Positions 1-63,798 are shown, numbered from the whole stretch's first letter. The stretch: 63,798 bases of DNA, filler included, from Licmophora abbreviata (GCA_900291995.1; 18 parts of 18 records of this genome joined end to end with filler, not necessarily neighbours in it); one strand, 5' to 3'. Translations and numbers: made by a program. Notes: generated by a model from the sequence alone, not told the origin.

Positions 1-2
1 CA

Positions 3-1301
3 GCCTGCGGGCGGGACTTCGACGCCGATGTCGATCTGCGCGCTCTCGATCCTTTCTATGAAATCCGCTGGCCTGATGGCAGCCATTTCACCGCACGTCA
101 GGATGACGCCGCGATGAAGGCCGAGGTGGCGCGCCTGTCGCCCGGTGATCTGAAGGGCTATGAGAAATTTCTGGCCGACAGCGAGCGGCGCTACTGGGTC
201 GGGTTCGAGGATCTGGGCCGGCGCTCGATGCACAAGCTGTGGGATCTGATAAAGGTTCTGCCGACCTTTGCGATGCTGCGCGCCGATCGCTCGGTCGCAG
301 CTCACGCCGCGATGCGTGTCAAGGACGAGCGCCTGCGCATGGCGCTGTCGTTCCATCCGCTGTTCATCGGCGGCGATCCGTTCAATGTCACGTCGATGTA
401 TGCGCTTGTCAGTCATCTGGAAAAGGCCTTTGGCGTGCATTACGCCATGGGCGGCGTCGATGCGATTGCCCGGGCCATGGTGCGGGTGATCGAGGATCAG
501 GGCGGCATCATGCGCCAGAATGCCGAAGTCGATGAGATCCTGCTCAAGGCGGGCCGCGCGCGGGGCGTGCGCCTGACCGGTGGCGAGATCGTGACTGCCG
601 ATATCGTGGTGTCGAACGCCGATGCGGGCCACACCTATGACCATCTGCTGCGCAATCACCGCAAACGCCGCTGGACGCCGGCGCGGCTGAAACGCTCGAG
701 ATGGTCCATGGGGCTCTTCGTTTGGTATTTCGGCACCAAAGGCACGTCCGAGATGTGGCCCGATGCAGGCCATCACACGATCCTGAGCGGTCCGCGTTAT
801 GAGGGGCTGGTCCGCGACATCTTTCGGACGGGCGTTCTGGCCGATGACATGAGCCTTTATGTCCACCGGCCCAGTGTGACCGATCCCGGCGTGGCCCCGG
901 AAGGCGGCGATACGTTCTACGCGCTCAGTCCTGTGCCGCATCTGGGCCATGCCAATCCCGTTGACTGGTCCGAAATGGAAGAAACCTATCGCCAGAAGGT
1001 GCAGTCGGTTCTTGAGGAACAGCTTTTGCCGGGTCTGGGCGATCATCTGTCGGCGTCATGCGTGTTCACGCCGGACACGTTCCGAGACCGTTATCTCAGC
1101 CCTTATGGGACCGGCTTCTCGATCGAGCCGCGCATCCTGCAAAGCGCATGGTTCCGCCCGCATAATGTGAGCGAAGAGGCCAAGGGCCTTTACCTCGTGG
1201 GGGCGGGCACGCATCCCGGCGCAGGCCTGCCGGGCGTGATTTCCAGCGCCGAGGTGCTGGATCAACTGGTGCCCGATCCGCAAACGGTGATGCCGTCATG
1301 A
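3..1301 (+). CDS. crtI: phytoene desaturase (5' partial)
   Basis: Open from the window start; SFHPLFIGGDPF and C-terminal YLVGAGTHPGAGLPGV motifs; stop overlaps crtB start. Confidence 0.95.
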   Translation, partial: ACGRDFDADVDLRALDPFYEIRWPDGSHFTARQDDAAMKAEVARLSPGDLKGYEKFLADSERRYWVGFEDLGRRSMHKLWDLIKVLPTFAMLRADRSVAAHAAMRVKDERLRMALSFHPLFIGGDPFNVTSMYALVSHLEKAFGVHYAMGGVDAIARAMVRVIEDQGGIMRQNAEVDEILLKAGRARGVRLTGGEIVTADIVVSNADAGHTYDHLLRNHRKRRWTPARLKRSRWSMGLFVWYFGTKGTSEMWPDAGHHTILSGPRYEGLVRDIFRTGVLADDMSLYVHRPSVTDPGVAPEGGDTFYALSPVPHLGHANPVDWSEMEETYRQKVQSVLEEQLLPGLGDHLSASCVFTPDTFRDRYLSPYGTGFSIEPRILQSAWFRPHNVSEEAKGLYLVGAGTHPGAGLPGVISSAEVLDQLVPDPQTVMPS

Positions 1302-2344
1302 TTGATCCGCGCGACATGGAGCATTGCGTCGAGGCGATCCGGCATGGGTCTTTGTCTTTCCATGCGGCGTCCCGGCTGTTGCCGCGCTCTCTGCGTGATC
1401 CGGCATTGGCGCTTTATGCGTTTTGCCGGTTGGCCGATGATGCGGTGGATTTGCACGATGCCAAGGCGGATGCTGTCCTGTCGCTGCATGAGCGGCTGGA
1501 CAAGGCCTATGCGGGGCGGCCGCGCAATGCGCCTGCGGATCGCGCCTTTACCGCCGTGATCGAGGATTTCGACATGCCGCGCGCCTTGCCCGAGGCGCTG
1601 CTGGAGGGGCTTGCATGGGATGCCGGTGGCCGGCGTTATGCCAGCCTGTCGGAGCTGCGCGCTTATTCGGCGCGGGTGGCGTCGGCGGTTGGAGTGATGA
1701 TGTGCGTGTTGATGCGCGTGCGGGATCGCGATGCGCTGGCCCGGGCCTGTGATCTGGGCGTTGCGATGCAGCTGACCAATATCGCCCGTGACGTGGGCGA
1801 GGATGCCCGCGAGGGCCGGCTTTACATGCCGACCGAATGGATGGAGCAGGAGGGCCTGGCGCCCGAGGCGTTTCTGGAATCGCCGCGCCCCTGTCCCGAG
1901 ATGGCGGCCATGGTCCGGCGATTGCTGCGCGAGGCGGATGATCTGTATGTGCGCGGGGCGGCGGGGATCGCCGCGCTGCCCCTGGCATGCCGTCCCGGCA
2001 TTTTCGCCGCGCGGCATATCTATGCCGGGATCGGCGGACAGGTGCGTGCGGCGGGGCACGATTCGATTTCGCGCCGTGCGCGCACTGGCGGCTGGCAGAA
2101 GATGGGCTGGCTTGGTCTGTCGATCCTGCAGGCGGGCGGCTCGGTCGTCATACCCGGATCGCCCTTGATCTATGCGCGGCCCTTGCCGGAAACGGTATTT
2201 CTGGTCGAAGCGGCGGCGGATGCCAAGCCTGCGACCGATTGGAGCGAGACGCTTTACGAAACTCTGGCTGAGCTTAAGTCAAAGGACAGGGAGCGCCATA
2301 TGACGTTGCCCCGGACCGGTGCGCAGGTTAGAGAGACCGCATGA
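1298..2344 (+). CDS. crtB: phytoene synthase
   Basis: YAFCRLADDAVD and LGVAMQLTNIARDVGED motifs. Confidence 0.96.
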   Translation: MIDPRDMEHCVEAIRHGSLSFHAASRLLPRSLRDPALALYAFCRLADDAVDLHDAKADAVLSLHERLDKAYAGRPRNAPADRAFTAVIEDFDMPRALPEALLEGLAWDAGGRRYASLSELRAYSARVASAVGVMMCVLMRVRDRDALARACDLGVAMQLTNIARDVGEDAREGRLYMPTEWMEQEGLAPEAFLESPRPCPEMAAMVRRLLREADDLYVRGAAGIAALPLACRPGIFAARHIYAGIGGQVRAAGHDSISRRARTGGWQKMGWLGLSILQAGGSVVIPGSPLIYARPLPETVFLVEAAADAKPATDWSETLYETLAELKSKDRERHMTLPRTGAQVRETA

Positions 2345-2817
2345 TCTGGCTTTATTTCGGAATTTTCCTTGCCGCGTGCTTCGCGGCGGGCTCGACCGGT
2401 GGGCTTTTCCCGCCGGGTAAATGGTATGACGCGCTGCAAAAGCCAAGCTGGACGCCACCCAATTGGCTGTTCCCTGTGGCGTGGACGGTCTTGTATCTGT
2501 GCATGGCGGGGGCCGGTGCGCGGGTTGCGATCAGTCCCGACAACGGGCTTGCGATGGCGCTGTGGTCGCTGCAGATCGCCTTGAACGGCCTCTGGACGCC
2601 GGTCTTTTTCGGGCTCCGGCGGATGAAGCTGGGTCTGATCGTGCTGAGCGCGCTGTGGGCGGCCGTGGCCGCGACCCTGGTGGCCCTGTGGCAGGTGGAC
2701 TGGATCGCGGGGGCGCTGTTCGTGCCCTATCTGTGCTGGGTGTCGGTGGCGGGCGCGCTGAATTTTTCGGTGCTGCGCCTCAACCCCGATGCAGAGCCCG
2801 CGCGCGAGGAGGCCTGA
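2341..2817 (+). CDS. tspO: tryptophan-rich sensory protein TspO/CrtK
   Basis: WYDALQKPSWTPPNWLFPVAW motif; 158 aa hydrophobic; follows crtB. Confidence 0.96.
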   Translation: MIWLYFGIFLAACFAAGSTGGLFPPGKWYDALQKPSWTPPNWLFPVAWTVLYLCMAGAGARVAISPDNGLAMALWSLQIALNGLWTPVFFGLRRMKLGLIVLSALWAAVAATLVALWQVDWIAGALFVPYLCWVSVAGALNFSVLRLNPDAEPAREEA

Positions 2818-2830
2818 GCCGGGCCTCTTC
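2806..2830. terminator. hairpin between convergent tspO and crtC
   Basis: gaggaggcct-gagcc-gggcctcttc imperfect inverted repeat. Confidence 0.4.
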
Positions 2831-4052
2831 AGTCGCTGAACTGCCATCCCGGACGCCGCGGCACCCGCACTGCAAGCATCGGCTTGAGCAGCGGTGATCG
2901 AAACCGCGTGAGGTCTAGCGCCTCATGCACACCGACCGTTTCCTCGCCATCGATGCAGGTGCGTACCGCCGAGCGGCAATAGAACGGTGCATCCAGCATC
3001 GCTTTGACCTGTTGCGGCTGGTAGCCCGGATCAGCCCGCGTGTCGCGCGCCACCGCCCAGAGGCTTCGGCGGATCGGAGTTTTGGGCGGCGGGCTGTCGA
3101 TCGCTTGCGCGTGGCCTGCGGCATCGAACCTTATGCCGACCCCTAACTCGCTGCCATCAAGGCGTTTCGCATCATAGAAACAGGTACTTCCGTCGCGTGT
3201 CGGATAGCGACCCCATGTCCAGTGGCTGAAATCTTGCTCAAGCGCGCGGGTGCCGAAATTGGCATCGAAATAGCCATGCCCCGTCCATGTCCAGCCCGGC
3301 GCATCGAGATCCACCTCGATGTCGCAGGTTGGCGCGAAGGGCCGCCAGATATGGGCGCCATCAGGGGTCAGCGGCATTTCCACCGAGGTGAGTGCCGACG
3401 GGACGACCCTGATTTGGCCCCGCACCCGCGAGATCATCGGCGGTGACGAGATTTCATTGATATCGATCACCAGCGCGTCGCCCTGCCAGCGCAGTGATGA
3501 GGGGCCGACGGTGAACTCGGTTTCGGTCTGGCGCAGGGCGGCGCGGCCACGGTCGGTCATGGTGAAGCGCCCGCCGGGTCCGTAGGTCGCGACATTGATA
3601 CAGACATTGTTGTCCGGCGAGCGGCGGCCCGACCACGCATACCAAGGCGAAAAGACCGATCCTATGAACGCGATGACGCTGAGGGCGCGGGTGCCGTCGT
3701 TGCTGATTCCGTCGATATACCACCATGCGTAGCCATTGGCCGGGACGTCGAGGTTGAAGTTCGGTCTTTCAAGATCGCCGCGGCCGCGTGCCGGCCTGAG
3801 AGGGTTGCCATCGGGACGCCCGCCCCCGGATGCGTCCCGCCCCCTGCCAGATACAGTCCCGGTATCGGGCTGCGCGCCGTGGGGCGCTGAAACGCCGCTG
3901 TCATGCCATGCGGGCTCTGCCCGTAAAGGGATCCGAGCGAGGCTGGAAACAGCCGGTCGAAGCCCTGCGGCGTTGTCAGGGCTTCTGGCCCCGGGATCGG
4001 ATCGAAGCTCAGTCCGAAGCGGACCAGCGTCTGGAATGTGCGTGTCCGGCAT
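2829..4052 (-). CDS. crtC: hydroxyneurosporene synthase (carotenoid 1,2-hydratase)
   Basis: GYAWWYIDG, AFIGSVFSPWY, GHGYFDANFG motifs; GAGGAG 8 nt before ATG 4052; overlaps crtD. Confidence 0.9.
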   Translation of the reverse strand: MPDTHIPDAGPLRTELRSDPGARSPDNAAGLRPAVSSLARIPLRAEPAWHDSGVSAPHGAQPDTGTVSGRGRDASGGGRPDGNPLRPARGRGDLERPNFNLDVPANGYAWWYIDGISNDGTRALSVIAFIGSVFSPWYAWSGRRSPDNNVCINVATYGPGGRFTMTDRGRAALRQTETEFTVGPSSLRWQGDALVIDINEISSPPMISRVRGQIRVVPSALTSVEMPLTPDGAHIWRPFAPTCDIEVDLDAPGWTWTGHGYFDANFGTRALEQDFSHWTWGRYPTRDGSTCFYDAKRLDGSELGVGIRFDAAGHAQAIDSPPPKTPIRRSLWAVARDTRADPGYQPQQVKAMLDAPFYCRSAVRTCIDGEETVGVHEALDLTRFRSPLLKPMLAVRVPRRPGWQFSD

Positions 4053-4932
4053 GTGTCGAACTCCTCGTGGCGTGGGGTGGCCGGGTCAAGCGGCGGTGCG
4101 TTGGCGATAATCTCGAACCGTTCCGGCGAGGGCAGGGGACCGGGCAGCCCACGATCCTGCGCACAGATATAGAGCGTCGGATCGGGGGCCAAGCGGCCTT
4201 GCTCGAGCGTGTCGAATTCGGGCTTGGGATCGTCACGGAAAAAGACGTTATGATGGGCGAGCTCGGGGCCTTGCGGCGTGGCGGCGAAGGCCCAGACCTC
4301 GGCCGAGAGGCTGCGCCCGGCCCGGATTGTCTGGGGCGCTGCGGCATCGCAACCGGAACCAAGCGCGCCGGTGGCCAAGGCGCGAGGATCGCCGTTGAAG
4401 ATGACGGTGCTGGTCGCGATGCGAGTGCCATCTGTCAGGATCACGGCGCTCACGCGCCCGCCCTGCCGCTCGATTCGTTCCACATGTGTGTCAAACCGGG
4501 TTTCGGCGCCGCGTGCCTGCGCCAGATCGCATAGCGCCCGCGCGAGACGGTGCATACCGCCCTGAACAACCCACACTCCCGCCGCCTCGGCCTGCCAGAT
4601 CAACGCCAGAAGGCCGGGTACCTTGTAGGGTGAGCCGCCGACATAGGTGGCGTAGCGTCCGAACAACTGCGCAAGTCGCGGGTCGTCGAATGTCTTGTGT
4701 AGAAGGCTTGCCAGTGTCGACAGTGGCGCCATAGGTCGAATCAGGTGCGGGTGGCGCATCACATGTGCGGCAAGCCCCGGCAGCGACGGGGCCGCGGCAC
4801 GCATCATGGGCTGCTCGAACCCTTGAAAGAGGGTCCGCGCCCGGGCCGAAAAGGCGCGGAACTGCCGCGCGGCGTTGGCTCCGGCGAAGGCGTCGATTGC
4901 CTCGGCACTGTCGGTTTCCGTGTCGAACAGGT
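3662..4932 (-). CDS. crtD: 1-hydroxycarotenoid 3,4-desaturase (5' end lost in gap)
   Basis: QLFGRYATYVGGSP, SLYGQSPHG, YLAGGGTHPGAGVPMATLSG. Confidence 0.93.
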
Positions 4933-5032
4933 NNNNNNNNNNNNNNNNNNNNNNNNNNNNNNNNNNNNNNNNNNNNTTAATTAATTAANNNNNNNNNNNN
5001 NNNNNNNNNNNNNNNNNNNNNNNNNNNNNNNN
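4933..5032. other. assembly linker (first of 17)
   Basis: N44-TTAATTAATTAA-N44; also starts at 8255, 10934, 14371, 16931, 24531, 27454, 30353, 33894, 37983, 42879, 44637, 49067, 52864, 55030, 56654, 60536. Confidence 0.99.
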
Positions 5033-5915
5033 GGCGCAAGGTGCGGGGATCGCGCCCGAGCGGATGGAGATTCTCTTGCAGGCCGGTGCCGCCATGGGGC
5101 TGATGAAGCGCCGTGGCGATGGCCGGTTCCGCCTGTCGCGCAAGGGGGCCGCTTTGATCGGTGTGCCGGGCCTTGAGGCGATGATCCGGCATCATCACGT
5201 TTTTTATCAGGACATGGCCGATCCGGTGGCCCTGCTGCGCGGCGAGGGCGAGACGGGTCTGGCGCAGTTCTGGCCTTATGTGTTTGGCGCAAAGGGCGAT
5301 ATTCCGCCCGAAGACGCGCTGCGCTATTCCGATCTGATGGCGCAATCGCAGGAGCTGGTGGCGCAGGACACGTTGCGGATGATCTCGCTGCGCGGTGTCA
5401 GTCGTCTGATGGATGTGGGCGGCGGCTCGGGGGTGTTCGTGTCGCATGTGGCGCGGCGGTATCCGCGAATCGCGCTGAGCGTGTTCGATCTGCCCGAGGT
5501 GATTCCGGATGCGCGGAAACGGCTGGGATCGGCCGGGTTCGATGGGCGCGTGATCTGCTGTGCGGGCTCGTTTCGGGACGGGCCTCTGCAGACCGGGGCG
5601 GATGCGATTTCACTGATCCGGGTGCTCTATGATCATGATGACGCAACCGTGGCCGATCTTTTGGCCAAGGTGCATGCCGCGCTCCCTCCCGGCGGGCGGC
5701 TGATCATATCCGAGCCGATGTCGGGCGGCGCAAGGCCCGATCCGATCTGCGATGTCTATTTCGCCTTCTACACAATGGCGATGGGCACCGGGCGCACACG
5801 CTCGGCTGCGAGGATCGCGGAGCTGTGCGAGTCGGCGGGTTTCGAGGCCGTGCGCGTGGCCAAGGCGCCGCGCCCCTTTGTGACCAGCGCCTTGAGTTGC
5901 AGTAAGCCGCTGTAA
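5033..5915 (+). CDS. crtF: hydroxyneurosporene O-methyltransferase (5' partial)
   Basis: SAM motif [19 protein letters not shown]; directly upstream of bchC. Confidence 0.92.
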
Positions 5916-5942
5916 GGCTTTTGCAAACAATCTCCTCCCATA

Positions 5943-5986
5943 TGTAAACTAAACTTGACACTATGGTGTGTGTCTTTAAACTTACA
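5943..5986. promoter_or_regulatory. tandem PpsR/CrtJ operators of the bchC promoter
   Basis: TGT-N12-ACA at 5943-5960 and 5969-5986, 8 nt apart; the first contains TTGACA. Confidence 0.9.
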
Positions 5987-6052
5987 AGTAGGCCTGCAAT
6001 CCGCGCTGAGTCTGTCGACCGGCAGGGGGCCCAAGGAAACAAGGAGATGTTA

Positions 6053-6994
6053 ATGGAGGCCCGCGCTGTCTTTTTGAACGGTCCAGAGGATCTTCACTTG
6101 GACACTCTCGCGCTCAAAGAGCCGGGAGCCGGGGATCTGGTCGTTGACATCGCGCATTCGGGAATCTCCACCGGCACCGAAAAGCTGTTCTGGTCAGGCC
6201 GGATGCCGCCCTTCCCGGGCATGGGTTATCCGCTTGTTCCCGGCTATGAGGCTGCAGGCGAGGTGGTCGAGGCTGCGCCCGGTACCGGTTTCAAGCCTGG
6301 GGATCATGTATTCGTCCCCGGTGCAGATTGTTTTAACGGAGCGTTCGGTCTTTTCGGCGGTGCCTCGGCGCGTCTGGTCACGAAGGCCGACCGCGTCACG
6401 CGAATCGATCCGGCCCTCGGGGCCGAGGGCGCGCTTCTGGCCTTGGCGGCCACGGCGCGGCACGCGATGGCGGGGCTCGACAAGGCCGTGCCCGATTTGA
6501 TCGTGGGGCATGGTGTGCTGGGGCGCTTGCTTGCGCGGCTGACCATCGCCGCCGGTGCGCCCGCACCCACCGTCTGGGAGACACAGGCCGACCGGCGCAC
6601 GGGCGCCACGGGATACCAGGTGATCGCCCCAGAAGACGACACGCGCCGTGACTATGGCGCAATTTACGATGCCTCGGGCAATTCGACCATTCTCAACGAT
6701 CTGGTGGGTCGCATCCGCAAGGGCGGCGAGATCGTTCTGGCCGGGTTTTACCCCGATGCGCTGAGTTTCGCCTTTCCGCCCGCTTTCATGAAAGAGGCGC
6801 GGTTCCGCGTCGCGGCGGAATGGGCGCGAGAAGATTTGACCGCCACCGCCGCACTGGTGGAGAGCGGCGCGCTGTCGCTGGAGGGGCTGATCACGCATCG
6901 CGCCTCGGCGCGGCAGGCACCCGACGCCTACAGGACGGCATTCGAAGACCCCGGATGCCTGAAAATGATACTTGATTGGGAGGATGCCGCGTGA
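6053..6994 (+). CDS. bchC: 3-hydroxyethyl bacteriochlorophyllide a dehydrogenase
   Basis: [29 protein letters not shown] before ATG 6053. Confidence 0.95.
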
Positions 6995-7995
6995 AGGACG
7001 ATGTACCGAATCTGAAGGATTTCGACAAACGCCTGCGGGATGAGGCGGCTGAAGAGCCGACCCTGGAGGTTCCACAGGGTGAGCCGACCTCGAAAACCCA
7101 GATCATTGCGATTTATGGCAAAGGCGGGATCGGCAAATCATTCACGCTGGCCAATCTCAGTCACATGATGGCCGAACAGGGCAAACGCGTCCTGTTGATC
7201 GGCTGCGACCCCAAATCCGATACGACCTCGCTTTTGTTCGGTGGCAAGGCTTGCCCGACGATCATCGAGACCTCCACCAAGAAGAACCTCGCCGGCGAGC
7301 AGGTGCAGATCGGCGATGTCTGCTTCAAGCGCGGCGGCGTTTTCGCGATGGAGCTCGGCGGGCCGGAAGTGGGCCGTGGCTGTGGGGGTCGCGGGATTAT
7401 CCACGGCTTCGAACTGCTTGAAAAGCTGGGCTTTCATGATTGGGACTTCGATTATGTCCTGCTTGATTTCCTGGGCGACGTGGTCTGTGGCGGCTTCGGC
7501 CTGCCGATCGCGCGGGACATGGCGCAGAAGGTGATCCTTGTCGGATCGAACGATCTTCAATCGCTGTATGTGGCTAACAATGTCTGCTCGGCGGTCGAGT
7601 ATTTCCGCAAGATGGGCGGCAATGTCGGGATCGCCGGTCTGGTCATCAACAAGGACGACGGCTCGGGCGAGGCGCAGGCTTTTGCCAAGGCGGTGGATAT
7701 CCCCGTGCTGGCCGCCATCCCGCAGGATGACGATCTGCGCAAGAAATCCGCCAATTACCAGATTGTCGGCACGGCCCAAAGCCAATGGGGCGCGCTGTTT
7801 GCCGAGCTGGCCGAGGCGGTGTCTCTGGCGCCGCCGGTGCGGCCTGCACCGCTGGATCAGGACGGGCTTCTGGGGCTGTTCGATGGATCGGATACCGGGG
7901 CGGGCATCACGCTGGAGCCCGCGACCGACGAGGACATGCGCGGCAAGTACGCCGTCACGCGCGAGAGCCTGGAGGTGATCTATGACGAAGCATGA
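6991..7995 (+). CDS. bchX: chlorophyllide a reductase iron protein X
   Basis: [29 protein letters not shown] overlaps bchC stop. Confidence 0.96.
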
Positions 7996-8125
7996 TCAGT
8001 CCTGTGACCGCCGCCTGAACGACGTACGCGAGATGCTGGCGCGGGCACGCCCCGACCAGATCCGTCGCTTGATCGAGGATATTCGCACGTCTGACCAGCA
8101 CGAGGACCATCGGGGGACCGCATGA
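7982..8125 (+). CDS. 47-aa small protein between bchX and bchY
   Basis: GGAGG RBS 6 nt upstream; [47 protein letters not shown]; stop overlaps bchY ATG (ATGA). Confidence 0.65.
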   Translation: MTKHDQSCDRRLNDVREMLARARPDQIRRLIEDIRTSDQHEDHRGTA

Positions 8126-9781
8126 GCGAAGAAGTCACATATGACGACGCCGCCAATGCGCAGGTGATCGAGGGCAAGTCCGGGGACCCTACACCTGAGC
8201 TTCAGGGCGATCCGGGGCTTGGATGCCATTCGGGCGCCGAGATGGAAAAGGCCGNNNNNNNNNNNNNNNNNNNNNNNNNNNNNNNNNNNNNNNNNNNNTT
8301 AATTAATTAANNNNNNNNNNNNNNNNNNNNNNNNNNNNNNNNNNNNNNNNNNNNGCATGGCTGGCCAATCCGAGTTGCTGGACCAGTATGCCAAGGACTA
8401 TCCCCAAGGTCCGCATGACAAACCCCAAAGCATGTGCCCTGCCTTTGGCTCGCTGCGGGTTGGCCTGCGCATGAAGCGGGTGGCCACGGTGCTGTCCGGT
8501 TCGGCCTGCTGCGTTTACGGTCTGACCTTTGTGAGCCATTTCTACGGTGCGCGGCGGTCGGTCGGCTATGTGCCGTTCAATTCCGAAAGCTTGGTGACGG
8601 GCAAGCTCTTCGAGGATATCCGCGACAGCGTCCACGAGCTGGCTGATCCCGACCGCTTTGATGCGGTGGTGGTGACCAACCTTTGCGTGCCGACGGCAAG
8701 CGGTGTTCCGCTGCGGCTTTTACCAAGTGAAATCAACGGTGTAAGGATCGTCGGCATTGATGTGCCGGGGTTTGGAATCCCCACCCACGCCGAGGCCAAG
8801 GACGTGCTGGCTGGCGCGATGCTGAACTATGCGCGCAAGGAAATTCAGGCAGGACCAGTGCCCAAGCCCGCAGGTGGCGTGTCCGACAGGCCAAGCGTGG
8901 CGCTTTTGGGCGAGATGTTCCCGGTCGATCCGGTGATGATCGGCCAGATGCTGGCGCCCATGGGGCTGGCGGCAGGGCCGGTTGTGCCATGCCGCGAATG
9001 GCGCGAGCTTTATGCCGCGCTGGATTGCGGCGTGGTTGCCGCGATCCATCCGTTCTACACCGCCGCCGTCCGCGAGTTTCAGGCCGCAGGCCGCCCCATC
9101 GTGGGCAGCGCGCCCGTAGGCCATGACGGCACCGCCGCCTGGTTGGCGGGGATCGGTGACGCGTTCGGTTTGTCCGCCGACAAGGTGGCGCAGGCGCAGA
9201 ATGCGTTCCTGCCGGCGATCAAGGGCGCGCTGAGTGCAGCGCCGATCAATGGCACGATCACGTTAAGCGGATATGAAGGCAGCGAACTCTTGGTGGCCCG
9301 CCTGCTGATCGAAAGCGGCGCGGATGTGCCTTATGTGGGCACCGCCTGCCCGAAAACACCGTGGTCGGAAGCGGATGCCGAATGGCTGCGCGCCCGCGGT
9401 GTGACGGTGAAATTCCGGGCCTCGCTGGAAGACGATTGCGCGGCGATGGAAGGGTTGAAACCCGATCTGGCCATCGGCACGACGCCGGTTGTGCAAAAGG
9501 CCAAAGAGCTTGCGATTCCAGCGCTTTACTTCACAAACCTCATCTCGGCGCGACCGCTGATGGGACCTGCAGGGGCAGGCAGCTTGGCCGAGGTGGTCAA
9601 TGCCGCCATGGCGGGCAAGGCGCGCATGGAACATATGCGCGAATTCTTCGAGGGTGTGGGCACGGGCGATACCGCCGGTGTCTGGGAGGGCGATCCGAAT
9701 ATCCGCGAGGATTACCGCGCTCTGAACCTCAAGAAACTGGAAAAACAGCGCCGCGCCGCCAAGGCGCAGGAGATGATCTGA
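8122..9781 (+). CDS. bchY: chlorophyllide a reductase subunit Y (spans gap 8255-8354)
   Basis: [26 protein letters not shown]. Confidence 0.95.
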
Positions 9782-9806
9782 TGGGGGTTCGGGGGCAAAA
9801 TATCCG

Positions 9807-9846
9807 CTTCGGTATCACGTCGGTATCACGTCGGTATTGCGTCGGT
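9807..9846 (+). repeat. 11-bp tandem array (consensus GTCGGTATCAC), copy 1
   Basis: c-ttcggtatcac-gtcggtatcac-gtcggtattgc-gtcggt; 39/40 identical to 50411-50450. Confidence 0.9.
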
Positions 9847-9875
9847 GCGACTCACCGCCAGACAGGCGGTGCGCC

Positions 9876-11324
9876 ATGCTGATCCAGGATCATGACCGGG
9901 CTGGCGGCTATTGGGGGGCGATCTATGCCTTCTGTGCCATCAAGGGCCTGCAGGTGGTCATCGATGGCCCCGTGGGTTGCGAGAACCTGCCCGTGACCTC
10001 GGTGCTGCATTACACAGATGCGCTGCCGCCCCATGAGTTACCGATCGTGGTGACGGGCCTCGGCGAAGAGGAATTGGGGCGCGACGGCACCGAAGGCGCG
10101 ATGAAGCGGGCCTGGGGCACGCTTGATCCGGCACTTCCCGCCGTGGTCGTCACCGGCTCGATCGCCGAGATGATCGGCGGCGGCGTGACGCCGATGGGCA
10201 CCAATATCCAGCGTTTCCTGCCGCGCACCATCGACGAGGACCAGTGGCAAGCCGGTGACCGCGCGATGACATGGCTGTTCACCGAATTCGGAATGACCAA
10301 GGGCAGGATGCCCCGCGAGAAGGCCCGCGAGGATGGCGCCGCGCCGCGCGTCAACATCCTTGGGCCGATGTATGGCACGTTCAACATGCCGAGCGACCTG
10401 CACGAGATCCGCCGCCTGGTCGAGGGGATCGGCGCCGAGGTCAACATGGTGATGCCGCTTGGCGCGCATCTGGCCGAGATGCGCGATCTGGTGAACGCGG
10501 ATGTGAACATCTGCATGTATCGCGAGTTTGGCCGGGGTCTGTGCGAGGTGCTGGAAAAGCCCTATCTGCAGGCGCCCATCGGGGTCGAGAGCACGACGAA
10601 ATTCCTGCGCAAGCTGGGCGATCTTCTGGGGCTGGACCCCGAGCCGTTCATCGCCCGCGAAAAGCATTCGACGATCAAGCCGGTCTGGGATCTGTGGCGC
10701 AGCGTCACGCAGGATTTCTTTGCCACGGCCAGTTTCGGCATCGTCGCCAACGAGACCTATGCCCGCGGCATCCGCAATTACCTTGAGGGTGATCTGGGAT
10801 TGCCTTGCGCCTTCGCTGTGTCGCGCAGCGCCGGGACCAAGACCAACAACGAGGAAGTGCGCGCGCTGATCGGACAGGCGCGACCGCTGATCCTGATGGG
10901 GTCGATCAACGAGAAAATGTATCTCGCCGAGCTNNNNNNNNNNNNNNNNNNNNNNNNNNNNNNNNNNNNNNNNNNNNTTAATTAATTAANNNNNNNNNNN
11001 NNNNNNNNNNNNNNNNNNNNNNNNNNNNNNNNNCTGTTTGATGCGCTGTTCCACATCCTGCCGCTCGGCTCCGGGATGGACGCCACCGCCGCCACGCCGA
11101 CGCCGCTGCGCCGCGACTTCCCCTGGGACGAGGACGCGCAACGCGAGCTCGACCGGATCGTCGCCGGCCATCCGGTTCTGACCCGAATTTCCGCAGCAAA
11201 GACCCTGCGCGACGCCGCCGAGGAAGCCGCCCTGCGGCAAGGCGCCGACCGCGTGGTCCTGGAAACCGTGCAAGCCCTGTCGCCCGAGGGGCGCCAGGCA
11301 CAGCCAGTTCACAAGGAGGACTGA
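9876..11324 (+). CDS. bchZ: chlorophyllide a reductase subunit Z (spans gap 10934-11033)
   Basis: [25 protein letters not shown]-terminal [15 protein letters not shown]. Confidence 0.95.
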
Positions 11325-11328
11325 CATC

Positions 11329-11553
11329 ATGACCGACATGACATCCAACCCGCCGCAGCGCAACCATCACGGCCGTCGCCGCAGCCCGGAATTCAAGGTC
11401 TATTTCGCGACGATCTTCATCGTGGCGCTGCCTTTCGCAACGATCAGTTACCTGCGCGATGTCGGTGCGTACCGCACGTTGAACCTGCGTGGCCCGCTGG
11501 CCCGCGCATGGTCCGAAGCGGATCGCACGACGCCATTCATATTCTCGGCCTGA
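11329..11553 (+). CDS. pufQ: PufQ
   Basis: 74 aa, EFKVYFATIF...GPLARAWSEA..TPFIFSA; between bchZ and pufB; AGGAGG RBS. Confidence 0.9.
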   Translation: MTDMTSNPPQRNHHGRRRSPEFKVYFATIFIVALPFATISYLRDVGAYRTLNLRGPLARAWSEADRTTPFIFSA

Positions 11554-11692
11554 GCACGTCCAAGTGCTCGGTGATCCGAGATCCAAGCTGCCTGTCCGAA
11601 AGGGCGGACAGAAACCTGAGGGACCGTGAAGGCCCCGAAGGCACCCGGCCGCGGGGTTCGCGGCGTCAGCATAACGTTCCGGAGGAAAGTTC

Positions 11693-11842
11693 ATGGCTGA
11701 TAAATCCGACCTGTCCTTCACAGGTCTCACAGACGAGCAGGCCCAGGAGCTGCATTCAGTCTACATGAGCGGCCTTTGGCTGTTCGCGCTGATTGCAGTG
11801 GTCGCACACATCGCGACCTTCATCTGGTTCCCGTGGTTCTAA
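11693..11842 (+). CDS. pufB: LH1 beta polypeptide
   Basis: Manual translation [57 protein letters not shown]. Confidence 0.97.
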
Positions 11843-11857
11843 GGAAGGGGTATAGAA

Positions 11858-12019
11858 ATGGCTAAATTCTACAAGATCTGGCTCATCTTCGACCCCCGCC
11901 GCGTTTTCGTGGCGCAGGGCGCGTTCCTGTTTCTGCTCGCAGCGATGATCCACCTCGTGCTTCTGAGCACCGACGGTTTCAACTGGTTTGAAATCGCCGC
12001 TGCCAAGTACGGCGGCTGA
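11858..12019 (+). CDS. pufA: LH1 alpha polypeptide
   Basis: Manual translation [53 protein letters not shown]. Confidence 0.97.
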
Positions 12020-12038
12020 TCAGCTGATGCAAGACAGC

Positions 12039-12068
12039 GCTGCGGGCGGGGCCTGTCCCGCCCGCGGC
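12039..12068 (+). promoter_or_regulatory. pufA-pufL intercistronic stem-loop (pufBA mRNA decay barrier)
   Basis: gctgcgggcgggg-cctg-tcccgcccgcggc; same position as the known Rhodobacter puf hairpin. Confidence 0.75.
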
Positions 12069-12144
12069 CACCAAGACCAAGTTTAGATCCGGTTGGCTCC
12101 GGGCCAGAGGGCCCCGTGAGTCGCCATATGCGGAGGCTGCGAAA

Positions 12145-12984
12145 ATGGCTGTGCTCAGTTTCGAACGAAAATACCGGGTCCGCGGAGGGACGCTGATCGG
12201 CGGCGATCTGTTCGACTTCTGGGTCGGACCTTTCTATGTCGGCTTCTTCGGTGTCACGGCGGCGTTCTTCGCCGCCCTCGGGACCATCCTTATATTCTGG
12301 GGCGCTGCTCATCAGGGCACCTTCAATCCCTGGCTGATCAACATCGCGCCGCCCGACCTGAAATACGGTCTGGGGCTGGCACCGCTCATGGAGGGCGGTC
12401 TTTGGCAGATCATCACGATCTGTGCGCTAGGCGCCTTCATCAGCTGGGCGCTAAGAGAGGTCGAGATCTGCCGCAAGCTGGGCATGGGCTATCATGTGCC
12501 CTTCGCCTTCAGTGTCGCGATCTTCGCCTATGCCACGCTGGTGGTGTTCCGTCCCGTACTGATGGGCGCATGGGGGCATGGCTTCCCATATGGCATCTTC
12601 AGCCACCTCGATTGGGTGTCGAACACGGGCTACGCCTATCTGCACTTCCATTACAATCCGGCGCATATGCTGGCGGTGACCTTCTTCTTCACCACCACGC
12701 TGGCGCTGGCGCTGCATGGCGGCCTGATCCTGTCGGCGGCCAACCCCGAGAAGGGCGAAGAGGCCAAATCGCCCGATCACGAGGATACGTTCTTCCGCGA
12801 TTTCATCGGTTACTCGGTGGGTACGCTGGGGATTCACCGCGTCGGTTTGCTGCTGGCGCTCAATGCCGGGTTCTGGTCGGCGGTCTGCATCATCATCAGC
12901 GGACCTCTCTGGACCAAGGGCTGGCCCGAGTGGTGGAACTGGTGGCTTGAGCTGCCGATCTGGCCCTCTCAGGTGGGGATGTAA
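12145..12984 (+). CDS. pufL: reaction centre L subunit
   Basis: [21 protein letters not shown]. Confidence 0.99.
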
Positions 12985-12987
12985 GAA

Positions 12988-13974
12988 ATGCCCGAATATC
13001 AGAACATATTCACACAAGTTCAGGTCCAGGGTCCGCCCGAATGGGGCATGGACAACGAAAACAACATGGCCGAAGAGCGGATCGGCAAGCCGTTCTTCAG
13101 CACCCTGGTCGGTTGGATGGGCAACGCACAGATCGGTCCCGTCTATCTAGGCTGGACCGGGATGATCAGCCTGCTGACCGGTGTCCTGTGGTTCAACATC
13201 GTGGGTCTGAACATGCTGGCGCAGGTCGGCTGGTCGATCCCCGAGTTCCTGCGGCAGGGTTTCTGGCTGGCGCTGGAGCCTCCCGGCCCCGAACACGGCC
13301 TGTCGATGCCGCCGCTCAATGACGGGGGCTGGTACATCATCTCGAGCTTCTTCCTGCTGGTCAGTGTCATGACATGGTGGCTGCGCTCGTACCTGCTGGC
13401 GCAGCAGCACAAGATGGGCAAGCATATCGCCTGGGCCTTCGGCTCTGCGATCTGGCTGTTCCTGGTGTTGGGGCTGTTCCGCCCGATCCTGATGGGGTCA
13501 TGGTCCGAGGCTGTGCCTTACGGCATCTTCCCGCATCTCGACTGGACCACGGCGTTCTCGATCCGCTACGGCAATCTGTATTACAACCCGTTCCACTGTC
13601 TCTCGATCGTGTTCCTGTATGGCTCGGTCCTGCTCTTTGCCATGCATGGCGCGACCATCCTTGCCGTGACCCGCTTCGGCGGCGACCGCGAGCTGGAGCA
13701 GATCTATGACCGCGGCACGGCGAGCGAGCGTGCGGCCCTGTTCTGGCGCTGGACCATGGGGTTCAATGCCACGATGGAGGGTATTCACCGCTGGGCCTGG
13801 TGGTTCGCGGTGCTGACGCCAATCACCGGCGGTATCGGGATCCTGCTGACAGGTACGGTTGTCGATAACTGGTTCATCTGGGCTCAGGAGCACAATTTCG
13901 CGCCGATGTACGATGGGTCTTACGGCTATGAGAGCTTTGGGTCTTATGAAGCCTTCATCGGGCAGGAGGACTGA
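12988..13974 (+). CDS. pufM: reaction centre M subunit
   Basis: [29 protein letters not shown]. Confidence 0.99.
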
Positions 13975-13977
13975 GCG

Positions 13978-15220
13978 ATGTTTCCCAAATGGTTTGACAA
14001 ATGGAACCGGGACAATCCCACGGACGTCTTTCGTCCGGCGATCATCATCGGCACGGTGGGCGGGGCAGTCTTTGCCGCCACCATGCTGATCGCATGGGGG
14101 CAGCCCTTCGCAACCGACAGCATGCAGACCGGTCCGCGCGGCACGGGGATGTCCGTCCCCGAATTCACCGCCGATCTGGCGAAGCCTGATCCTGATATCG
14201 AGCTTCTGATCGAGGATCCGCCCTTCGTGCCCGAACCGGGTGAAGCCCTGGCCAAGGACATCTACCAGAACGTACAGGTTCTGGGCGATCTGACCGATGC
14301 CAACTTCAACCGGCTGATGGCGGCGATGACCCGGTGGGTCTCGCCCGAGCAGGGCTGCGCCTATTGCCACNNNNNNNNNNNNNNNNNNNNNNNNNNNNNN
14401 NNNNNNNNNNNNNNTTAATTAATTAANNNNNNNNNNNNNNNNNNNNNNNNNNNNNNNNNNNNNNNNNNNNGAGCAGGGCTGCGCCTATTGCCACGGCGAT
14501 GGCGACATCGATACCTACGGCGAGGACAACCTTTACACCAAGGTCGTCGCCCGCCGGATGATCCAGATGACGCAGAACATCAACGAGGCATGGGACGGTC
14601 ACGTCAACGCCAACAAACAGGTCGGCGTGACCTGCATGACCTGCCACCGCGGCGAGAACGTTCCCAGCGACATCTGGTTCAAGATGGGCGATGTGAACGA
14701 GACGATGGCGGGCTGGTCGGCCAATCAGAACCGGGTGACGGCACAAAGCCAGTTCACCTCGTTGCCTTCGGACGCGCTGGAGAAATACCTGCTCGATGGC
14801 GAGGCGATCGGGGTGCACGATCTGGAAAGCCGCGTCGCGGGTATTCCGGGCGAGGATGGCTATCCGGGCATCCAGCAGGCCGAGCGGACCTATTCGCTGA
14901 TGAACTATGTCAGCAACTCGCTCGGGGTGAACTGCGTGTTCTGCCACAACAGCCGCGCCTTCTATGACGGTGCGCAAGTGACCCCGCAATGGGCCACCGA
15001 AAGCCTTGGCATCCAGATGGTGCTCGAGATGAACAACGACTATCTCGTGCCGCTTGAGGATCAGTATCCGCCCGAACGCCTTGGGCCGGTTCATGCCGAT
15101 GCGCCGAAAGCGGCCTGTGCGACTTGCCACAAGGGCTATCAGCAGCCGCTGCAGGGCACGAACGTCATCAAGGACTGGCCGGAACTGGCCACGACGGGCG
15201 TGCCGGATTACGGCAACTGA
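13978..15220 (+). CDS. pufC: RC-bound tetraheme cytochrome c (spans gap 14371-14470)
   Basis: CAYCH, CMTCH, CVFCH, CATCH; N-terminal hydrophobic anchor. Confidence 0.95.
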
Positions 15221-15230
15221 GCTGAAACTG

Positions 15231-15260
15231 GGAACGGCGCGCCATACCGCGCGCCGTTCC
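15231..15260 (+). terminator. puf operon terminator-like hairpin
   Basis: Perfect 12-bp stem ggaacggcgcgc-catacc-gcgcgccgttcc 10 nt after the pufC stop; weak U-tract. Confidence 0.7.
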
Positions 15261-15333
15261 GTTCTCATCGCGCCGCCTGCGTCCCGATCCCGTTGCGCGG
15301 GCGACGCCAGAGCCACCGAAAAGGGGGGCCGCG

Positions 15334-16930
15334 ATGCCCAGCGAAAAACCACACACACCGTTGCTCGACCGTGTTGCAGGTCCGTCGGACCTGCGCCAGA
15401 TGCCGGACCGCGATCTCGCCCGGCTGGCCCAGGAGTTGCGATCCGAGGTGATCTCGGCCGTGTCGGAAACCGGCGGCCATCTGGGATCGAGCCTTGGCGT
15501 GGTGGAACTGACGGTGGCGATCCACGCGGTGTTCAGCACCCCGATGGACAAGCTGATCTGGGATGTCGGCCATCAATGTTATCCGCACAAGATCCTGACC
15601 GGACGGCGGGACCGTATCCGCACGCTGCGCCAGAAGGACGGGTTGAGCGGCTTCACCAAGCGATCCGAGTCGCCCTATGATCCGTTCGGGGCGGCGCATA
15701 GCTCGACCTCGATCAGTGCCGCACTTGGCTTTGCGGTGGGGCGCGACATGGGCCAGGCTACGGGCGATGCGATCGCGGTGATCGGCGATGGGTCGATCAG
15801 TGCGGGCATGGCCTATGAGGCGATGAACAATGCCGGGCACGAGGGGCGGCGGCTGTTCGTGATCCTGAACGACAATGAAATGAGTATCGCGCCGCCGGTG
15901 GGGGCGATGTCGTCCTATCTGAGCCGGCTTTATGCCAACGAGCCGCTGGCGCGCATGGCGTCGCTGGCCGAAGGCTTCGAGGCGGCGATGCCTGCACCGA
16001 TGCGCGAGGGCGCCAAGCGCGCCCGCCAGTTGGTGACCGGGCTGACCGGATCAGGCACCTTGTTCGAGGAGCTGGGCTTTGAGTATGTCGGGCCGATCGA
16101 CGGGCATGACATGGATCAGCTTTTGCCCGTGTTGCGCGCGGCGCGGACCCGCGCCACCGGGCCGGTCTTGATCCATTGCTGCACGGTCAAGGGCAAGGGC
16201 TATGCCCCCGCCGAGACCAGCAGCGACAAGTATCATGGCGTGGCGAAATTCGATGTGGCGACCGGCACGCAGACCAAGTCATCGGGCGGCACACCGTCCT
16301 TTACGTCGATCTTCGGGCAATCGCTGACCGAAGAGGCCGCGCGCGATCCCGATATCGTGGCGGTCACCGCCGCGATGCCCTCGGGCACCGGGCTTGACGT
16401 GATGGCCGCGAGGTTCCCTGCGCGCGTCTTTGACGTGGGTATTGCCGAGCAGCACGCGGTGACCTTTGCCGCAGGGATGGCGGCGAGCGGGTTGAAGCCG
16501 TTCTGCGCGATTTATTCCACGTTCCTGCAGCGCGGCTATGACCAGGTGGTGCATGACGTTGCCCTGCAGGGCTTGCCGGTGCGCTTCGCGATTGATCGCG
16601 CGGGGCTGGTGGGGGCGGATGGCGCCACCCATGCGGGCGCCTTTGACATCGGTTATCTGTCCAGTCTGCCGGGATTCACCTTGATGGCGGCGGCTGACGA
16701 GGCCGAATTGAAGCATATGGTGGCCACGGCAGCCGCGCATGATGGGGGGCCGATCGCTTTCCGCTATCCGCGCGGATCGGGCATGGGCGTCGAGATCCCC
16801 GAGCGCGGCCAGGTTCTCAAGATCGGCAAGGGCCGGGTGCTGCGCGAGGGCACGGATTTGGCGATCCTGTCTTATGGCGCGCATCTGGCGGAATGCATCG
16901 AGGCCGCCGACCTGCTGGAGCGCGAGGGGC
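15334..16930 (+). CDS. dxs: 1-deoxy-D-xylulose-5-phosphate synthase (3' end in gap)
   Basis: [39 protein letters not shown]. Confidence 0.97.
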
Positions 16931-17030
16931 NNNNNNNNNNNNNNNNNNNNNNNNNNNNNNNNNNNNNNNNNNNNTTAATTAATTAANNNNNNNNNNNNNN
17001 NNNNNNNNNNNNNNNNNNNNNNNNNNNNNN

Positions 17031-17452
17031 CCGACCGATGCAAGGTAGGCCCAGACGTTGACAGCGTCTTCTTCCTTGCGGACCTTGTAGGTCATTTTCC
17101 CACGACCGTCTTCGCCGGTATGCTCCTTGAGCCAGTCGGTCGGCTCCTGAACGTAGCCGACGAAGCTTGCCTCATCCCATGCAAGACCCTGTTCGCCTGC
17201 CGCGATCAGCAGGTCAGAATACCGGAAATCTTCAACAGAACCGGCCGTGCGGCCAACAATACCATACAGGTTTGGCCCGACGCGACCGCCCTTGACGATG
17301 TTGTTGCCGTCGGCATCGGTGATCATGTGGCAGGCCTTGCACTGATTGAAGGCCTTTTCGCCCGCGGCCGCGTCGCCGCTGGCGTGATCATCCGCAAATG
17401 CCGGCGCGGCCAGAGCCACGGCGGTCAGAAGCGTTGCATATTTCAGTTTCAT
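17031..17452 (-). CDS. cycA: cytochrome c2 (3' end in gap)
   Basis: Signal peptide, GDAAAGEK, CKACH, GPNLYG, KMTYK. Confidence 0.9.
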
Positions 17453-17536
17453 CCGAAACCTCCCTTGGTTGCTCTGGCATAGTCAGGTAGCTTTACGCGC
17501 CCGATGTCAACCGTGTGATTGCCGGAAAAGGCAGGA

Positions 17537-18751
17537 TTATGCTACTGCGTGAGCAATCGCGCATTGCTTCCAGAGCACGGTCAGCGCCTCGACCAGATGG
17601 TCGATATCGGCGTCGCTGTGCAGGGGGCCGGGGGTGAAGCGCAACCGTTCGGTGCCCTTGGGCACGGTCGGGTAATTGATCGGCTGCACATAGATGCCCC
17701 AGTCGCGCATCAGGATATCCGCCAGCATCCGGCATTTGACCGGATCCTTGATCATCACCGGGATGATATGGCTGGGATTGTCCAGATGCGGAATGCCCCG
17801 GCGATCCAGTTGCGCGCGCAGGCGCGCGACGCGGTCGCGCTGTTGCTGACGTTCGATCTCGGATGTTTTGAGATGCGCAATCGACGCTGTCGCCGCCGCC
17901 GCGACAGCCGGGGGCAGGGCGGTGGTGAAGATGAAGCCGCTGGCAAAGGAGCGGATGAAATCGCACATCGCGGTCGAGCCGGTCACATAGCCGCCCATGC
18001 AGCCATAGGCCTTGCCGAGCGTGCCTTCGATCAGGGTGATGCGGTCGGCCAGCCCCAGCTCTTCGCTGACGCCGCCGCCGCGCGGGCCGTACAGGCCCAC
18101 GGCATGCACCTCGTCGAGATAGGTCATCGCACCGTGCTTTTCGGCCACTTCGACGATCTCGGCCATCGGGCAGATATCGCCATCCATCGAATAGACGGAT
18201 TCGAAGGCCACGATCTTGGGCGCGTTGGCGGGCAGGGCCGACAGCTTGCGGTCCAGATCCTCGGGGTCGTTATGCTTCCAGATGACCTTGCTGGCGCGCG
18301 AATGGCGGATGCCTTCGATCATCGAGGCGTGGTTCAGCTCGTCGCTGAGGATCACCGCGTCGGGCAGGCGACTGCCCAGCGTCGAGAGCGCGGCCCAGTT
18401 CGACACATAGCCCGAGGTGAACAGCAGCGCGTCCTGCTTGCCGTGCAGATCGGCCAGTTCGCGTTCCAGTTTGACATGCAGGTGATTGGTGCCCGAGATG
18501 TTGCGCGTGCCACCTGCACCGGTGCCGCATTGGTCGATCGCATCTTTCATCGCCTGCCGCACGATCGGGTGCTGGCCCATGCCGAGATAATCGTTTGAGC
18601 ACCACACCGTCACTTCGTCGGGGGCTTCGTCATCATGGCTTATCGCCCTGGGGAATTCACCGCAGCGGCGCTCGAGCTCCGCGAAGATGCGGTAGTTCCC
18701 TTCTTCTTTCAGCGCATCCAGCTGCGCATTGAACATGGCGTCAAAATCCAT
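17537..18751 (-). CDS. hemA: 5-aminolevulinate synthase
   Basis: [35 protein letters not shown]. Confidence 0.96.
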
Positions 18752-19553
18752 GAGGTCCCTCCGGTCTTGTCTTGTGTTGTGATGGCTTGGGCGCGGGAAG
18801 CATCCAGCGCCAGAGTTTCGCATCGGGCAGCGGCAACACCATGAGCCAGTGTTCCAGCAGCGCGAGCAGGGTGATGGCGGTCAGCAGGGCAAAGCCCGCG
18901 ATATCACCGGGCGTGGTGGCGGCATAAAGCCGTTCCAGCCAGCACGCGGCGGCGAATGTCAGGGCGGTGATCGAGATCGGAAAGACCCAGTTCAGCCGCG
19001 AAATCCGGAAATGGCTGGCCAGATGGCCAAGCGCTTCGGGCAGGAATTCGGTATTGATCCGCGGCACGCCGAAATAGAGGTTAAGCTTGGCCGAGATGCG
19101 CGCGAAATAGAGCGTCGTGAAGGTCCACAGACCGAAGGTATTCTCGGCCCCGTAGCCATAGAGCCACATGATGACCACAACCGCCGTCAGCAGGGTTTCA
19201 TGATAGGCGATGGTGCCCCATGCGCGCAGGAAGCGTTCCCATTCGGGCAGATCGTCGGGGCAGACCCGCAGGTTCGGCCCGGTGATCGCACCGGTCAGGA
19301 AGGCCAGTTCGATCCAGCCCCAGATCGCCAAGGCGGCCAGAAACGCCCAATAGGCCGCGGCCAGGGTTTCGGAGGGCAATGTCGCCTCGAACCCCCAGAT
19401 CCCGACCACCAGCATCGGCAGACCGGCCAATGTGGCGATGATCCGCGCGCGCCCGCCCGAGCGGTCGGCGTAACGGACCACCATCAGGATCACGCCGGTG
19501 GAGAACCACCAGATGAAGAGCGCGAAAAGGGCGGCGATCCATGGGCTTGTCAT
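18741..19553 (-). CDS. puhE: photosynthetic complex assembly protein PuhE
   Basis: [32 protein letters not shown]. Confidence 0.9.
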
Positions 19554-19653
19554 GTGCGCGCCCCACAACACGGCCTGAGGCACGGCACGCCGCGCGCGGC
19601 GCGAAGGGTTGCCCCCCCGCACCACGTGGCGTGATATGCCGAGGCGCCGCGCA

Positions 19654-20778
19654 TCAGTAGGCCGGCTCCATCCGGGTGCTGGCGGGCACCTGATGACGCT
19701 TGGCGGGGATGAAGAAGAGCCCCGCAAAGGCCGTGGCCGCCCGCGCCTGCGCCGACACTTGCCGCAGCATGGCGCCTACGCCGCTGTCCTGCTTGGCACG
19801 CGCCAGATCGGCGTTCGCCTTCTGCAGCTTGACCAGCCCGGTCTGCCAGCGTGGATTTTCGATATCCAGCGTAATCGGGAAGATCTGCTTGGTCAGCACG
19901 CTGGTCTTGGTGAAGACCTCGTGGGCGTACCAATCGGGATCGACGCCAAGCGCCTCGTGGAAGGCCGGGCGCTGATGATCGCGCACATACATCGTGGCAT
20001 AGACCGCGGTGAGAAAGAACTTGATCCACCACACATTGACGCCCGATGTCAGTTTGGGGTCGGTCTTCATCAGTAGGGCGAAGGCCTCGCCATGGCTGAA
20101 CTCGTCATTGCACCACTCCTCGAACCATTTGAAGATCGGATGGAAGCGATGCTGGGGGTTCGCCTCGAGATGGCGGAAGATCGTGATATAGCGGGCATAG
20201 CCGATCTTTTCCGACAGGTAGGTGGCGTAGTAGATGAACTTGGGCCGGAAATAGGTGTATTTCTTCTTCTGGGTCAGAAACCCGAGATTGACCGCAACAC
20301 CCGCTTCACGCAGCGCGTCATTGATGAAGCCTGCATGTCGCGCCTCGTCGCGCGCCATCAGCTGAAACAGCTGCGTGATGTCCGAATTGGACCCGCGCCG
20401 CTTCATTTCCTTGTAGAGAACGCAGCCCGAGAATTCGGCGGTGCAGCTGGAGATCAGGAAATCGATGAATTCCTTCTTCAGCTTGGGCTCCATGTTGTCC
20501 CAGTCGACGTGATCCCAGTCTTCGTTCTTCTTGAAATGACCCTTGTTGGGGTCGCTTTCCATCTGGTCGATCAGATGATCCCAGTCCTCGCGCACCGAGC
20601 TGACGTCGATTGCGTCGAGCTCGTCGAAATCGGTGGTGTAGAAGCGCGGGGTGAGCAGGGTGTTCTGCATGGCCACATCGGTGGCGGCCTTGCTGTCGAA
20701 CTTGGACTGCTCTTCCTGAATGGCGAGACCTTCCTCGACGGTTGTGGCGTCGGCGGAGTGCTTGGGCTGCATGTTCAT
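19654..20778 (-). CDS. acsF: aerobic Mg-protoporphyrin IX monomethyl ester cyclase
   Basis: LTPRFYTTDF, SCTAEFSG, DEARHAG, DEFSHG di-iron motifs. Confidence 0.97.
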   Translation of the reverse strand: MNMQPKHSADATTVEEGLAIQEEQSKFDSKAATDVAMQNTLLTPRFYTTDFDELDAIDVSSVREDWDHLIDQMESDPNKGHFKKNEDWDHVDWDNMEPKLKKEFIDFLISSCTAEFSGCVLYKEMKRRGSNSDITQLFQLMARDEARHAGFINDALREAGVAVNLGFLTQKKKYTYFRPKFIYYATYLSEKIGYARYITIFRHLEANPQHRFHPIFKWFEEWCNDEFSHGEAFALLMKTDPKLTSGVNVWWIKFFLTAVYATMYVRDHQRPAFHEALGVDPDWYAHEVFTKTSVLTKQIFPITLDIENPRWQTGLVKLQKANADLARAKQDSGVGAMLRQVSAQARAATAFAGLFFIPAKRHQVPASTRMEPAY

Positions 20779-21071
20779 AGCGTCACCTCCTCGGAGAAGG
20801 AGAATTCGCACAGCTCCATCACTTCGAAATCGCCGGTCAGCCGTGTCCAGAGCTGTTCCAGCTTGGAGGCGCGGAAGATGATCGCGTCGCGATCCTCGGA
20901 TACGATTTCGCCGAAGGGGGCCATGATCTCGGGCCCCTGAACCTTGACCTCGTCACCCGGATAGATGACGGCCCCGTTGTTGAACCGCACATGCGCGTGC
21001 AGCGACTCGAATTTATGACTGATTTCCACAGTGCACGGCGCGTGCTCTATTTCCTTGGTAAGCCATCCCAT
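20775..21071 (-). CDS. conserved small PGC protein between puhC and acsF
   Basis: 98 aa, CTVEISH..LHAHV; GGAGG RBS; overlaps acsF start. Confidence 0.8.
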   Translation of the reverse strand: MGWLTKEIEHAPCTVEISHKFESLHAHVRFNNGAVIYPGDEVKVQGPEIMAPFGEIVSEDRDAIIFRASKLEQLWTRLTGDFEVMELCEFSFSEEVTL

Positions 21072-21087
21072 TCTTGGCCTCCTTTCC

Positions 21088-21561
21088 CTATTGTGCCAGA
21101 AGCCGCGCGAAGGCTCTGGCGTTATCTACACCGAATCCCATTAAATCGGCGCCCCAGCCTGTGCTGGGATCCTGGATCTCGACCCGGCCATTGTCGCGGC
21201 GGATCAAGATGACGGGCCCGTCAAGGGCCACGCGATGCTTCGTGCGTTCGCGCAGAACAACGCGCCAGACGCCCGAAATGAAACCGCCCTCAGCGGGCGT
21301 CAGGTCGGCAACAAGCGTGCCGTCTAGATTGTGAACCGTGGCTGAGCCGGACATGTCGCCCGCCAAGATCACCTCGCGGCTGACCACGATCTCGCCCTCG
21401 GGGGGCGTCGCGATCAGCGGGCGGTCGGTGACCCGGGCGTAGGTGACCAGTGCAAGCACGGTGAGGACAAGGGCCAGCATGGCGCGCGTCATGACGCGCG
21501 GGATCAGCTCCTTGTCGTGGGGGTTGCGGCGCGGTTGGCCGTGGGTGTCGATCTGGGTCAT
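21088..21561 (-). CDS. puhC: photosynthetic complex assembly protein PuhC
   Basis: One TM helix, GGFISGVWRV, DPSTGW..LMGFG.DN. Confidence 0.9.
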   Translation of the reverse strand: MTQIDTHGQPRRNPHDKELIPRVMTRAMLALVLTVLALVTYARVTDRPLIATPPEGEIVVSREVILAGDMSGSATVHNLDGTLVADLTPAEGGFISGVWRVVLRERTKHRVALDGPVILIRRDNGRVEIQDPSTGWGADLMGFGVDNARAFARLLAQ

Positions 21562-21582
21562 GGCGGTGTCCCTTTCGTCTGT

Positions 21583-22221
21583 CTATTCGGCCGCGACGGT
21601 CGCAGCGGCGCTGTGGCGTTCGACCTTGGGCGTGCTGATACGGGCCTCGGCGGCTTCGGCCAGCAGGTGGGCGATCTTCTCGGCGTCGGGGATACAGCGC
21701 AGCGCGGGTTGCGTTCGGCGAATGACCCAGGGGCGCACATGCGGCCAGCAGACAAGATAGCTTAGACGCGTGTTGCCCATCAGGTCCAGCGCGATCGTTC
21801 CGGTGCTGTCACGATGCAGGCGCAGATCGGCATTGCGCACCTGGCTGAAGGGCAGGTTCAGCGTGACGGTCAGTGCCGCACCGATGCGCATTGCGACCCG
21901 GCGGTTGGTGATGGTGTAGACGGTGGCGCGGGCCTGTACGTAGCCCACGATCAGCAGGATCGCGCAAACGATCCCGCCGAGGATGATGAACGGAAACGAG
22001 GCCCGGAAGGCGCTGGCTGCGCTCACCTGATCCATCAGCGTGACATAGCGCCAGACCGCCAGAACCACGAAATAGACGGCCACCCAGTAAAGGTTGAGTG
22101 AATCGCGTGTCAGCGCCCACCAGTGGGGTTTGCCCTGCCATAGGATGTGCTCGCCTTCGGGGGGGCGTTCGGGCAGTCCCTTGACGGGCTCTGATGCGAA
22201 ATCGTCGTGATCGTGGCTCAT
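21583..22221 (-). CDS. puhB: photosynthetic complex assembly protein PuhB
   Basis: EPVKGLPE.PPEGE.ILWQG, YTITNRRVAMRIG, WPHVRPW. Confidence 0.92.
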   Translation of the reverse strand: MSHDHDDFASEPVKGLPERPPEGEHILWQGKPHWWALTRDSLNLYWVAVYFVVLAVWRYVTLMDQVSAASAFRASFPFIILGGIVCAILLIVGYVQARATVYTITNRRVAMRIGAALTVTLNLPFSQVRNADLRLHRDSTGTIALDLMGNTRLSYLVCWPHVRPWVIRRTQPALRCIPDAEKIAHLLAEAAEARISTPKVERHSAAATVAAE

Positions 22222-22243
22222 GGCGGTCTCCCTTGCTTCTGCG

Positions 22244-23017
22244 TCAGCCCAGTTGCGGCTCAAGCCGCTCTTCGGAGGCATAGAGCGTGCCGCCGGCGTA
22301 GTAGCCGCTGATCTTGTCTTCCTCGAGCATGGTCACCTGGTTGGGCGAGGCATGCTGCGGAACGCCGGCGAAATGCTTGCCGAAGATCGAGCGGATCTTG
22401 ACGTGGTTCGATTTGATCCGGGCCATCGGCAGGGGCACCAGCCGCTTGCCGCCGCCATGATCGGCGTCCAGTTCGATTTCCAGATAGCGGACCATCTGTT
22501 CGGGCTCGTCGAGCCACATATCGGTGATCGCGCCCACCACCTCGTCGTCGCCCGCCATCACAGGCAGGCCACGCGGGTCGCGGCCGGCGGCGACATGGAA
22601 ATGCTCGGTCGCGGCCATCGGGACGATCTTGGGGTGCCCCTTGCCGTCAAGCTCGGGCATGTCGCGGCGCGGCGCCCAGGACGCGGGACCGACGCCATCG
22701 ACCATCGGATCGCCCGTGGGAACGAAGGGAAAACCGTTGCCCGCAGCGGTCTTGCGCAGGGCGATGTCCTTGCGTTCAGGCGTCTGGCCCGAGGGAACGG
22801 TCACGTCGCCACGGCCATGTGGCAGGCGGAATGTCTTGTCGTCAGGCACAGGGAACAGCCCCTGGTTGGCCGAAACGTTGCCGTCATCGTCCTCCAGAGG
22901 GTAGCCCTCGCGCATGTTCTCGCGCTGAATGTAGAAGATCAGCGCGGCGAAGAAGAAATAGAACAGCCAGAGCGACAAGCTGGCCAGATCGAATTGTCCA
23001 AAGAAGGTCTCGGTCAT
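22244..23017 (-). CDS. puhA: reaction centre H subunit
   Basis: ENMREGYPL, PTGDPMVDGVGPAS, LEEDKISGYYAGG. Confidence 0.97.
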   Translation of the reverse strand: MTETFFGQFDLASLSLWLFYFFFAALIFYIQRENMREGYPLEDDDGNVSANQGLFPVPDDKTFRLPHGRGDVTVPSGQTPERKDIALRKTAAGNGFPFVPTGDPMVDGVGPASWAPRRDMPELDGKGHPKIVPMAATEHFHVAAGRDPRGLPVMAGDDEVVGAITDMWLDEPEQMVRYLEIELDADHGGGKRLVPLPMARIKSNHVKIRSIFGKHFAGVPQHASPNQVTMLEEDKISGYYAGGTLYASEERLEPQLG

Positions 23018-23045
23018 GTCGGTATCCTTTCCGAGCAACGGCAGG

Positions 23046-24494
23046 TCATGTGGGGAAGTCGGCCAGGCCGATACGGGCCGCTCCCTTTTGGGGTTCGGGT
23101 GTGGTATCCGCGCGCACCAGACGGACCAGCGGTCCGAGGGCGGCGAGGGTGACGAAAAGCAGGCCGATCTCGAGGTGATAGACGAACGAGTAGCCTGTGG
23201 CGGGTGTGTTCAGCGCCTCGCCCAGCGAGCCAGAGGTCGCGGCGGCATTGATCCAGTCGCGCAGCCCGCCGCCCAGAGCGATCGAGAGGCCTGCGGCCGT
23301 GGCCTGTGCCGCGCCCCACGCGCCAAGCGCAAGGCCGTGTCCGGCCGTGCCGCTGGTGTGCATGGTCATCGCGGCGGTCAGGGTCGAGACCGCGAACAAA
23401 CCGCCGCCAAGCCCGATCAGGCCCGCGCCGGCAAAGAACATCACCGGCGATCCCATGGGCGCGGCGAAGATCACCACCGAGAACGCGGCCACACCGATCA
23501 GCAGGCCGAATGCGGCCAGACGATAGGGATCGCGCCCCTGCGCCAGCATCTTGCCTGCCATGGTGAAGCCGATCAGCGCGCCGATGGCCCAAACGGCGGT
23601 CAGCATCGTGGTCGAGGACACCGACAGGCCCAGGATCTCGCCGCCATACGGCTCGAGCAGCACATCCTGCATGTTGAAGGCCATGGTGCCCAGAAACACC
23701 ACCGCCAGCAGGCGCCCGGCCTGTCCGCCTGCGATCAGATCGGCCCATGCTTCGCGGAAGCGCGGGCGCGGGGCCTCGCGTTCAGCGCGGCTCATCGGGG
23801 CGACTTTTTCCTGTTTCCAGAGCGCGATCAGGTTCAGAACAATACCCACGACGGCCGCACCCTGCACCACCCGGATCAGCCGGAACGGCGAGAAATCCTT
23901 GAGCAGCCAGCCGATGATGACGGCCGACAGGCCCATGCCCACAAGGAACATTACGTAAAGCAGGGCAACGACCCGCGGGCGGGTCTCGTCATCGGCGCGG
24001 TCGGTCGCCAGCGCCAGACCGGCGGTCTGTGTCATGTGCAGGCCGAGGCCCGTCATCAGGAACGCAAGGGCCGCCAGCACCTCGCCCGCCCATGCCGGGC
24101 CTACGGCCTGCTGACCCGACAGCACCAGAAGGGCGAAGGGCATCACGGCCAATCCTCCCATCTGCCACAACGAGCCAAACCAGATATAGGGAATGCGCTT
24201 CCAGCCGATCGCGCTGCGATGCGTGTCCGACCGGAACCCCAGAAGCGCCCGGAACGGCGCGATCAGAACGGGCAGGGCGATCATCACCGCCACGATGGTC
24301 GCCGGTACCGAAAGTTCGACGATCATCACGCGGTTGAGCGTGCCCAGAAGCAGAACCGTCGCCATCCCAACCGACACCTGAAACAGTGACAGGCGCAGAA
24401 GCTGCGCCATCGGCAGCCCTTCGCTTGCGGCATCCGCGAAAGGCAGGATGCGGCTTGTCAGATGGATCAGTCGAGAGGGACGGCGCTGGCTCAT
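23046..24494 (-). CDS. lhaA: PucC-family LH1 assembly protein LhaA
   Basis: LPFADAAS, RLSLFQVSVG, GTLNRVMIVEL; between bchM and puhA. Confidence 0.92.
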   Translation of the reverse strand: MSQRRPSRLIHLTSRILPFADAASEGLPMAQLLRLSLFQVSVGMATVLLLGTLNRVMIVELSVPATIVAVMIALPVLIAPFRALLGFRSDTHRSAIGWKRIPYIWFGSLWQMGGLAVMPFALLVLSGQQAVGPAWAGEVLAALAFLMTGLGLHMTQTAGLALATDRADDETRPRVVALLYVMFLVGMGLSAVIIGWLLKDFSPFRLIRVVQGAAVVGIVLNLIALWKQEKVAPMSRAEREAPRPRFREAWADLIAGGQAGRLLAVVFLGTMAFNMQDVLLEPYGGEILGLSVSSTTMLTAVWAIGALIGFTMAGKMLAQGRDPYRLAAFGLLIGVAAFSVVIFAAPMGSPVMFFAGAGLIGLGGGLFAVSTLTAAMTMHTSGTAGHGLALGAWGAAQATAAGLSIALGGGLRDWINAAATSGSLGEALNTPATGYSFVYHLEIGLLFVTLAALGPLVRLVRADTTPEPQKGAARIGLADFPT

Positions 24495-25138
24495 CGTGAC
24501 AGCTCCATCGCTTGCGAGATGTAGAAGCCCNNNNNNNNNNNNNNNNNNNNNNNNNNNNNNNNNNNNNNNNNNNNTTAATTAATTAANNNNNNNNNNNNNN
24601 NNNNNNNNNNNNNNNNNNNNNNNNNNNNNNCACATCGCCATCAGAAGCGGTGTACGCGGTGCCACGGTGAACACCATCTTGCCGCTCATGCGCAGCGCCA
24701 GCCCGGCCAGCGCGCGGGAGATATCGGCCTGCGAGTAATAGATCAGGCTGTCCATCGCGACCACGTGATCGAACGAACCCAGCCTGTCGGACAGCATGTC
24801 GCCCGAATGAAACGACACCCGTGCCGACAGATCGATGGGCAGGCGTTTGCGCGCGATCTCGACCAGTGAGGGCGAGATATCCACCGCCACCACATCGGCC
24901 CCACGCGCCGCCAGCTCCGCCGTCATCTGCCCCGCGCCGCAGCCCGCATCCAGCACCCGTGCGCCGGTCAGGTCCTCGGGCAGGCGCGACAGGATCTGTG
25001 CGCGCATCCTGTCCCGCCCCGCCCGGACCGTTTCACGGATTCGGCTGACCGGCGCATCGCTGGTCAGCCGTTCCCATGTCCGGGTCGCGGTCTTGTCGAA
25101 ATAGGTCTCGACCGAGGCAAGAGTGCGGTCATAGGACA

Positions 25139-25139
<1 letters not shown>
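24491..25139 (-). CDS. bchM: Mg-protoporphyrin IX methyltransferase (spans gap 24531-24630)
   Basis: VLDAGCGAG, MDSLIYY, C-terminal GFYISQAME. Confidence 0.94.
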
Positions 25140-30352
<5,213 letters not shown>

Positions 30353-30452
30353 NNNNNNNNNNNNNNNNNNNNNNNNNNNNNNNNNNNNNNNNNNNNTTAA
30401 TTAATTAANNNNNNNNNNNNNNNNNNNNNNNNNNNNNNNNNNNNNNNNNNNN

Positions 30453-30899
30453 GAGCAGGAATTGCCCCGCGTTCACCACGTAGGCGGCATAGGCGGCAAG
30501 CGCCACGACCATCTGTCCATCCGGCCCCATCGAGCCGCTGAACAGCACCCAGACATAGGCTGTGTGAAGGCCGATCACGGCAAAGCTGAACACGTCTTCC
30601 CAGAAGAAGGCAGGGGCGAAAAGATATTGACCGAAAACGACTTTTTCCCAAATCGCGCCGGTCACCATGATGAGGTAGAGGAACCCGGTCTTCACGAGGA
30701 TCGACCATGTCGCCGCCTCATAGCCCAGACCCGTGGTCAGGAAGCGCAGCACCAGCACCAATGAGATCAGGAAGACCAGGAACTGCATCGGCGCAAGAAT
30801 GCCCTGAACCAGCGTCCAGATGCTTTCGTCGCGTCGCGCGCGCTGCGCCTCTGTATAGAGACCAGAGCGGTCGTGTTCCGGACCAGAATGCGGTGCCAT
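30453..30899 (-). CDS. bchF: 2-vinyl bacteriochlorophyllide hydratase (3' end in gap)
   Basis: LYTEAQRARRD.SIWTLVQG, WEKVVFGQYLFAPAFFWEDV. Confidence 0.96.
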
Positions 30900-30955
30900 A
30901 TTCCCCCTCGCAGGCCAATGAGTATGGTCCGATGCTAGAGGTGAGAGCCGGAAAG

Positions 30956-30973
30956 TGTCAACTAAAACTTACA
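30956..30973. promoter_or_regulatory. PpsR operator upstream of bchF
   Basis: TGTcaactaaaacttACA. Confidence 0.85.
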
Positions 30974-31127
30974 CTTTGGAAAAGGGGTTCTGTCAATTTT
31001 ATATGATTCTCTGAGCCGGAGGTGTCTCGATACCGGTTTTTCCCAATGTTCAGGCGCGTTTATCCGATCCCGTCGGGGCAATTTCTCTATCAGGAACAGC
31101 GATATGCGGGGTTTTTCGAGGTCAATC

Positions 31128-31145
31128 TGTCAAGTTTATTTGACA
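31128..31145. promoter_or_regulatory. PpsR operator upstream of ppaA
   Basis: TGTcaagtttatttgACA. Confidence 0.85.
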
Positions 31146-31234
31146 TTTTTAAAGTGCGGTCTCATGCTTTATTATAAGGGGCGGCATTGGAAATGCGCGC
31201 GACAAGCGATGGCCGTATTGGCCGGGAGGGGTTC

Positions 31235-32038
31235 ATGGAACTAGACCCGCGCAGACAGCGCTCCGGAATGTCGGCCCCGCAGGGGCACGGGATCCGCTTC
31301 TTGGTCGAATCGGCCCTCCGAAGTATCGCCTCCGAACGGGTCACCAACTGGCCCACGACGCGCGCGCAATGGGTCGAGCGCCTGTGCGAGGCCCTCATGT
31401 CCACCTCGGAAACCAGCTACCAGAGCGTGATCGCGGAATTGATCTCGATCGGCGTGAGCAGCAAGGACATCTATCAGATTTTCGTCCCCGAGGCAGCGCG
31501 CCATCTCGGCAAGCTCTGGCTGCATGACGAGGCGAGTTTCGTCGATGTCTCGATCGGCGCCGCGCGCCTGCAGGCGCTTCTGCGCGAGGCCGAAGGCAAG
31601 GGCCACGCAAAGGGTGTCGATACCAGTATCCCGTTGGGGCAATCCGTCCTCATCGTGATCCCGGACTTCGAGCAGCATTCGCTCGGCGCCTTCGTGGCCG
31701 CGGATCAGTTCCGCCGTCACGGGCTATGGGTGCATATGGCCATTGCGTTGAAACCGGATGAGTTGGTTAATCTTGTTGCAACCGGAAGATTTTCGATGAT
31801 CGGGGTCACGGCTGCGAGCCGGAAAACGGTTGAAAAGCTTTCCGGGTTGGTAGAATACATACGGTCAAGAACGGAAACCTGTCCTCCGGTGGTCGTGGGC
31901 GGCCGTGCGGTAAACGAGATCGCGGATGTCGCGCGACGAACCGGGGCGGATTTCGCAGTTAAATCAGTTCGTGAGGCTGTAGAACGTTGCGGCCTCGCGA
32001 CCGTTGCCGAAACACTGTCATCAGATATTGCCCTGTAA
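31235..32038 (+). CDS. ppaA: B12-binding antirepressor PpaA/AerR
   Basis: PEAARHLGKLW..DEASFVDV, EQHSLG; upstream of ppsR; GGGAGG RBS. Confidence 0.9.
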   Translation: MELDPRRQRSGMSAPQGHGIRFLVESALRSIASERVTNWPTTRAQWVERLCEALMSTSETSYQSVIAELISIGVSSKDIYQIFVPEAARHLGKLWLHDEASFVDVSIGAARLQALLREAEGKGHAKGVDTSIPLGQSVLIVIPDFEQHSLGAFVAADQFRRHGLWVHMAIALKPDELVNLVATGRFSMIGVTAASRKTVEKLSGLVEYIRSRTETCPPVVVGGRAVNEIADVARRTGADFAVKSVREAVERCGLATVAETLSSDIAL

Positions 32039-32075
32039 GCGGCGCGACGGTGTTTTCGGCCCTTGAGGTGGAAAT

Positions 32076-33503
32076 GTGACCAAACAAACTCGGACATCGG
32101 AACGACTGCGGGCTGGTGTTCTGCCGGATCCGACGCATATCGATCAGCTGATCGAGCAGGCGTGTGATATCGCGGTCGTCGTGGACGTGCAGGGTGTCGT
32201 CACGGGCATTTCGGTCAATTCCGACAGCGCTTCGCTTGGCTGTCTCGATCATTGGGTCGGGCGTCCCTTCGATGACTTCCTGACCGAGGAATCCGTCAGC
32301 AAGTACCATGACCGGATCGCGCGGATGCGTGCCGATACGGCCCTTGTGCCGCGCCCGATCGAAATCAATCACATCGACAATGCGAAATGGGAATTCCCCA
32401 TTCGCTACTCGCTGCACCGCATCGCCGATACCGGCGCGATCCTGATGTTGGGCCGTGACATGCAGCCCTTCGCCGAAGTGCAGCAGCGGCTTGTGCGCGA
32501 ACAGATGGCGCGCGAGCGTGACCAGCAAAAGCTGCGCGGTGCCGAGACCTATTTTCGCGTCGTGCTCGAGGCCTCGGACACGCCCATGGCGCTCGTCGAT
32601 CCCGAAAGTGGCCGGATCGGCGATCTGAACTCGGCTGCGGCCGAGCTGATGGGGAGCAAGGCCGATCTTCTGACCGGCAGCGCGATCGCCCAGGCCTTCG
32701 AAGGGCGCCGCCGCTCGGAATTCATGGATACCCTGAAATCCGCCGCCTCTTCGGACGAGACGAAGGGGGTCGAGGTGGTGGCCCGCCGCAATGGCCGCGT
32801 CATCACGATCTGCCCTCAGTTTTTCCGCGCCTCAGGCGATCTGGTGTTGTTGTGCCGCATGGCGACATTGGAAGATGTCGATGCCGGCGGCGCCGAATTG
32901 GCCAACACCCTGTCCTCGCTCTTCGCCTCGAGCACCGATGCGATCGTTCTGGTCGATCCCAAGGGGTTCATCCGCGAGGCCAATGAGGCGTTTCTGGTCA
33001 TGACCGACGCCGCACAACTGCGCGACATCAAGGATCAAGCGCTTTCCGAATTCCTGTCCCGTGGCGCGGTGGACATGAAGCTGATCCTTGAAAACACGAT
33101 TAAATCCGGACGGTTGCGCAGCTATTCGGCGCAGATCAAGAGCGTCGTGGGCACCCGCCTGCCGGTCGAGATTTCCGCCGCCCACCTGCGCCAGCGCGGC
33201 GGGGACATGGGCATCGGCCTGATTATTCGCGATGTCACCCCGCTCGAACAGGGCGCCGCTGCGGAAAGCTCCGCGATGGTCAGCGACGACGCCATGAAGA
33301 ACGTCATGGACCTTGTCGGCACCGCCTCGCTGAAAGAGCTTGTCTCGGCCACATCCGACGTGATCGAGAAGATGTGCATCGAAACCGCCGTGCAGATGAC
33401 CAACAACAACCGCGTCGCCGCCGCTGAAATGCTGGGCCTGTCGCGCCAAAGCCTTTATGTGAAGCTGCGCAAGCACGGATTGCTGCATTCCGGCGACGAT
33501 TGA
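32076..33503 (+). CDS. ppsR: photosynthesis repressor PpsR/CrtJ
   Basis: PAS domains plus Fis-type HTH IEKMCIETA..NNRVAAAEMLGLSRQSLYVKL. Confidence 0.97.
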   Translation: MTKQTRTSERLRAGVLPDPTHIDQLIEQACDIAVVVDVQGVVTGISVNSDSASLGCLDHWVGRPFDDFLTEESVSKYHDRIARMRADTALVPRPIEINHIDNAKWEFPIRYSLHRIADTGAILMLGRDMQPFAEVQQRLVREQMARERDQQKLRGAETYFRVVLEASDTPMALVDPESGRIGDLNSAAAELMGSKADLLTGSAIAQAFEGRRRSEFMDTLKSAASSDETKGVEVVARRNGRVITICPQFFRASGDLVLLCRMATLEDVDAGGAELANTLSSLFASSTDAIVLVDPKGFIREANEAFLVMTDAAQLRDIKDQALSEFLSRGAVDMKLILENTIKSGRLRSYSAQIKSVVGTRLPVEISAAHLRQRGGDMGIGLIIRDVTPLEQGAAAESSAMVSDDAMKNVMDLVGTASLKELVSATSDVIEKMCIETAVQMTNNNRVAAAEMLGLSRQSLYVKLRKHGLLHSGDD

Positions 33504-33553
33504 CGCCGATCCGGGGTGGTCTGAAGCAAGAAACCCCTTTCCCGGAATCGAAT

Positions 33554-33596
33554 TGTATAGTTTAATTGACACTATGAGTGTCACGTATTCCTTACA
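33554..33596. promoter_or_regulatory. tandem PpsR operators flanking the bchG start codon
   Basis: TGT-N12-ACA at 33554-33571 and 33579-33596. Confidence 0.85.
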
Positions 33597-33893
33597 CATC
33601 GCCCGCCGCCTGCCCAAACCGCGCGCCGTTCTCACCCTGATCAAGCCGATCACGTGGTTCCCGCCGATCTGGGCCTATCTGTGCGGCGTCGTCGCCTCGG
33701 GTGTCCCGCTGTCGCAGGCGCCTTGGCTGGTGCTGGTCGGCATGGTTCTGGCCGGGCCTGTGGTCTGCGGCATGAGCCAGGCCGCCAATGACTGGTGCGA
33801 CCGGCATGTGGACGCGATCAACGAACCCGACCGCCCGATCCCGTCGGGCGCGATCCCCGGTCGCTGGGGTCTCTGGATCGCCCTTATCATGAG
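33574..33893 (+). CDS. bchG: bacteriochlorophyll synthase (3' part in gap)
   Basis: LIKPITWFPP, SQAANDWCDRHVDAINEPDRPIPSG. Confidence 0.95.
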
Positions 33894-33993
33894 NNNNNNN
33901 NNNNNNNNNNNNNNNNNNNNNNNNNNNNNNNNNNNNNTTAATTAATTAANNNNNNNNNNNNNNNNNNNNNNNNNNNNNNNNNNNNNNNNNNNN

Positions 33994-34306
33994 GGGCTTT
34001 TTCAACGGCATGTTCGCGGTCGCGGCCATCGGCTCGATGATGGCGCTGGCTGGCGAAGGCCGTGGCGCGCGCGAAGGCACCCGCATGGGGCTTTGGGGCG
34101 CGGCTCAGGCCATCGCGGCGGGCTTTGGCGGCCTTCTGGGGGCGGCGGCGGTCGATGTGATGCGCATCGCCCTGAACTCTGACGCACAGGCCTTCGGCAT
34201 CGTCTTTCTGGCCGAGGCCACACTTTTCATCTTCGCGGCGCTGCTGGCGCTTCGGGTCATTGAGCACGGGCGCGGCCGGGCCGCTGCCATCGTTCCGGGG
34301 GAATAG
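33994..34306 (+). CDS. BCD/PucC-family MFS protein (3' fragment)
   Basis: AVAAIGSMM, REGTRMGLWGAAQAIA; between bchG and bchP. Confidence 0.85.
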
Positions 34307-34309
34307 CAG

Positions 34310-35488
34310 ATGTATGATGTCGTAGTTGTGGGCGGAGGCCCCTCGGGCGCCACCGCCGCCGAGGATCTGGCCCGCTCGGGTCACAAGGTGGCCCTTCTGG
34401 ATCGCGCCGGGCGGATCAAGCCCTGCGGCGGGGCGATCCCGCCCCGGCTGATCGCGGATTTCGATCTTCCCGACGAACAGCTCGTCGCCAAGATCACAAC
34501 CGCGCGGATGATCTCGCCCACCGGGCGCAAGGTCGATATTCCGATCGAGAACGGCTTTGTCGGCATGGTCGACCGCGAGGATTTCGACGAATTCCTGCGC
34601 AAGCGCGCCGCTCACGCCGGGGCGACCCGCGCCACCGGCACCTATCTGCGGATCGACCGCGATGGTGACGGCACCCGCGTCGTCTACCGCGACAAGGTCA
34701 GCGGCAATGAACGCAGCCTCGCCACCAAGCTGGTGATCGGTGCCGACGGCGCCCGCTCGAACGTGGCGCGGACCGAAGTGCCGGGTGGCGACCGCATCCC
34801 TTATGTCATCGCCTATCACGAAATCATCGAGGCGCCCGGCAAGGTCGGCGATTACGACCCCGAACGCTGTGACGTGATCTATGACGGGCGCATCTCTCCC
34901 GATTTCTACGGCTGGGTGTTCCCGCATGGCAAATCCGCCAGCGTCGGCATGGGCTCGATGGTGCGCGACGTGGACCTCAAGAAAGCGACCGCCGATCTGC
35001 GTCTCGCCAGCGGTCTGGCCGATTGCCCCACCATCCGCAAGGAAGGCGCGCCGATCCCGCTCAAGCCGCTCGATCGGTGGGACAATGGCAGCGATGTGGT
35101 GCTGGCCGGCGACGCCGCCGGCGTCGTCGCTCCCAGCTCGGGCGAGGGGATCTATTACGCGATGGTCGGCGGCCGCGTCGCCGCCACCGCCGCCTCGGCC
35201 TGCCTTGCCTCGGGCCGCGCCCGTGACCTGCGGCTGGCGCGCAAACTTTTCATGTCCGAGCACAAGACCGTGTTCCGGGTTCTGGCCTCGATGCAGAATG
35301 CCTATTATAGATCGGACGAGCGCCGCGAGAGATTTGTCTCGCTGTGCCACGACATCGACGTCCAGCGCCTGACCTTCGAGGCCTACATGAACAAGAAACT
35401 CGTCCGCGCGCGCCCAATGGCGCATCTCAAGATCGGCTTGAAGAACCTCGCCCATCTGACGCGGCTTGTCCCGGCAGTCCGTGTATGA
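34310..35488 (+). CDS. bchP: geranylgeranyl reductase
   Basis: VVGGGPSG, KPCGGAIP, GDAAG..SGEGIYYA. Confidence 0.97.
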   Translation: MYDVVVVGGGPSGATAAEDLARSGHKVALLDRAGRIKPCGGAIPPRLIADFDLPDEQLVAKITTARMISPTGRKVDIPIENGFVGMVDREDFDEFLRKRAAHAGATRATGTYLRIDRDGDGTRVVYRDKVSGNERSLATKLVIGADGARSNVARTEVPGGDRIPYVIAYHEIIEAPGKVGDYDPERCDVIYDGRISPDFYGWVFPHGKSASVGMGSMVRDVDLKKATADLRLASGLADCPTIRKEGAPIPLKPLDRWDNGSDVVLAGDAAGVVAPSSGEGIYYAMVGGRVAATAASACLASGRARDLRLARKLFMSEHKTVFRVLASMQNAYYRSDERRERFVSLCHDIDVQRLTFEAYMNKKLVRARPMAHLKIGLKNLAHLTRLVPAVRV

Positions 35489-36033
35489 CCGATTTTGCAC
35501 CGACAGATTACCGACGTGATACCGACGCGATACCGACGTGGGAAAATGGCGTTCTCAAGCCCGTCGACAAGCTTGAAGCGCACCGCCGCGGATTGCGTCA
35601 CAAGGCGGTGTCGGTCTTCGTGATGCATGGTGACGAGGTGCTGATCCAGCGCCGCGCCCTGGGCAAGTATCATACCCCCGGATTATGGGCCAACACCTGC
35701 TGCACCCACCCCCATTGGGACGAGTCGCCCGAAGCCTGCGCGCAGCGCCGCCTGTCCGAGGAACTGGGCATCGAAGGGCTGAAGCTCGAGCACCGCGATC
35801 AGGTCGAATACCGTGCCGATGTGGGCGGTGGGCTGATCGAGCACGAATTGGTGGACATCTTCATCGCGCGGGTGCCCGCACGGATTCCGGTGGCCCCCAA
35901 TCCCGATGAGGTGATGGAGGCGGACTGGATTCAAATGTCTGATCTTGTTGTGAAAACCAAGCGTGACCCGGCGCGGTTCACGCCGTGGCTGCGGATCTAT
36001 CTTGACCAACATGCAGAGCAGATATTCGCCTGA
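35485..36033 (+). CDS. idi: isopentenyl-diphosphate isomerase type 1
   Basis: HKAVSVF, WANTCCTHP, IEHE, FTPWL; ATGA overlap with bchP. Confidence 0.95.
   Translation: MTDFAPTDYRRDTDAIPTWENGVLKPVDKLEAHRRGLRHKAVSVFVMHGDEVLIQRRALGKYHTPGLWANTCCTHPHWDESPEACAQRRLSEELGIEGLKLEHRDQVEYRADVGGGLIEHELVDIFIARVPARIPVAPNPDEVMEADWIQMSDLVVKTKRDPARFTPWLRIYLDQHAEQIFA
35497..35540 (-). repeat. 11-bp tandem array, copy 2 (inverted, inside the idi 5' end)
   Basis: gcaccgac-agattaccgac-gtgataccgac-gcgataccgac-gtg, the reverse complement of GTCGGTATCAC units. Confidence 0.85.
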
Positions 36034-36064
36034 TTTCGGGCCGGATCACTAAAAACTTCTGACA

Positions 36065-36090
36065 TTGATCTGTGTCAATCAAAGTTTACA
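36065..36090. promoter_or_regulatory. overlapping FNR (FnrL) box and PpsR operator upstream of bchE
   Basis: TTGATctgtGTCAA at 36065-36078; TGTcaatcaaagtttACA at 36073-36090. Confidence 0.8.
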
Positions 36091-36126
36091 GATAGCATGG
36101 CACGCTTGTCCTGAATAGGAGGCGCC

Positions 36127-37788
36127 ATGAAACTGCTCTTGATCCATCCGAACTATCATTCCGGCGGTGCCGAAATCGCCGGCAACTGGCCCCCCGCATG
36201 GGTGGCCTATCTCGCCGGTCCGCTCAAGGCTGCGGGCTATGATGACATCACCTTCATCGACGCGATGACCAACAATGTCGAAGAGGATGAGCTGCGCGCC
36301 CGCATCGCCGAGTTGCAACCAGATATTGTTGGTTGCACCGCCATCACCCCCTCCATCTACCGTGCCGAACGTGTCCTCGAGATCGCCCGGGAGGCCGCGC
36401 CCGACTGTGTCACGGTCCTCGGTGGTGTGCATGCGACTTTCATGTTCAAGCAGGTCCTGTCCGAAGCCCCCCATATCGACGCCATCGTGCGCGGCGAGGG
36501 CGAGGAGGTGTTTCTCGACTTCGTGCGCGCGGTCGAGGATGGCCGTTGGCTGACCGACCGCAAACGTATCAAGGGCATAGCCTATACCGATGAAGGCGAG
36601 ATCATTGCTACTCAGGCCGCTCCCACGGTCAAGAATCTCGATGGGCTGACCCCCGATTGGTCAATCCTTGAATGGGACAAATACATCTACATCCCGCTCA
36701 ACACCCGGCTGGCCATTCCCAGCATGGCGCGCGGCTGTCCGTTCACCTGCTCGTTCTGTTCGCAATGGAAATTCTGGCGCGATTACCGCGTCCGCGACCC
36801 TAAGAAGGTCGTGGATGAGATCGAGGATCTTGTTGAAAATCATGGTGTTGGCTTCTTCATCCTCGCTGATGAGGAACCCACGATCAACCGTCGAAAATTC
36901 ACCGAATTCTGCGAGGAGTTGATCGCGCGCGGCCTGCCGGATCGGGTGAAATGGGGCATCAACACCCGCGTAACCGACATCCAGCGTGACAAGGATCAAC
37001 TGGGCCTGTGGCGTCGCGCGGGGCTTGTGCATATCAGTCTCGGCACCGAAGCCGCCGCCCAGATGAAACTGGACCTTTTCAACAAGGAAACCCGCGTCGA
37101 GGAAAACAAGGAAGCCATCCGCCTCCTGCGCGAGGCGGACATCTTCACCGAGGCGCAGTTCATCGTCGGTCTGGACAACGAAACCGAAGAGACGCTCGAG
37201 GAAACCTATCGCTTCGCACGCGACTGGAACCCGGATCTGGCCAATTGGACGATGTATACGCCTTGGCCCTTTACCCCGTTGTTTCAAGAGCTTGGCGACA
37301 AGGTTGAGGTGTTCGACTTCGAGAAATACAACTTCGTCACCCCGATCATGAAGCCCGACGCGATGGATCGCGCCACGCTTCTGGACAAGGTGATGCACAA
37401 TTACCGGCGGTTCTACATCAACAAGGCGCTGTTCCATTACCCGTGGCGGGGCCGGGGATTCCGCCGGAAATACCTGTTGGGCTGCCTGCGTGCCTTCGCC
37501 AAGGCCGGCTTCGCGCGCACCTTCTACGATCTGGGCAAGGTCGGATATTGGGGGCCGCAATCGAAAGAAAAGGTGGATTTCCATTTCGACGAGAGCCGCC
37601 AGATCGCTCAGGCCCAGATGGCCGATTGGGAGGCGATGGCCGATCGAAAGAAAAAGGCCACCGAACGCCGGGTCGCCGTCCGCGATCAGATCAAGGCCGA
37701 AAAGGCCCGCATCGCCGCCGTGCAGGCCGAGGCGCGCGCCTGTGGCGGTGGGGCCGATACCCAGATCGAACGCACCCCGGCGGAGTGA
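36127..37788 (+). CDS. bchE: anaerobic Mg-protoporphyrin IX monomethyl ester cyclase (B12 radical SAM)
   Basis: [27 protein letters not shown]. Confidence 0.97.
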
Positions 37789-37794
37789 CGTGCC

Positions 37795-38551
37795 ATGCGG
37801 GGGGACCAGCTTTCAGACCATGTGGTCGGGCCCAACGCGATCCTACAGACCGCCGAGGCCCTGCGCGCCGAAGGGGGCGAGGCGCTGACGCGGCATGTCT
37901 TCGCCTCGGTTGGGCTGGGCCATCTGCTGGATCATCCCCCCGCCGACATGGTCGATCAGCGTTGCGCGGCGGCATTGCATGGNNNNNNNNNNNNNNNNNN
38001 NNNNNNNNNNNNNNNNNNNNNNNNNNTTAATTAATTAANNNNNNNNNNNNNNNNNNNNNNNNNNNNNNNNNNNNNNNNNNNNGGTCGATCAGCGTTGCGC
38101 GGCGGCATTGCATGGCGCGGTCTCCCGAATTTTGCCTGCTCCGCGTGCCGAGGCCGTGGCGCAGGATGCCGGGGCGCGGACGGGTGCTTATATCCTTGCT
38201 CACCGCATCCCGGCCCGCGCCCAGATTGTGCTCGGCCTGTTGCCTGCCTTTGTGGCGGGACCCATTCTCTTGCGGGCCATCCGACAACACGCCTGGACCT
38301 TCGCAGGATCGGGCCATGTGAGCACAGGATCGCACAGGGGGCTGTCGCTGACGATTGCCGACAACCCACTGGCCACGCCCGGCTGCCCTTGGCATCGCGC
38401 GGTTCTCGAGACGCTTTTCAGTCGGCTCGTTGCCCCTGATATCTCGGTGAGCGAAACCACATGCTGTGCGCGCGGCGACGCCGCCTGCTGCTTTGTCTTT
38501 CGGCGGGATGGGGCAGGGGCTAGTGCGCCGCAGGCGCAGGCAGACCTGTAA
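37795..38551 (+). CDS. bchJ: BchJ (V4R domain; spans gap 37983-38082)
   Basis: GPNAILQ, YILAHRIP, HAWTFAGSG, ETTCCARGDAAC. Confidence 0.9.
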
Positions 38552-40109
38552 TCTCGACATTCACGCAGGCGGGTTTGCCCGAGGTGAAGGCCCGTTCCAG
38601 CGCCGGGGCTAGATCTTCGAGGCGCGTCACGTATTCGCCATGCGCCCCAAGCCCTGTTGCCGCCAGATCATATCGCGCACCGCTCAAGTCACAGCCGGTC
38701 AGCCGGTCCTGCCCGTAATCGCGGAGCTGGATCTGATGCTCGGCATTCCAGCGCCGGTCATTGCCGATCACGGCGACGAAAGGCAGGTTTTCCCGCGCCG
38801 CCGTCTCGAACTCCGGCAGGTGAAAACCCGCGGTACCATCGCCCATCAGGGCCACGATCCTTGCATCAGGACGAGCCGCGCGCGCACCGATGCCATAGGC
38901 GATGCCGGCGCCGATCGCCCCCGACGGGCCGTTGATGATCCGCCGATCGGCGCGCAGCAGGGCTTGCGCCCATTGGCCGAACTCGCCCCCGTCACAGATC
39001 GCGATACTGTCACGATGGTTCGACAGCGCCTCTTGCACCGCTGCACAAAGCCCGGCCGAGGTGATCTTTCCGGCAGCGTCGGTCGCAGGCGCGGCCGGTT
39101 CCGTGCTCAGTTTATGCAAGGCGCTGTCGCACCAAGCGTGACGCTTTGGCTGCGCAACGGGAGCGCCCATCAGAGCTTGTGCCATGTCGTGCGCATCGGC
39201 CTGTGCGCTCAACACAAGCCGGTCGCCCAGATTGCGCCTTGCACGGTCAAGTTCCGGGGCATCGGGCTGAATGCAGATCCATTGCGCATCGCCCGTGCCG
39301 AACCCCAATGTGAAATCCACCCGCTTGCAGATGACGACGATCAGATCACTGTCACTGAACACCTCTCGCAACCCGCCAAGCGACGGATCGTTGAGCCCGC
39401 GAGGACTTTCCATCGCGACGACCGGCGCTCCAAGTGCGTCACGCAGTGCCTGCGCCAGCCCCGGTGCGCGTGTGTCGTTGAGTGCGGGGCCCAACACGAT
39501 CAGGGGGCGGTCGGCCTTGCCGATGGCGCTTGTGATCCGTGCAAGGGTATCCTCGGCCACCTGTTGGGGTGCAGCACCTGATGATGCGCCGGCAGGATGC
39601 ACATCGGCCGTCAGGATATCGACCGGCAGCGCCATGTGAACCGGGCCGGGACGATCCGCTGTCGCTGCGGTCAGCGCGCGCCCCAAATCCCCCTCGAGCC
39701 TGTCCACGGACGCGGGCCGCAAGGACAACCGTGTGAGCGGCGCGGTGATCGCGGTCTGATCCATTTCCTGAAACGCGCCCCGGCCATCCTGCCCAACCGG
39801 GCTGTCACCCGAAAGCAGCAGAACCGGGGTTTCGGATTCGCTGGCTGAAAATAGCGCGCCTGCAGTATTGGCAAGCCCTCCGCCCGCCGTCACCAGCGCC
39901 ACGCCGATCTTGCCGGTCACTTGGGCATAGGCCTCAGCCATGAAAACCGCGGCGGCCTCATGCCTTGTGTGTACGATGCGGATGCCGGCGGTCAGGCAGG
40001 CGTCAAAAATCGGCATGATCTGGTTGCCCGACAGGGCGAAAATCACGTCGGTTCCGGCCTCCGCCAGCGATTGCGCCAAGAGATCCGCGCCTCGCATCGG
40101 CGCGCTCAT
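38520..40109 (-). CDS. thiamine diphosphate-dependent enzyme (ALS/OXC/Xsc-like superfamily)
   Basis: RHEAAAVFMAEAY, GDG..GND ThDP motif. Confidence 0.85.
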   Translation of the reverse strand: MSAPMRGADLLAQSLAEAGTDVIFALSGNQIMPIFDACLTAGIRIVHTRHEAAAVFMAEAYAQVTGKIGVALVTAGGGLANTAGALFSASESETPVLLLSGDSPVGQDGRGAFQEMDQTAITAPLTRLSLRPASVDRLEGDLGRALTAATADRPGPVHMALPVDILTADVHPAGASSGAAPQQVAEDTLARITSAIGKADRPLIVLGPALNDTRAPGLAQALRDALGAPVVAMESPRGLNDPSLGGLREVFSDSDLIVVICKRVDFTLGFGTGDAQWICIQPDAPELDRARRNLGDRLVLSAQADAHDMAQALMGAPVAQPKRHAWCDSALHKLSTEPAAPATDAAGKITSAGLCAAVQEALSNHRDSIAICDGGEFGQWAQALLRADRRIINGPSGAIGAGIAYGIGARAARPDARIVALMGDGTAGFHLPEFETAARENLPFVAVIGNDRRWNAEHQIQLRDYGQDRLTGCDLSGARYDLAATGLGAHGEYVTRLEDLAPALERAFTSGKPACVNVEITGLPAPAAH

Positions 40110-41617
40110 GATTTCGACATCTTCGACGCTGAGTGATCGCGCACCGATTTGACTCCCGCACGTGCGATCGCCACGACGGTAATCAGCGTCACCGACCAGA
40201 AGAACCACGTGATCGGGCCACGGAACAGCACCTTCCAGTCACTGCCGGACATCAGCATCGACTGGCGGAAATTATCCTCCAGAAGAGGGCCCAGAATGAA
40301 GGCGATCAGGAATGGTGCGGCGGGCACGTGATAGCGCATCATCGCATAGCCGACCCATCCCATGACGAACATCACGCCGACATCGAAGATGTTGTTGTTG
40401 ACCGCGAAGACGCCGTAGATGCACAGCACCAGAACGGTGGGAATGAGCAGCCGCTTGGGCACGTCCGCCACGTATTTGAAGCCGCGGATCGCCGCGCTTC
40501 CGACGATGAACAGGAAGACCGAGCTGACGATCAGGCCCATGAACAGCCCATAGATGATATCCACGTTCAGCACGAACATCATCGGCCCCGGCTGCAATCC
40601 GTGGATCATGAACGCCCCGATGATGATCGCGGTGATGACGTCGCCCGGCACGCCGAGCGCCAGCAAGGGGATCAGCGTCGCACCGGCCACGCCGTTATTC
40701 CCGGCTTCCGAGGCGGCGACGCCCTCGATTTCGCCTTTGCCGAAATTGGCTTTGTTCTTGGAACGCCGCCGCGCCTCGGAATAGCTCAGAAAGGCTGCGG
40801 GCGCCGCCCCGATACCCGGAATGGACCCAAGGAACACCCCGATCATGCTGCCTCGAACGATCGAACGGAAACTCTTGCGATAATCGGCAAAGGTGACCCA
40901 TTTGCTGCCGATCGAGCGCGTCTTGCCCAGATGCGCTGTCGGATGCCAGGCCATCGCAAGAACCTCGGGTATCGCGAACAGGCCGATCAGAACCGCGATG
41001 AAGTTCAAGCCGCCCATCATGTTGGGATCGCCAAAGGTGAAGCGGTTCGTGCCATAGACCAGATCCAGGCCGATCGTCGCCAGCAATAGCCCCAGAAGCG
41101 CCGACAGCGCCCCGCGCAGCAGGCTGTCACCCGACACGCCCGCGATGATCGTGAGCGAGAAGAGGATCAGGGTGAAGAATTCCGGCGGGCCGAAATTCAG
41201 GGCGAAGGACGCCAGCCATCCCGCAAAGACGATCAGCGCCATGTTCGAGATCACGTCCGCGGTGCACGAGGCCCAAAGCGCCATGCCAAGCGCGCGGCCC
41301 GCTTCGCCTTTTTCGGCCATCGGGTAGCCATCGAGAATTGTGGCCGACGAGGCCGGTGTGCCGGGTGTCTTGATGAGAATGGCCGGGATCGACCCGCCGA
41401 AGATGCCGCCCTTGTAGACCCCGAGCAGAAGCAGGATGCCGGTGATCGGCTGCATCGCGAAGGTGAATGGCAGGGTCAGGGCCACGGCCATGGTGGCGGA
41501 CATTCCCGGGATCGCGCCACCGATCACGCCGATGACAACGCCGCCGAAAAGGGCGAGAAAGGATTCGACATTGCCGACAAGGGCAAGTCCGGCAAGCAGG
41601 CTGTCGACAAAGCTCAT
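40106..41617 (-). CDS. tripartite tricarboxylate transporter large permease TctA-like
   Basis: GGSIPAILIKTPGT, ASEAGNNG, LLALGVPG. Confidence 0.93.
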   Translation of the reverse strand: MSFVDSLLAGLALVGNVESFLALFGGVVIGVIGGAIPGMSATMAVALTLPFTFAMQPITGILLLLGVYKGGIFGGSIPAILIKTPGTPASSATILDGYPMAEKGEAGRALGMALWASCTADVISNMALIVFAGWLASFALNFGPPEFFTLILFSLTIIAGVSGDSLLRGALSALLGLLLATIGLDLVYGTNRFTFGDPNMMGGLNFIAVLIGLFAIPEVLAMAWHPTAHLGKTRSIGSKWVTFADYRKSFRSIVRGSMIGVFLGSIPGIGAAPAAFLSYSEARRRSKNKANFGKGEIEGVAASEAGNNGVAGATLIPLLALGVPGDVITAIIIGAFMIHGLQPGPMMFVLNVDIIYGLFMGLIVSSVFLFIVGSAAIRGFKYVADVPKRLLIPTVLVLCIYGVFAVNNNIFDVGVMFVMGWVGYAMMRYHVPAAPFLIAFILGPLLEDNFRQSMLMSGSDWKVLFRGPITWFFWSVTLITVVAIARAGVKSVRDHSASKMSKS

Positions 41618-42105
41618 GGAAGTCTCACGATCGTGCCCTGCGGGATTGCGACCCCTGCGACATGGGCGAAAAAGGCATAGAGCACCAGCGGCACCGCAAC
41701 GGCGCAGATCAGTGCTGCGATCGGATGGCGCGTCCGGACAAGGAACGCCGTTGCGGCAAAGGCCAGCATACAGGTCCAGACCATGCCAAGACGTGGCAGC
41801 AGATACATGATCACGATCATGATCGCGGCCATTCCCGCAAGGCGCATCCATGCGCGGGCGGGATCCTCCGAGGCTTCGTCGAGAGGGGGCTCATCGCCGG
41901 TGTCACGCAGTCCCGCCGCGATCAGACCAAGCCCCGCCAGCGCCGTGAACGCCGCCACCGAATAGGGCCAGAACAGCGGCGACAGGAAGATATTGCGTAC
42001 ATTGCTTGGCGCGGCCACCCATTGGGGAATGGCCACAAAAATCAGCAACAGGGCGGCGATACATGCCCCCAGCCCCAATTGCAGTTGCACGCGTCGATTG
42101 GTCAC
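41614..42105 (-). CDS. TTT small permease TctB-like
   Basis: Four TM segments, C-terminal IPQG; between TctC- and TctA-like genes. Confidence 0.85.
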   Translation of the reverse strand: MTNRRVQLQLGLGACIAALLLIFVAIPQWVAAPSNVRNIFLSPLFWPYSVAAFTALAGLGLIAAGLRDTGDEPPLDEASEDPARAWMRLAGMAAIMIVIMYLLPRLGMVWTCMLAFAATAFLVRTRHPIAALICAVAVPLVLYAFFAHVAGVAIPQGTIVRLP

Positions 42106-42177
42106 GTGATCCCCTCCCTCAAGAATTCACGCCGGGCCCTTGAGGCCCGACGTGAGAATTTTGCGGACGCGCGAACA

Positions 42178-43246
42178 TCAGCCTTCGACGCGCATACCCA
42201 GATCGTCAACCAGTTTGCGGAACGTGTTGTATTGGGTCTCGATGAACTCGTTTGCTTCGGCCGGGTCCATCAGTCGGATCACCGATCCGCGCTCTGTCAT
42301 CTTCTGGAGGAAATCCGCGTCCTGTGTCGCGGTCGCCATCCACGCGCCCCATTTCTGGGCGATGTCGTCCGGCAGGCCCGCAGGCCCGGCGATTCCGGTC
42401 CAGCCCACAAGCTGATGCAGCGCCGGTTTGCCGAGGTCTGCAGCGGTCGGCGCGTCGAAGCCTTCCACCGGCTCGGCCGTGGTCACCAGAATGATCTTGA
42501 GCTGTTCATTGGTCACGAAGCTCGCCAAAGCGGAGGAGTTCGTGCAGATGAATGTCGCCGTGCCGTTCAGAACCGCCGTGGCCGCAGCCCCGCCGCCCTT
42601 CAACGGGATATGGGTGGCCTCGTTAAGCGGATCTTCGATGCCGAATTCGCGCAGCACCATCGCCCCCGCCAGATGCAGCAGAGAGCCGACACCCGAAGAG
42701 CTGTAGGTCACGCCGCCCTCCCGCACCTTGGCGATCAGATCATCCATGCTCTCGATGCCCGACGAGGGGTTCACGGCACAGGCGACGGGATTGATCTCGT
42801 AGACGGTCACAAAGCGGAAATCATCGAGCGTATAGGGCAGGGTGGCTTTCATCGCCGGGTTCACCGAGTGTGAGCCGANNNNNNNNNNNNNNNNNNNNNN
42901 NNNNNNNNNNNNNNNNNNNNNNTTAATTAATTAANNNNNNNNNNNNNNNNNNNNNNNNNNNNNNNNNNNNNNNNNNNNAAAGCATCGTGTAGCCATCCGG
43001 AGCGGCATTCTGTACGGCCACCGATCCCGTGGCGCCTCCCGCGCCCGTGACATTGGCCATGACCAAAGGCTTGCCCACAGCCGTGCCCAGAGGCTCGGCG
43101 ATGGTGCGCGCGGAAATATCCGTGGCGCCCCCGGCGCCGTAGGGAATGATCATGTTGATCGGGCGTTCGGGATATTCGGCTAGAGCGGCGCCGGCCGACA
43201 GCCCGGCCATAAGCGCGCCAGTTGTGAAGATCGTCTTGAGTTTCAT
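42178..43246 (-). CDS. TTT periplasmic binding protein TctC-like (spans gap 42879-42978)
   Basis: Signal peptide, YPERPINMIIPYGAGGATD, APDGYT. Confidence 0.9.
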
Positions 43247-43362
43247 TATATTCCTCCCTGATTTCTTTGGACGGCATCAACCGTAGCATGGAATTCCGCG
43301 CGCCCTTGACTTCGTATATCTTTAAGGGGAGCTTAATAGAAGAAATATTCAATTACAAAAAT

Positions 43363-43379
43363 TGTTAGTTTTGCTAACA
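43363..43379. promoter_or_regulatory. putative LysR operator
   Basis: Palindrome TGTTAG-N5-CTAACA containing T-N11-A, in the AT-rich divergent promoter region. Confidence 0.55.
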
Positions 43380-43389
43380 GAAAGGACCG

Positions 43390-44304
43390 ATGTCGATCAG
43401 AATGCTGCGCACCCTGATTGCGGTGGATGAAAACAGGACTTTCAGTGCCGCGGCGGATGTCGTGCATGTCACGCATGCGGCCGTCAGTCAGCAGATGCGC
43501 GCCCTGGAAGAGGAATGGCAGGTCACCCTGTTCGACCGGTCGCGGCGCACACCGGAACTGACCCCGACGGGCCGCGCGATCGCGGCCAAGGCGCGCGATG
43601 TCGTGCGGGCCTATGACAATATTGTGCCGTCGGTCATCAGCGGCGAAAGCCTTGAGGGCGAGGTTGCGCTTGGCGCGGTGCCGACCACCCTGATCGGGCT
43701 GGCGCCCCTGGCGGTCTCTTTGCTGAAATCGGGCTATCCGAACCTTCATGTGCGGCTTTTCCCTGGATTGACCACGCATCTTCTGGCGCAGATCGAACGT
43801 GGCGCGATCGACGCGGCGATCGTGTCGCGCCCGGTGATCTTGCCGCGCGATCTTGAGTATCGCGAACTTGCGGAAGAGCCGTTGCAGCTGCTCGCCTCGC
43901 AGGATGCCGAGAGCGACGATGCCGTCGAATTGCTGACCACCCGGCCCTTTATCCGCTTCAACCGCGATGCGGTGGTGGGGCGTCAAATCGAATCCTGGCT
44001 CCAGGAGCAGGGCATTCGCGTTCAGGAATCCATGGAGCTCGAGGGGCTGGAAGCTATCTCCAGCATGGTGCTGGCCAATCTGGGCGTGTCGATCGTGCCG
44101 GAAAGCTGCGTGAAAACCTGCAATCCGCTGCCCATCAAACGGCTGCCGCTTGGCCCCAATGCGCCCACGCGCCATTTGGGTCTGATCTTTCGCAAGGACA
44201 ATCCGCGCCACGGCGTGATGACCGGGCTGGAAGCGGCCTTGCTGAAGGCGGTGCAGCTTGGGGAATTTCATCCCGGGGACAACAAGGGCACTCTTCGCGT
44301 ATGA
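43390..44304 (+). CDS. LysR-family regulator
   Basis: TFSAAADVVHVTHAAVSQQMRALE HTH; 304 aa; divergent from the transporter. Confidence 0.95.
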   Translation: MSIRMLRTLIAVDENRTFSAAADVVHVTHAAVSQQMRALEEEWQVTLFDRSRRTPELTPTGRAIAAKARDVVRAYDNIVPSVISGESLEGEVALGAVPTTLIGLAPLAVSLLKSGYPNLHVRLFPGLTTHLLAQIERGAIDAAIVSRPVILPRDLEYRELAEEPLQLLASQDAESDDAVELLTTRPFIRFNRDAVVGRQIESWLQEQGIRVQESMELEGLEAISSMVLANLGVSIVPESCVKTCNPLPIKRLPLGPNAPTRHLGLIFRKDNPRHGVMTGLEAALLKAVQLGEFHPGDNKGTLRV

Positions 44305-44636
44305 CGTCGGACCAGATCGCTTTCGTCGTGGCCGGCGCTGCAGCCGGCGGCTTCATCAACGGCCTCGCAGGCTTTGGCACTGCCTTGTTCGCGCTTGGCT
44401 TTTTCCTCAGCGTGATGCCGCCGCCGCAAGCTGTTGCGGTGACGGTCGTTCTGTCGGTCATCAGCGGCATCCAGGGACTTTGGGTGGTGCGCGCCGCGAT
44501 ATGGGAACGCCCGCGGCGCCTGATGCGCTTCTTGTTGCCGGGGCTTTTGGGCATTCCCTTGGGGATCATCACGCTGGCGGTGATCGACGCACGCACGCTC
44601 AAGCTGATTATCGCAGGGTTTCTGGTGCTTTACGGC
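44301..44636 (+). CDS. TauE/SafE (TSUP) family exporter (3' part in gap)
   Basis: GGFINGLAGFGTAL, P..AV; hydrophobic. Confidence 0.85.
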
Positions 44637-44736
44637 NNNNNNNNNNNNNNNNNNNNNNNNNNNNNNNNNNNNNNNNNNNNTTAATTAATTAANNNNNNNN
44701 NNNNNNNNNNNNNNNNNNNNNNNNNNNNNNNNNNNN

Positions 44737-45243
44737 GCCCGGCAGTCCGAGGGCCTGCGCCTTGCCTGGCTCGAGGAGCCGATCCGCGCCGACAGTCCGC
44801 TTGGTGAGTGGCAAAGGCTGGCGCAAGCCTGTGCTACCCCGCTGGCTGCAGGCGAAAATATCGTTGGGTTTCAGGATTTTGCAGCCGCGATTGAAAGTGG
44901 TGCATTCACTGTGCTGCAACCCGATGTGGCCAAATGGGGCGGCGTGTCGGGCTGTCTGGCGGTGGCCCGGAAAACGGTCGCGGCGGGGCTGCGCTATTGC
45001 CCGCATTTTCTGGGCGGGGGCATCGGGCTTTTGGCTTCGGCGCATGTGCTGGCGGCGGCTGGCGGTGACGGGATGCTGGAACTCGATGCCAACGCCAATC
45101 CGCTTCGCGATAGCTTCGTGGCTCAACACCCTGTTACCGAAGGCGCATTTCCGATTGCCGAAGGCCCCGGCCTCGGCATCGACACCCTGCCTGATGAGAT
45201 CGCAGACTTCCGCACGCTGACCTTGGACAGCGCAGGCGGTTGA
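44737..45243 (+). CDS. mandelate racemase/muconate lactonizing (enolase superfamily) enzyme, 3' part
   Basis: Frame open from the gap: WLEEP, AAGEN, LQPDVAKWGG, CPH. Confidence 0.88.
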   Translation, partial: ARQSEGLRLAWLEEPIRADSPLGEWQRLAQACATPLAAGENIVGFQDFAAAIESGAFTVLQPDVAKWGGVSGCLAVARKTVAAGLRYCPHFLGGGIGLLASAHVLAAAGGDGMLELDANANPLRDSFVAQHPVTEGAFPIAEGPGLGIDTLPDEIADFRTLTLDSAGG

Positions 45244-45255
45244 CCGGCCTTTCCT

Positions 45256-45924
45256 TCAGCCGATCAGTTCCTCGTCGCGGTCATCCGTCTCGCCAAACCG
45301 TTTGAGCACCGCAGGCCGGGTGCCTTCATAAACGCGGGCGAGGTTTTCCGAGATCTTGGCGTTCTCACGCTCGAAGAGGCAATTGCCCTCCATGTCAGAC
45401 GCCACGATGAATGGCCCCATCCGGTTGCATTTGATGACCCACATGGCCTGCGCAAGCCCCAGTTCCTCGTGCCAATGGACAGCCTCGACATTCTCGACGC
45501 CGCGCCCGAGCAAAGCCCCTGTGCCATAGCCCACGGTGGACAGGTAGACCGCGCCATTGGGCACGAAATAGTCCTTGTAGTCCTTCGAGGACATGCCGCC
45601 CTTGCCGATAATCAGCTTGGCGCCGGTCTTGGCGATCCATTCGGGCAGCCATTTGGCAAAGCGGAAAGAGGCTGTCGCGGTCACGGCGCCCATGTCGAAA
45701 CTGCCATCCTCGCGGATCACCGCAGCGGGCGAGCAATGAAAATTCGCGGCACTCTGCGAAGGCAACTCCATCGGGATATTGGCCTTGTCATCGAGTGCGC
45801 GCATGTAGACGCCTTCGCGGGCCGTGTACATCAGCCCATCGAGATAGACGATATCTCCCAGCCGAAGCTGTGCAATCTCTTCGTCGGTCGGGGTGGTGCT
45901 CAGCCGGACCTCACGCGGTTTCAT
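45256..45924 (-). CDS. class I fumarate hydratase / L-tartrate dehydratase beta-like subunit
   Basis: LRLGDIVYLDG..TAR, IIGKGGM; coupled to the alpha subunit. Confidence 0.85.
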   Translation of the reverse strand: MKPREVRLSTTPTDEEIAQLRLGDIVYLDGLMYTAREGVYMRALDDKANIPMELPSQSAANFHCSPAAVIREDGSFDMGAVTATASFRFAKWLPEWIAKTGAKLIIGKGGMSSKDYKDYFVPNGAVYLSTVGYGTGALLGRGVENVEAVHWHEELGLAQAMWVIKCNRMGPFIVASDMEGNCLFERENAKISENLARVYEGTRPAVLKRFGETDDRDEELIG

Positions 45925-46879
45925 GATCGGCCTCCTGCAAGTCGGGTTGCCAGTCCACGGTCTCGCGGCGCTGGTAGTCTGTGAACCAGTCGGGGTCGGT
46001 GCGATACGCCACCCGGCCATCCGGCCAGAGCCGCGCCACCGCCCGGCGCGAGCTGAGGCAGAAGGCATGCACGCTCATCTGCATGCCGCCGGTATGACAA
46101 TAGCCCACCTCGATATTGCAATCGATCACCATGTTCTTGCCCACAAAGCCCATGGCCCCCATGCCGATGGAATTGCCAAGCTCCTTGAATTCATCTTCGA
46201 GGGCCGCGATCTTCGGGTCGGAATTGCGGCTGCCCACGGTGCGCAAGGTGGCGGCGCGCTTGCCGAGCACCATGCAGGTGTCTTTCGATCCGCCAAGCCC
46301 GATGCCGATGATCGCCGGCTGACAGGCCAGCCCCCGCTTGCCGAAGGCCACCAGCGTGTCGAGATAGAACCGCTTGATCCCCTCGATTCCGTCCGAGGGA
46401 AAAAGCATCCGATAATCTGTACCGAACAGCCCGCCCTTGTGCACCGTGATCAGGTCGATCCAGTCGCCTTCCGGTTCGAAACCGTATTCGATTTCGGGTG
46501 CGCCGATGCCGACATTGTTGTTGTGATCGGTGCGCCAAAGGGGATGGACGCGGTTGGGCCTGAGCGGGACGCCGGTGGTGGCATTGGCCGTGGCGCGGCG
46601 CAGGGCCGTTTCCAGAGCGCACATGCCGCCTTCGACCTGCGCCTCATTGCCCATCTTGACGAACCAGCGCGGCACGCCCGTATCGCCGCACATGGCGCGC
46701 CGGTCTTCCTTGGCGGCGGTGTAATTCTCGAGCATGGCCTGCAGCACAAAGGAGGACAGATCGCCATCCTCGGTTTCGGCGGCGGCCTTCAGCCCTTCGA
46801 GGTAATCCTCGGGGATTTCGATGGCTGCCTTGTCCATCAGGGTTTCGGCGGTCTTCTGAATCAGGTCTATGGGGATCAT
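45911..46879 (-). CDS. class I fumarate hydratase / L-tartrate dehydratase alpha-like Fe-S subunit
   Basis: AMCGDTG, ACQP.IIGIGLGG, GMGAMG, CH. Confidence 0.88.
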   Translation of the reverse strand: MIPIDLIQKTAETLMDKAAIEIPEDYLEGLKAAAETEDGDLSSFVLQAMLENYTAAKEDRRAMCGDTGVPRWFVKMGNEAQVEGGMCALETALRRATANATTGVPLRPNRVHPLWRTDHNNNVGIGAPEIEYGFEPEGDWIDLITVHKGGLFGTDYRMLFPSDGIEGIKRFYLDTLVAFGKRGLACQPAIIGIGLGGSKDTCMVLGKRAATLRTVGSRNSDPKIAALEDEFKELGNSIGMGAMGFVGKNMVIDCNIEVGYCHTGGMQMSVHAFCLSSRRAVARLWPDGRVAYRTDPDWFTDYQRRETVDWQPDLQEADHETA

Positions 46880-48633
46880 TGTGCGGCCACCAATGTGTCT
46901 GGTTCGCCCTCGGGCAGGATAGTGCCGCCGGGGCGAACGATGGTGAATTTGACGGGCTCGCGGGTCACGGCGACGCTGTCGCCATCCTGACGGGCCACGG
47001 TGAAATACGAGGTCTCGAGATCGCCTTCGTCGGGGAAATCCTCGCGGTAATGCGCCCCGCGCGAGTTTTCGCGGGCAAGGGCGGCCTGGGCTATGACCTT
47101 CGAGACATCGCAGAGCGACGCCATGTTCAGCCAGTCATGCCAGGTGAGGTTGAAGGCCAGGCTGTCACTGGCGACGCCGGTTTCCATAAGCTCGGCACCG
47201 ATATCGGCGACCTGTGTCATGGCATGGGTCAGTTTGTCCGCGGTGCGCATCACGCCTGCATTGTCCCACATCGCCTCTTGCAGCTTGTGGCGCAGCGGGT
47301 GGACGGCGCCGACACTCTTGCCGAAGGGGCGGCAGGCCCGGGCGATTTCCGCCTCGAGCACATCCGGGTCCGGATCGCGCAAGCCGGGCATGGAGCGAAT
47401 ATCGGCCCCCATCACGTCGCCGGCTATGCCGCCATAGACGGTGGAATTGGCCACGCCATTGCCGCCAAGCCGGTTCGAGCCATGCGCGCCGCCCGCGTCC
47501 TCGCCGGCGACGTAAAGCCCTTCGAGCGCCGTGCGCGTGTCCACATCGACCACGACGCCGCCCATGAAGTAATGCGCGGTCGGCACCACCTCGACCCGGC
47601 CACCGGCCAGATCGAAGCCGCAATCGGCGCAGCGCTTGACCATGCCCTTGAATTTCTCGGCGACGAACGCCGGACCAAGGTGGCCCATTGAGATGTATAC
47701 CCCGCCATTGGGCGAGGTATTGCCGCGGCGCATCTCGTCATAGATGCAGCGGCTGACCACGTCGCGGGTGGCCCGTTCGCCCTTGGGATCATAGTCGAAC
47801 ATGAAGCGATGGCCCGCGCCGTTCAGCAGATGCCCGCCCGCGCCGCGCAGGCCTTCCTCCAGCACGGTGCCGGTCATCCGGGTGTGATCGCCAGCCAGAA
47901 GGCCCGTGGGGTGAAACTGCACCATTTCCATGTCGCGCAGCGGCAGCCCCGCGCGCAGCGCCATGGCCAGACCATCCATCGTCTTGTCGCCGGAAGGGGT
48001 GTGATACTTGTACATGGTCGGGCCGCCGCCCGTGGCCATGAGAACCGCCTTGGCACGCACGAAACGGAAGCGGCCCGTGCGCATGTCGATCATCAGAACG
48101 CCCGCCAGCGCGCGCCCGTCGCGCGTGGGGATAAGGCCGATGGCGCGGTGTTCCTGCAGTTTTTCGACCGGGCGGGCGAGGACCTGTTCCATCAGGCGGC
48201 TGATGATCTCAATTCCGGTCAGATCGCCCTTGTGTACCGTCCGGTCGGCTGTCTGTCCGGCAAAGGCCTTCTGGTGGAGGGAGCCGTCGGGGTTGCGGTC
48301 GAAGAAGCAGCCGATCTCGTTTTCAAGCTCCTGAATGCGGGTCACGGCGGTTTCGCACAGACGCCAGGCCATGTCCTGATCGGGCAGCCATTTGCCGCCG
48401 CTGATCGTGTCCATGAAATGCCGCTCGACGGTATCGCCGCCGCCAAGCGCCACGTTATAGCCCCCCTGCACCATGCGCGTGCAGCCGCATTTACCAATCA
48501 ACCCCTTGACGGCAATGGTGATTTTTGTCCCCTCGGGAGCCGCTTTCTGGGCATGGAGGGCGGCGAAAAGCCCCGCGCCTCCGGTGCCGAGGATCAGGAT
48601 ATCGGTGTCATGGGTGTCGATCTCGGGTCGCAT
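46876..48633 (-). CDS. SDH/FRD-family flavoprotein paralogue
   Basis: GTGGAG, EMVQFHPTG, AHYFMGG, HGSNRLGGN, ENSRGAHYR. Confidence 0.92.
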   Translation of the reverse strand: MRPEIDTHDTDILILGTGGAGLFAALHAQKAAPEGTKITIAVKGLIGKCGCTRMVQGGYNVALGGGDTVERHFMDTISGGKWLPDQDMAWRLCETAVTRIQELENEIGCFFDRNPDGSLHQKAFAGQTADRTVHKGDLTGIEIISRLMEQVLARPVEKLQEHRAIGLIPTRDGRALAGVLMIDMRTGRFRFVRAKAVLMATGGGPTMYKYHTPSGDKTMDGLAMALRAGLPLRDMEMVQFHPTGLLAGDHTRMTGTVLEEGLRGAGGHLLNGAGHRFMFDYDPKGERATRDVVSRCIYDEMRRGNTSPNGGVYISMGHLGPAFVAEKFKGMVKRCADCGFDLAGGRVEVVPTAHYFMGGVVVDVDTRTALEGLYVAGEDAGGAHGSNRLGGNGVANSTVYGGIAGDVMGADIRSMPGLRDPDPDVLEAEIARACRPFGKSVGAVHPLRHKLQEAMWDNAGVMRTADKLTHAMTQVADIGAELMETGVASDSLAFNLTWHDWLNMASLCDVSKVIAQAALARENSRGAHYREDFPDEGDLETSYFTVARQDGDSVAVTREPVKFTIVRPGGTILPEGEPDTLVAAQ

Positions 48634-48635
48634 GG

Positions 48636-48977
48636 TCAGATCGCCTCAAGGAAAAAGGTGCCGGATACGAAGAAGGCCAGCGCCACGGCGGCGGCGGCCA
48701 GGGTTTTGTGATGCGCGGGCCATGGCAGCAGCTCGAGTGCGAGCAGCCGAAGACCGCCGAAGAAATGCACGGCAAGCAGGAAAACAAGGCCGAATTCCGC
48801 AAGTTTCACCGCCGGATTGTCGGTCAGCCGCAGGAAGGCATCAAGCTGCTCGGGCGCGGTCAGGGCCTTGGCCAGAACCCAGAAATGCAGCGGCAGGAAC
48901 AGCGCCAGCGCCAGGCCCGAGATCCTGTGCAGCACGAAGGCCAGCCACAGCGGGTGCGAGCGGGCGGGGCGCATCAT
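48636..48977 (-). CDS. SdhC-like cytochrome b556 anchor
   Basis: LHRISG, VHFFGGLR; three TM segments. Confidence 0.85.
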   Translation of the reverse strand: MMRPARSHPLWLAFVLHRISGLALALFLPLHFWVLAKALTAPEQLDAFLRLTDNPAVKLAEFGLVFLLAVHFFGGLRLLALELLPWPAHHKTLAAAAVALAFFVSGTFFLEAI

Positions 48978-49317
48978 GCCCATGTCACGGCCCAGACGGC
49001 GCGTGCTCCCATGATCAGAAGGCCAAGGCCCACGGCCCATGTCATCACGCTCAGGGCAGGGCCTTTNNNNNNNNNNNNNNNNNNNNNNNNNNNNNNNNNN
49101 NNNNNNNNNNTTAATTAATTAANNNNNNNNNNNNNNNNNNNNNNNNNNNNNNNNNNNNNNNNNNNNAGAAGACCGAGCCTTGCGTGCGGCCAAGGATTTC
49201 CGCAGCGCTCAGCCCACCTTGGATGGCATAGATCATCACGGCGATATGCCCAATCACCAAGGGCGCCATGATGAGGGCTGTAAGCCGTTGAGCCATATAG
49301 AGTTTCAGATCAAGCAT
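48974..49317 (-). CDS. SdhD-like membrane anchor (spans gap 49067-49166)
   Basis: AQRLTALIMAP..GH; C-terminal LLIMGARAVWAVTWA; stop overlaps the next ATG. Confidence 0.8.
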
Positions 49318-50044
49318 CGCGCTTTCTCCGGAGGGCATGACGGAAGGTTTCGCGCTTGAGACCGGCGATGGCCGACATCGGATCAAGCTCGTTCGGGCAG
49401 TACCGGGTGCAGCTGCCCATGGAGTGGCAATTGTGGCAGCCGCCCGAGCCGGAGACGGCGTCGAGGATGGCGGTGCGCCCGCCGTCCTTGGCGTCATTGA
49501 GCAGCGTCCAGGCCCGTTGCAGGGCGGCCGGGCCGAGATAGTCGGGGTTGCCCGCCACGGTATCGCAGGCCGCATAGCAGATGCCGCAATTGATGCATTC
49601 GATGCCAGCATCGGCGGCCTGACGTTCCGGGGTGGCGGCGTCGACGGGGGTAATGGCGTCGTCGCGGGTGCTGGTGGGATGGTGCAGGGCTTCGGCGCTG
49701 ACCCATTTGTCGAAAAACGGATCCATATCGGCGACAAGGTCCTTGATCACCGGCATGTTTCGCAGAGGTTCGATGCGTAAGTAATTGTTTTCAGAAACTT
49801 TTTTGACATGCGTCCGGCAGGTCCAGCGCGGGATGCCATTGACCATCATCGCGCAGCTTCCACACATGCCGACCCGGCAGGCGAAGCGATAGGTCAGGGT
49901 CGGATCGGCCTGCTGCTGGATCCAGCTGACCACGTCGAGCACGGTCTGGCTTTCGCGGGAGGGGACGTCGAAGGTTTCGAACGCCCCTGTCTCGCCCGTC
50001 CCTCGCCAGACGGATACCTTGAGATTCTGCGCCTCGGCCACCAC
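49310..50044 (-). CDS. SdhB/FrdB-like iron-sulfur subunit
   Basis: CRVGMCGSC..C, CINCGICYAAC, CHSMGSCTRYCP. Confidence 0.93.
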   Translation of the reverse strand: MVAEAQNLKVSVWRGTGETGAFETFDVPSRESQTVLDVVSWIQQQADPTLTYRFACRVGMCGSCAMMVNGIPRWTCRTHVKKVSENNYLRIEPLRNMPVIKDLVADMDPFFDKWVSAEALHHPTSTRDDAITPVDAATPERQAADAGIECINCGICYAACDTVAGNPDYLGPAALQRAWTLLNDAKDGGRTAILDAVSGSGGCHNCHSMGSCTRYCPNELDPMSAIAGLKRETFRHALRRKRDA

Positions 50045-50410
50045 GAGCCATGCCCCCTTGTCCTGAATTTGATGTCCCGGGGAGACTATAATGATGAATT
50101 TAGCTAACGAGAAGGAACAAATTCTTATGTTTTTTGTAAGCTAAGCTTTCACATGGGGTTTGTGTGTCGGTATTTACGGGGGATATGGGTCTTGAGGACG
50201 ATTTGGCAGAAGGCGAAGGGCCGCTGGCAAAGACCATAGCAGATCGAGGTTAATGGATCGCAAACCCGACGGCTGGCTTGGGGGAGCGCTGGAAAAGCCA
50301 GTGATTACAGGGGCCGAGACGCCCGCGCCGCGCGGGCGGCGAAGTGGCGGGAGGCCCGGGGGAGCGCGGTCGAGCGGCGGTGAAAGCTGCATTCCACAGG
50401 CGAAAACCCC

Positions 50411-50455
50411 CTTCGGTATCACGTCGGTATTACGTCGGTATTGCGTCGGTATCGG
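50411..50455 (+). repeat. 11-bp tandem array, copy 3 (intergenic)
   Basis: c-ttcggtatcac-gtcggtattac-gtcggtattgc-gtcggtatcgg. Confidence 0.9.
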
Positions 50456-50686
50456 GAGGGGCAGCATCCGGGCGTCCCGATGTGGCCTGCGGGGCGCAGA
50501 GCAGGCCGGCGATCAGGGGTGCAAACGCGCCGCATTGCGCAATTGAGGCCAAATTCAGGACGATTGCCGAGTCTTTGGCCGATAATGGCCACTTTCTATC
50601 CATAATTGCCCGGCACGGTCGGGGGTGAGTGCGAGTGCGTCTGATGTTGTCAGAACGATCTTCAATTCGGATGGACCTCTCGCACC

Positions 50687-52063
50687 GTGCAGCAGACCAC
50701 AGTTTCAGATCAGGACACCAGGGCCGACACCTTGCCGCGCGGGGCGAGCTTGCTGCATGGGCAGTATCTGGTGGAGCAGCATCTTGTCGGCGGCGGGTTC
50801 GGGATGACCTATCTCGCACGCGACAGTCTGGATCGGCGGGTGGTCATCAAGGAATGTTACCCGAGCGCCTTTTGTTGCCGCGCGGGGCGAGAGGTGCGCC
50901 CGCGCAGCGACGCGTTTCACGCGCAATACGAAAGCGTGGTGCATAATTTCATCAACGAGGCGCGGCGGCTGGCCAAGCTCGAGCATCCGGGCATCGTGCA
51001 TGTCCATCAGGTCTTCGAAGAGAACAACACCGCTTATATGGCGATGGATTTCGTCGACGGTCTGGACCTTCTGACGATCCGCGAGGAGGACGCCGGACGC
51101 CTGACGCGCGACGTTCTGGAACGCGCGCTGCGCGACACGCTCGAGGCGCTGGCCTATGTGCATGATTTCGACATCCTGCACCGCGATATCTCGCCCGACA
51201 ATCTGCTGCTGACCGAGGGGGGACAGCTCACGCTGATCGATTTCGGTGCGGCGCGCGAGGGCTATTGCCGCAAGACTCGGGCTCTGTCGGCGGTGTTGTC
51301 GGTCAAGGACGGCTATTCGCCGCATGAATTTTATCTCAAGGACATCGCGCAGACACCGGCGAGCGATCTCTATTCGGTGGCGGCGACCTTTTATCACCTC
51401 ATCACCGGCTCGGCCCCGCCCGACAGCCAGAAGCGGCTGGCGGCGCTGGCTTCGGATTGCGACGATCCCTATCAGCCGCTGGCGCTGGGGCCTTGGGATG
51501 TGAGCCACAACATGCTGGTCTGTATCGACCGGGCCTTGTCGGTGCCACAAAAGGACCGCATCCAGACGGTGGCGGAGTGGCTGGAGCTGATGGACAGCGA
51601 CGAGCTGCTGCCCGTCAGCAAGGAGCACGCCGAGACCGGGCAGGTGCCGACATGGCAGGTCAGGGAACTGGACCCGGCGCTCTTCGATGCGATCACGTCG
51701 CTCGTCGAGGATACCAACACCCATCTCAGGCCCGGTCATGAGGCCAAGGCGCTGCATGCGGTGCCGCGGCATGGCACTGCGGCGCCGGATGCGGGCGATG
51801 GCGCGGACAGCGCGGACCCCGAGCACAAGGCCAAGGACAGAAAGCTGGTCGATATGTTCGGCGAGCCGATCGAGGATGTCGAGGCCTGGCTGAAAGAGCA
51901 GGACCGGCTGACGCAGCGCAATGGCGCAAGGCGCGACCAGCATGAGGCCAAGGATATAGAGCAAGAACCCGTGAAGACCGAAGGCCGCGCGCGCCGGGCG
52001 CCGCTTTTGAGGCGTGTCATGGGGGTGCTCAGGCGCAAGCGCCGCCGGTCTGGCGAGACATAG
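50687..52063 (+). CDS. Hanks-type Ser/Thr protein kinase, soluble
   Basis: GGGFGMTY, VVIKE, NEA, HRDISPDN, DFG, YSPHE, SDLYS; no TM segment. Confidence 0.95.
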   Translation: MQQTTVSDQDTRADTLPRGASLLHGQYLVEQHLVGGGFGMTYLARDSLDRRVVIKECYPSAFCCRAGREVRPRSDAFHAQYESVVHNFINEARRLAKLEHPGIVHVHQVFEENNTAYMAMDFVDGLDLLTIREEDAGRLTRDVLERALRDTLEALAYVHDFDILHRDISPDNLLLTEGGQLTLIDFGAAREGYCRKTRALSAVLSVKDGYSPHEFYLKDIAQTPASDLYSVAATFYHLITGSAPPDSQKRLAALASDCDDPYQPLALGPWDVSHNMLVCIDRALSVPQKDRIQTVAEWLELMDSDELLPVSKEHAETGQVPTWQVRELDPALFDAITSLVEDTNTHLRPGHEAKALHAVPRHGTAAPDAGDGADSADPEHKAKDRKLVDMFGEPIEDVEAWLKEQDRLTQRNGARRDQHEAKDIEQEPVKTEGRARRAPLLRRVMGVLRRKRRRSGET

Positions 52064-52102
52064 GATGACAGAGCATTGGTCCAGACCTGAAAGGATCTGA
52101 AA

Positions 52103-53532
52103 ATGAAATTCATACGCGATATTATTGGCGAAAAGCGCCACCACCCCCGCAAAGAAGCTGATGCGGGGCAAGGGCGCATCCCTGCCGGGCCTGCGGCCGA
52201 TCCGGCTCAGCCGGTTGCAAGCGCGCTGAGATTGCAGCCCGAGCATCGCATCCCCGAGGCCGGGGTGCCGGTGATCCTGCCCGAGCCGGTGGCGCAGGAC
52301 TGGCGCGCCGCCCCGAAAGCCGATCCTTGGGAGGTCGATCCTTGGGAGGCAGCACCCACAAAGGACCGGCTATGGGATGAGGGTGGCGATGAGGATGAAT
52401 ACGCGCCTGCGGAGATCGCCGGGGACGATGGCTTTTCCCCTGCGGTGCAGGAGTTGAGCGAGATCCTCGGGCGCGAGGAAGAGGCGCAGGCCGCCGAGGC
52501 CGAGGACATGGCGCTTGCCGAGGGGGCGGAGGATCTGGCGGAAGATTGGGGGCAGGACGAGACCGGCGTGATGCCCCATGCCGATGCCACCGAGGCCGAA
52601 GCCAGCGACGCGGACACCCCGCTTGCGGATCTGTCCGAGGCCGATCTGAGCGCTTGGCTTGCGCGGATGGACAGGGCGCCTGCCCAGGTCGGGGATGAGA
52701 TGGCCGCAACGCTGGCCGAGGATGCAGCGCCCGAACCGCAGGCAAAGGCAGAGGATGCGGTGGAGCCTGATTTCGCCTTGTCCTTGCGCGCCGTGAAGGA
52801 CGTGATGGGCCAGTCGGCACAGCCTGTGCCAGAGGTTGAGGCGGCGCCCGAGCCTGAGGCGCTNNNNNNNNNNNNNNNNNNNNNNNNNNNNNNNNNNNNN
52901 NNNNNNNTTAATTAATTAANNNNNNNNNNNNNNNNNNNNNNNNNNNNNNNNNNNNNNNNNNNNAGCCTGCTGCCGCCGCGCCCGACAGCGCCGAGCTGCC
53001 GGCTGGCCCGGTGGATGTGCCGACGCCTGCGCTGGGGCGCGGCTCGAGCCGACCGGGGCGCGTCAAGACACGGCTCTTGGGGTTCAATCCGGGGCAGGTG
53101 GCGGGGCTTGATCCGCTGGCCCGCTCCCGGGAGGACGCGCAAGGCAGCGGCGCGAGTTTCCCGGTGGGTTGGCTGGTGGTGGTCAAGGGGCCGGGGCGGG
53201 GGGCTGCCTTTACCCTGCAGGGCGGCGTGGCGCAGATCGGGCGCGGCGCAGGGCAGGCGGTGCGGCTGGATTTCGGCGACAACAGCATCTCGCGGGAAAA
53301 CCATGCCGCCGTCGCCTATGACGATGAAAGCCAGACCTTCTATATCGGGCATGGCGGCAAGGCCAATCTGGTGCGGCGCAATGGCCGGCCGGTTCTGAGC
53401 ACCGAGGAAATGTCGCCCGGCGATCTGATCGTGATCGGCGAGACCACGCTGAAATTCGTGCCGCTTTGTGGTCCGCAGTTCAGCTGGGCCGACGAGACCC
53501 AAGGCGGGCAGGCTCATGCGTCCCTCGGTTGA
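52103..53532 (+). CDS. FHA-domain protein with long acidic N-terminal region (spans gap 52864-52963)
   Basis: C-terminal PVGWLVVVKGPG..IGRG..ISRENHA..L.PGD.I.IG.T.L; Ala/Glu/Pro-rich sequence on both sides of the gap suggests one gene. Confidence 0.82.
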
Positions 53533-54442
53533 TGTGGTCTATGACGCCTCGATGGTTATCGAGCAGGGCCGACGCATGCGTCAGGAAGATGCGATCGTGT
53601 CGGATTTTCCGGCGGGCAACGGCTTTGGCTTCGTCGTGCTGGCGGATGGCATGGGGGGCCATGCGGCGGGCGACATGGCCAGCAAGATCGTGGTTACCGA
53701 GGTGTTCAGCGAGCTGAAGATGCAATCGGGCGATCCGGTCGATCTGGAGGGGCGCATCGGCGAGATCCTCTGTGCGGCGGCGCGCAGTGCGAATGACTGT
53801 GTCGGGCAGTATTCCAGCCAGAGCCCCGGAAGCGAGGGGATGGGGGCGACGCTTCTGGCGCCGGTGCTGATGCAGGATCGGCTGTACTGGATCTCGGTCG
53901 GGGATTCGCCGCTTTACCTGTTTCGTGATGGCAGCCTGCGGCGGTTGAACGAGATCCATTCGGTCATGTCGCAGATCGATTACCTTGTGGACAGTGGCAT
54001 TATGGCGCGCGAGGAGGCCGTGAACCATCCCGATCAGCAATGCCTGACATCGGTGCTGATCGGGCGCGAGATCCCACAGATCGATTGCCGCGCCGTCCCG
54101 GTGCAACTGGAGCATGGCGATATCCTGATCGCGGCGAGCGACGGGTTGCAGGCGCTGGGCGATGACCGGATCGAGGAATTGTTGCGCTTCACCCGGCAGC
54201 AGAGTGCCGCGCAGATCGGCGAGGGACTGTTGCGCGACATTGCGCGGCTGGACGATCCCGAGCAGGACAATGTGTCGTTCTGCGTGGTCAAGCTGCTCAA
54301 GCAAACCGAGATGGCCAAGACCGACGACGCGTCCGAGATGGTCGAGGCAGCGGATGACCTGCTGCGCGAGACCCGCCATGGGCGCCGCGGCTCTGTCACC
54401 ATTCTGGCGCGCGTGTCGCGCGCGCGGGAGGTGGCGGGATGA
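53516..54442 (+). CDS. PP2C-family Ser/Thr phosphatase
   Basis: RQED, LADGMGGH, SVGDS, ASDGL, QDN. Confidence 0.95.
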   Translation: MRPSVDVVYDASMVIEQGRRMRQEDAIVSDFPAGNGFGFVVLADGMGGHAAGDMASKIVVTEVFSELKMQSGDPVDLEGRIGEILCAAARSANDCVGQYSSQSPGSEGMGATLLAPVLMQDRLYWISVGDSPLYLFRDGSLRRLNEIHSVMSQIDYLVDSGIMAREEAVNHPDQQCLTSVLIGREIPQIDCRAVPVQLEHGDILIAASDGLQALGDDRIEELLRFTRQQSAAQIGEGLLRDIARLDDPEQDNVSFCVVKLLKQTEMAKTDDASEMVEAADDLLRETRHGRRGSVTILARVSRAREVAG

Positions 54443-54472
54443 CGCCTTGTGAAGGTGGCGGGATGACGCCTT
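54429..54472 (+). repeat. 20-bp direct repeat at the PP2C stop
   Basis: aggtggcgggatgacgcctt at 54429-54448 and 54453-54472. Confidence 0.9.
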
Positions 54473-54494
54473 ATCAGGACCGAGGAGAGATGTC

Positions 54495-55029
54495 GTGAGC
54501 AGATCCGATGCCACAATGCCCGTCGTGGACCGTCTGGAAAGCGCGCTGGAAACCGCCGATATTCCGGGACCCTATCATCGCTGGGGGTCGCGGCTTCTGT
54601 CGCATCTGCGCAAACCCGTGCAGGTGGTGGTGACCGGTCTGCCGGGCAGCGGCAAGACCGCTTTGGTCAACATGCTGGCGGGCCGCACGGTGCTGGGGGG
54701 GCAGGATGAGGCGGCCATCTCGGAAGTGGCCTATGGCCCGGATGCCCGCGCGGTGTTCGAGATGCAGGATGGATCGGTCGCGGTCAGTGCCGGGCTGGTG
54801 CGCGACGTGGCCTGGCCTGCGGATGTGCGCCTGACCCGTCAGGAACTTCCCGACCCGAGGCTGGAGCGGCAGAGCCTTGTGGAGATCGGCCTTCCGGCCG
54901 ATCCCGCGCAGCAGGCCGCCAGACTGCAGGAGATCGTGGCGCGGGCCGACATGATCCTGTGGTGCACCGAGCGGTTCGACGAGGCCGAACAACGGCTATG
55001 GGCCGGGGTGCCGGATACTCTCAAGGATC
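54495..55029 (+). CDS. dynamin-like P-loop protein 1 (degenerate; 3' part in gap)
   Basis: VVVTGLPGSGKTALVNML G1; ADMILWCT; no DxxG in the visible part. Confidence 0.7.
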
Positions 55030-55129
55030 NNNNNNNNNNNNNNNNNNNNNNNNNNNNNNNNNNNNNNNNNNNNTTAATTAATTAANNNNNNNNNNNNNNN
55101 NNNNNNNNNNNNNNNNNNNNNNNNNNNNN

Positions 55130-56963
55130 GGGTTGGGCGGATCTCTTGCCGTCGGATGTGAACCCGTGGACCTCGGTCGTGACCTCGCTGCATCTCACGC
55201 CGGCCAGCCGCCGGGCCGAGACAGGCGCGCGGTTCCGCTTCATGACCGAGGCCGAATGGGACCGTCTGACCACCAAGGGCGGGCGGATCGGAGAGCTGGC
55301 GGGCCGCGCCGATGCGGCTGGCGAGCTTGAGAAAATCCGCCGCCAGATCGACACGATACGCGAAACCGCAGCCAGACGGCTTGGCCGGAATTTCGAGTTG
55401 CTGATGGGGCAGGAGCACGATTACGGCTATTTCGACAAGAACCTGCTGGAGCGCTATATCTGCCTTGGCGACGATTTCGAGTCAGAAGATGACGGCCAGA
55501 CCGGCGACGATCAGGGACGGTTCGCCGACATCACCCGATCTGCCGAATTGTTCCTGAATTGCCAGACGGTGCCGTTCCGGATGTGTCTGCGCGACACGCC
55601 CGGCGTGAACGACACGTTCATGATGCGCGAGATGGTCACGATCAACGCCGTGCGCGACAGCAAGCTGTGTGTTGTCGTGCTCTCGGCGGGGCAGGCGCTG
55701 ACCTCGGTGGACATGGCGCTCATTCGGATGATCGCCAATCTCAAGTCGCGCGATGTGGTGATCTTCGTCAACCGGATCGACGAGTTGCCCGACCCGGCGG
55801 CACAGGTGCCCGAGATCGAGCAGAGCATCCGGCAGACCCTGAAGGATCACGACGGGCCAGTGGATGCCGAGATCATCTTTGGAAGCGCCTATTGGGCCGG
55901 TGCCGTACTGAGCGGCGAGATCGAAGAGATGGACGACAAAAGCGCCGCGGCGCTTATGGAGTGGGCGCGGCACCGGCTGGAGGCGTCGCTTGCCCGGCAA
56001 TCGGCACCCAACATCGTCTGGGAAATGTCCGGCCTGCCGACGCTGTGGCGCGCCGTGTCGGAGCGGATCGTCGGCACCCTGGGCAATTCCTGTCTTGCCA
56101 ATGTTGCCAGATCCGCGATCACCATCGGCACATCCCGGCAGGCGGCGCGATCGGTGGTGATCGAGGGCGCGGGCGGGGCCTCGGAGATCAGCATGCACGA
56201 GCTGCGCGCGGCGATGGACAAGGTGGCCAGCGACAGCATGGCAGCACTCGAGGCCGATCTCGAGGCGATCTTTGCCGAGTACCGCCAGCGGGCCGACCGC
56301 GCGCATGAGACATTCCTTGACCGCGCGACCCATTCGCTGCTCGAGCATCTCGAGCGGCGCGGTGCCGAGCATATGTGGGACTACGACCCCACGGGGCTGC
56401 GGATGCTGTTGCGATCGGCCTATTCGGTGCTGTGCAAAAGGGTGAAGGCCGCAGCCGAGCGGCATTACGAAGCGGCGGTGCGTGATGCGGCGGGGGTGCT
56501 CTATCAGGGCTTCGGTGCGGCGGTCGAGGGAATCCAGCTGGGCGTGCCGCAGGTTCCCGAAGCGCCCGCGCCGGTGGCGCTGGCTCAGACCATCGCGCTT
56601 GATTTCAACGACAGCTGGTGGGCGTCCTGGTGGCGCCGCGCCCGAGGGCAGACNNNNNNNNNNNNNNNNNNNNNNNNNNNNNNNNNNNNNNNNNNNNTTA
56701 ATTAATTAANNNNNNNNNNNNNNNNNNNNNNNNNNNNNNNNNNNNNNNNNNNNATGAAGGATGCGCAGACCGTCGATATCCGGGCCGGGGTGCTGCGCGG
56801 GATGACGGCGTTTTTCGACCAGCAGAAGGATGTGCTGTTCGAGCTGACATCTGGAGCGCATCGCGGCGGCGGGGTGGAGGGGCTTTTCGCCTCGGACGAG
56901 GAACGGCAGCGCCGGGAGCTGCTGGATAGCGCGCTCGAAACCTTTGAGCGACATGCAGCATGA
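55130..56963 (+). CDS. dynamin-family GTPase 2 with helical stalk (5' end in gap; spans gap 56654-56753)
   Basis: LLPSDVNPWTSVVT (G2), DTPGVND (G3), VNRIDE (G4), long helical C-terminus. Confidence 0.85.
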
Positions 56964-57922
56964 TGGAAGAGATGGCCATGAGCACAGCAGAACTGATCCC
57001 CGAGACGGCCGCACGCAAACCGCGGCTTGCCCTGATGGGAGAATTCAGCGCGGGCAAGAGCACGCTGTCGAACATGCTTCTGGGGGGCGCGCCGCTGCCG
57101 GTGCGGATCACCGCGACCCGCCTGCCGCCGATCTGGATCAGCCATGGCGCGGATCGCGCCGTGGCCGTGGGCCATGACGGGACCGAGCGGGATCTGGATA
57201 TCGCGGAGCTTGACGAGGTGTCGCTGGCGGATACGCGGGTGATCCGGCTGCAGACCGAAGCCGATACGCTGGAGATCTGCGATCTGATCGACATGCCGGG
57301 GATTTCCGACCCCAACATGTCCTCCGAGGTCTGGACGTCGATGATCCGCGAGGTCGACAGCGTCGTGTGGTGCACCCATGCGACACAGGCCTGGCGGCAA
57401 TCCGAGGCGGCGGTCTGGGACCAGATCGCCGGGGGCACCAACGGGCGCAACCTGTTGTTGATGACCCAGATGGACAAGCTGCGCAACACGCGCGACCGGA
57501 GCCGCGTGCTCAAGCGGGTGCAGAAAGAGGCGGGCGATCTTTTCGAGGCGATCTATCCGGTCTCATTGACCGAGGCGCTGGCCGCCGAAGAGGATGCGAG
57601 CCTTTGGGATGCCAGCGGTGCGGGGGCCTTTGTCGAGCATCTGGTCGATCTGCTGCTCAATGCGCCTTTGGCCGCGGGCACGGAGCCCTATCGGTCCGCG
57701 CCTGCGGGACATGATCCGTTCGACAGGCTGACCGGACAGGCCGAGAGCCCGTCGGCGCGGGCTGGGGTGGTGCTCGCTGCGGTCGAGGACCCGGCCAGCC
57801 CTGATGCGCGTGCGGACGTCGCGCCGGCGATCATGCCGCGGCGCGTGCAGGCGCCATCAGACAATCCGAGACGATCGGCGCGGCCCGGGCGATCCGGCCC
57901 GCCGGGCCACGGAGATGAATGA
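56960..57922 (+). CDS. dynamin-family GTPase 3 (GTPase domain only)
   Basis: LMGEFSAGKSTLSN, PVRITAT, DMPGISDP, TQMDKL; ATGA overlap with the previous gene. Confidence 0.88.
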   Translation: MMEEMAMSTAELIPETAARKPRLALMGEFSAGKSTLSNMLLGGAPLPVRITATRLPPIWISHGADRAVAVGHDGTERDLDIAELDEVSLADTRVIRLQTEADTLEICDLIDMPGISDPNMSSEVWTSMIREVDSVVWCTHATQAWRQSEAAVWDQIAGGTNGRNLLLMTQMDKLRNTRDRSRVLKRVQKEAGDLFEAIYPVSLTEALAAEEDASLWDASGAGAFVEHLVDLLLNAPLAAGTEPYRSAPAGHDPFDRLTGQAESPSARAGVVLAAVEDPASPDARADVAPAIMPRRVQAPSDNPRRSARPGRSGPPGHGDE

Positions 57923-57946
57923 CCAGATGATCGCAATGGGGGAAAA

Positions 57947-58312
57947 ATGAGCCTTTCGGACCGACTTGACGAGATGCGTGCCGGGATCGCGGGCTGTTCC
58001 CTGGTGTCGTTCGGGGATTTGCAGACCTCGCTGGCGCTGCGCACCAGTTCTGCGGCCCCATGCCCGCGCGAACGGCTGGACGAGATTTTCGCACAGGCGG
58101 CGGCAGGGTTCGCGGCGGCGGACAGGCTTGCGGCAGAGGCCGAGCCGGTCGGCGATCTGTTTGTTCTGACGCCTTCGGATGTGCGTGTCTTCGTGCGATC
58201 GCTGCGCAACCCGGCGGATGTGGTCTGTGCCGTGGGCGAGACGACGGACGCGATCGGGACGATGACCGCACGCGCGAAACTCATTCTTGATTACGCGGAG
58301 CGACCAAGCTGA
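57947..58312 (+). CDS. small protein, roadblock/LC7 (MglB/profilin-like) fold suspected
   Basis: 121 aa; LDEMRAGIAGCSLVSFGDLQTSLAL helix-beta-beta pattern; fold call is inference. Confidence 0.55.
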   Translation: MSLSDRLDEMRAGIAGCSLVSFGDLQTSLALRTSSAAPCPRERLDEIFAQAAAGFAAADRLAAEAEPVGDLFVLTPSDVRVFVRSLRNPADVVCAVGETTDAIGTMTARAKLILDYAERPS

Positions 58313-59112
58313 TGGGACGCATCTTGCCAGCCAGTTCGACGCCCGATACCAGCACCCTCCTGCATCTGCGCCGGACCCTAGCGCGCGTGGCAGCACCCGA
58401 TGCCGATCTGCGGGCGAGCCTGCGGGAAGTCGCACATGGCCCGGAGGATCTGATCCGTCTGGTGGCGCGGCAGATCGAAGAGACGGTGTTGCCCCGGTCC
58501 TATGCGCTGATCGCCGACCGGCAGGACCTGGCGCGGCTGAGCATTTCAAACCGCAGGCTGATGGCGCTTTCTTTGGTGACGCAGGAGACGGATATGGGTG
58601 CCGACGAGGGGGCGTTGAGCGCCGCACAGATCTATGCCCGGCGCTTGCATGCGCTGGCGCGCGATGGGGCAGGGCCGGTGCGCCTGCATCTGCTGGGCCG
58701 CGCCAGCGGGTTGGGCGGGGGCATGGCCAGTTGCTCGGCGCGGGCGCTGGCCGAAAGCTTTGCCGCATTGGGCGGCGATGGCGGGCTGAACGGCTTTTTC
58801 GAACTGCTGTCCGGGCAATGTCTGGCGTGGCTCAGGGTTGAGGGCGGGCACGGCGAGATCGGCAGCGCCGGGCCGGCTGATGTGCTCGCGACACTGCGGC
58901 GCTTGTTGCCGGAGCATGGCCGGACGGGCTGCCCCAAACTCGGGCAAAAACCGGCCTGCACGGTCATCGCGCTGGGCGATGCCGGGCGCGCGGTGATCGC
59001 GACCGTCGGCGCGGAGTGCATGCTGGCCCTGGTTCCCGAGGCGGGCATGGCGGCGGTGCTAGCGGCCTGGAAGGCGAGCCAACGCCCGGCACGGGCGGCG
59101 CAGAGGCCCTGA
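58312..59112 (+). CDS. hypothetical protein
   Basis: 266 aa; TGATG coupling to the previous gene. Confidence 0.7.
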   Translation: MGRILPASSTPDTSTLLHLRRTLARVAAPDADLRASLREVAHGPEDLIRLVARQIEETVLPRSYALIADRQDLARLSISNRRLMALSLVTQETDMGADEGALSAAQIYARRLHALARDGAGPVRLHLLGRASGLGGGMASCSARALAESFAALGGDGGLNGFFELLSGQCLAWLRVEGGHGEIGSAGPADVLATLRRLLPEHGRTGCPKLGQKPACTVIALGDAGRAVIATVGAECMLALVPEAGMAAVLAAWKASQRPARAAQRP

Positions 59113-59220
59113 GCTTCGGCGCGAGACGCGCCAAAGGCCCAAAATTCACCGCAATCGCGACCAAATAAATTCGCGAAGCACCGATAGACCGGGGCAATTG
59201 TAGAGCTGGTAATTCAAGAC

Positions 59221-60535
59221 ATGAACACAACGGACGATCCCAAGGTCAGACTGGAACATGACCTGTCGAGCGACACGCTTGAGCGGCAGTTGCGCGACTA
59301 TGTCAACATCACCAAGAAACTGATCTGGCAACGCCAGGCGAGCTTTCTTGCGGCGATGATCCTGTCGGCTTTCTATTTCGATCCGGCGCTTGCGCTGGTG
59401 TGCTATTCGGGTCTGTTGTTCAGCGAAGTTCTGGATCTGGTTCTGACCCGGCGCGTTCAGCAGTGGGAGGGCAACGACCCGGTCGCGGCGCGCAGATTTC
59501 TTGTCTGGGTCATGGTCAATACCGGGATGAGCGCGGTCACCATCTCGCTTTTCGTGTTGTTGATCGCCATTCAGCAGAATTCCGGCGGCCATTTCATGCC
59601 GCTGTTCTTCCTGTTCGCGGCGGCGCTTTTCGCGGCGATGAACAACCACCAGATCCTGCCATCGCTGATCTTGCGGCTGATGATTTACGGGGCCACGTTC
59701 CTGACGATTTCGGTGATGGATATCGTCCTGCTCAGACCGCCGCTCGATTCGCATCACTGGCTTGAATTCTTCACGGTCGCCTTCGTGCTGTATTTCATCG
59801 TCGATTGTTCGTTCGTGTTTCTCAAGCTCTACCGCAAGGGCCTCAAGCAGCTGCAGAAGATCAAGCTGGAACATGACCGCGCCAAGCGCGCCTATGAGAT
59901 CAAGTCGCAATTCCTGTCGACGATGAGCCATGAGTTGCGCACGCCGCTGACCTCGATCAAGTTCTCGCTGGACCTGATGAATTCAGGCTGTGTGGCGCAG
60001 GTGCCCGACGATCTGAAGCCGATCCTCGATATTGCGGTGAAGAACAGCAACCGGCTGGCCGAACTCATCAACGAGACGCTGGATCTGCAGAAGATCGAAA
60101 GCGGCGAGATGATCTTCCGCTTCCAGAGCCTTGATATCTCGCGGGTGGTCTCCGATAGCGTCGATGCGATCATGGCGCAGGCCAATGCCGAGCAGATCGA
60201 AGTGCGCAAGGAATTCCCGGAAGACGAGGTGTTCATCAACGGCGACGAGGCGCGCATCCAGCAGGTGCTTGGCAACCTGTTGTCGAACGCGTTGAAATTC
60301 TCGGAGGCGGGGGGCGTCATCACGGTCCGGGTTGAGCAGAACAAGGACCGTGTGCGCGTCAGCGTGCAGGATACCGGCACAGGGATTCCGGAAAACTGCG
60401 AGGCACAGGTGTTCGGCCGGTTCAGCCAGGTGGATTCGTCGGATCGGCGCAAGGTCGGCGGGACCGGTCTTGGCATGAATATCTCAAAGCGGATCATCGA
60501 GCGGCATAACGGCACGATCCACTACAAGAGCCGCC
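59221..60535 (+). CDS. membrane sensor histidine kinase (3' end in gap)
   Basis: Several TM segments; SHELRTPL, NLLSNALKF, DTGTGIP, GGTGLG. Confidence 0.95.
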
Positions 60536-60731
60536 NNNNNNNNNNNNNNNNNNNNNNNNNNNNNNNNNNNNNNNNNNNNTTAATTAATTAANNNNNNNNN
60601 NNNNNNNNNNNNNNNNNNNNNNNNNNNNNNNNNNNCGCAATCACGATGCGGCGCAGGACTGGTCCGGCGGGGCCGACCGGCATCTCGGGGAAGGGCGGAT
60701 GGTCGCCGGGGAGTGATCCCCGGCGTGCGGC

Positions 60732-61478
60732 TCAATTCATCGCGTTGACGGCGTTGAACAGGATGGCCTGGCTATACGTGCCGTCGATATGGAAGCGCGG
60801 GCCGATCGGCACGGCGCGCAGATCGAGCCGCCGCAACCAACGCGCCCAGATCGCCGGAACGATGCCGATCACATGCGATGCCCCTTCGGCCCGCGCGGTC
60901 GAGATCAGCTTGCTGACAAGCACCTGCTGGATATCGAAGCGGCGTTGGGCGGGCACGGTCTCGGTGATGAACACGCGCGCGGCTTCCCAGACCTTGGGAT
61001 CGACCGGGGCCTGCATGAACAAAACATCCGTCGGCATGTTGTCCAGAATGCCGCGCTGCGCATCGCGCAGCATGTAGCTGTAGATGCCGCAGTGGGCCGT
61101 GGTCGGCAGAAGCCGGATACCGGCCAGGATCTCGCCGAATTCATGCACGACGATCCAGCGGCATTGCGGCGTGTCGTACTGGTCGAACTCCATGCCGTCG
61201 GTCTGATAGATGTCCCAGTCCAGCTGATCGATGAACACGTGTTTGCGCGCCCTGAGGTAATTGACCAGCAGCTCACCGTAATTGTGCATGTTGGCGAAAG
61301 ACAGGCTGCTGGCGCGGACATTCGCGATCCCGGTGCTCTGGTTGCGTTCCGCGCGAATTCTGAGGCGTTTCTTGTCACGGCTGCTCGTTAGCGCCCGCGA
61401 GGGCGCTCCATCCGGTGACAGCTCTGGAAATACGGACGCTGCCGGAGAAGTTTCCGGAGGCACTTTAAATGTTTTCAT
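60732..61478 (-). CDS. LuxI-family acyl-homoserine-lactone synthase
   Basis: RKHVFIDQLDW, EFDQYD, IRLLPT, VWEAAR; start uncertain. Confidence 0.85.
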   Translation of the reverse strand: MKTFKVPPETSPAASVFPELSPDGAPSRALTSSRDKKRLRIRAERNQSTGIANVRASSLSFANMHNYGELLVNYLRARKHVFIDQLDWDIYQTDGMEFDQYDTPQCRWIVVHEFGEILAGIRLLPTTAHCGIYSYMLRDAQRGILDNMPTDVLFMQAPVDPKVWEAARVFITETVPAQRRFDIQQVLVSKLISTARAEGASHVIGIVPAIWARWLRRLDLRAVPIGPRFHIDGTYSQAILFNAVNAMN

Positions 61479-61704
61479 AACCTGCGCTCAATAATGGCTT
61501 TTTAGTGGCTATTATGAGACATGGTGATGCATTTGTGCCAGTTCTTTTTTGCGTTGGCGCAACATTTGGCTGGCTTGCGGCAAGATTGTCCTTGATTTGA
61601 AGGCTATCGCGCCACGCATGACTTGGCGGCAGGCGTGGCTTTGCCACGTTTTTCCTGAGATTTTGGGGGTTTGGTCGCGCGCAAAGCCGCGCTGGCCGCC
61701 GGTC

Positions 61705-62802
61705 TCAGCCTTTGGGCATGAGCATCTTGGCAGGCGGCCAGTTGCCGTCTGAACTGCGGATATCGTCCTTGAAGAGTGCGCGATAGCCGCGCGCTTCGAG
61801 ATGCGCCAGCTCGTCGTTGAAATAGAGGTTGCCCAATTGCCGTGCCGGAACCTTGTCGAGCGATTTGGCGATGTTCAGCGACTCGACGCTTTTGACCGCC
61901 TCGTAAAGCGCAAAAATCGCATCATCGGGGGTCTTGACCCTGAAGGGCACCCCCAGCACGTGGTGCACCCGGGCCTGTGCCGCCGCATCCGCGCGATCAA
62001 GCTGGCCTGCGGCCTGTGCCAAAGCCCTCTGAAGGCGTGCATTGAGAAGCCGGGCGAAGCCGGGGCAGGCGATCAAAAAGATGCCCCTGCCGCGATAGGA
62101 AAACATCGCGTCGAGCTTGCGCATGCCGACCGACAGCAATCTGCCATAGGCCGAGATTACGCGGATCAGCTCGGCGCCGGACAGTTCGTCCTGCAACCGC
62201 TCGAAATTCGAGATCTTCAAAGCGCCGACGCTGAACCGCTTGGAGGTCTGCTGCGCGCGTTTGAGCACGAAATTCTCGAAGGCGAGATATTCCACGAGCC
62301 GCGGCAGATCCAGCGATTCAAGATGCGCGGCAAGGTCGATATCGGATGACGTGATCGTGCGCGCGACAGGCTGTCCAAAGGCATCGACACCGCCTGCGGG
62401 CTTGTAATGGGCGATATCCGTGCGCTGCCACGATCGCAGCTTTTCGCGCAGATCCTGAAAGTCGAACGGCTTGTTCAGATAATCCGACGCCCCTGCCGCG
62501 AACGCGTTGTCGAGATAGTGGCGTTGTGACATCGCGGTCAGCATGATGACGGGCGTCGTCGCATAGCGCGGATCGGTGCGGACATACCGGCACAGGCTGA
62601 TCCCATCAAGCTCGGGCATCTGAATGTCGAACAGCAGGCAATCGAAGGCGGTTTCATCCTTCTTGAGGATATTGATGGCTTCCGCACCCGAAAGGGCCGT
62701 GACAATCTCGTGATTGTCGCTGGCGCTGAGCGATCGTTCGATCAGTTCGACGAAGGAATCGTCATCATCCACGGTGAGGATCTTCATCCGGGTATCCGCC
62801 AT
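61705..62802 (-). CDS. response regulator (REC + degenerate GGDEF-like C-terminus)
   Basis: ILTVDDD, FDIQMPELDG, MLTA, KPF; MFSYRGRGIFL where GGDEF would lie. Confidence 0.85.
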   Translation of the reverse strand: MADTRMKILTVDDDDSFVELIERSLSASDNHEIVTALSGAEAINILKKDETAFDCLLFDIQMPELDGISLCRYVRTDPRYATTPVIMLTAMSQRHYLDNAFAAGASDYLNKPFDFQDLREKLRSWQRTDIAHYKPAGGVDAFGQPVARTITSSDIDLAAHLESLDLPRLVEYLAFENFVLKRAQQTSKRFSVGALKISNFERLQDELSGAELIRVISAYGRLLSVGMRKLDAMFSYRGRGIFLIACPGFARLLNARLQRALAQAAGQLDRADAAAQARVHHVLGVPFRVKTPDDAIFALYEAVKSVESLNIAKSLDKVPARQLGNLYFNDELAHLEARGYRALFKDDIRSSDGNWPPAKMLMPKG

Positions 62803-63258
62803 TCTGGAAACAGGTGTCTTGGACTGAAGGAACTCGATACCCAAACTCTCAATGGAGGCTGCCCGACAAATCGGGAAAATCTTTGTGCAAATTAAGGTCG
62901 AACTTGGATGATCCGGGCGGGCAAGCGATGCAGGATTCGGGATCTTTTGGGCGCGATGCCGCCCCCGGTGCCCAGTTTTTACATCATTCTGCCAAATTCT
63001 TCATGGCCCGAGCATGGCCGTATCCGACGTCCCTGCCGCCTATCTCCCTTCAAAACATCGGAAAAAACCGATTCCCCGCGTGGCCTTTGGGCATGTGTTC
63101 GGCGCGGCCTTTGGCCAGTGGACGTCACTCTAACGCCATATTTTGAACGACATCGTTAACTAGCCTGACAAATGTGTGTCGGTACGCATCCAAAGCCTGC
63201 GGGACGTATCTTTTTTGCAGTCAGCAGTCATTCGTGGATCACACGGGAGACCGACAGG

Positions 63259-63798
63259 ATGAAGATTCTGCTGGTAGACGATGACGAAAGCATTCTGGCC
63301 CTGCTCAAGCAATTCCTGAGCGTGTCGTGCGGGCATGAGGTAACCGCCTGCCCGGGCGGCGTGGAGGCGTTGGACTGCATCGCAACCAGCGAAGAGCAGT
63401 TCGACTGTTTCGTGCTCGACATCCAGATGCCGCAGATCGACGGGATCACCTTGTGTGAAAAGATCCGCAACACGCCCCGTTATGCCAATACGTCGATCAT
63501 CATGCTGACGGCGATGGCGCAGCTCGACCATCTGGATCGCGCCTTTGCGGCGGGGGCCAACGACTATATCACCAAACCCTTCGAGCTTGGTGAATTGCGG
63601 GCGCGGATCAAGAGCAGCCAGCGGTTCGCCCGCAGCGAAGGGCCTGAAAGCAGCAGCTCGTCGATGGAGAGCGCCGAAAGCCCCCGGACCGGTGGAGATG
63701 CGCCCTCTGACGACACGACCGAGGATGATGGCTTCGCCGAAGTCATCGACATCCGCAATATCGATCGCGTTCTCAGCTACACCGCCTTCGAGAATTAC
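63259..63798 (+). CDS. paralogous response regulator (runs off window)
   Basis: Manual translation MKILLVDDD..LDIQMPQIDG..MLTAM..TKPF..RVLSYTAFENY. Confidence 0.9.
   Translation, partial: MKILLVDDDESILALLKQFLSVSCGHEVTACPGGVEALDCIATSEEQFDCFVLDIQMPQIDGITLCEKIRNTPRYANTSIIMLTAMAQLDHLDRAFAAGANDYITKPFELGELRARIKSSQRFARSEGPESSSSSMESAESPRTGGDAPSDDTTEDDGFAEVIDIRNIDRVLSYTAFENY

Follow-up and report, generated by a model that had tools for sequence, protein, structure and literature searches.

Among the described systems, the nearest in sequence to the locus analysed here is the Cj-DLP1/Cj-DLP2 pair of Campylobacter jejuni (PDB 5OWV), where, according to the excerpted source, two different dynamin-like proteins (DLPs) are encoded by adjacent genes, as they are here (PMC6104087). 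In profile comparisons our long protein, GTP2, resembles chain A (4.4e-11) and our short one, GTP3, resembles chain C (1.9e-17, residues 17-229). Both pairs are cytosolic, without transmembrane (TM) helices, and heterotypic pairing would be expected. Unlike the Campylobacter proteins, GTP3 is a G domain with a disordered tail, lacking neck and trunk, and a third, degenerate paralogue is present. Compared with what the excerpt describes, our locus also adds a Roadblock pair and a triad of kinase, FHA protein and PP2C phosphatase (PMC6104087). Other operon-paired bacterial DLPs, namely Nostoc BDLP1/2, IniA/IniC and DynA, are near kin.

A second relative is LeoA/LeoB/LeoC of ETEC, in which, as excerpted, three dynamin-related genes stand in a row and one DLP is truncated or split, LeoC and LeoB each supplying half of one membrane-anchored DLP (PMC4159319). 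The similarity at the HMM level is weak and partial (LeoA 3.4e-10 on 243-484; LeoBC 1.5e-7). In our operon, by contrast, the G domains of GTP1 and GTP3 are both whole and neither protein has a TM segment; Leo, for its part, is without a kinase, FHA, PP2C or Roadblock partner.

As for the triad, the type VI threonine phosphorylation pathway comprises PpkA, Fha1 and PppA. Likewise, our operon encodes writer, reader and eraser (Hanks kinase, FHA protein and PP2C) alongside the machine that they presumably switch; the kinase, however, is soluble rather than a transmembrane receptor kinase, and the presumed target is a dynamin set. The T6SS sheath protein VipB/TssC (PF05943) was not found in the nearest genome (G001, 99% complete), in a search whose control was positive in E. 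coli, and the operon is in this respect independent of T6SS. FHA switches are also known from GarA and OdhI. Our FHA protein shares with them a single FHA domain and an invariant Thr motif about 30 residues upstream, which may be phosphorylated and bound in cis; it differs by an acidic N-terminal extension of about 300 residues and by a context of GTPases, not metabolic enzymes.

In terms of Roadblock regulators, p121 has the predicted fold of MglB (which acts with MglC on MglA), CvnB/MfpD of actinobacterial conservons (PMC13343842) and LAMTOR/Ragulator (with Rag GTPases). The C-terminal domain of p266 resembles RagC CTD, MglB and MglC, a dimer through a2/b3 is predicted, and GTPase genes adjoin. 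Unlike in those systems, the adjoining GTPases are of the dynamin family, Pfam Roadblock does not match, and p266 has an extra N-terminal domain. The small Ras-like GTPase of conservons (CvnD), found with the histidine kinase CvnA, CvnB and CvnC in fixed order, is lacking here. Lastly, RdcA/RdcB-DgcE of E. coli resembles our locus in using a dynamin homologue and an accessory protein as a regulated switch; in the excerpted account it differs by a single DLP, a diguanylate cyclase as output, and no kinase triad or Roadblock proteins (PMC13463826).

An operon with a proposed phospho-switch and dynamin-like GTPases

The window (the whole stretch of DNA analysed, 63,798 nucleotides) is a chain of contigs joined by 17 artificial linkers of the form N44-TTAATTAATTAA-N44 and is not continuous DNA. 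On its + strand, at 50687-59112, eight co-oriented genes were confirmed, preceded by a conserved element:

50563..50615, +, upstream element, conserved, roughly 75-125 nt ahead of the start of the kinase and carrying an inverted repeat, TGGCC-N6-GGCCA
50687..52063, +, Hanks-type Ser/Thr kinase, 458 aa, soluble (Pfam Pkinase 4.2e-29)
52103..53532, +, FHA protein, 463 aa in a complete relative, split in the window by linker 52864-52963
53468..54442, +, PP2C-type Ser/Thr phosphatase, 324 aa (PP2C_2 4.4e-10), overlapping the FHA gene, start codon uncertain
54495..55029, +, GTP1, 5' part with 178 of 415 codons, the remainder lying in 1073 bp missing at a linker
55130..56963, +, GTP2, long dynamin-like protein, 687 aa in a relative, first ~90 codons missing, interrupted by linker 56654-56753
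56960..57922, +, GTP3, short dynamin-like GTPase, 320 aa, start overlapping the GTP2 stop by 4 nt
57947..58312, +, p121, predicted Roadblock/LC7-fold protein (AlphaFold2 pLDDT 92.1; topology a-b-b-a-b-b-b-a)
58312..59112, +, p266, two-domain protein (pLDDT 84.3) with a predicted C-terminal Roadblock/longin-like domain at about 159-261

The complete set holds the kinase, FHA protein, PP2C, GTP1 (415 aa), GTP2, GTP3, p121 and p266. Three linkers lie inside it (the two listed and 55030-55129). The window is colinear with a contig of Roseovarius litoreus at 95-97% identity, with order and orientation kept, and compared with that contig lacks 33, 1073 and 62 bp at the three internal linkers. The whole operon is also unbroken on single Logan contigs from runs X1 (36.5 kb), X2 (19.9 kb) and X5 (36.9 kb); since the window itself may derive from these runs, they do not count as independent samples. 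The contigs across the three internal gaps are truly adjacent, as the sequence-only reading had supposed.

The operon is conserved among marine bacteria of the Roseobacter group and combines, in eight genes, a putative phospho-switch, a dynamin-like pair with a degenerate third copy, and a predicted Roadblock dimer. Gene order is colinear in 59 of the 61 loci with enough flank. Using p266 as a marker, we found it in 63 of 301 Rhodobacteraceae genera sampled; a search outside Rhodobacteraceae gave no match. Within the genus, 13 of 25 genomes have a strong full-length match. Some genomes carry 2-3 copies, and in Leisingera the operon is plasmid-borne (match in 12/18 plasmid records), on plasmids typed as non-mobilizable. 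Median intergenic distances are -4 for PP2C-GTP1, -4 for GTP2-GTP3 and -1 for p121-p266; gene ends that overlap or nearly touch in this way suggest coupling within each of the three pairs. The GTP2 tree has 22 genus-label changes against a minimum of 20, which indicates mainly vertical descent; inheritance of the operon is mostly vertical. None of the eight proteins gave a TM helix in our search.

The sequence-only reading had proposed a pThr writer, reader and eraser, three dynamin-family P-loop proteins and a roadblock-like protein in one operon, and had known of no characterised system so composed. Composition, conservation, adjacency and T6SS independence were all supported, and our literature search likewise found no paper on this composition and no published function for the operon; the defence function offered as an alternative gained no support, as discussed below.

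The kinase keeps its G-loop, VIK, HRDxxxxN, DFG and SPxE motifs across 67 orthologues. Its tail is variable, with a basic amphipathic stretch at the end; a hydrophobic segment is seen in one of the 67 orthologues, and the window kinase is without a TM helix. It is the sole Pkinase match in G001. By a reading of two tables, such a match occurs in 60 of the 63 p266-bearing genera vs 93 of 238 without p266, and in at least 21 listed cases the kinase lies 8-10 kb from p266 on the same contig.

The FHA protein is a single ORF in a related locus (L013, 6393-7784). It has a conserved N-terminal MKFIRDII, a long acidic variable linker, an invariant RVKTRLLGF and a C-terminal FHA domain (Pfam FHA 1.7e-5, Yop-YscD_cpl 7.8e-6), whose core is conserved in 56 orthologues. 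NCBIfam matches to FhaB and OdhI both stay under their cut-offs. What look like two ORFs in the window, an acidic one of 270 aa and an FHA one of 173 aa, are parts of a single 463-aa gene. As for the phosphatase, it matches the Stp1/IreP family (7.1e-39, under the family cut-off), and its metal-binding motifs DGMGG, GDS, SDG and DN are kept across 71 orthologues.

GTPases and Roadblock-type proteins

GTP2 matches Dynamin_N at 1.9e-11 (44.7 bits vs a cut-off of 27) and, by profile, Nostoc BDLP (2j68, 1.9e-7). G1-G4 are intact, with GQVKSGKT, DTPG and NRID kept across 76 orthologues. A conserved Trp-rich patch, DFNDSWWASWWRR, occupies residues 581-593, a relative position similar to that of the Nostoc BDLP paddle; the C-terminal 69 aa were identified in the window. 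Its length of 687 aa and this patch would fit a helical neck and trunk with a putative membrane paddle. GTP3 also matches Dynamin_N (3.7e-10, 40.5 bits vs 27). G1, T53 and DxPG are invariant in 74/74 orthologues, as are D and K of the G4 motif TxxDK, with T kept in 72/74. Past the G domain there are only about 85 Pro-rich, poorly conserved residues and no helical stalk (neck/trunk), so GTP3 is not a canonical DLP and looks like a truncated, G-domain-only relative. By their motifs GTP2 and GTP3 count as intact dynamin-like GTPases, and the Campylobacter pair is the nearest to them. A long and short pair without the other six genes occurs in two genomes (G906, twice, and G867), and in the GTP2 tree these stand-alone pairs branch apart from the clade that the 76 operon copies form.

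A different picture is seen with GTP1. No Pfam dynamin model matched it, Dynamin_N giving nothing at E <= 5, and its assignment to the dynamin family comes solely from its clear paralogy to GTP3 (hhalign probability 99.6%, E 7e-24) and from similarity by profile to the C. jejuni DLP chain 5owv_C (E 4e-5). G1 is present in 72/72 orthologues and the G4 motif T.AD in 70/72. The G3 Asp, however, is Glu in 68/72, the Gly position of DxxG is Leu in 61/72, and no switch-I Thr is conserved among the 72. GTP1 can probably bind guanine nucleotide but not hydrolyse it. The three dynamin-like GTPases proposed from the sequence alone are two that are intact by their motifs and one catalytically degenerate paralogue, a difference which that reading had missed.

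As for the 121-aa ORF earlier called roadblock-like, its predicted fold is indeed Roadblock/LC7, without a match to Pfam Roadblock (PF03259, no match at E <= 5 for p121 or p266). Foldseek against PDB gave 103 matches at E <= 0.001, with LAMTOR2/p14, MglB and Roadblock proteins at the top; for the best ones (p14/LAMTOR2, MglB and a Streptomyces Roadblock) E is 3e-6, TM about 0.75 and probability 1.00. Its neighbour p266, previously listed as a coupled protein of unknown kind, is predicted to be a Roadblock-type partner. The N-terminal domain of p266 has conserved EIDETVLPR and SNRRL motifs. VIA-align relates the C-terminal part of p266 to RagC CTD (Z 6.8), CPLANE (6.7), an Asgard Roadblock (6.4), MglB (6.0) and MglC (5.2), all on residues 146-262 and with modest Z values in a range that the tool calls common. 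None of the 63 p266 members belongs to a Pfam family, PF03259 being absent at E <= 1.

The predicted p121-p266 complex reaches an ipSAE of 0.84, compared with 0.01 for the best of 3 controls, at a pass mark reached by 51/78 solved complexes and 2/108 mismatched pairs. At least 90% of the contacts recur between runs, and partner pLDDT is at least 88. The modelled interface uses helix a2 and strand b3 of both proteins (residues 46-63 and 68-76 of p121), so that p121 and the C-terminal domain of p266 are predicted to pair via the canonical Roadblock interface; resemblance to Roadblock dimers of solved structure may account for the pass.

Possible function and alternatives

We lean, with some reserve, towards a dynamin-like machine that remodels membranes, is switched by phosphorylation and has a regulatory platform of Roadblock type. 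We infer the mechanism, including how kinase, FHA protein, Roadblock dimer and GTPases are linked in function, which membrane is targeted and what serves as trigger. The machine would be cytoplasmic and act peripherally on the membrane under a dedicated Ser/Thr phospho-switch. Its core would be a heterotypic pair of GTP2, which would belong with the long DLPs of the BDLP1/Cj-DLP1 class and has a putative paddle, and the short GTP3. These two would hydrolyse GTP by G-domain pairing, like other bacterial DLP pairs, and would tether, seal or reshape the inner membrane. The six other proteins, found only with this version of the pair, would form a regulatory layer. Within it, GTP1 may serve as a pseudo-GTPase subunit, holding or priming the pair, and the p121/p266 heterodimer may bind to a G domain in the role of platform, GAP or GEF, much as small GTPases are served by MglB, CvnB and Ragulator.

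Operon structure and the sole Pkinase match in G001 suggest that the triad may toggle GTPase assembly. The kinase would write a pThr mark, the FHA protein read it and PP2C erase it, and the best candidate phosphosite lies in the FHA protein's RVKTRLLGF motif, at its invariant Thr, with Leu at +3. The mark would determine whether the machine is soluble and off or assembled and on; for the physiological trigger our guess is stress on the envelope or membrane.

Against this reading, the known targets of Roadblock proteins are small Ras-like GTPases and do not include dynamins, and dynamins are usually self-activating.

Directly downstream of the operon in the window are a histidine kinase, a LuxI-type autoinducer synthase (PF00765, 1.2e-13) and a response regulator. 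This set could be the output of a GTP- or phospho-sensing signalling module, in which the GTPases and the Roadblock dimer are switches, comparable to RdcA/RdcB-DgcE or a conservon. The dynamin homologue RdcA works as a GTP sensor and, in the excerpted source, can act as a pure signalling switch (PMC13463826), so membrane remodelling is not the sole possible output. Conservons, also as excerpted, have a Roadblock protein and a GTPase alongside a kinase and an unknown protein, and CvnB/MfpD acts there as GAP (PMC13343842); GTP1 resembles a nucleotide-binding, non-hydrolysing sensor. The three downstream families do recur near the operon, at 19, 21 and 26 of at most 67 loci respectively, but they are missing at most loci and their order and orientation are not fixed: by tblastn, 11/80 loci have the histidine kinase on the same strand in the flank retrieved, and it is immediately 3' of p266 only in close Roseovarius relatives. 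Furthermore, our GTPases are dynamin-type, not Ras-like, and GTP2 has all catalytic motifs, full DLP length and the conserved Trp-rich patch. We consider a signalling module rather unlikely.

An anti-phage defence of the dynamin kind, in which the kinase senses infection and the dynamins delay lysis or abort infection, would resemble LeoABC (presumably what PADLOC names Eleos) or DynA-like sealing. GTP2 and GTP3 match the PADLOC models LeoA and LeoBC (3.4e-10 and 1.5e-7; 3.5e-6 and 1.1e-4), and the kinase matches those of PD-T4-6 (3e-43) and MADS mad6 (5.2e-38). These matches are partial, as expected from generic dynamin and Hanks-kinase similarity, and five of the eight proteins have none or a marginal one at most. 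The patchy spread, the multiple copies and the Leisingera plasmids would also suit defence; the tree, however, indicates mainly vertical descent, the plasmids are typed non-mobilizable, and there is no match among 50,697 phage records. The window neighbours are TCA-cycle, transport and photosynthesis genes, with no defence or mobile genes among them, and none of the 46 other window ORFs matched a secretion-system family (Pfam E <= 1e-5), in agreement with the sequence-only reading. A TM anchor such as the excerpted source describes for LeoBC is also absent (PMC4159319). Defence is unlikely on this evidence. The photosynthesis genes themselves (crt, bch, puf and puh, at about 100-38000) form a cluster about 12 kb upstream of the operon, and the thylakoids of cyanobacteria and chloroplasts are a site of action of dynamin-like proteins. 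A machine that builds or maintains photosynthetic (intracytoplasmic) membrane is nevertheless highly improbable: reaction-centre genes occur in 35/63 p266 genera vs 105/238 without p266, a small difference among related genomes, and non-phototrophic Leisingera have the operon on plasmids.

Lastly, the element upstream of the kinase has the core TTG.CCgA.t...GCCAcGtTctgatCACAaT in an alignment of 67 upstream regions. A pattern derived from it is found in 20 of these 67 regions, compared with 0.3 expected from shuffles and 0/72 coding controls, which makes the element a candidate promoter or operator.

Contiguity and gene order

The window is made up of 18 contigs of 1.5-7.5 kb (63.8 kb), held together by 17 identical artificial linkers, each of 44 N, TTAATTAATTAA, 44 N. 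Three linkers fall inside the operon of eight co-oriented genes (50687-59112, + strand), which encode a Hanks kinase, an FHA protein, a PP2C phosphatase, three dynamin-family P-loop proteins (GTP1, GTP2 and GTP3), the Roadblock-fold protein p121 and the two-domain protein p266.

Linkers and upstream element
4933-5032, 8255-8354 ... 60536-60635: artificial linkers (17 in the window)
52864-52963: linker inside the operon
55030-55129: linker inside the operon
56654-56753: linker inside the operon
50563-50615: upstream element with the inverted repeat TGGCC-N6-GGCCA

Contig ends truncate genes in the window, and a join can lack as much as ~1 kb of sequence. The sequence-only reading had allowed that the contigs might not be true neighbours. 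Positions 45698-63798 are colinear with one contig of the nearest genome, Roseovarius litoreus DSM 28249, at 93-97% identity; compared with that contig, the window is without 33, 1073 and 62 bp at the three operon linkers. Furthermore, single Logan contigs from three runs (36.5, 19.9 and 36.9 kb) span positions 4828-14500 of the R. litoreus locus L013, where the operon is continuous, at about 96% identity and with small indels only. These runs contain all sampled words of the window, and they are possibly its own source, not independent samples. The contigs are adjacent in the DNA of those runs, and the colinearity together with the unbroken Logan contigs across the relative's operon rules out the doubt about adjacency.

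Compared with R. litoreus, the window strain has 39 bp replaced or deleted within the acidic linker of FHA (L013 6814-6854), 24 bp inserted between PP2C and GTP1 (L013 8680) and 38 bp deleted past p266 (L013 14278-14317). The FHA linker region evolves by indels.

A pattern scan based on the GTP2 alignment, with one genome per species, returned 516 stretches encoding a relative. Judged by title, the 80 best belong to Rhodobacterales, save two bins with implausible names. The eight-gene order, on which the sequence-only reading depended, is conserved in other genomes: all eight genes are found in order at 59/61 loci with enough flank, as scored with profiles of all eight proteins built from these very loci. 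Of the other two loci, L083 has an unassigned GTP3 and L093 an ordering glitch; 19 loci with short flanks stand outside this count. Neighbouring genes overlap or leave almost no gap at PP2C-GTP1 (median distance -4), GTP2-GTP3 (-4) and p121-p266 (-1). The median gap widens to ~135 nt at GTP1-GTP2 and ~60 nt at GTP3-p121.

The conserved upstream element accompanies the operon despite differing flanking genes. None of the promoter or operator consensuses tried fits it, and it is not repeated in the GTP1-GTP2 spacer (2/72). CtrA, lux-box, RpoN and ECF-type patterns are not enriched upstream of the kinase, a scan for sigma-70 promoters and terminators gave no excess over shuffles, and no known RNA family reaches gathering score in the operon.

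Proteins of the operon

The operon proteins were scanned with Pfam, NCBIfam and PADLOC. By hydropathy, none of the eight has a transmembrane helix.

Protein lengths in the complete relative, locus L013
Hanks kinase: 458 aa
FHA protein: 463 aa, one gene, of which the 270-aa acidic ORF and the 173-aa FHA ORF of the window are the halves
PP2C phosphatase: 324 aa
GTP1: 415 aa
GTP2: 687 aa
GTP3: 320 aa

GTP2 is the long dynamin-like protein (DLP). With its profile, hits were obtained to the C. jejuni DLP1/DLP2 structure (chain A, 4.4e-11) and to Nostoc BDLP (1.9e-7), the G1-G4 motifs are intact in the orthologue alignment, and a conserved Trp-rich patch, DFNDSWWASWWRR, occupies residues 581-593. 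The short DLP, GTP3, matches chain C of the same C. jejuni structure over the G domain (1.9e-17). All 74/74 sequences keep G1, the switch-I Thr and DxPG unchanged, and TxxDK is kept in 72-74/74, with only a Pro-rich tail following the G domain. By hhalign, GTP1 is a paralogue of GTP3 (probability 99.6%, E 7e-24), and its match to 5owv_C is weak (4e-5). It retains the P-loop in 72/72 sequences and T.AD in 70/72, with no conserved switch-I Thr, the G3 Asp replaced by Glu in 68/72 and the G3 Gly lost. From these motif states we infer that GTP1 would bind nucleotide but be impaired in hydrolysis.

The model of p121 (alignment of 70 orthologues, pLDDT 92) has the topology a-b-b-a-b-b-b-a. Foldseek returned 103 matches at E <= 0.001, among them LAMTOR2/p14, MglB, and bacterial and Asgard Roadblock proteins (E from 3e-6, TM about 0.75). 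The p266 model (63 orthologues, pLDDT 84) has two domains and gave no Foldseek match at E <= 0.001. In VIA-align, against 48,161 chains, Roadblock and longin domains top the list for residues ~146-262, with Z of 6.8 for the RagC CTD, 6.7 for CPLANE, 6.4 for an Asgard Roadblock, 6.0 for MglB and 5.2 for MglC, values of a size that the tool's own warning calls common. All fold-search rows for p266 lie on this C-terminal domain and none on the N-terminal one, where EIDETVLPR and SNRRL are nearly invariant. No Pfam match was found among 63 members of the p266 family; Atlas returned proteins with PatA_N plus Robl_LC7 (scores 0.82-0.85), as leads only. Sequence homology between p121 and p266 goes undetected by hhalign (probability 0.8%), so the shared fold is visible only in structure.

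The predicted p121-p266 complex has an ipSAE of 0.84 in three runs, the best control being 0.01; 51/78 solved complexes and 2/108 mismatched pairs reached that mark. At least 90% of contacts are shared between runs, with partner pLDDT of at least 88. Predicted contacts join p266 residues 194-198, 209-221, 227/229 and 250-259 to p121 residues 46-63 and 68-76; this surface, helix a2 and strand b3 of both proteins, is the canonical Roadblock dimer interface. The models support the predicted pairing, with a score that may be raised in part by similarity to solved Roadblock dimers.

In terms of the phosphorylation genes, functional motifs are kept in 67 kinase, 71 PP2C and, for the FHA core, 56 orthologues. 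A hydrophobic segment occurs in 1/67 kinase orthologues. Nearly all kinase tails carry a short basic amphipathic end (e.g. LLRRVMGxLxRRRRR or LLRxFRKLxxxR; about 51990-52060 in the window), conserved in kind and not in sequence among the orthologues compared, a possible membrane-targeting helix. The FHA protein has an invariant RVKTRLLGF ~30 residues ahead of its core, with Leu at +3 from the Thr. We take this to resemble the phosphosite by which GarA/OdhI bind themselves, and also the pTxxL pattern that many FHA domains prefer.

The operon kinase is the sole Pkinase match in the R. litoreus genome, where no second FHA was found at genome-level thresholds. Regulation of a T6SS was considered and rejected, as no TssC was found in that genome. 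Across the family, Pkinase is present in 153/301 sampled Rhodobacteraceae genera: 60/63 of those carrying p266 vs 93/238 of those without (two tables compared by eye). At least 21 of the cases listed have p266 and a kinase frame of ~440-490 aa on the same contig, 8-10 kb apart. Pkinase as such is not operon-specific, because other, longer kinases are also present in the family.

Spread and inheritance

The p266 profile matches 63/301 genera sampled from Rhodobacteraceae. Among 401 evenly sampled Alphaproteobacteria, its matches are two family members and one false positive; the sole match outside the family, in genome G316, was rejected as DprA. Among 1.84 billion representatives, 1130 proteins match at E <= 0.001; most of the best 150 have 250-280 aa, a few are shorter fragments and none exceeds 300 aa. 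Within the genus of R. litoreus, 13/25 genomes have a strong full-length GTP2 match. Some Rhodobacteraceae (e.g. G483, G612, G596, G515, G642 and G657) carry two or three p266 homologues on separate contigs, which means that duplication can affect the whole cassette or a part.

The GTP3 profile, run on 401 Pseudomonadota (one unpublished genome, G1078, enters this tally and no other result), matches 5/20 family members and G906, a genome of another alphaproteobacterial family. G906 (twice) and the Rhodobacteraceae genome G867 (at a second locus) hold a two-gene pair of long and short DLP with the kinase, FHA, PP2C, GTP1 and Roadblock genes all absent.

Two-gene DLP modules (long DLP 697-744 aa, short DLP 306-398 aa)
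L113, 7647-10920
L114, 7733-10860
L115, 8017-11287

Since the pair stands alone in G906 and G867, the long and short DLP form the core, and the other six genes an added layer. These pairs fall outside the operon clade in a tree of 79 long-DLP sequences. This tree needs 22 genus-label changes vs a minimum of 20, by FastTree only and with imperfect NCBI genus names, which points to mainly vertical descent with losses. The Leisingera operon is borne on plasmids typed as non-mobilizable, and no GTP2 match was found in phage records. In RefSeq, GTP1, p121 and p266 of a Leisingera copy are each named "hypothetical protein".

Possible mechanism and genomic surroundings

The working heterotypic pair would be GTP2 and GTP3, and GTP1, the Roadblock dimer and the kinase/FHA/PP2C triad would be its regulators. 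We hold it possible, though short of an even chance, that the p121-p266 heterodimer and the pseudo-GTPase GTP1 regulate the dynamin-family pair, with the dedicated Ser/Thr kinase, FHA reader and PP2C in control. Roadblock proteins are described as GAPs or platforms for small GTPases in PMC13343842 and in the titles of structures matched by p121. The Roadblock dimer may here act on a dynamin-type G domain, which would extend the known reach of Roadblock/longin regulators past small GTPases.

Three rival explanations have to be weighed against this regulated-dynamin proposal. The operon may be a pure signalling switch, for which RdcA offers a precedent (PMC13463826). It may serve anti-phage defence, or it may serve the biogenesis of photosynthetic membranes; a link with phototrophy was rejected as weak, reaction-centre genes being present in 35/63 genera with p266 vs 105/238 without (tables compared by eye).

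Bacterial dynamin-like proteins are widespread, and to our knowledge how they are turned on is largely unknown. The operon is a compact, self-contained case, with candidate regulators (phospho-triad, degenerate GTPase paralogue and Roadblock-fold dimer) encoded beside the machine. It is present in about a fifth of sampled Rhodobacteraceae genera, the culturable Roseovarius, Leisingera and Seohaeicola among them. If these proteins do regulate the dynamin pair, neither a Roadblock-to-dynamin regulatory link nor a phospho-switch of a bacterial dynamin would have been known before. Bacteria would then have a counterpart to the way eukaryotic membrane traffic combines Roadblock/longin proteins with GTPases, with a membrane-remodelling engine as the target. 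Our search, with subscription journals outside it, found papers on the separate parts only and none joining the kinase/FHA/PP2C, dynamin and Roadblock parts.

Three genes follow directly after the operon in the window.

Downstream genes
59221-60591, + strand: membrane histidine kinase
60732-61478, - strand: LuxI-type autoinducer synthase
61705-62844, - strand: response-regulator protein

These families (histidine kinase, LuxI-type, response regulator) lie beside the operon in 19, 21 and 26 of at most 67 loci, in varying order and orientation.

A photosynthesis gene cluster extends over positions 114-37785 of the window, with phytoene synthase and desaturase, bchXYZ-like genes, pufL/M/C, puhA, a pucC-like gene, bchM, bchH, bchB and bchF, together with a PpsR-like regulator and a bchE-like radical SAM gene. 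The window organism is probably an aerobic anoxygenic phototroph. Lastly, on the Leisingera caerulea plasmid NZ_CP081085.1 (locus L116, 531-3666), a divergent HWE histidine kinase and a biliverdin-producing heme oxygenase precede the operon, and together they look like a bacteriophytochrome-type light sensor.
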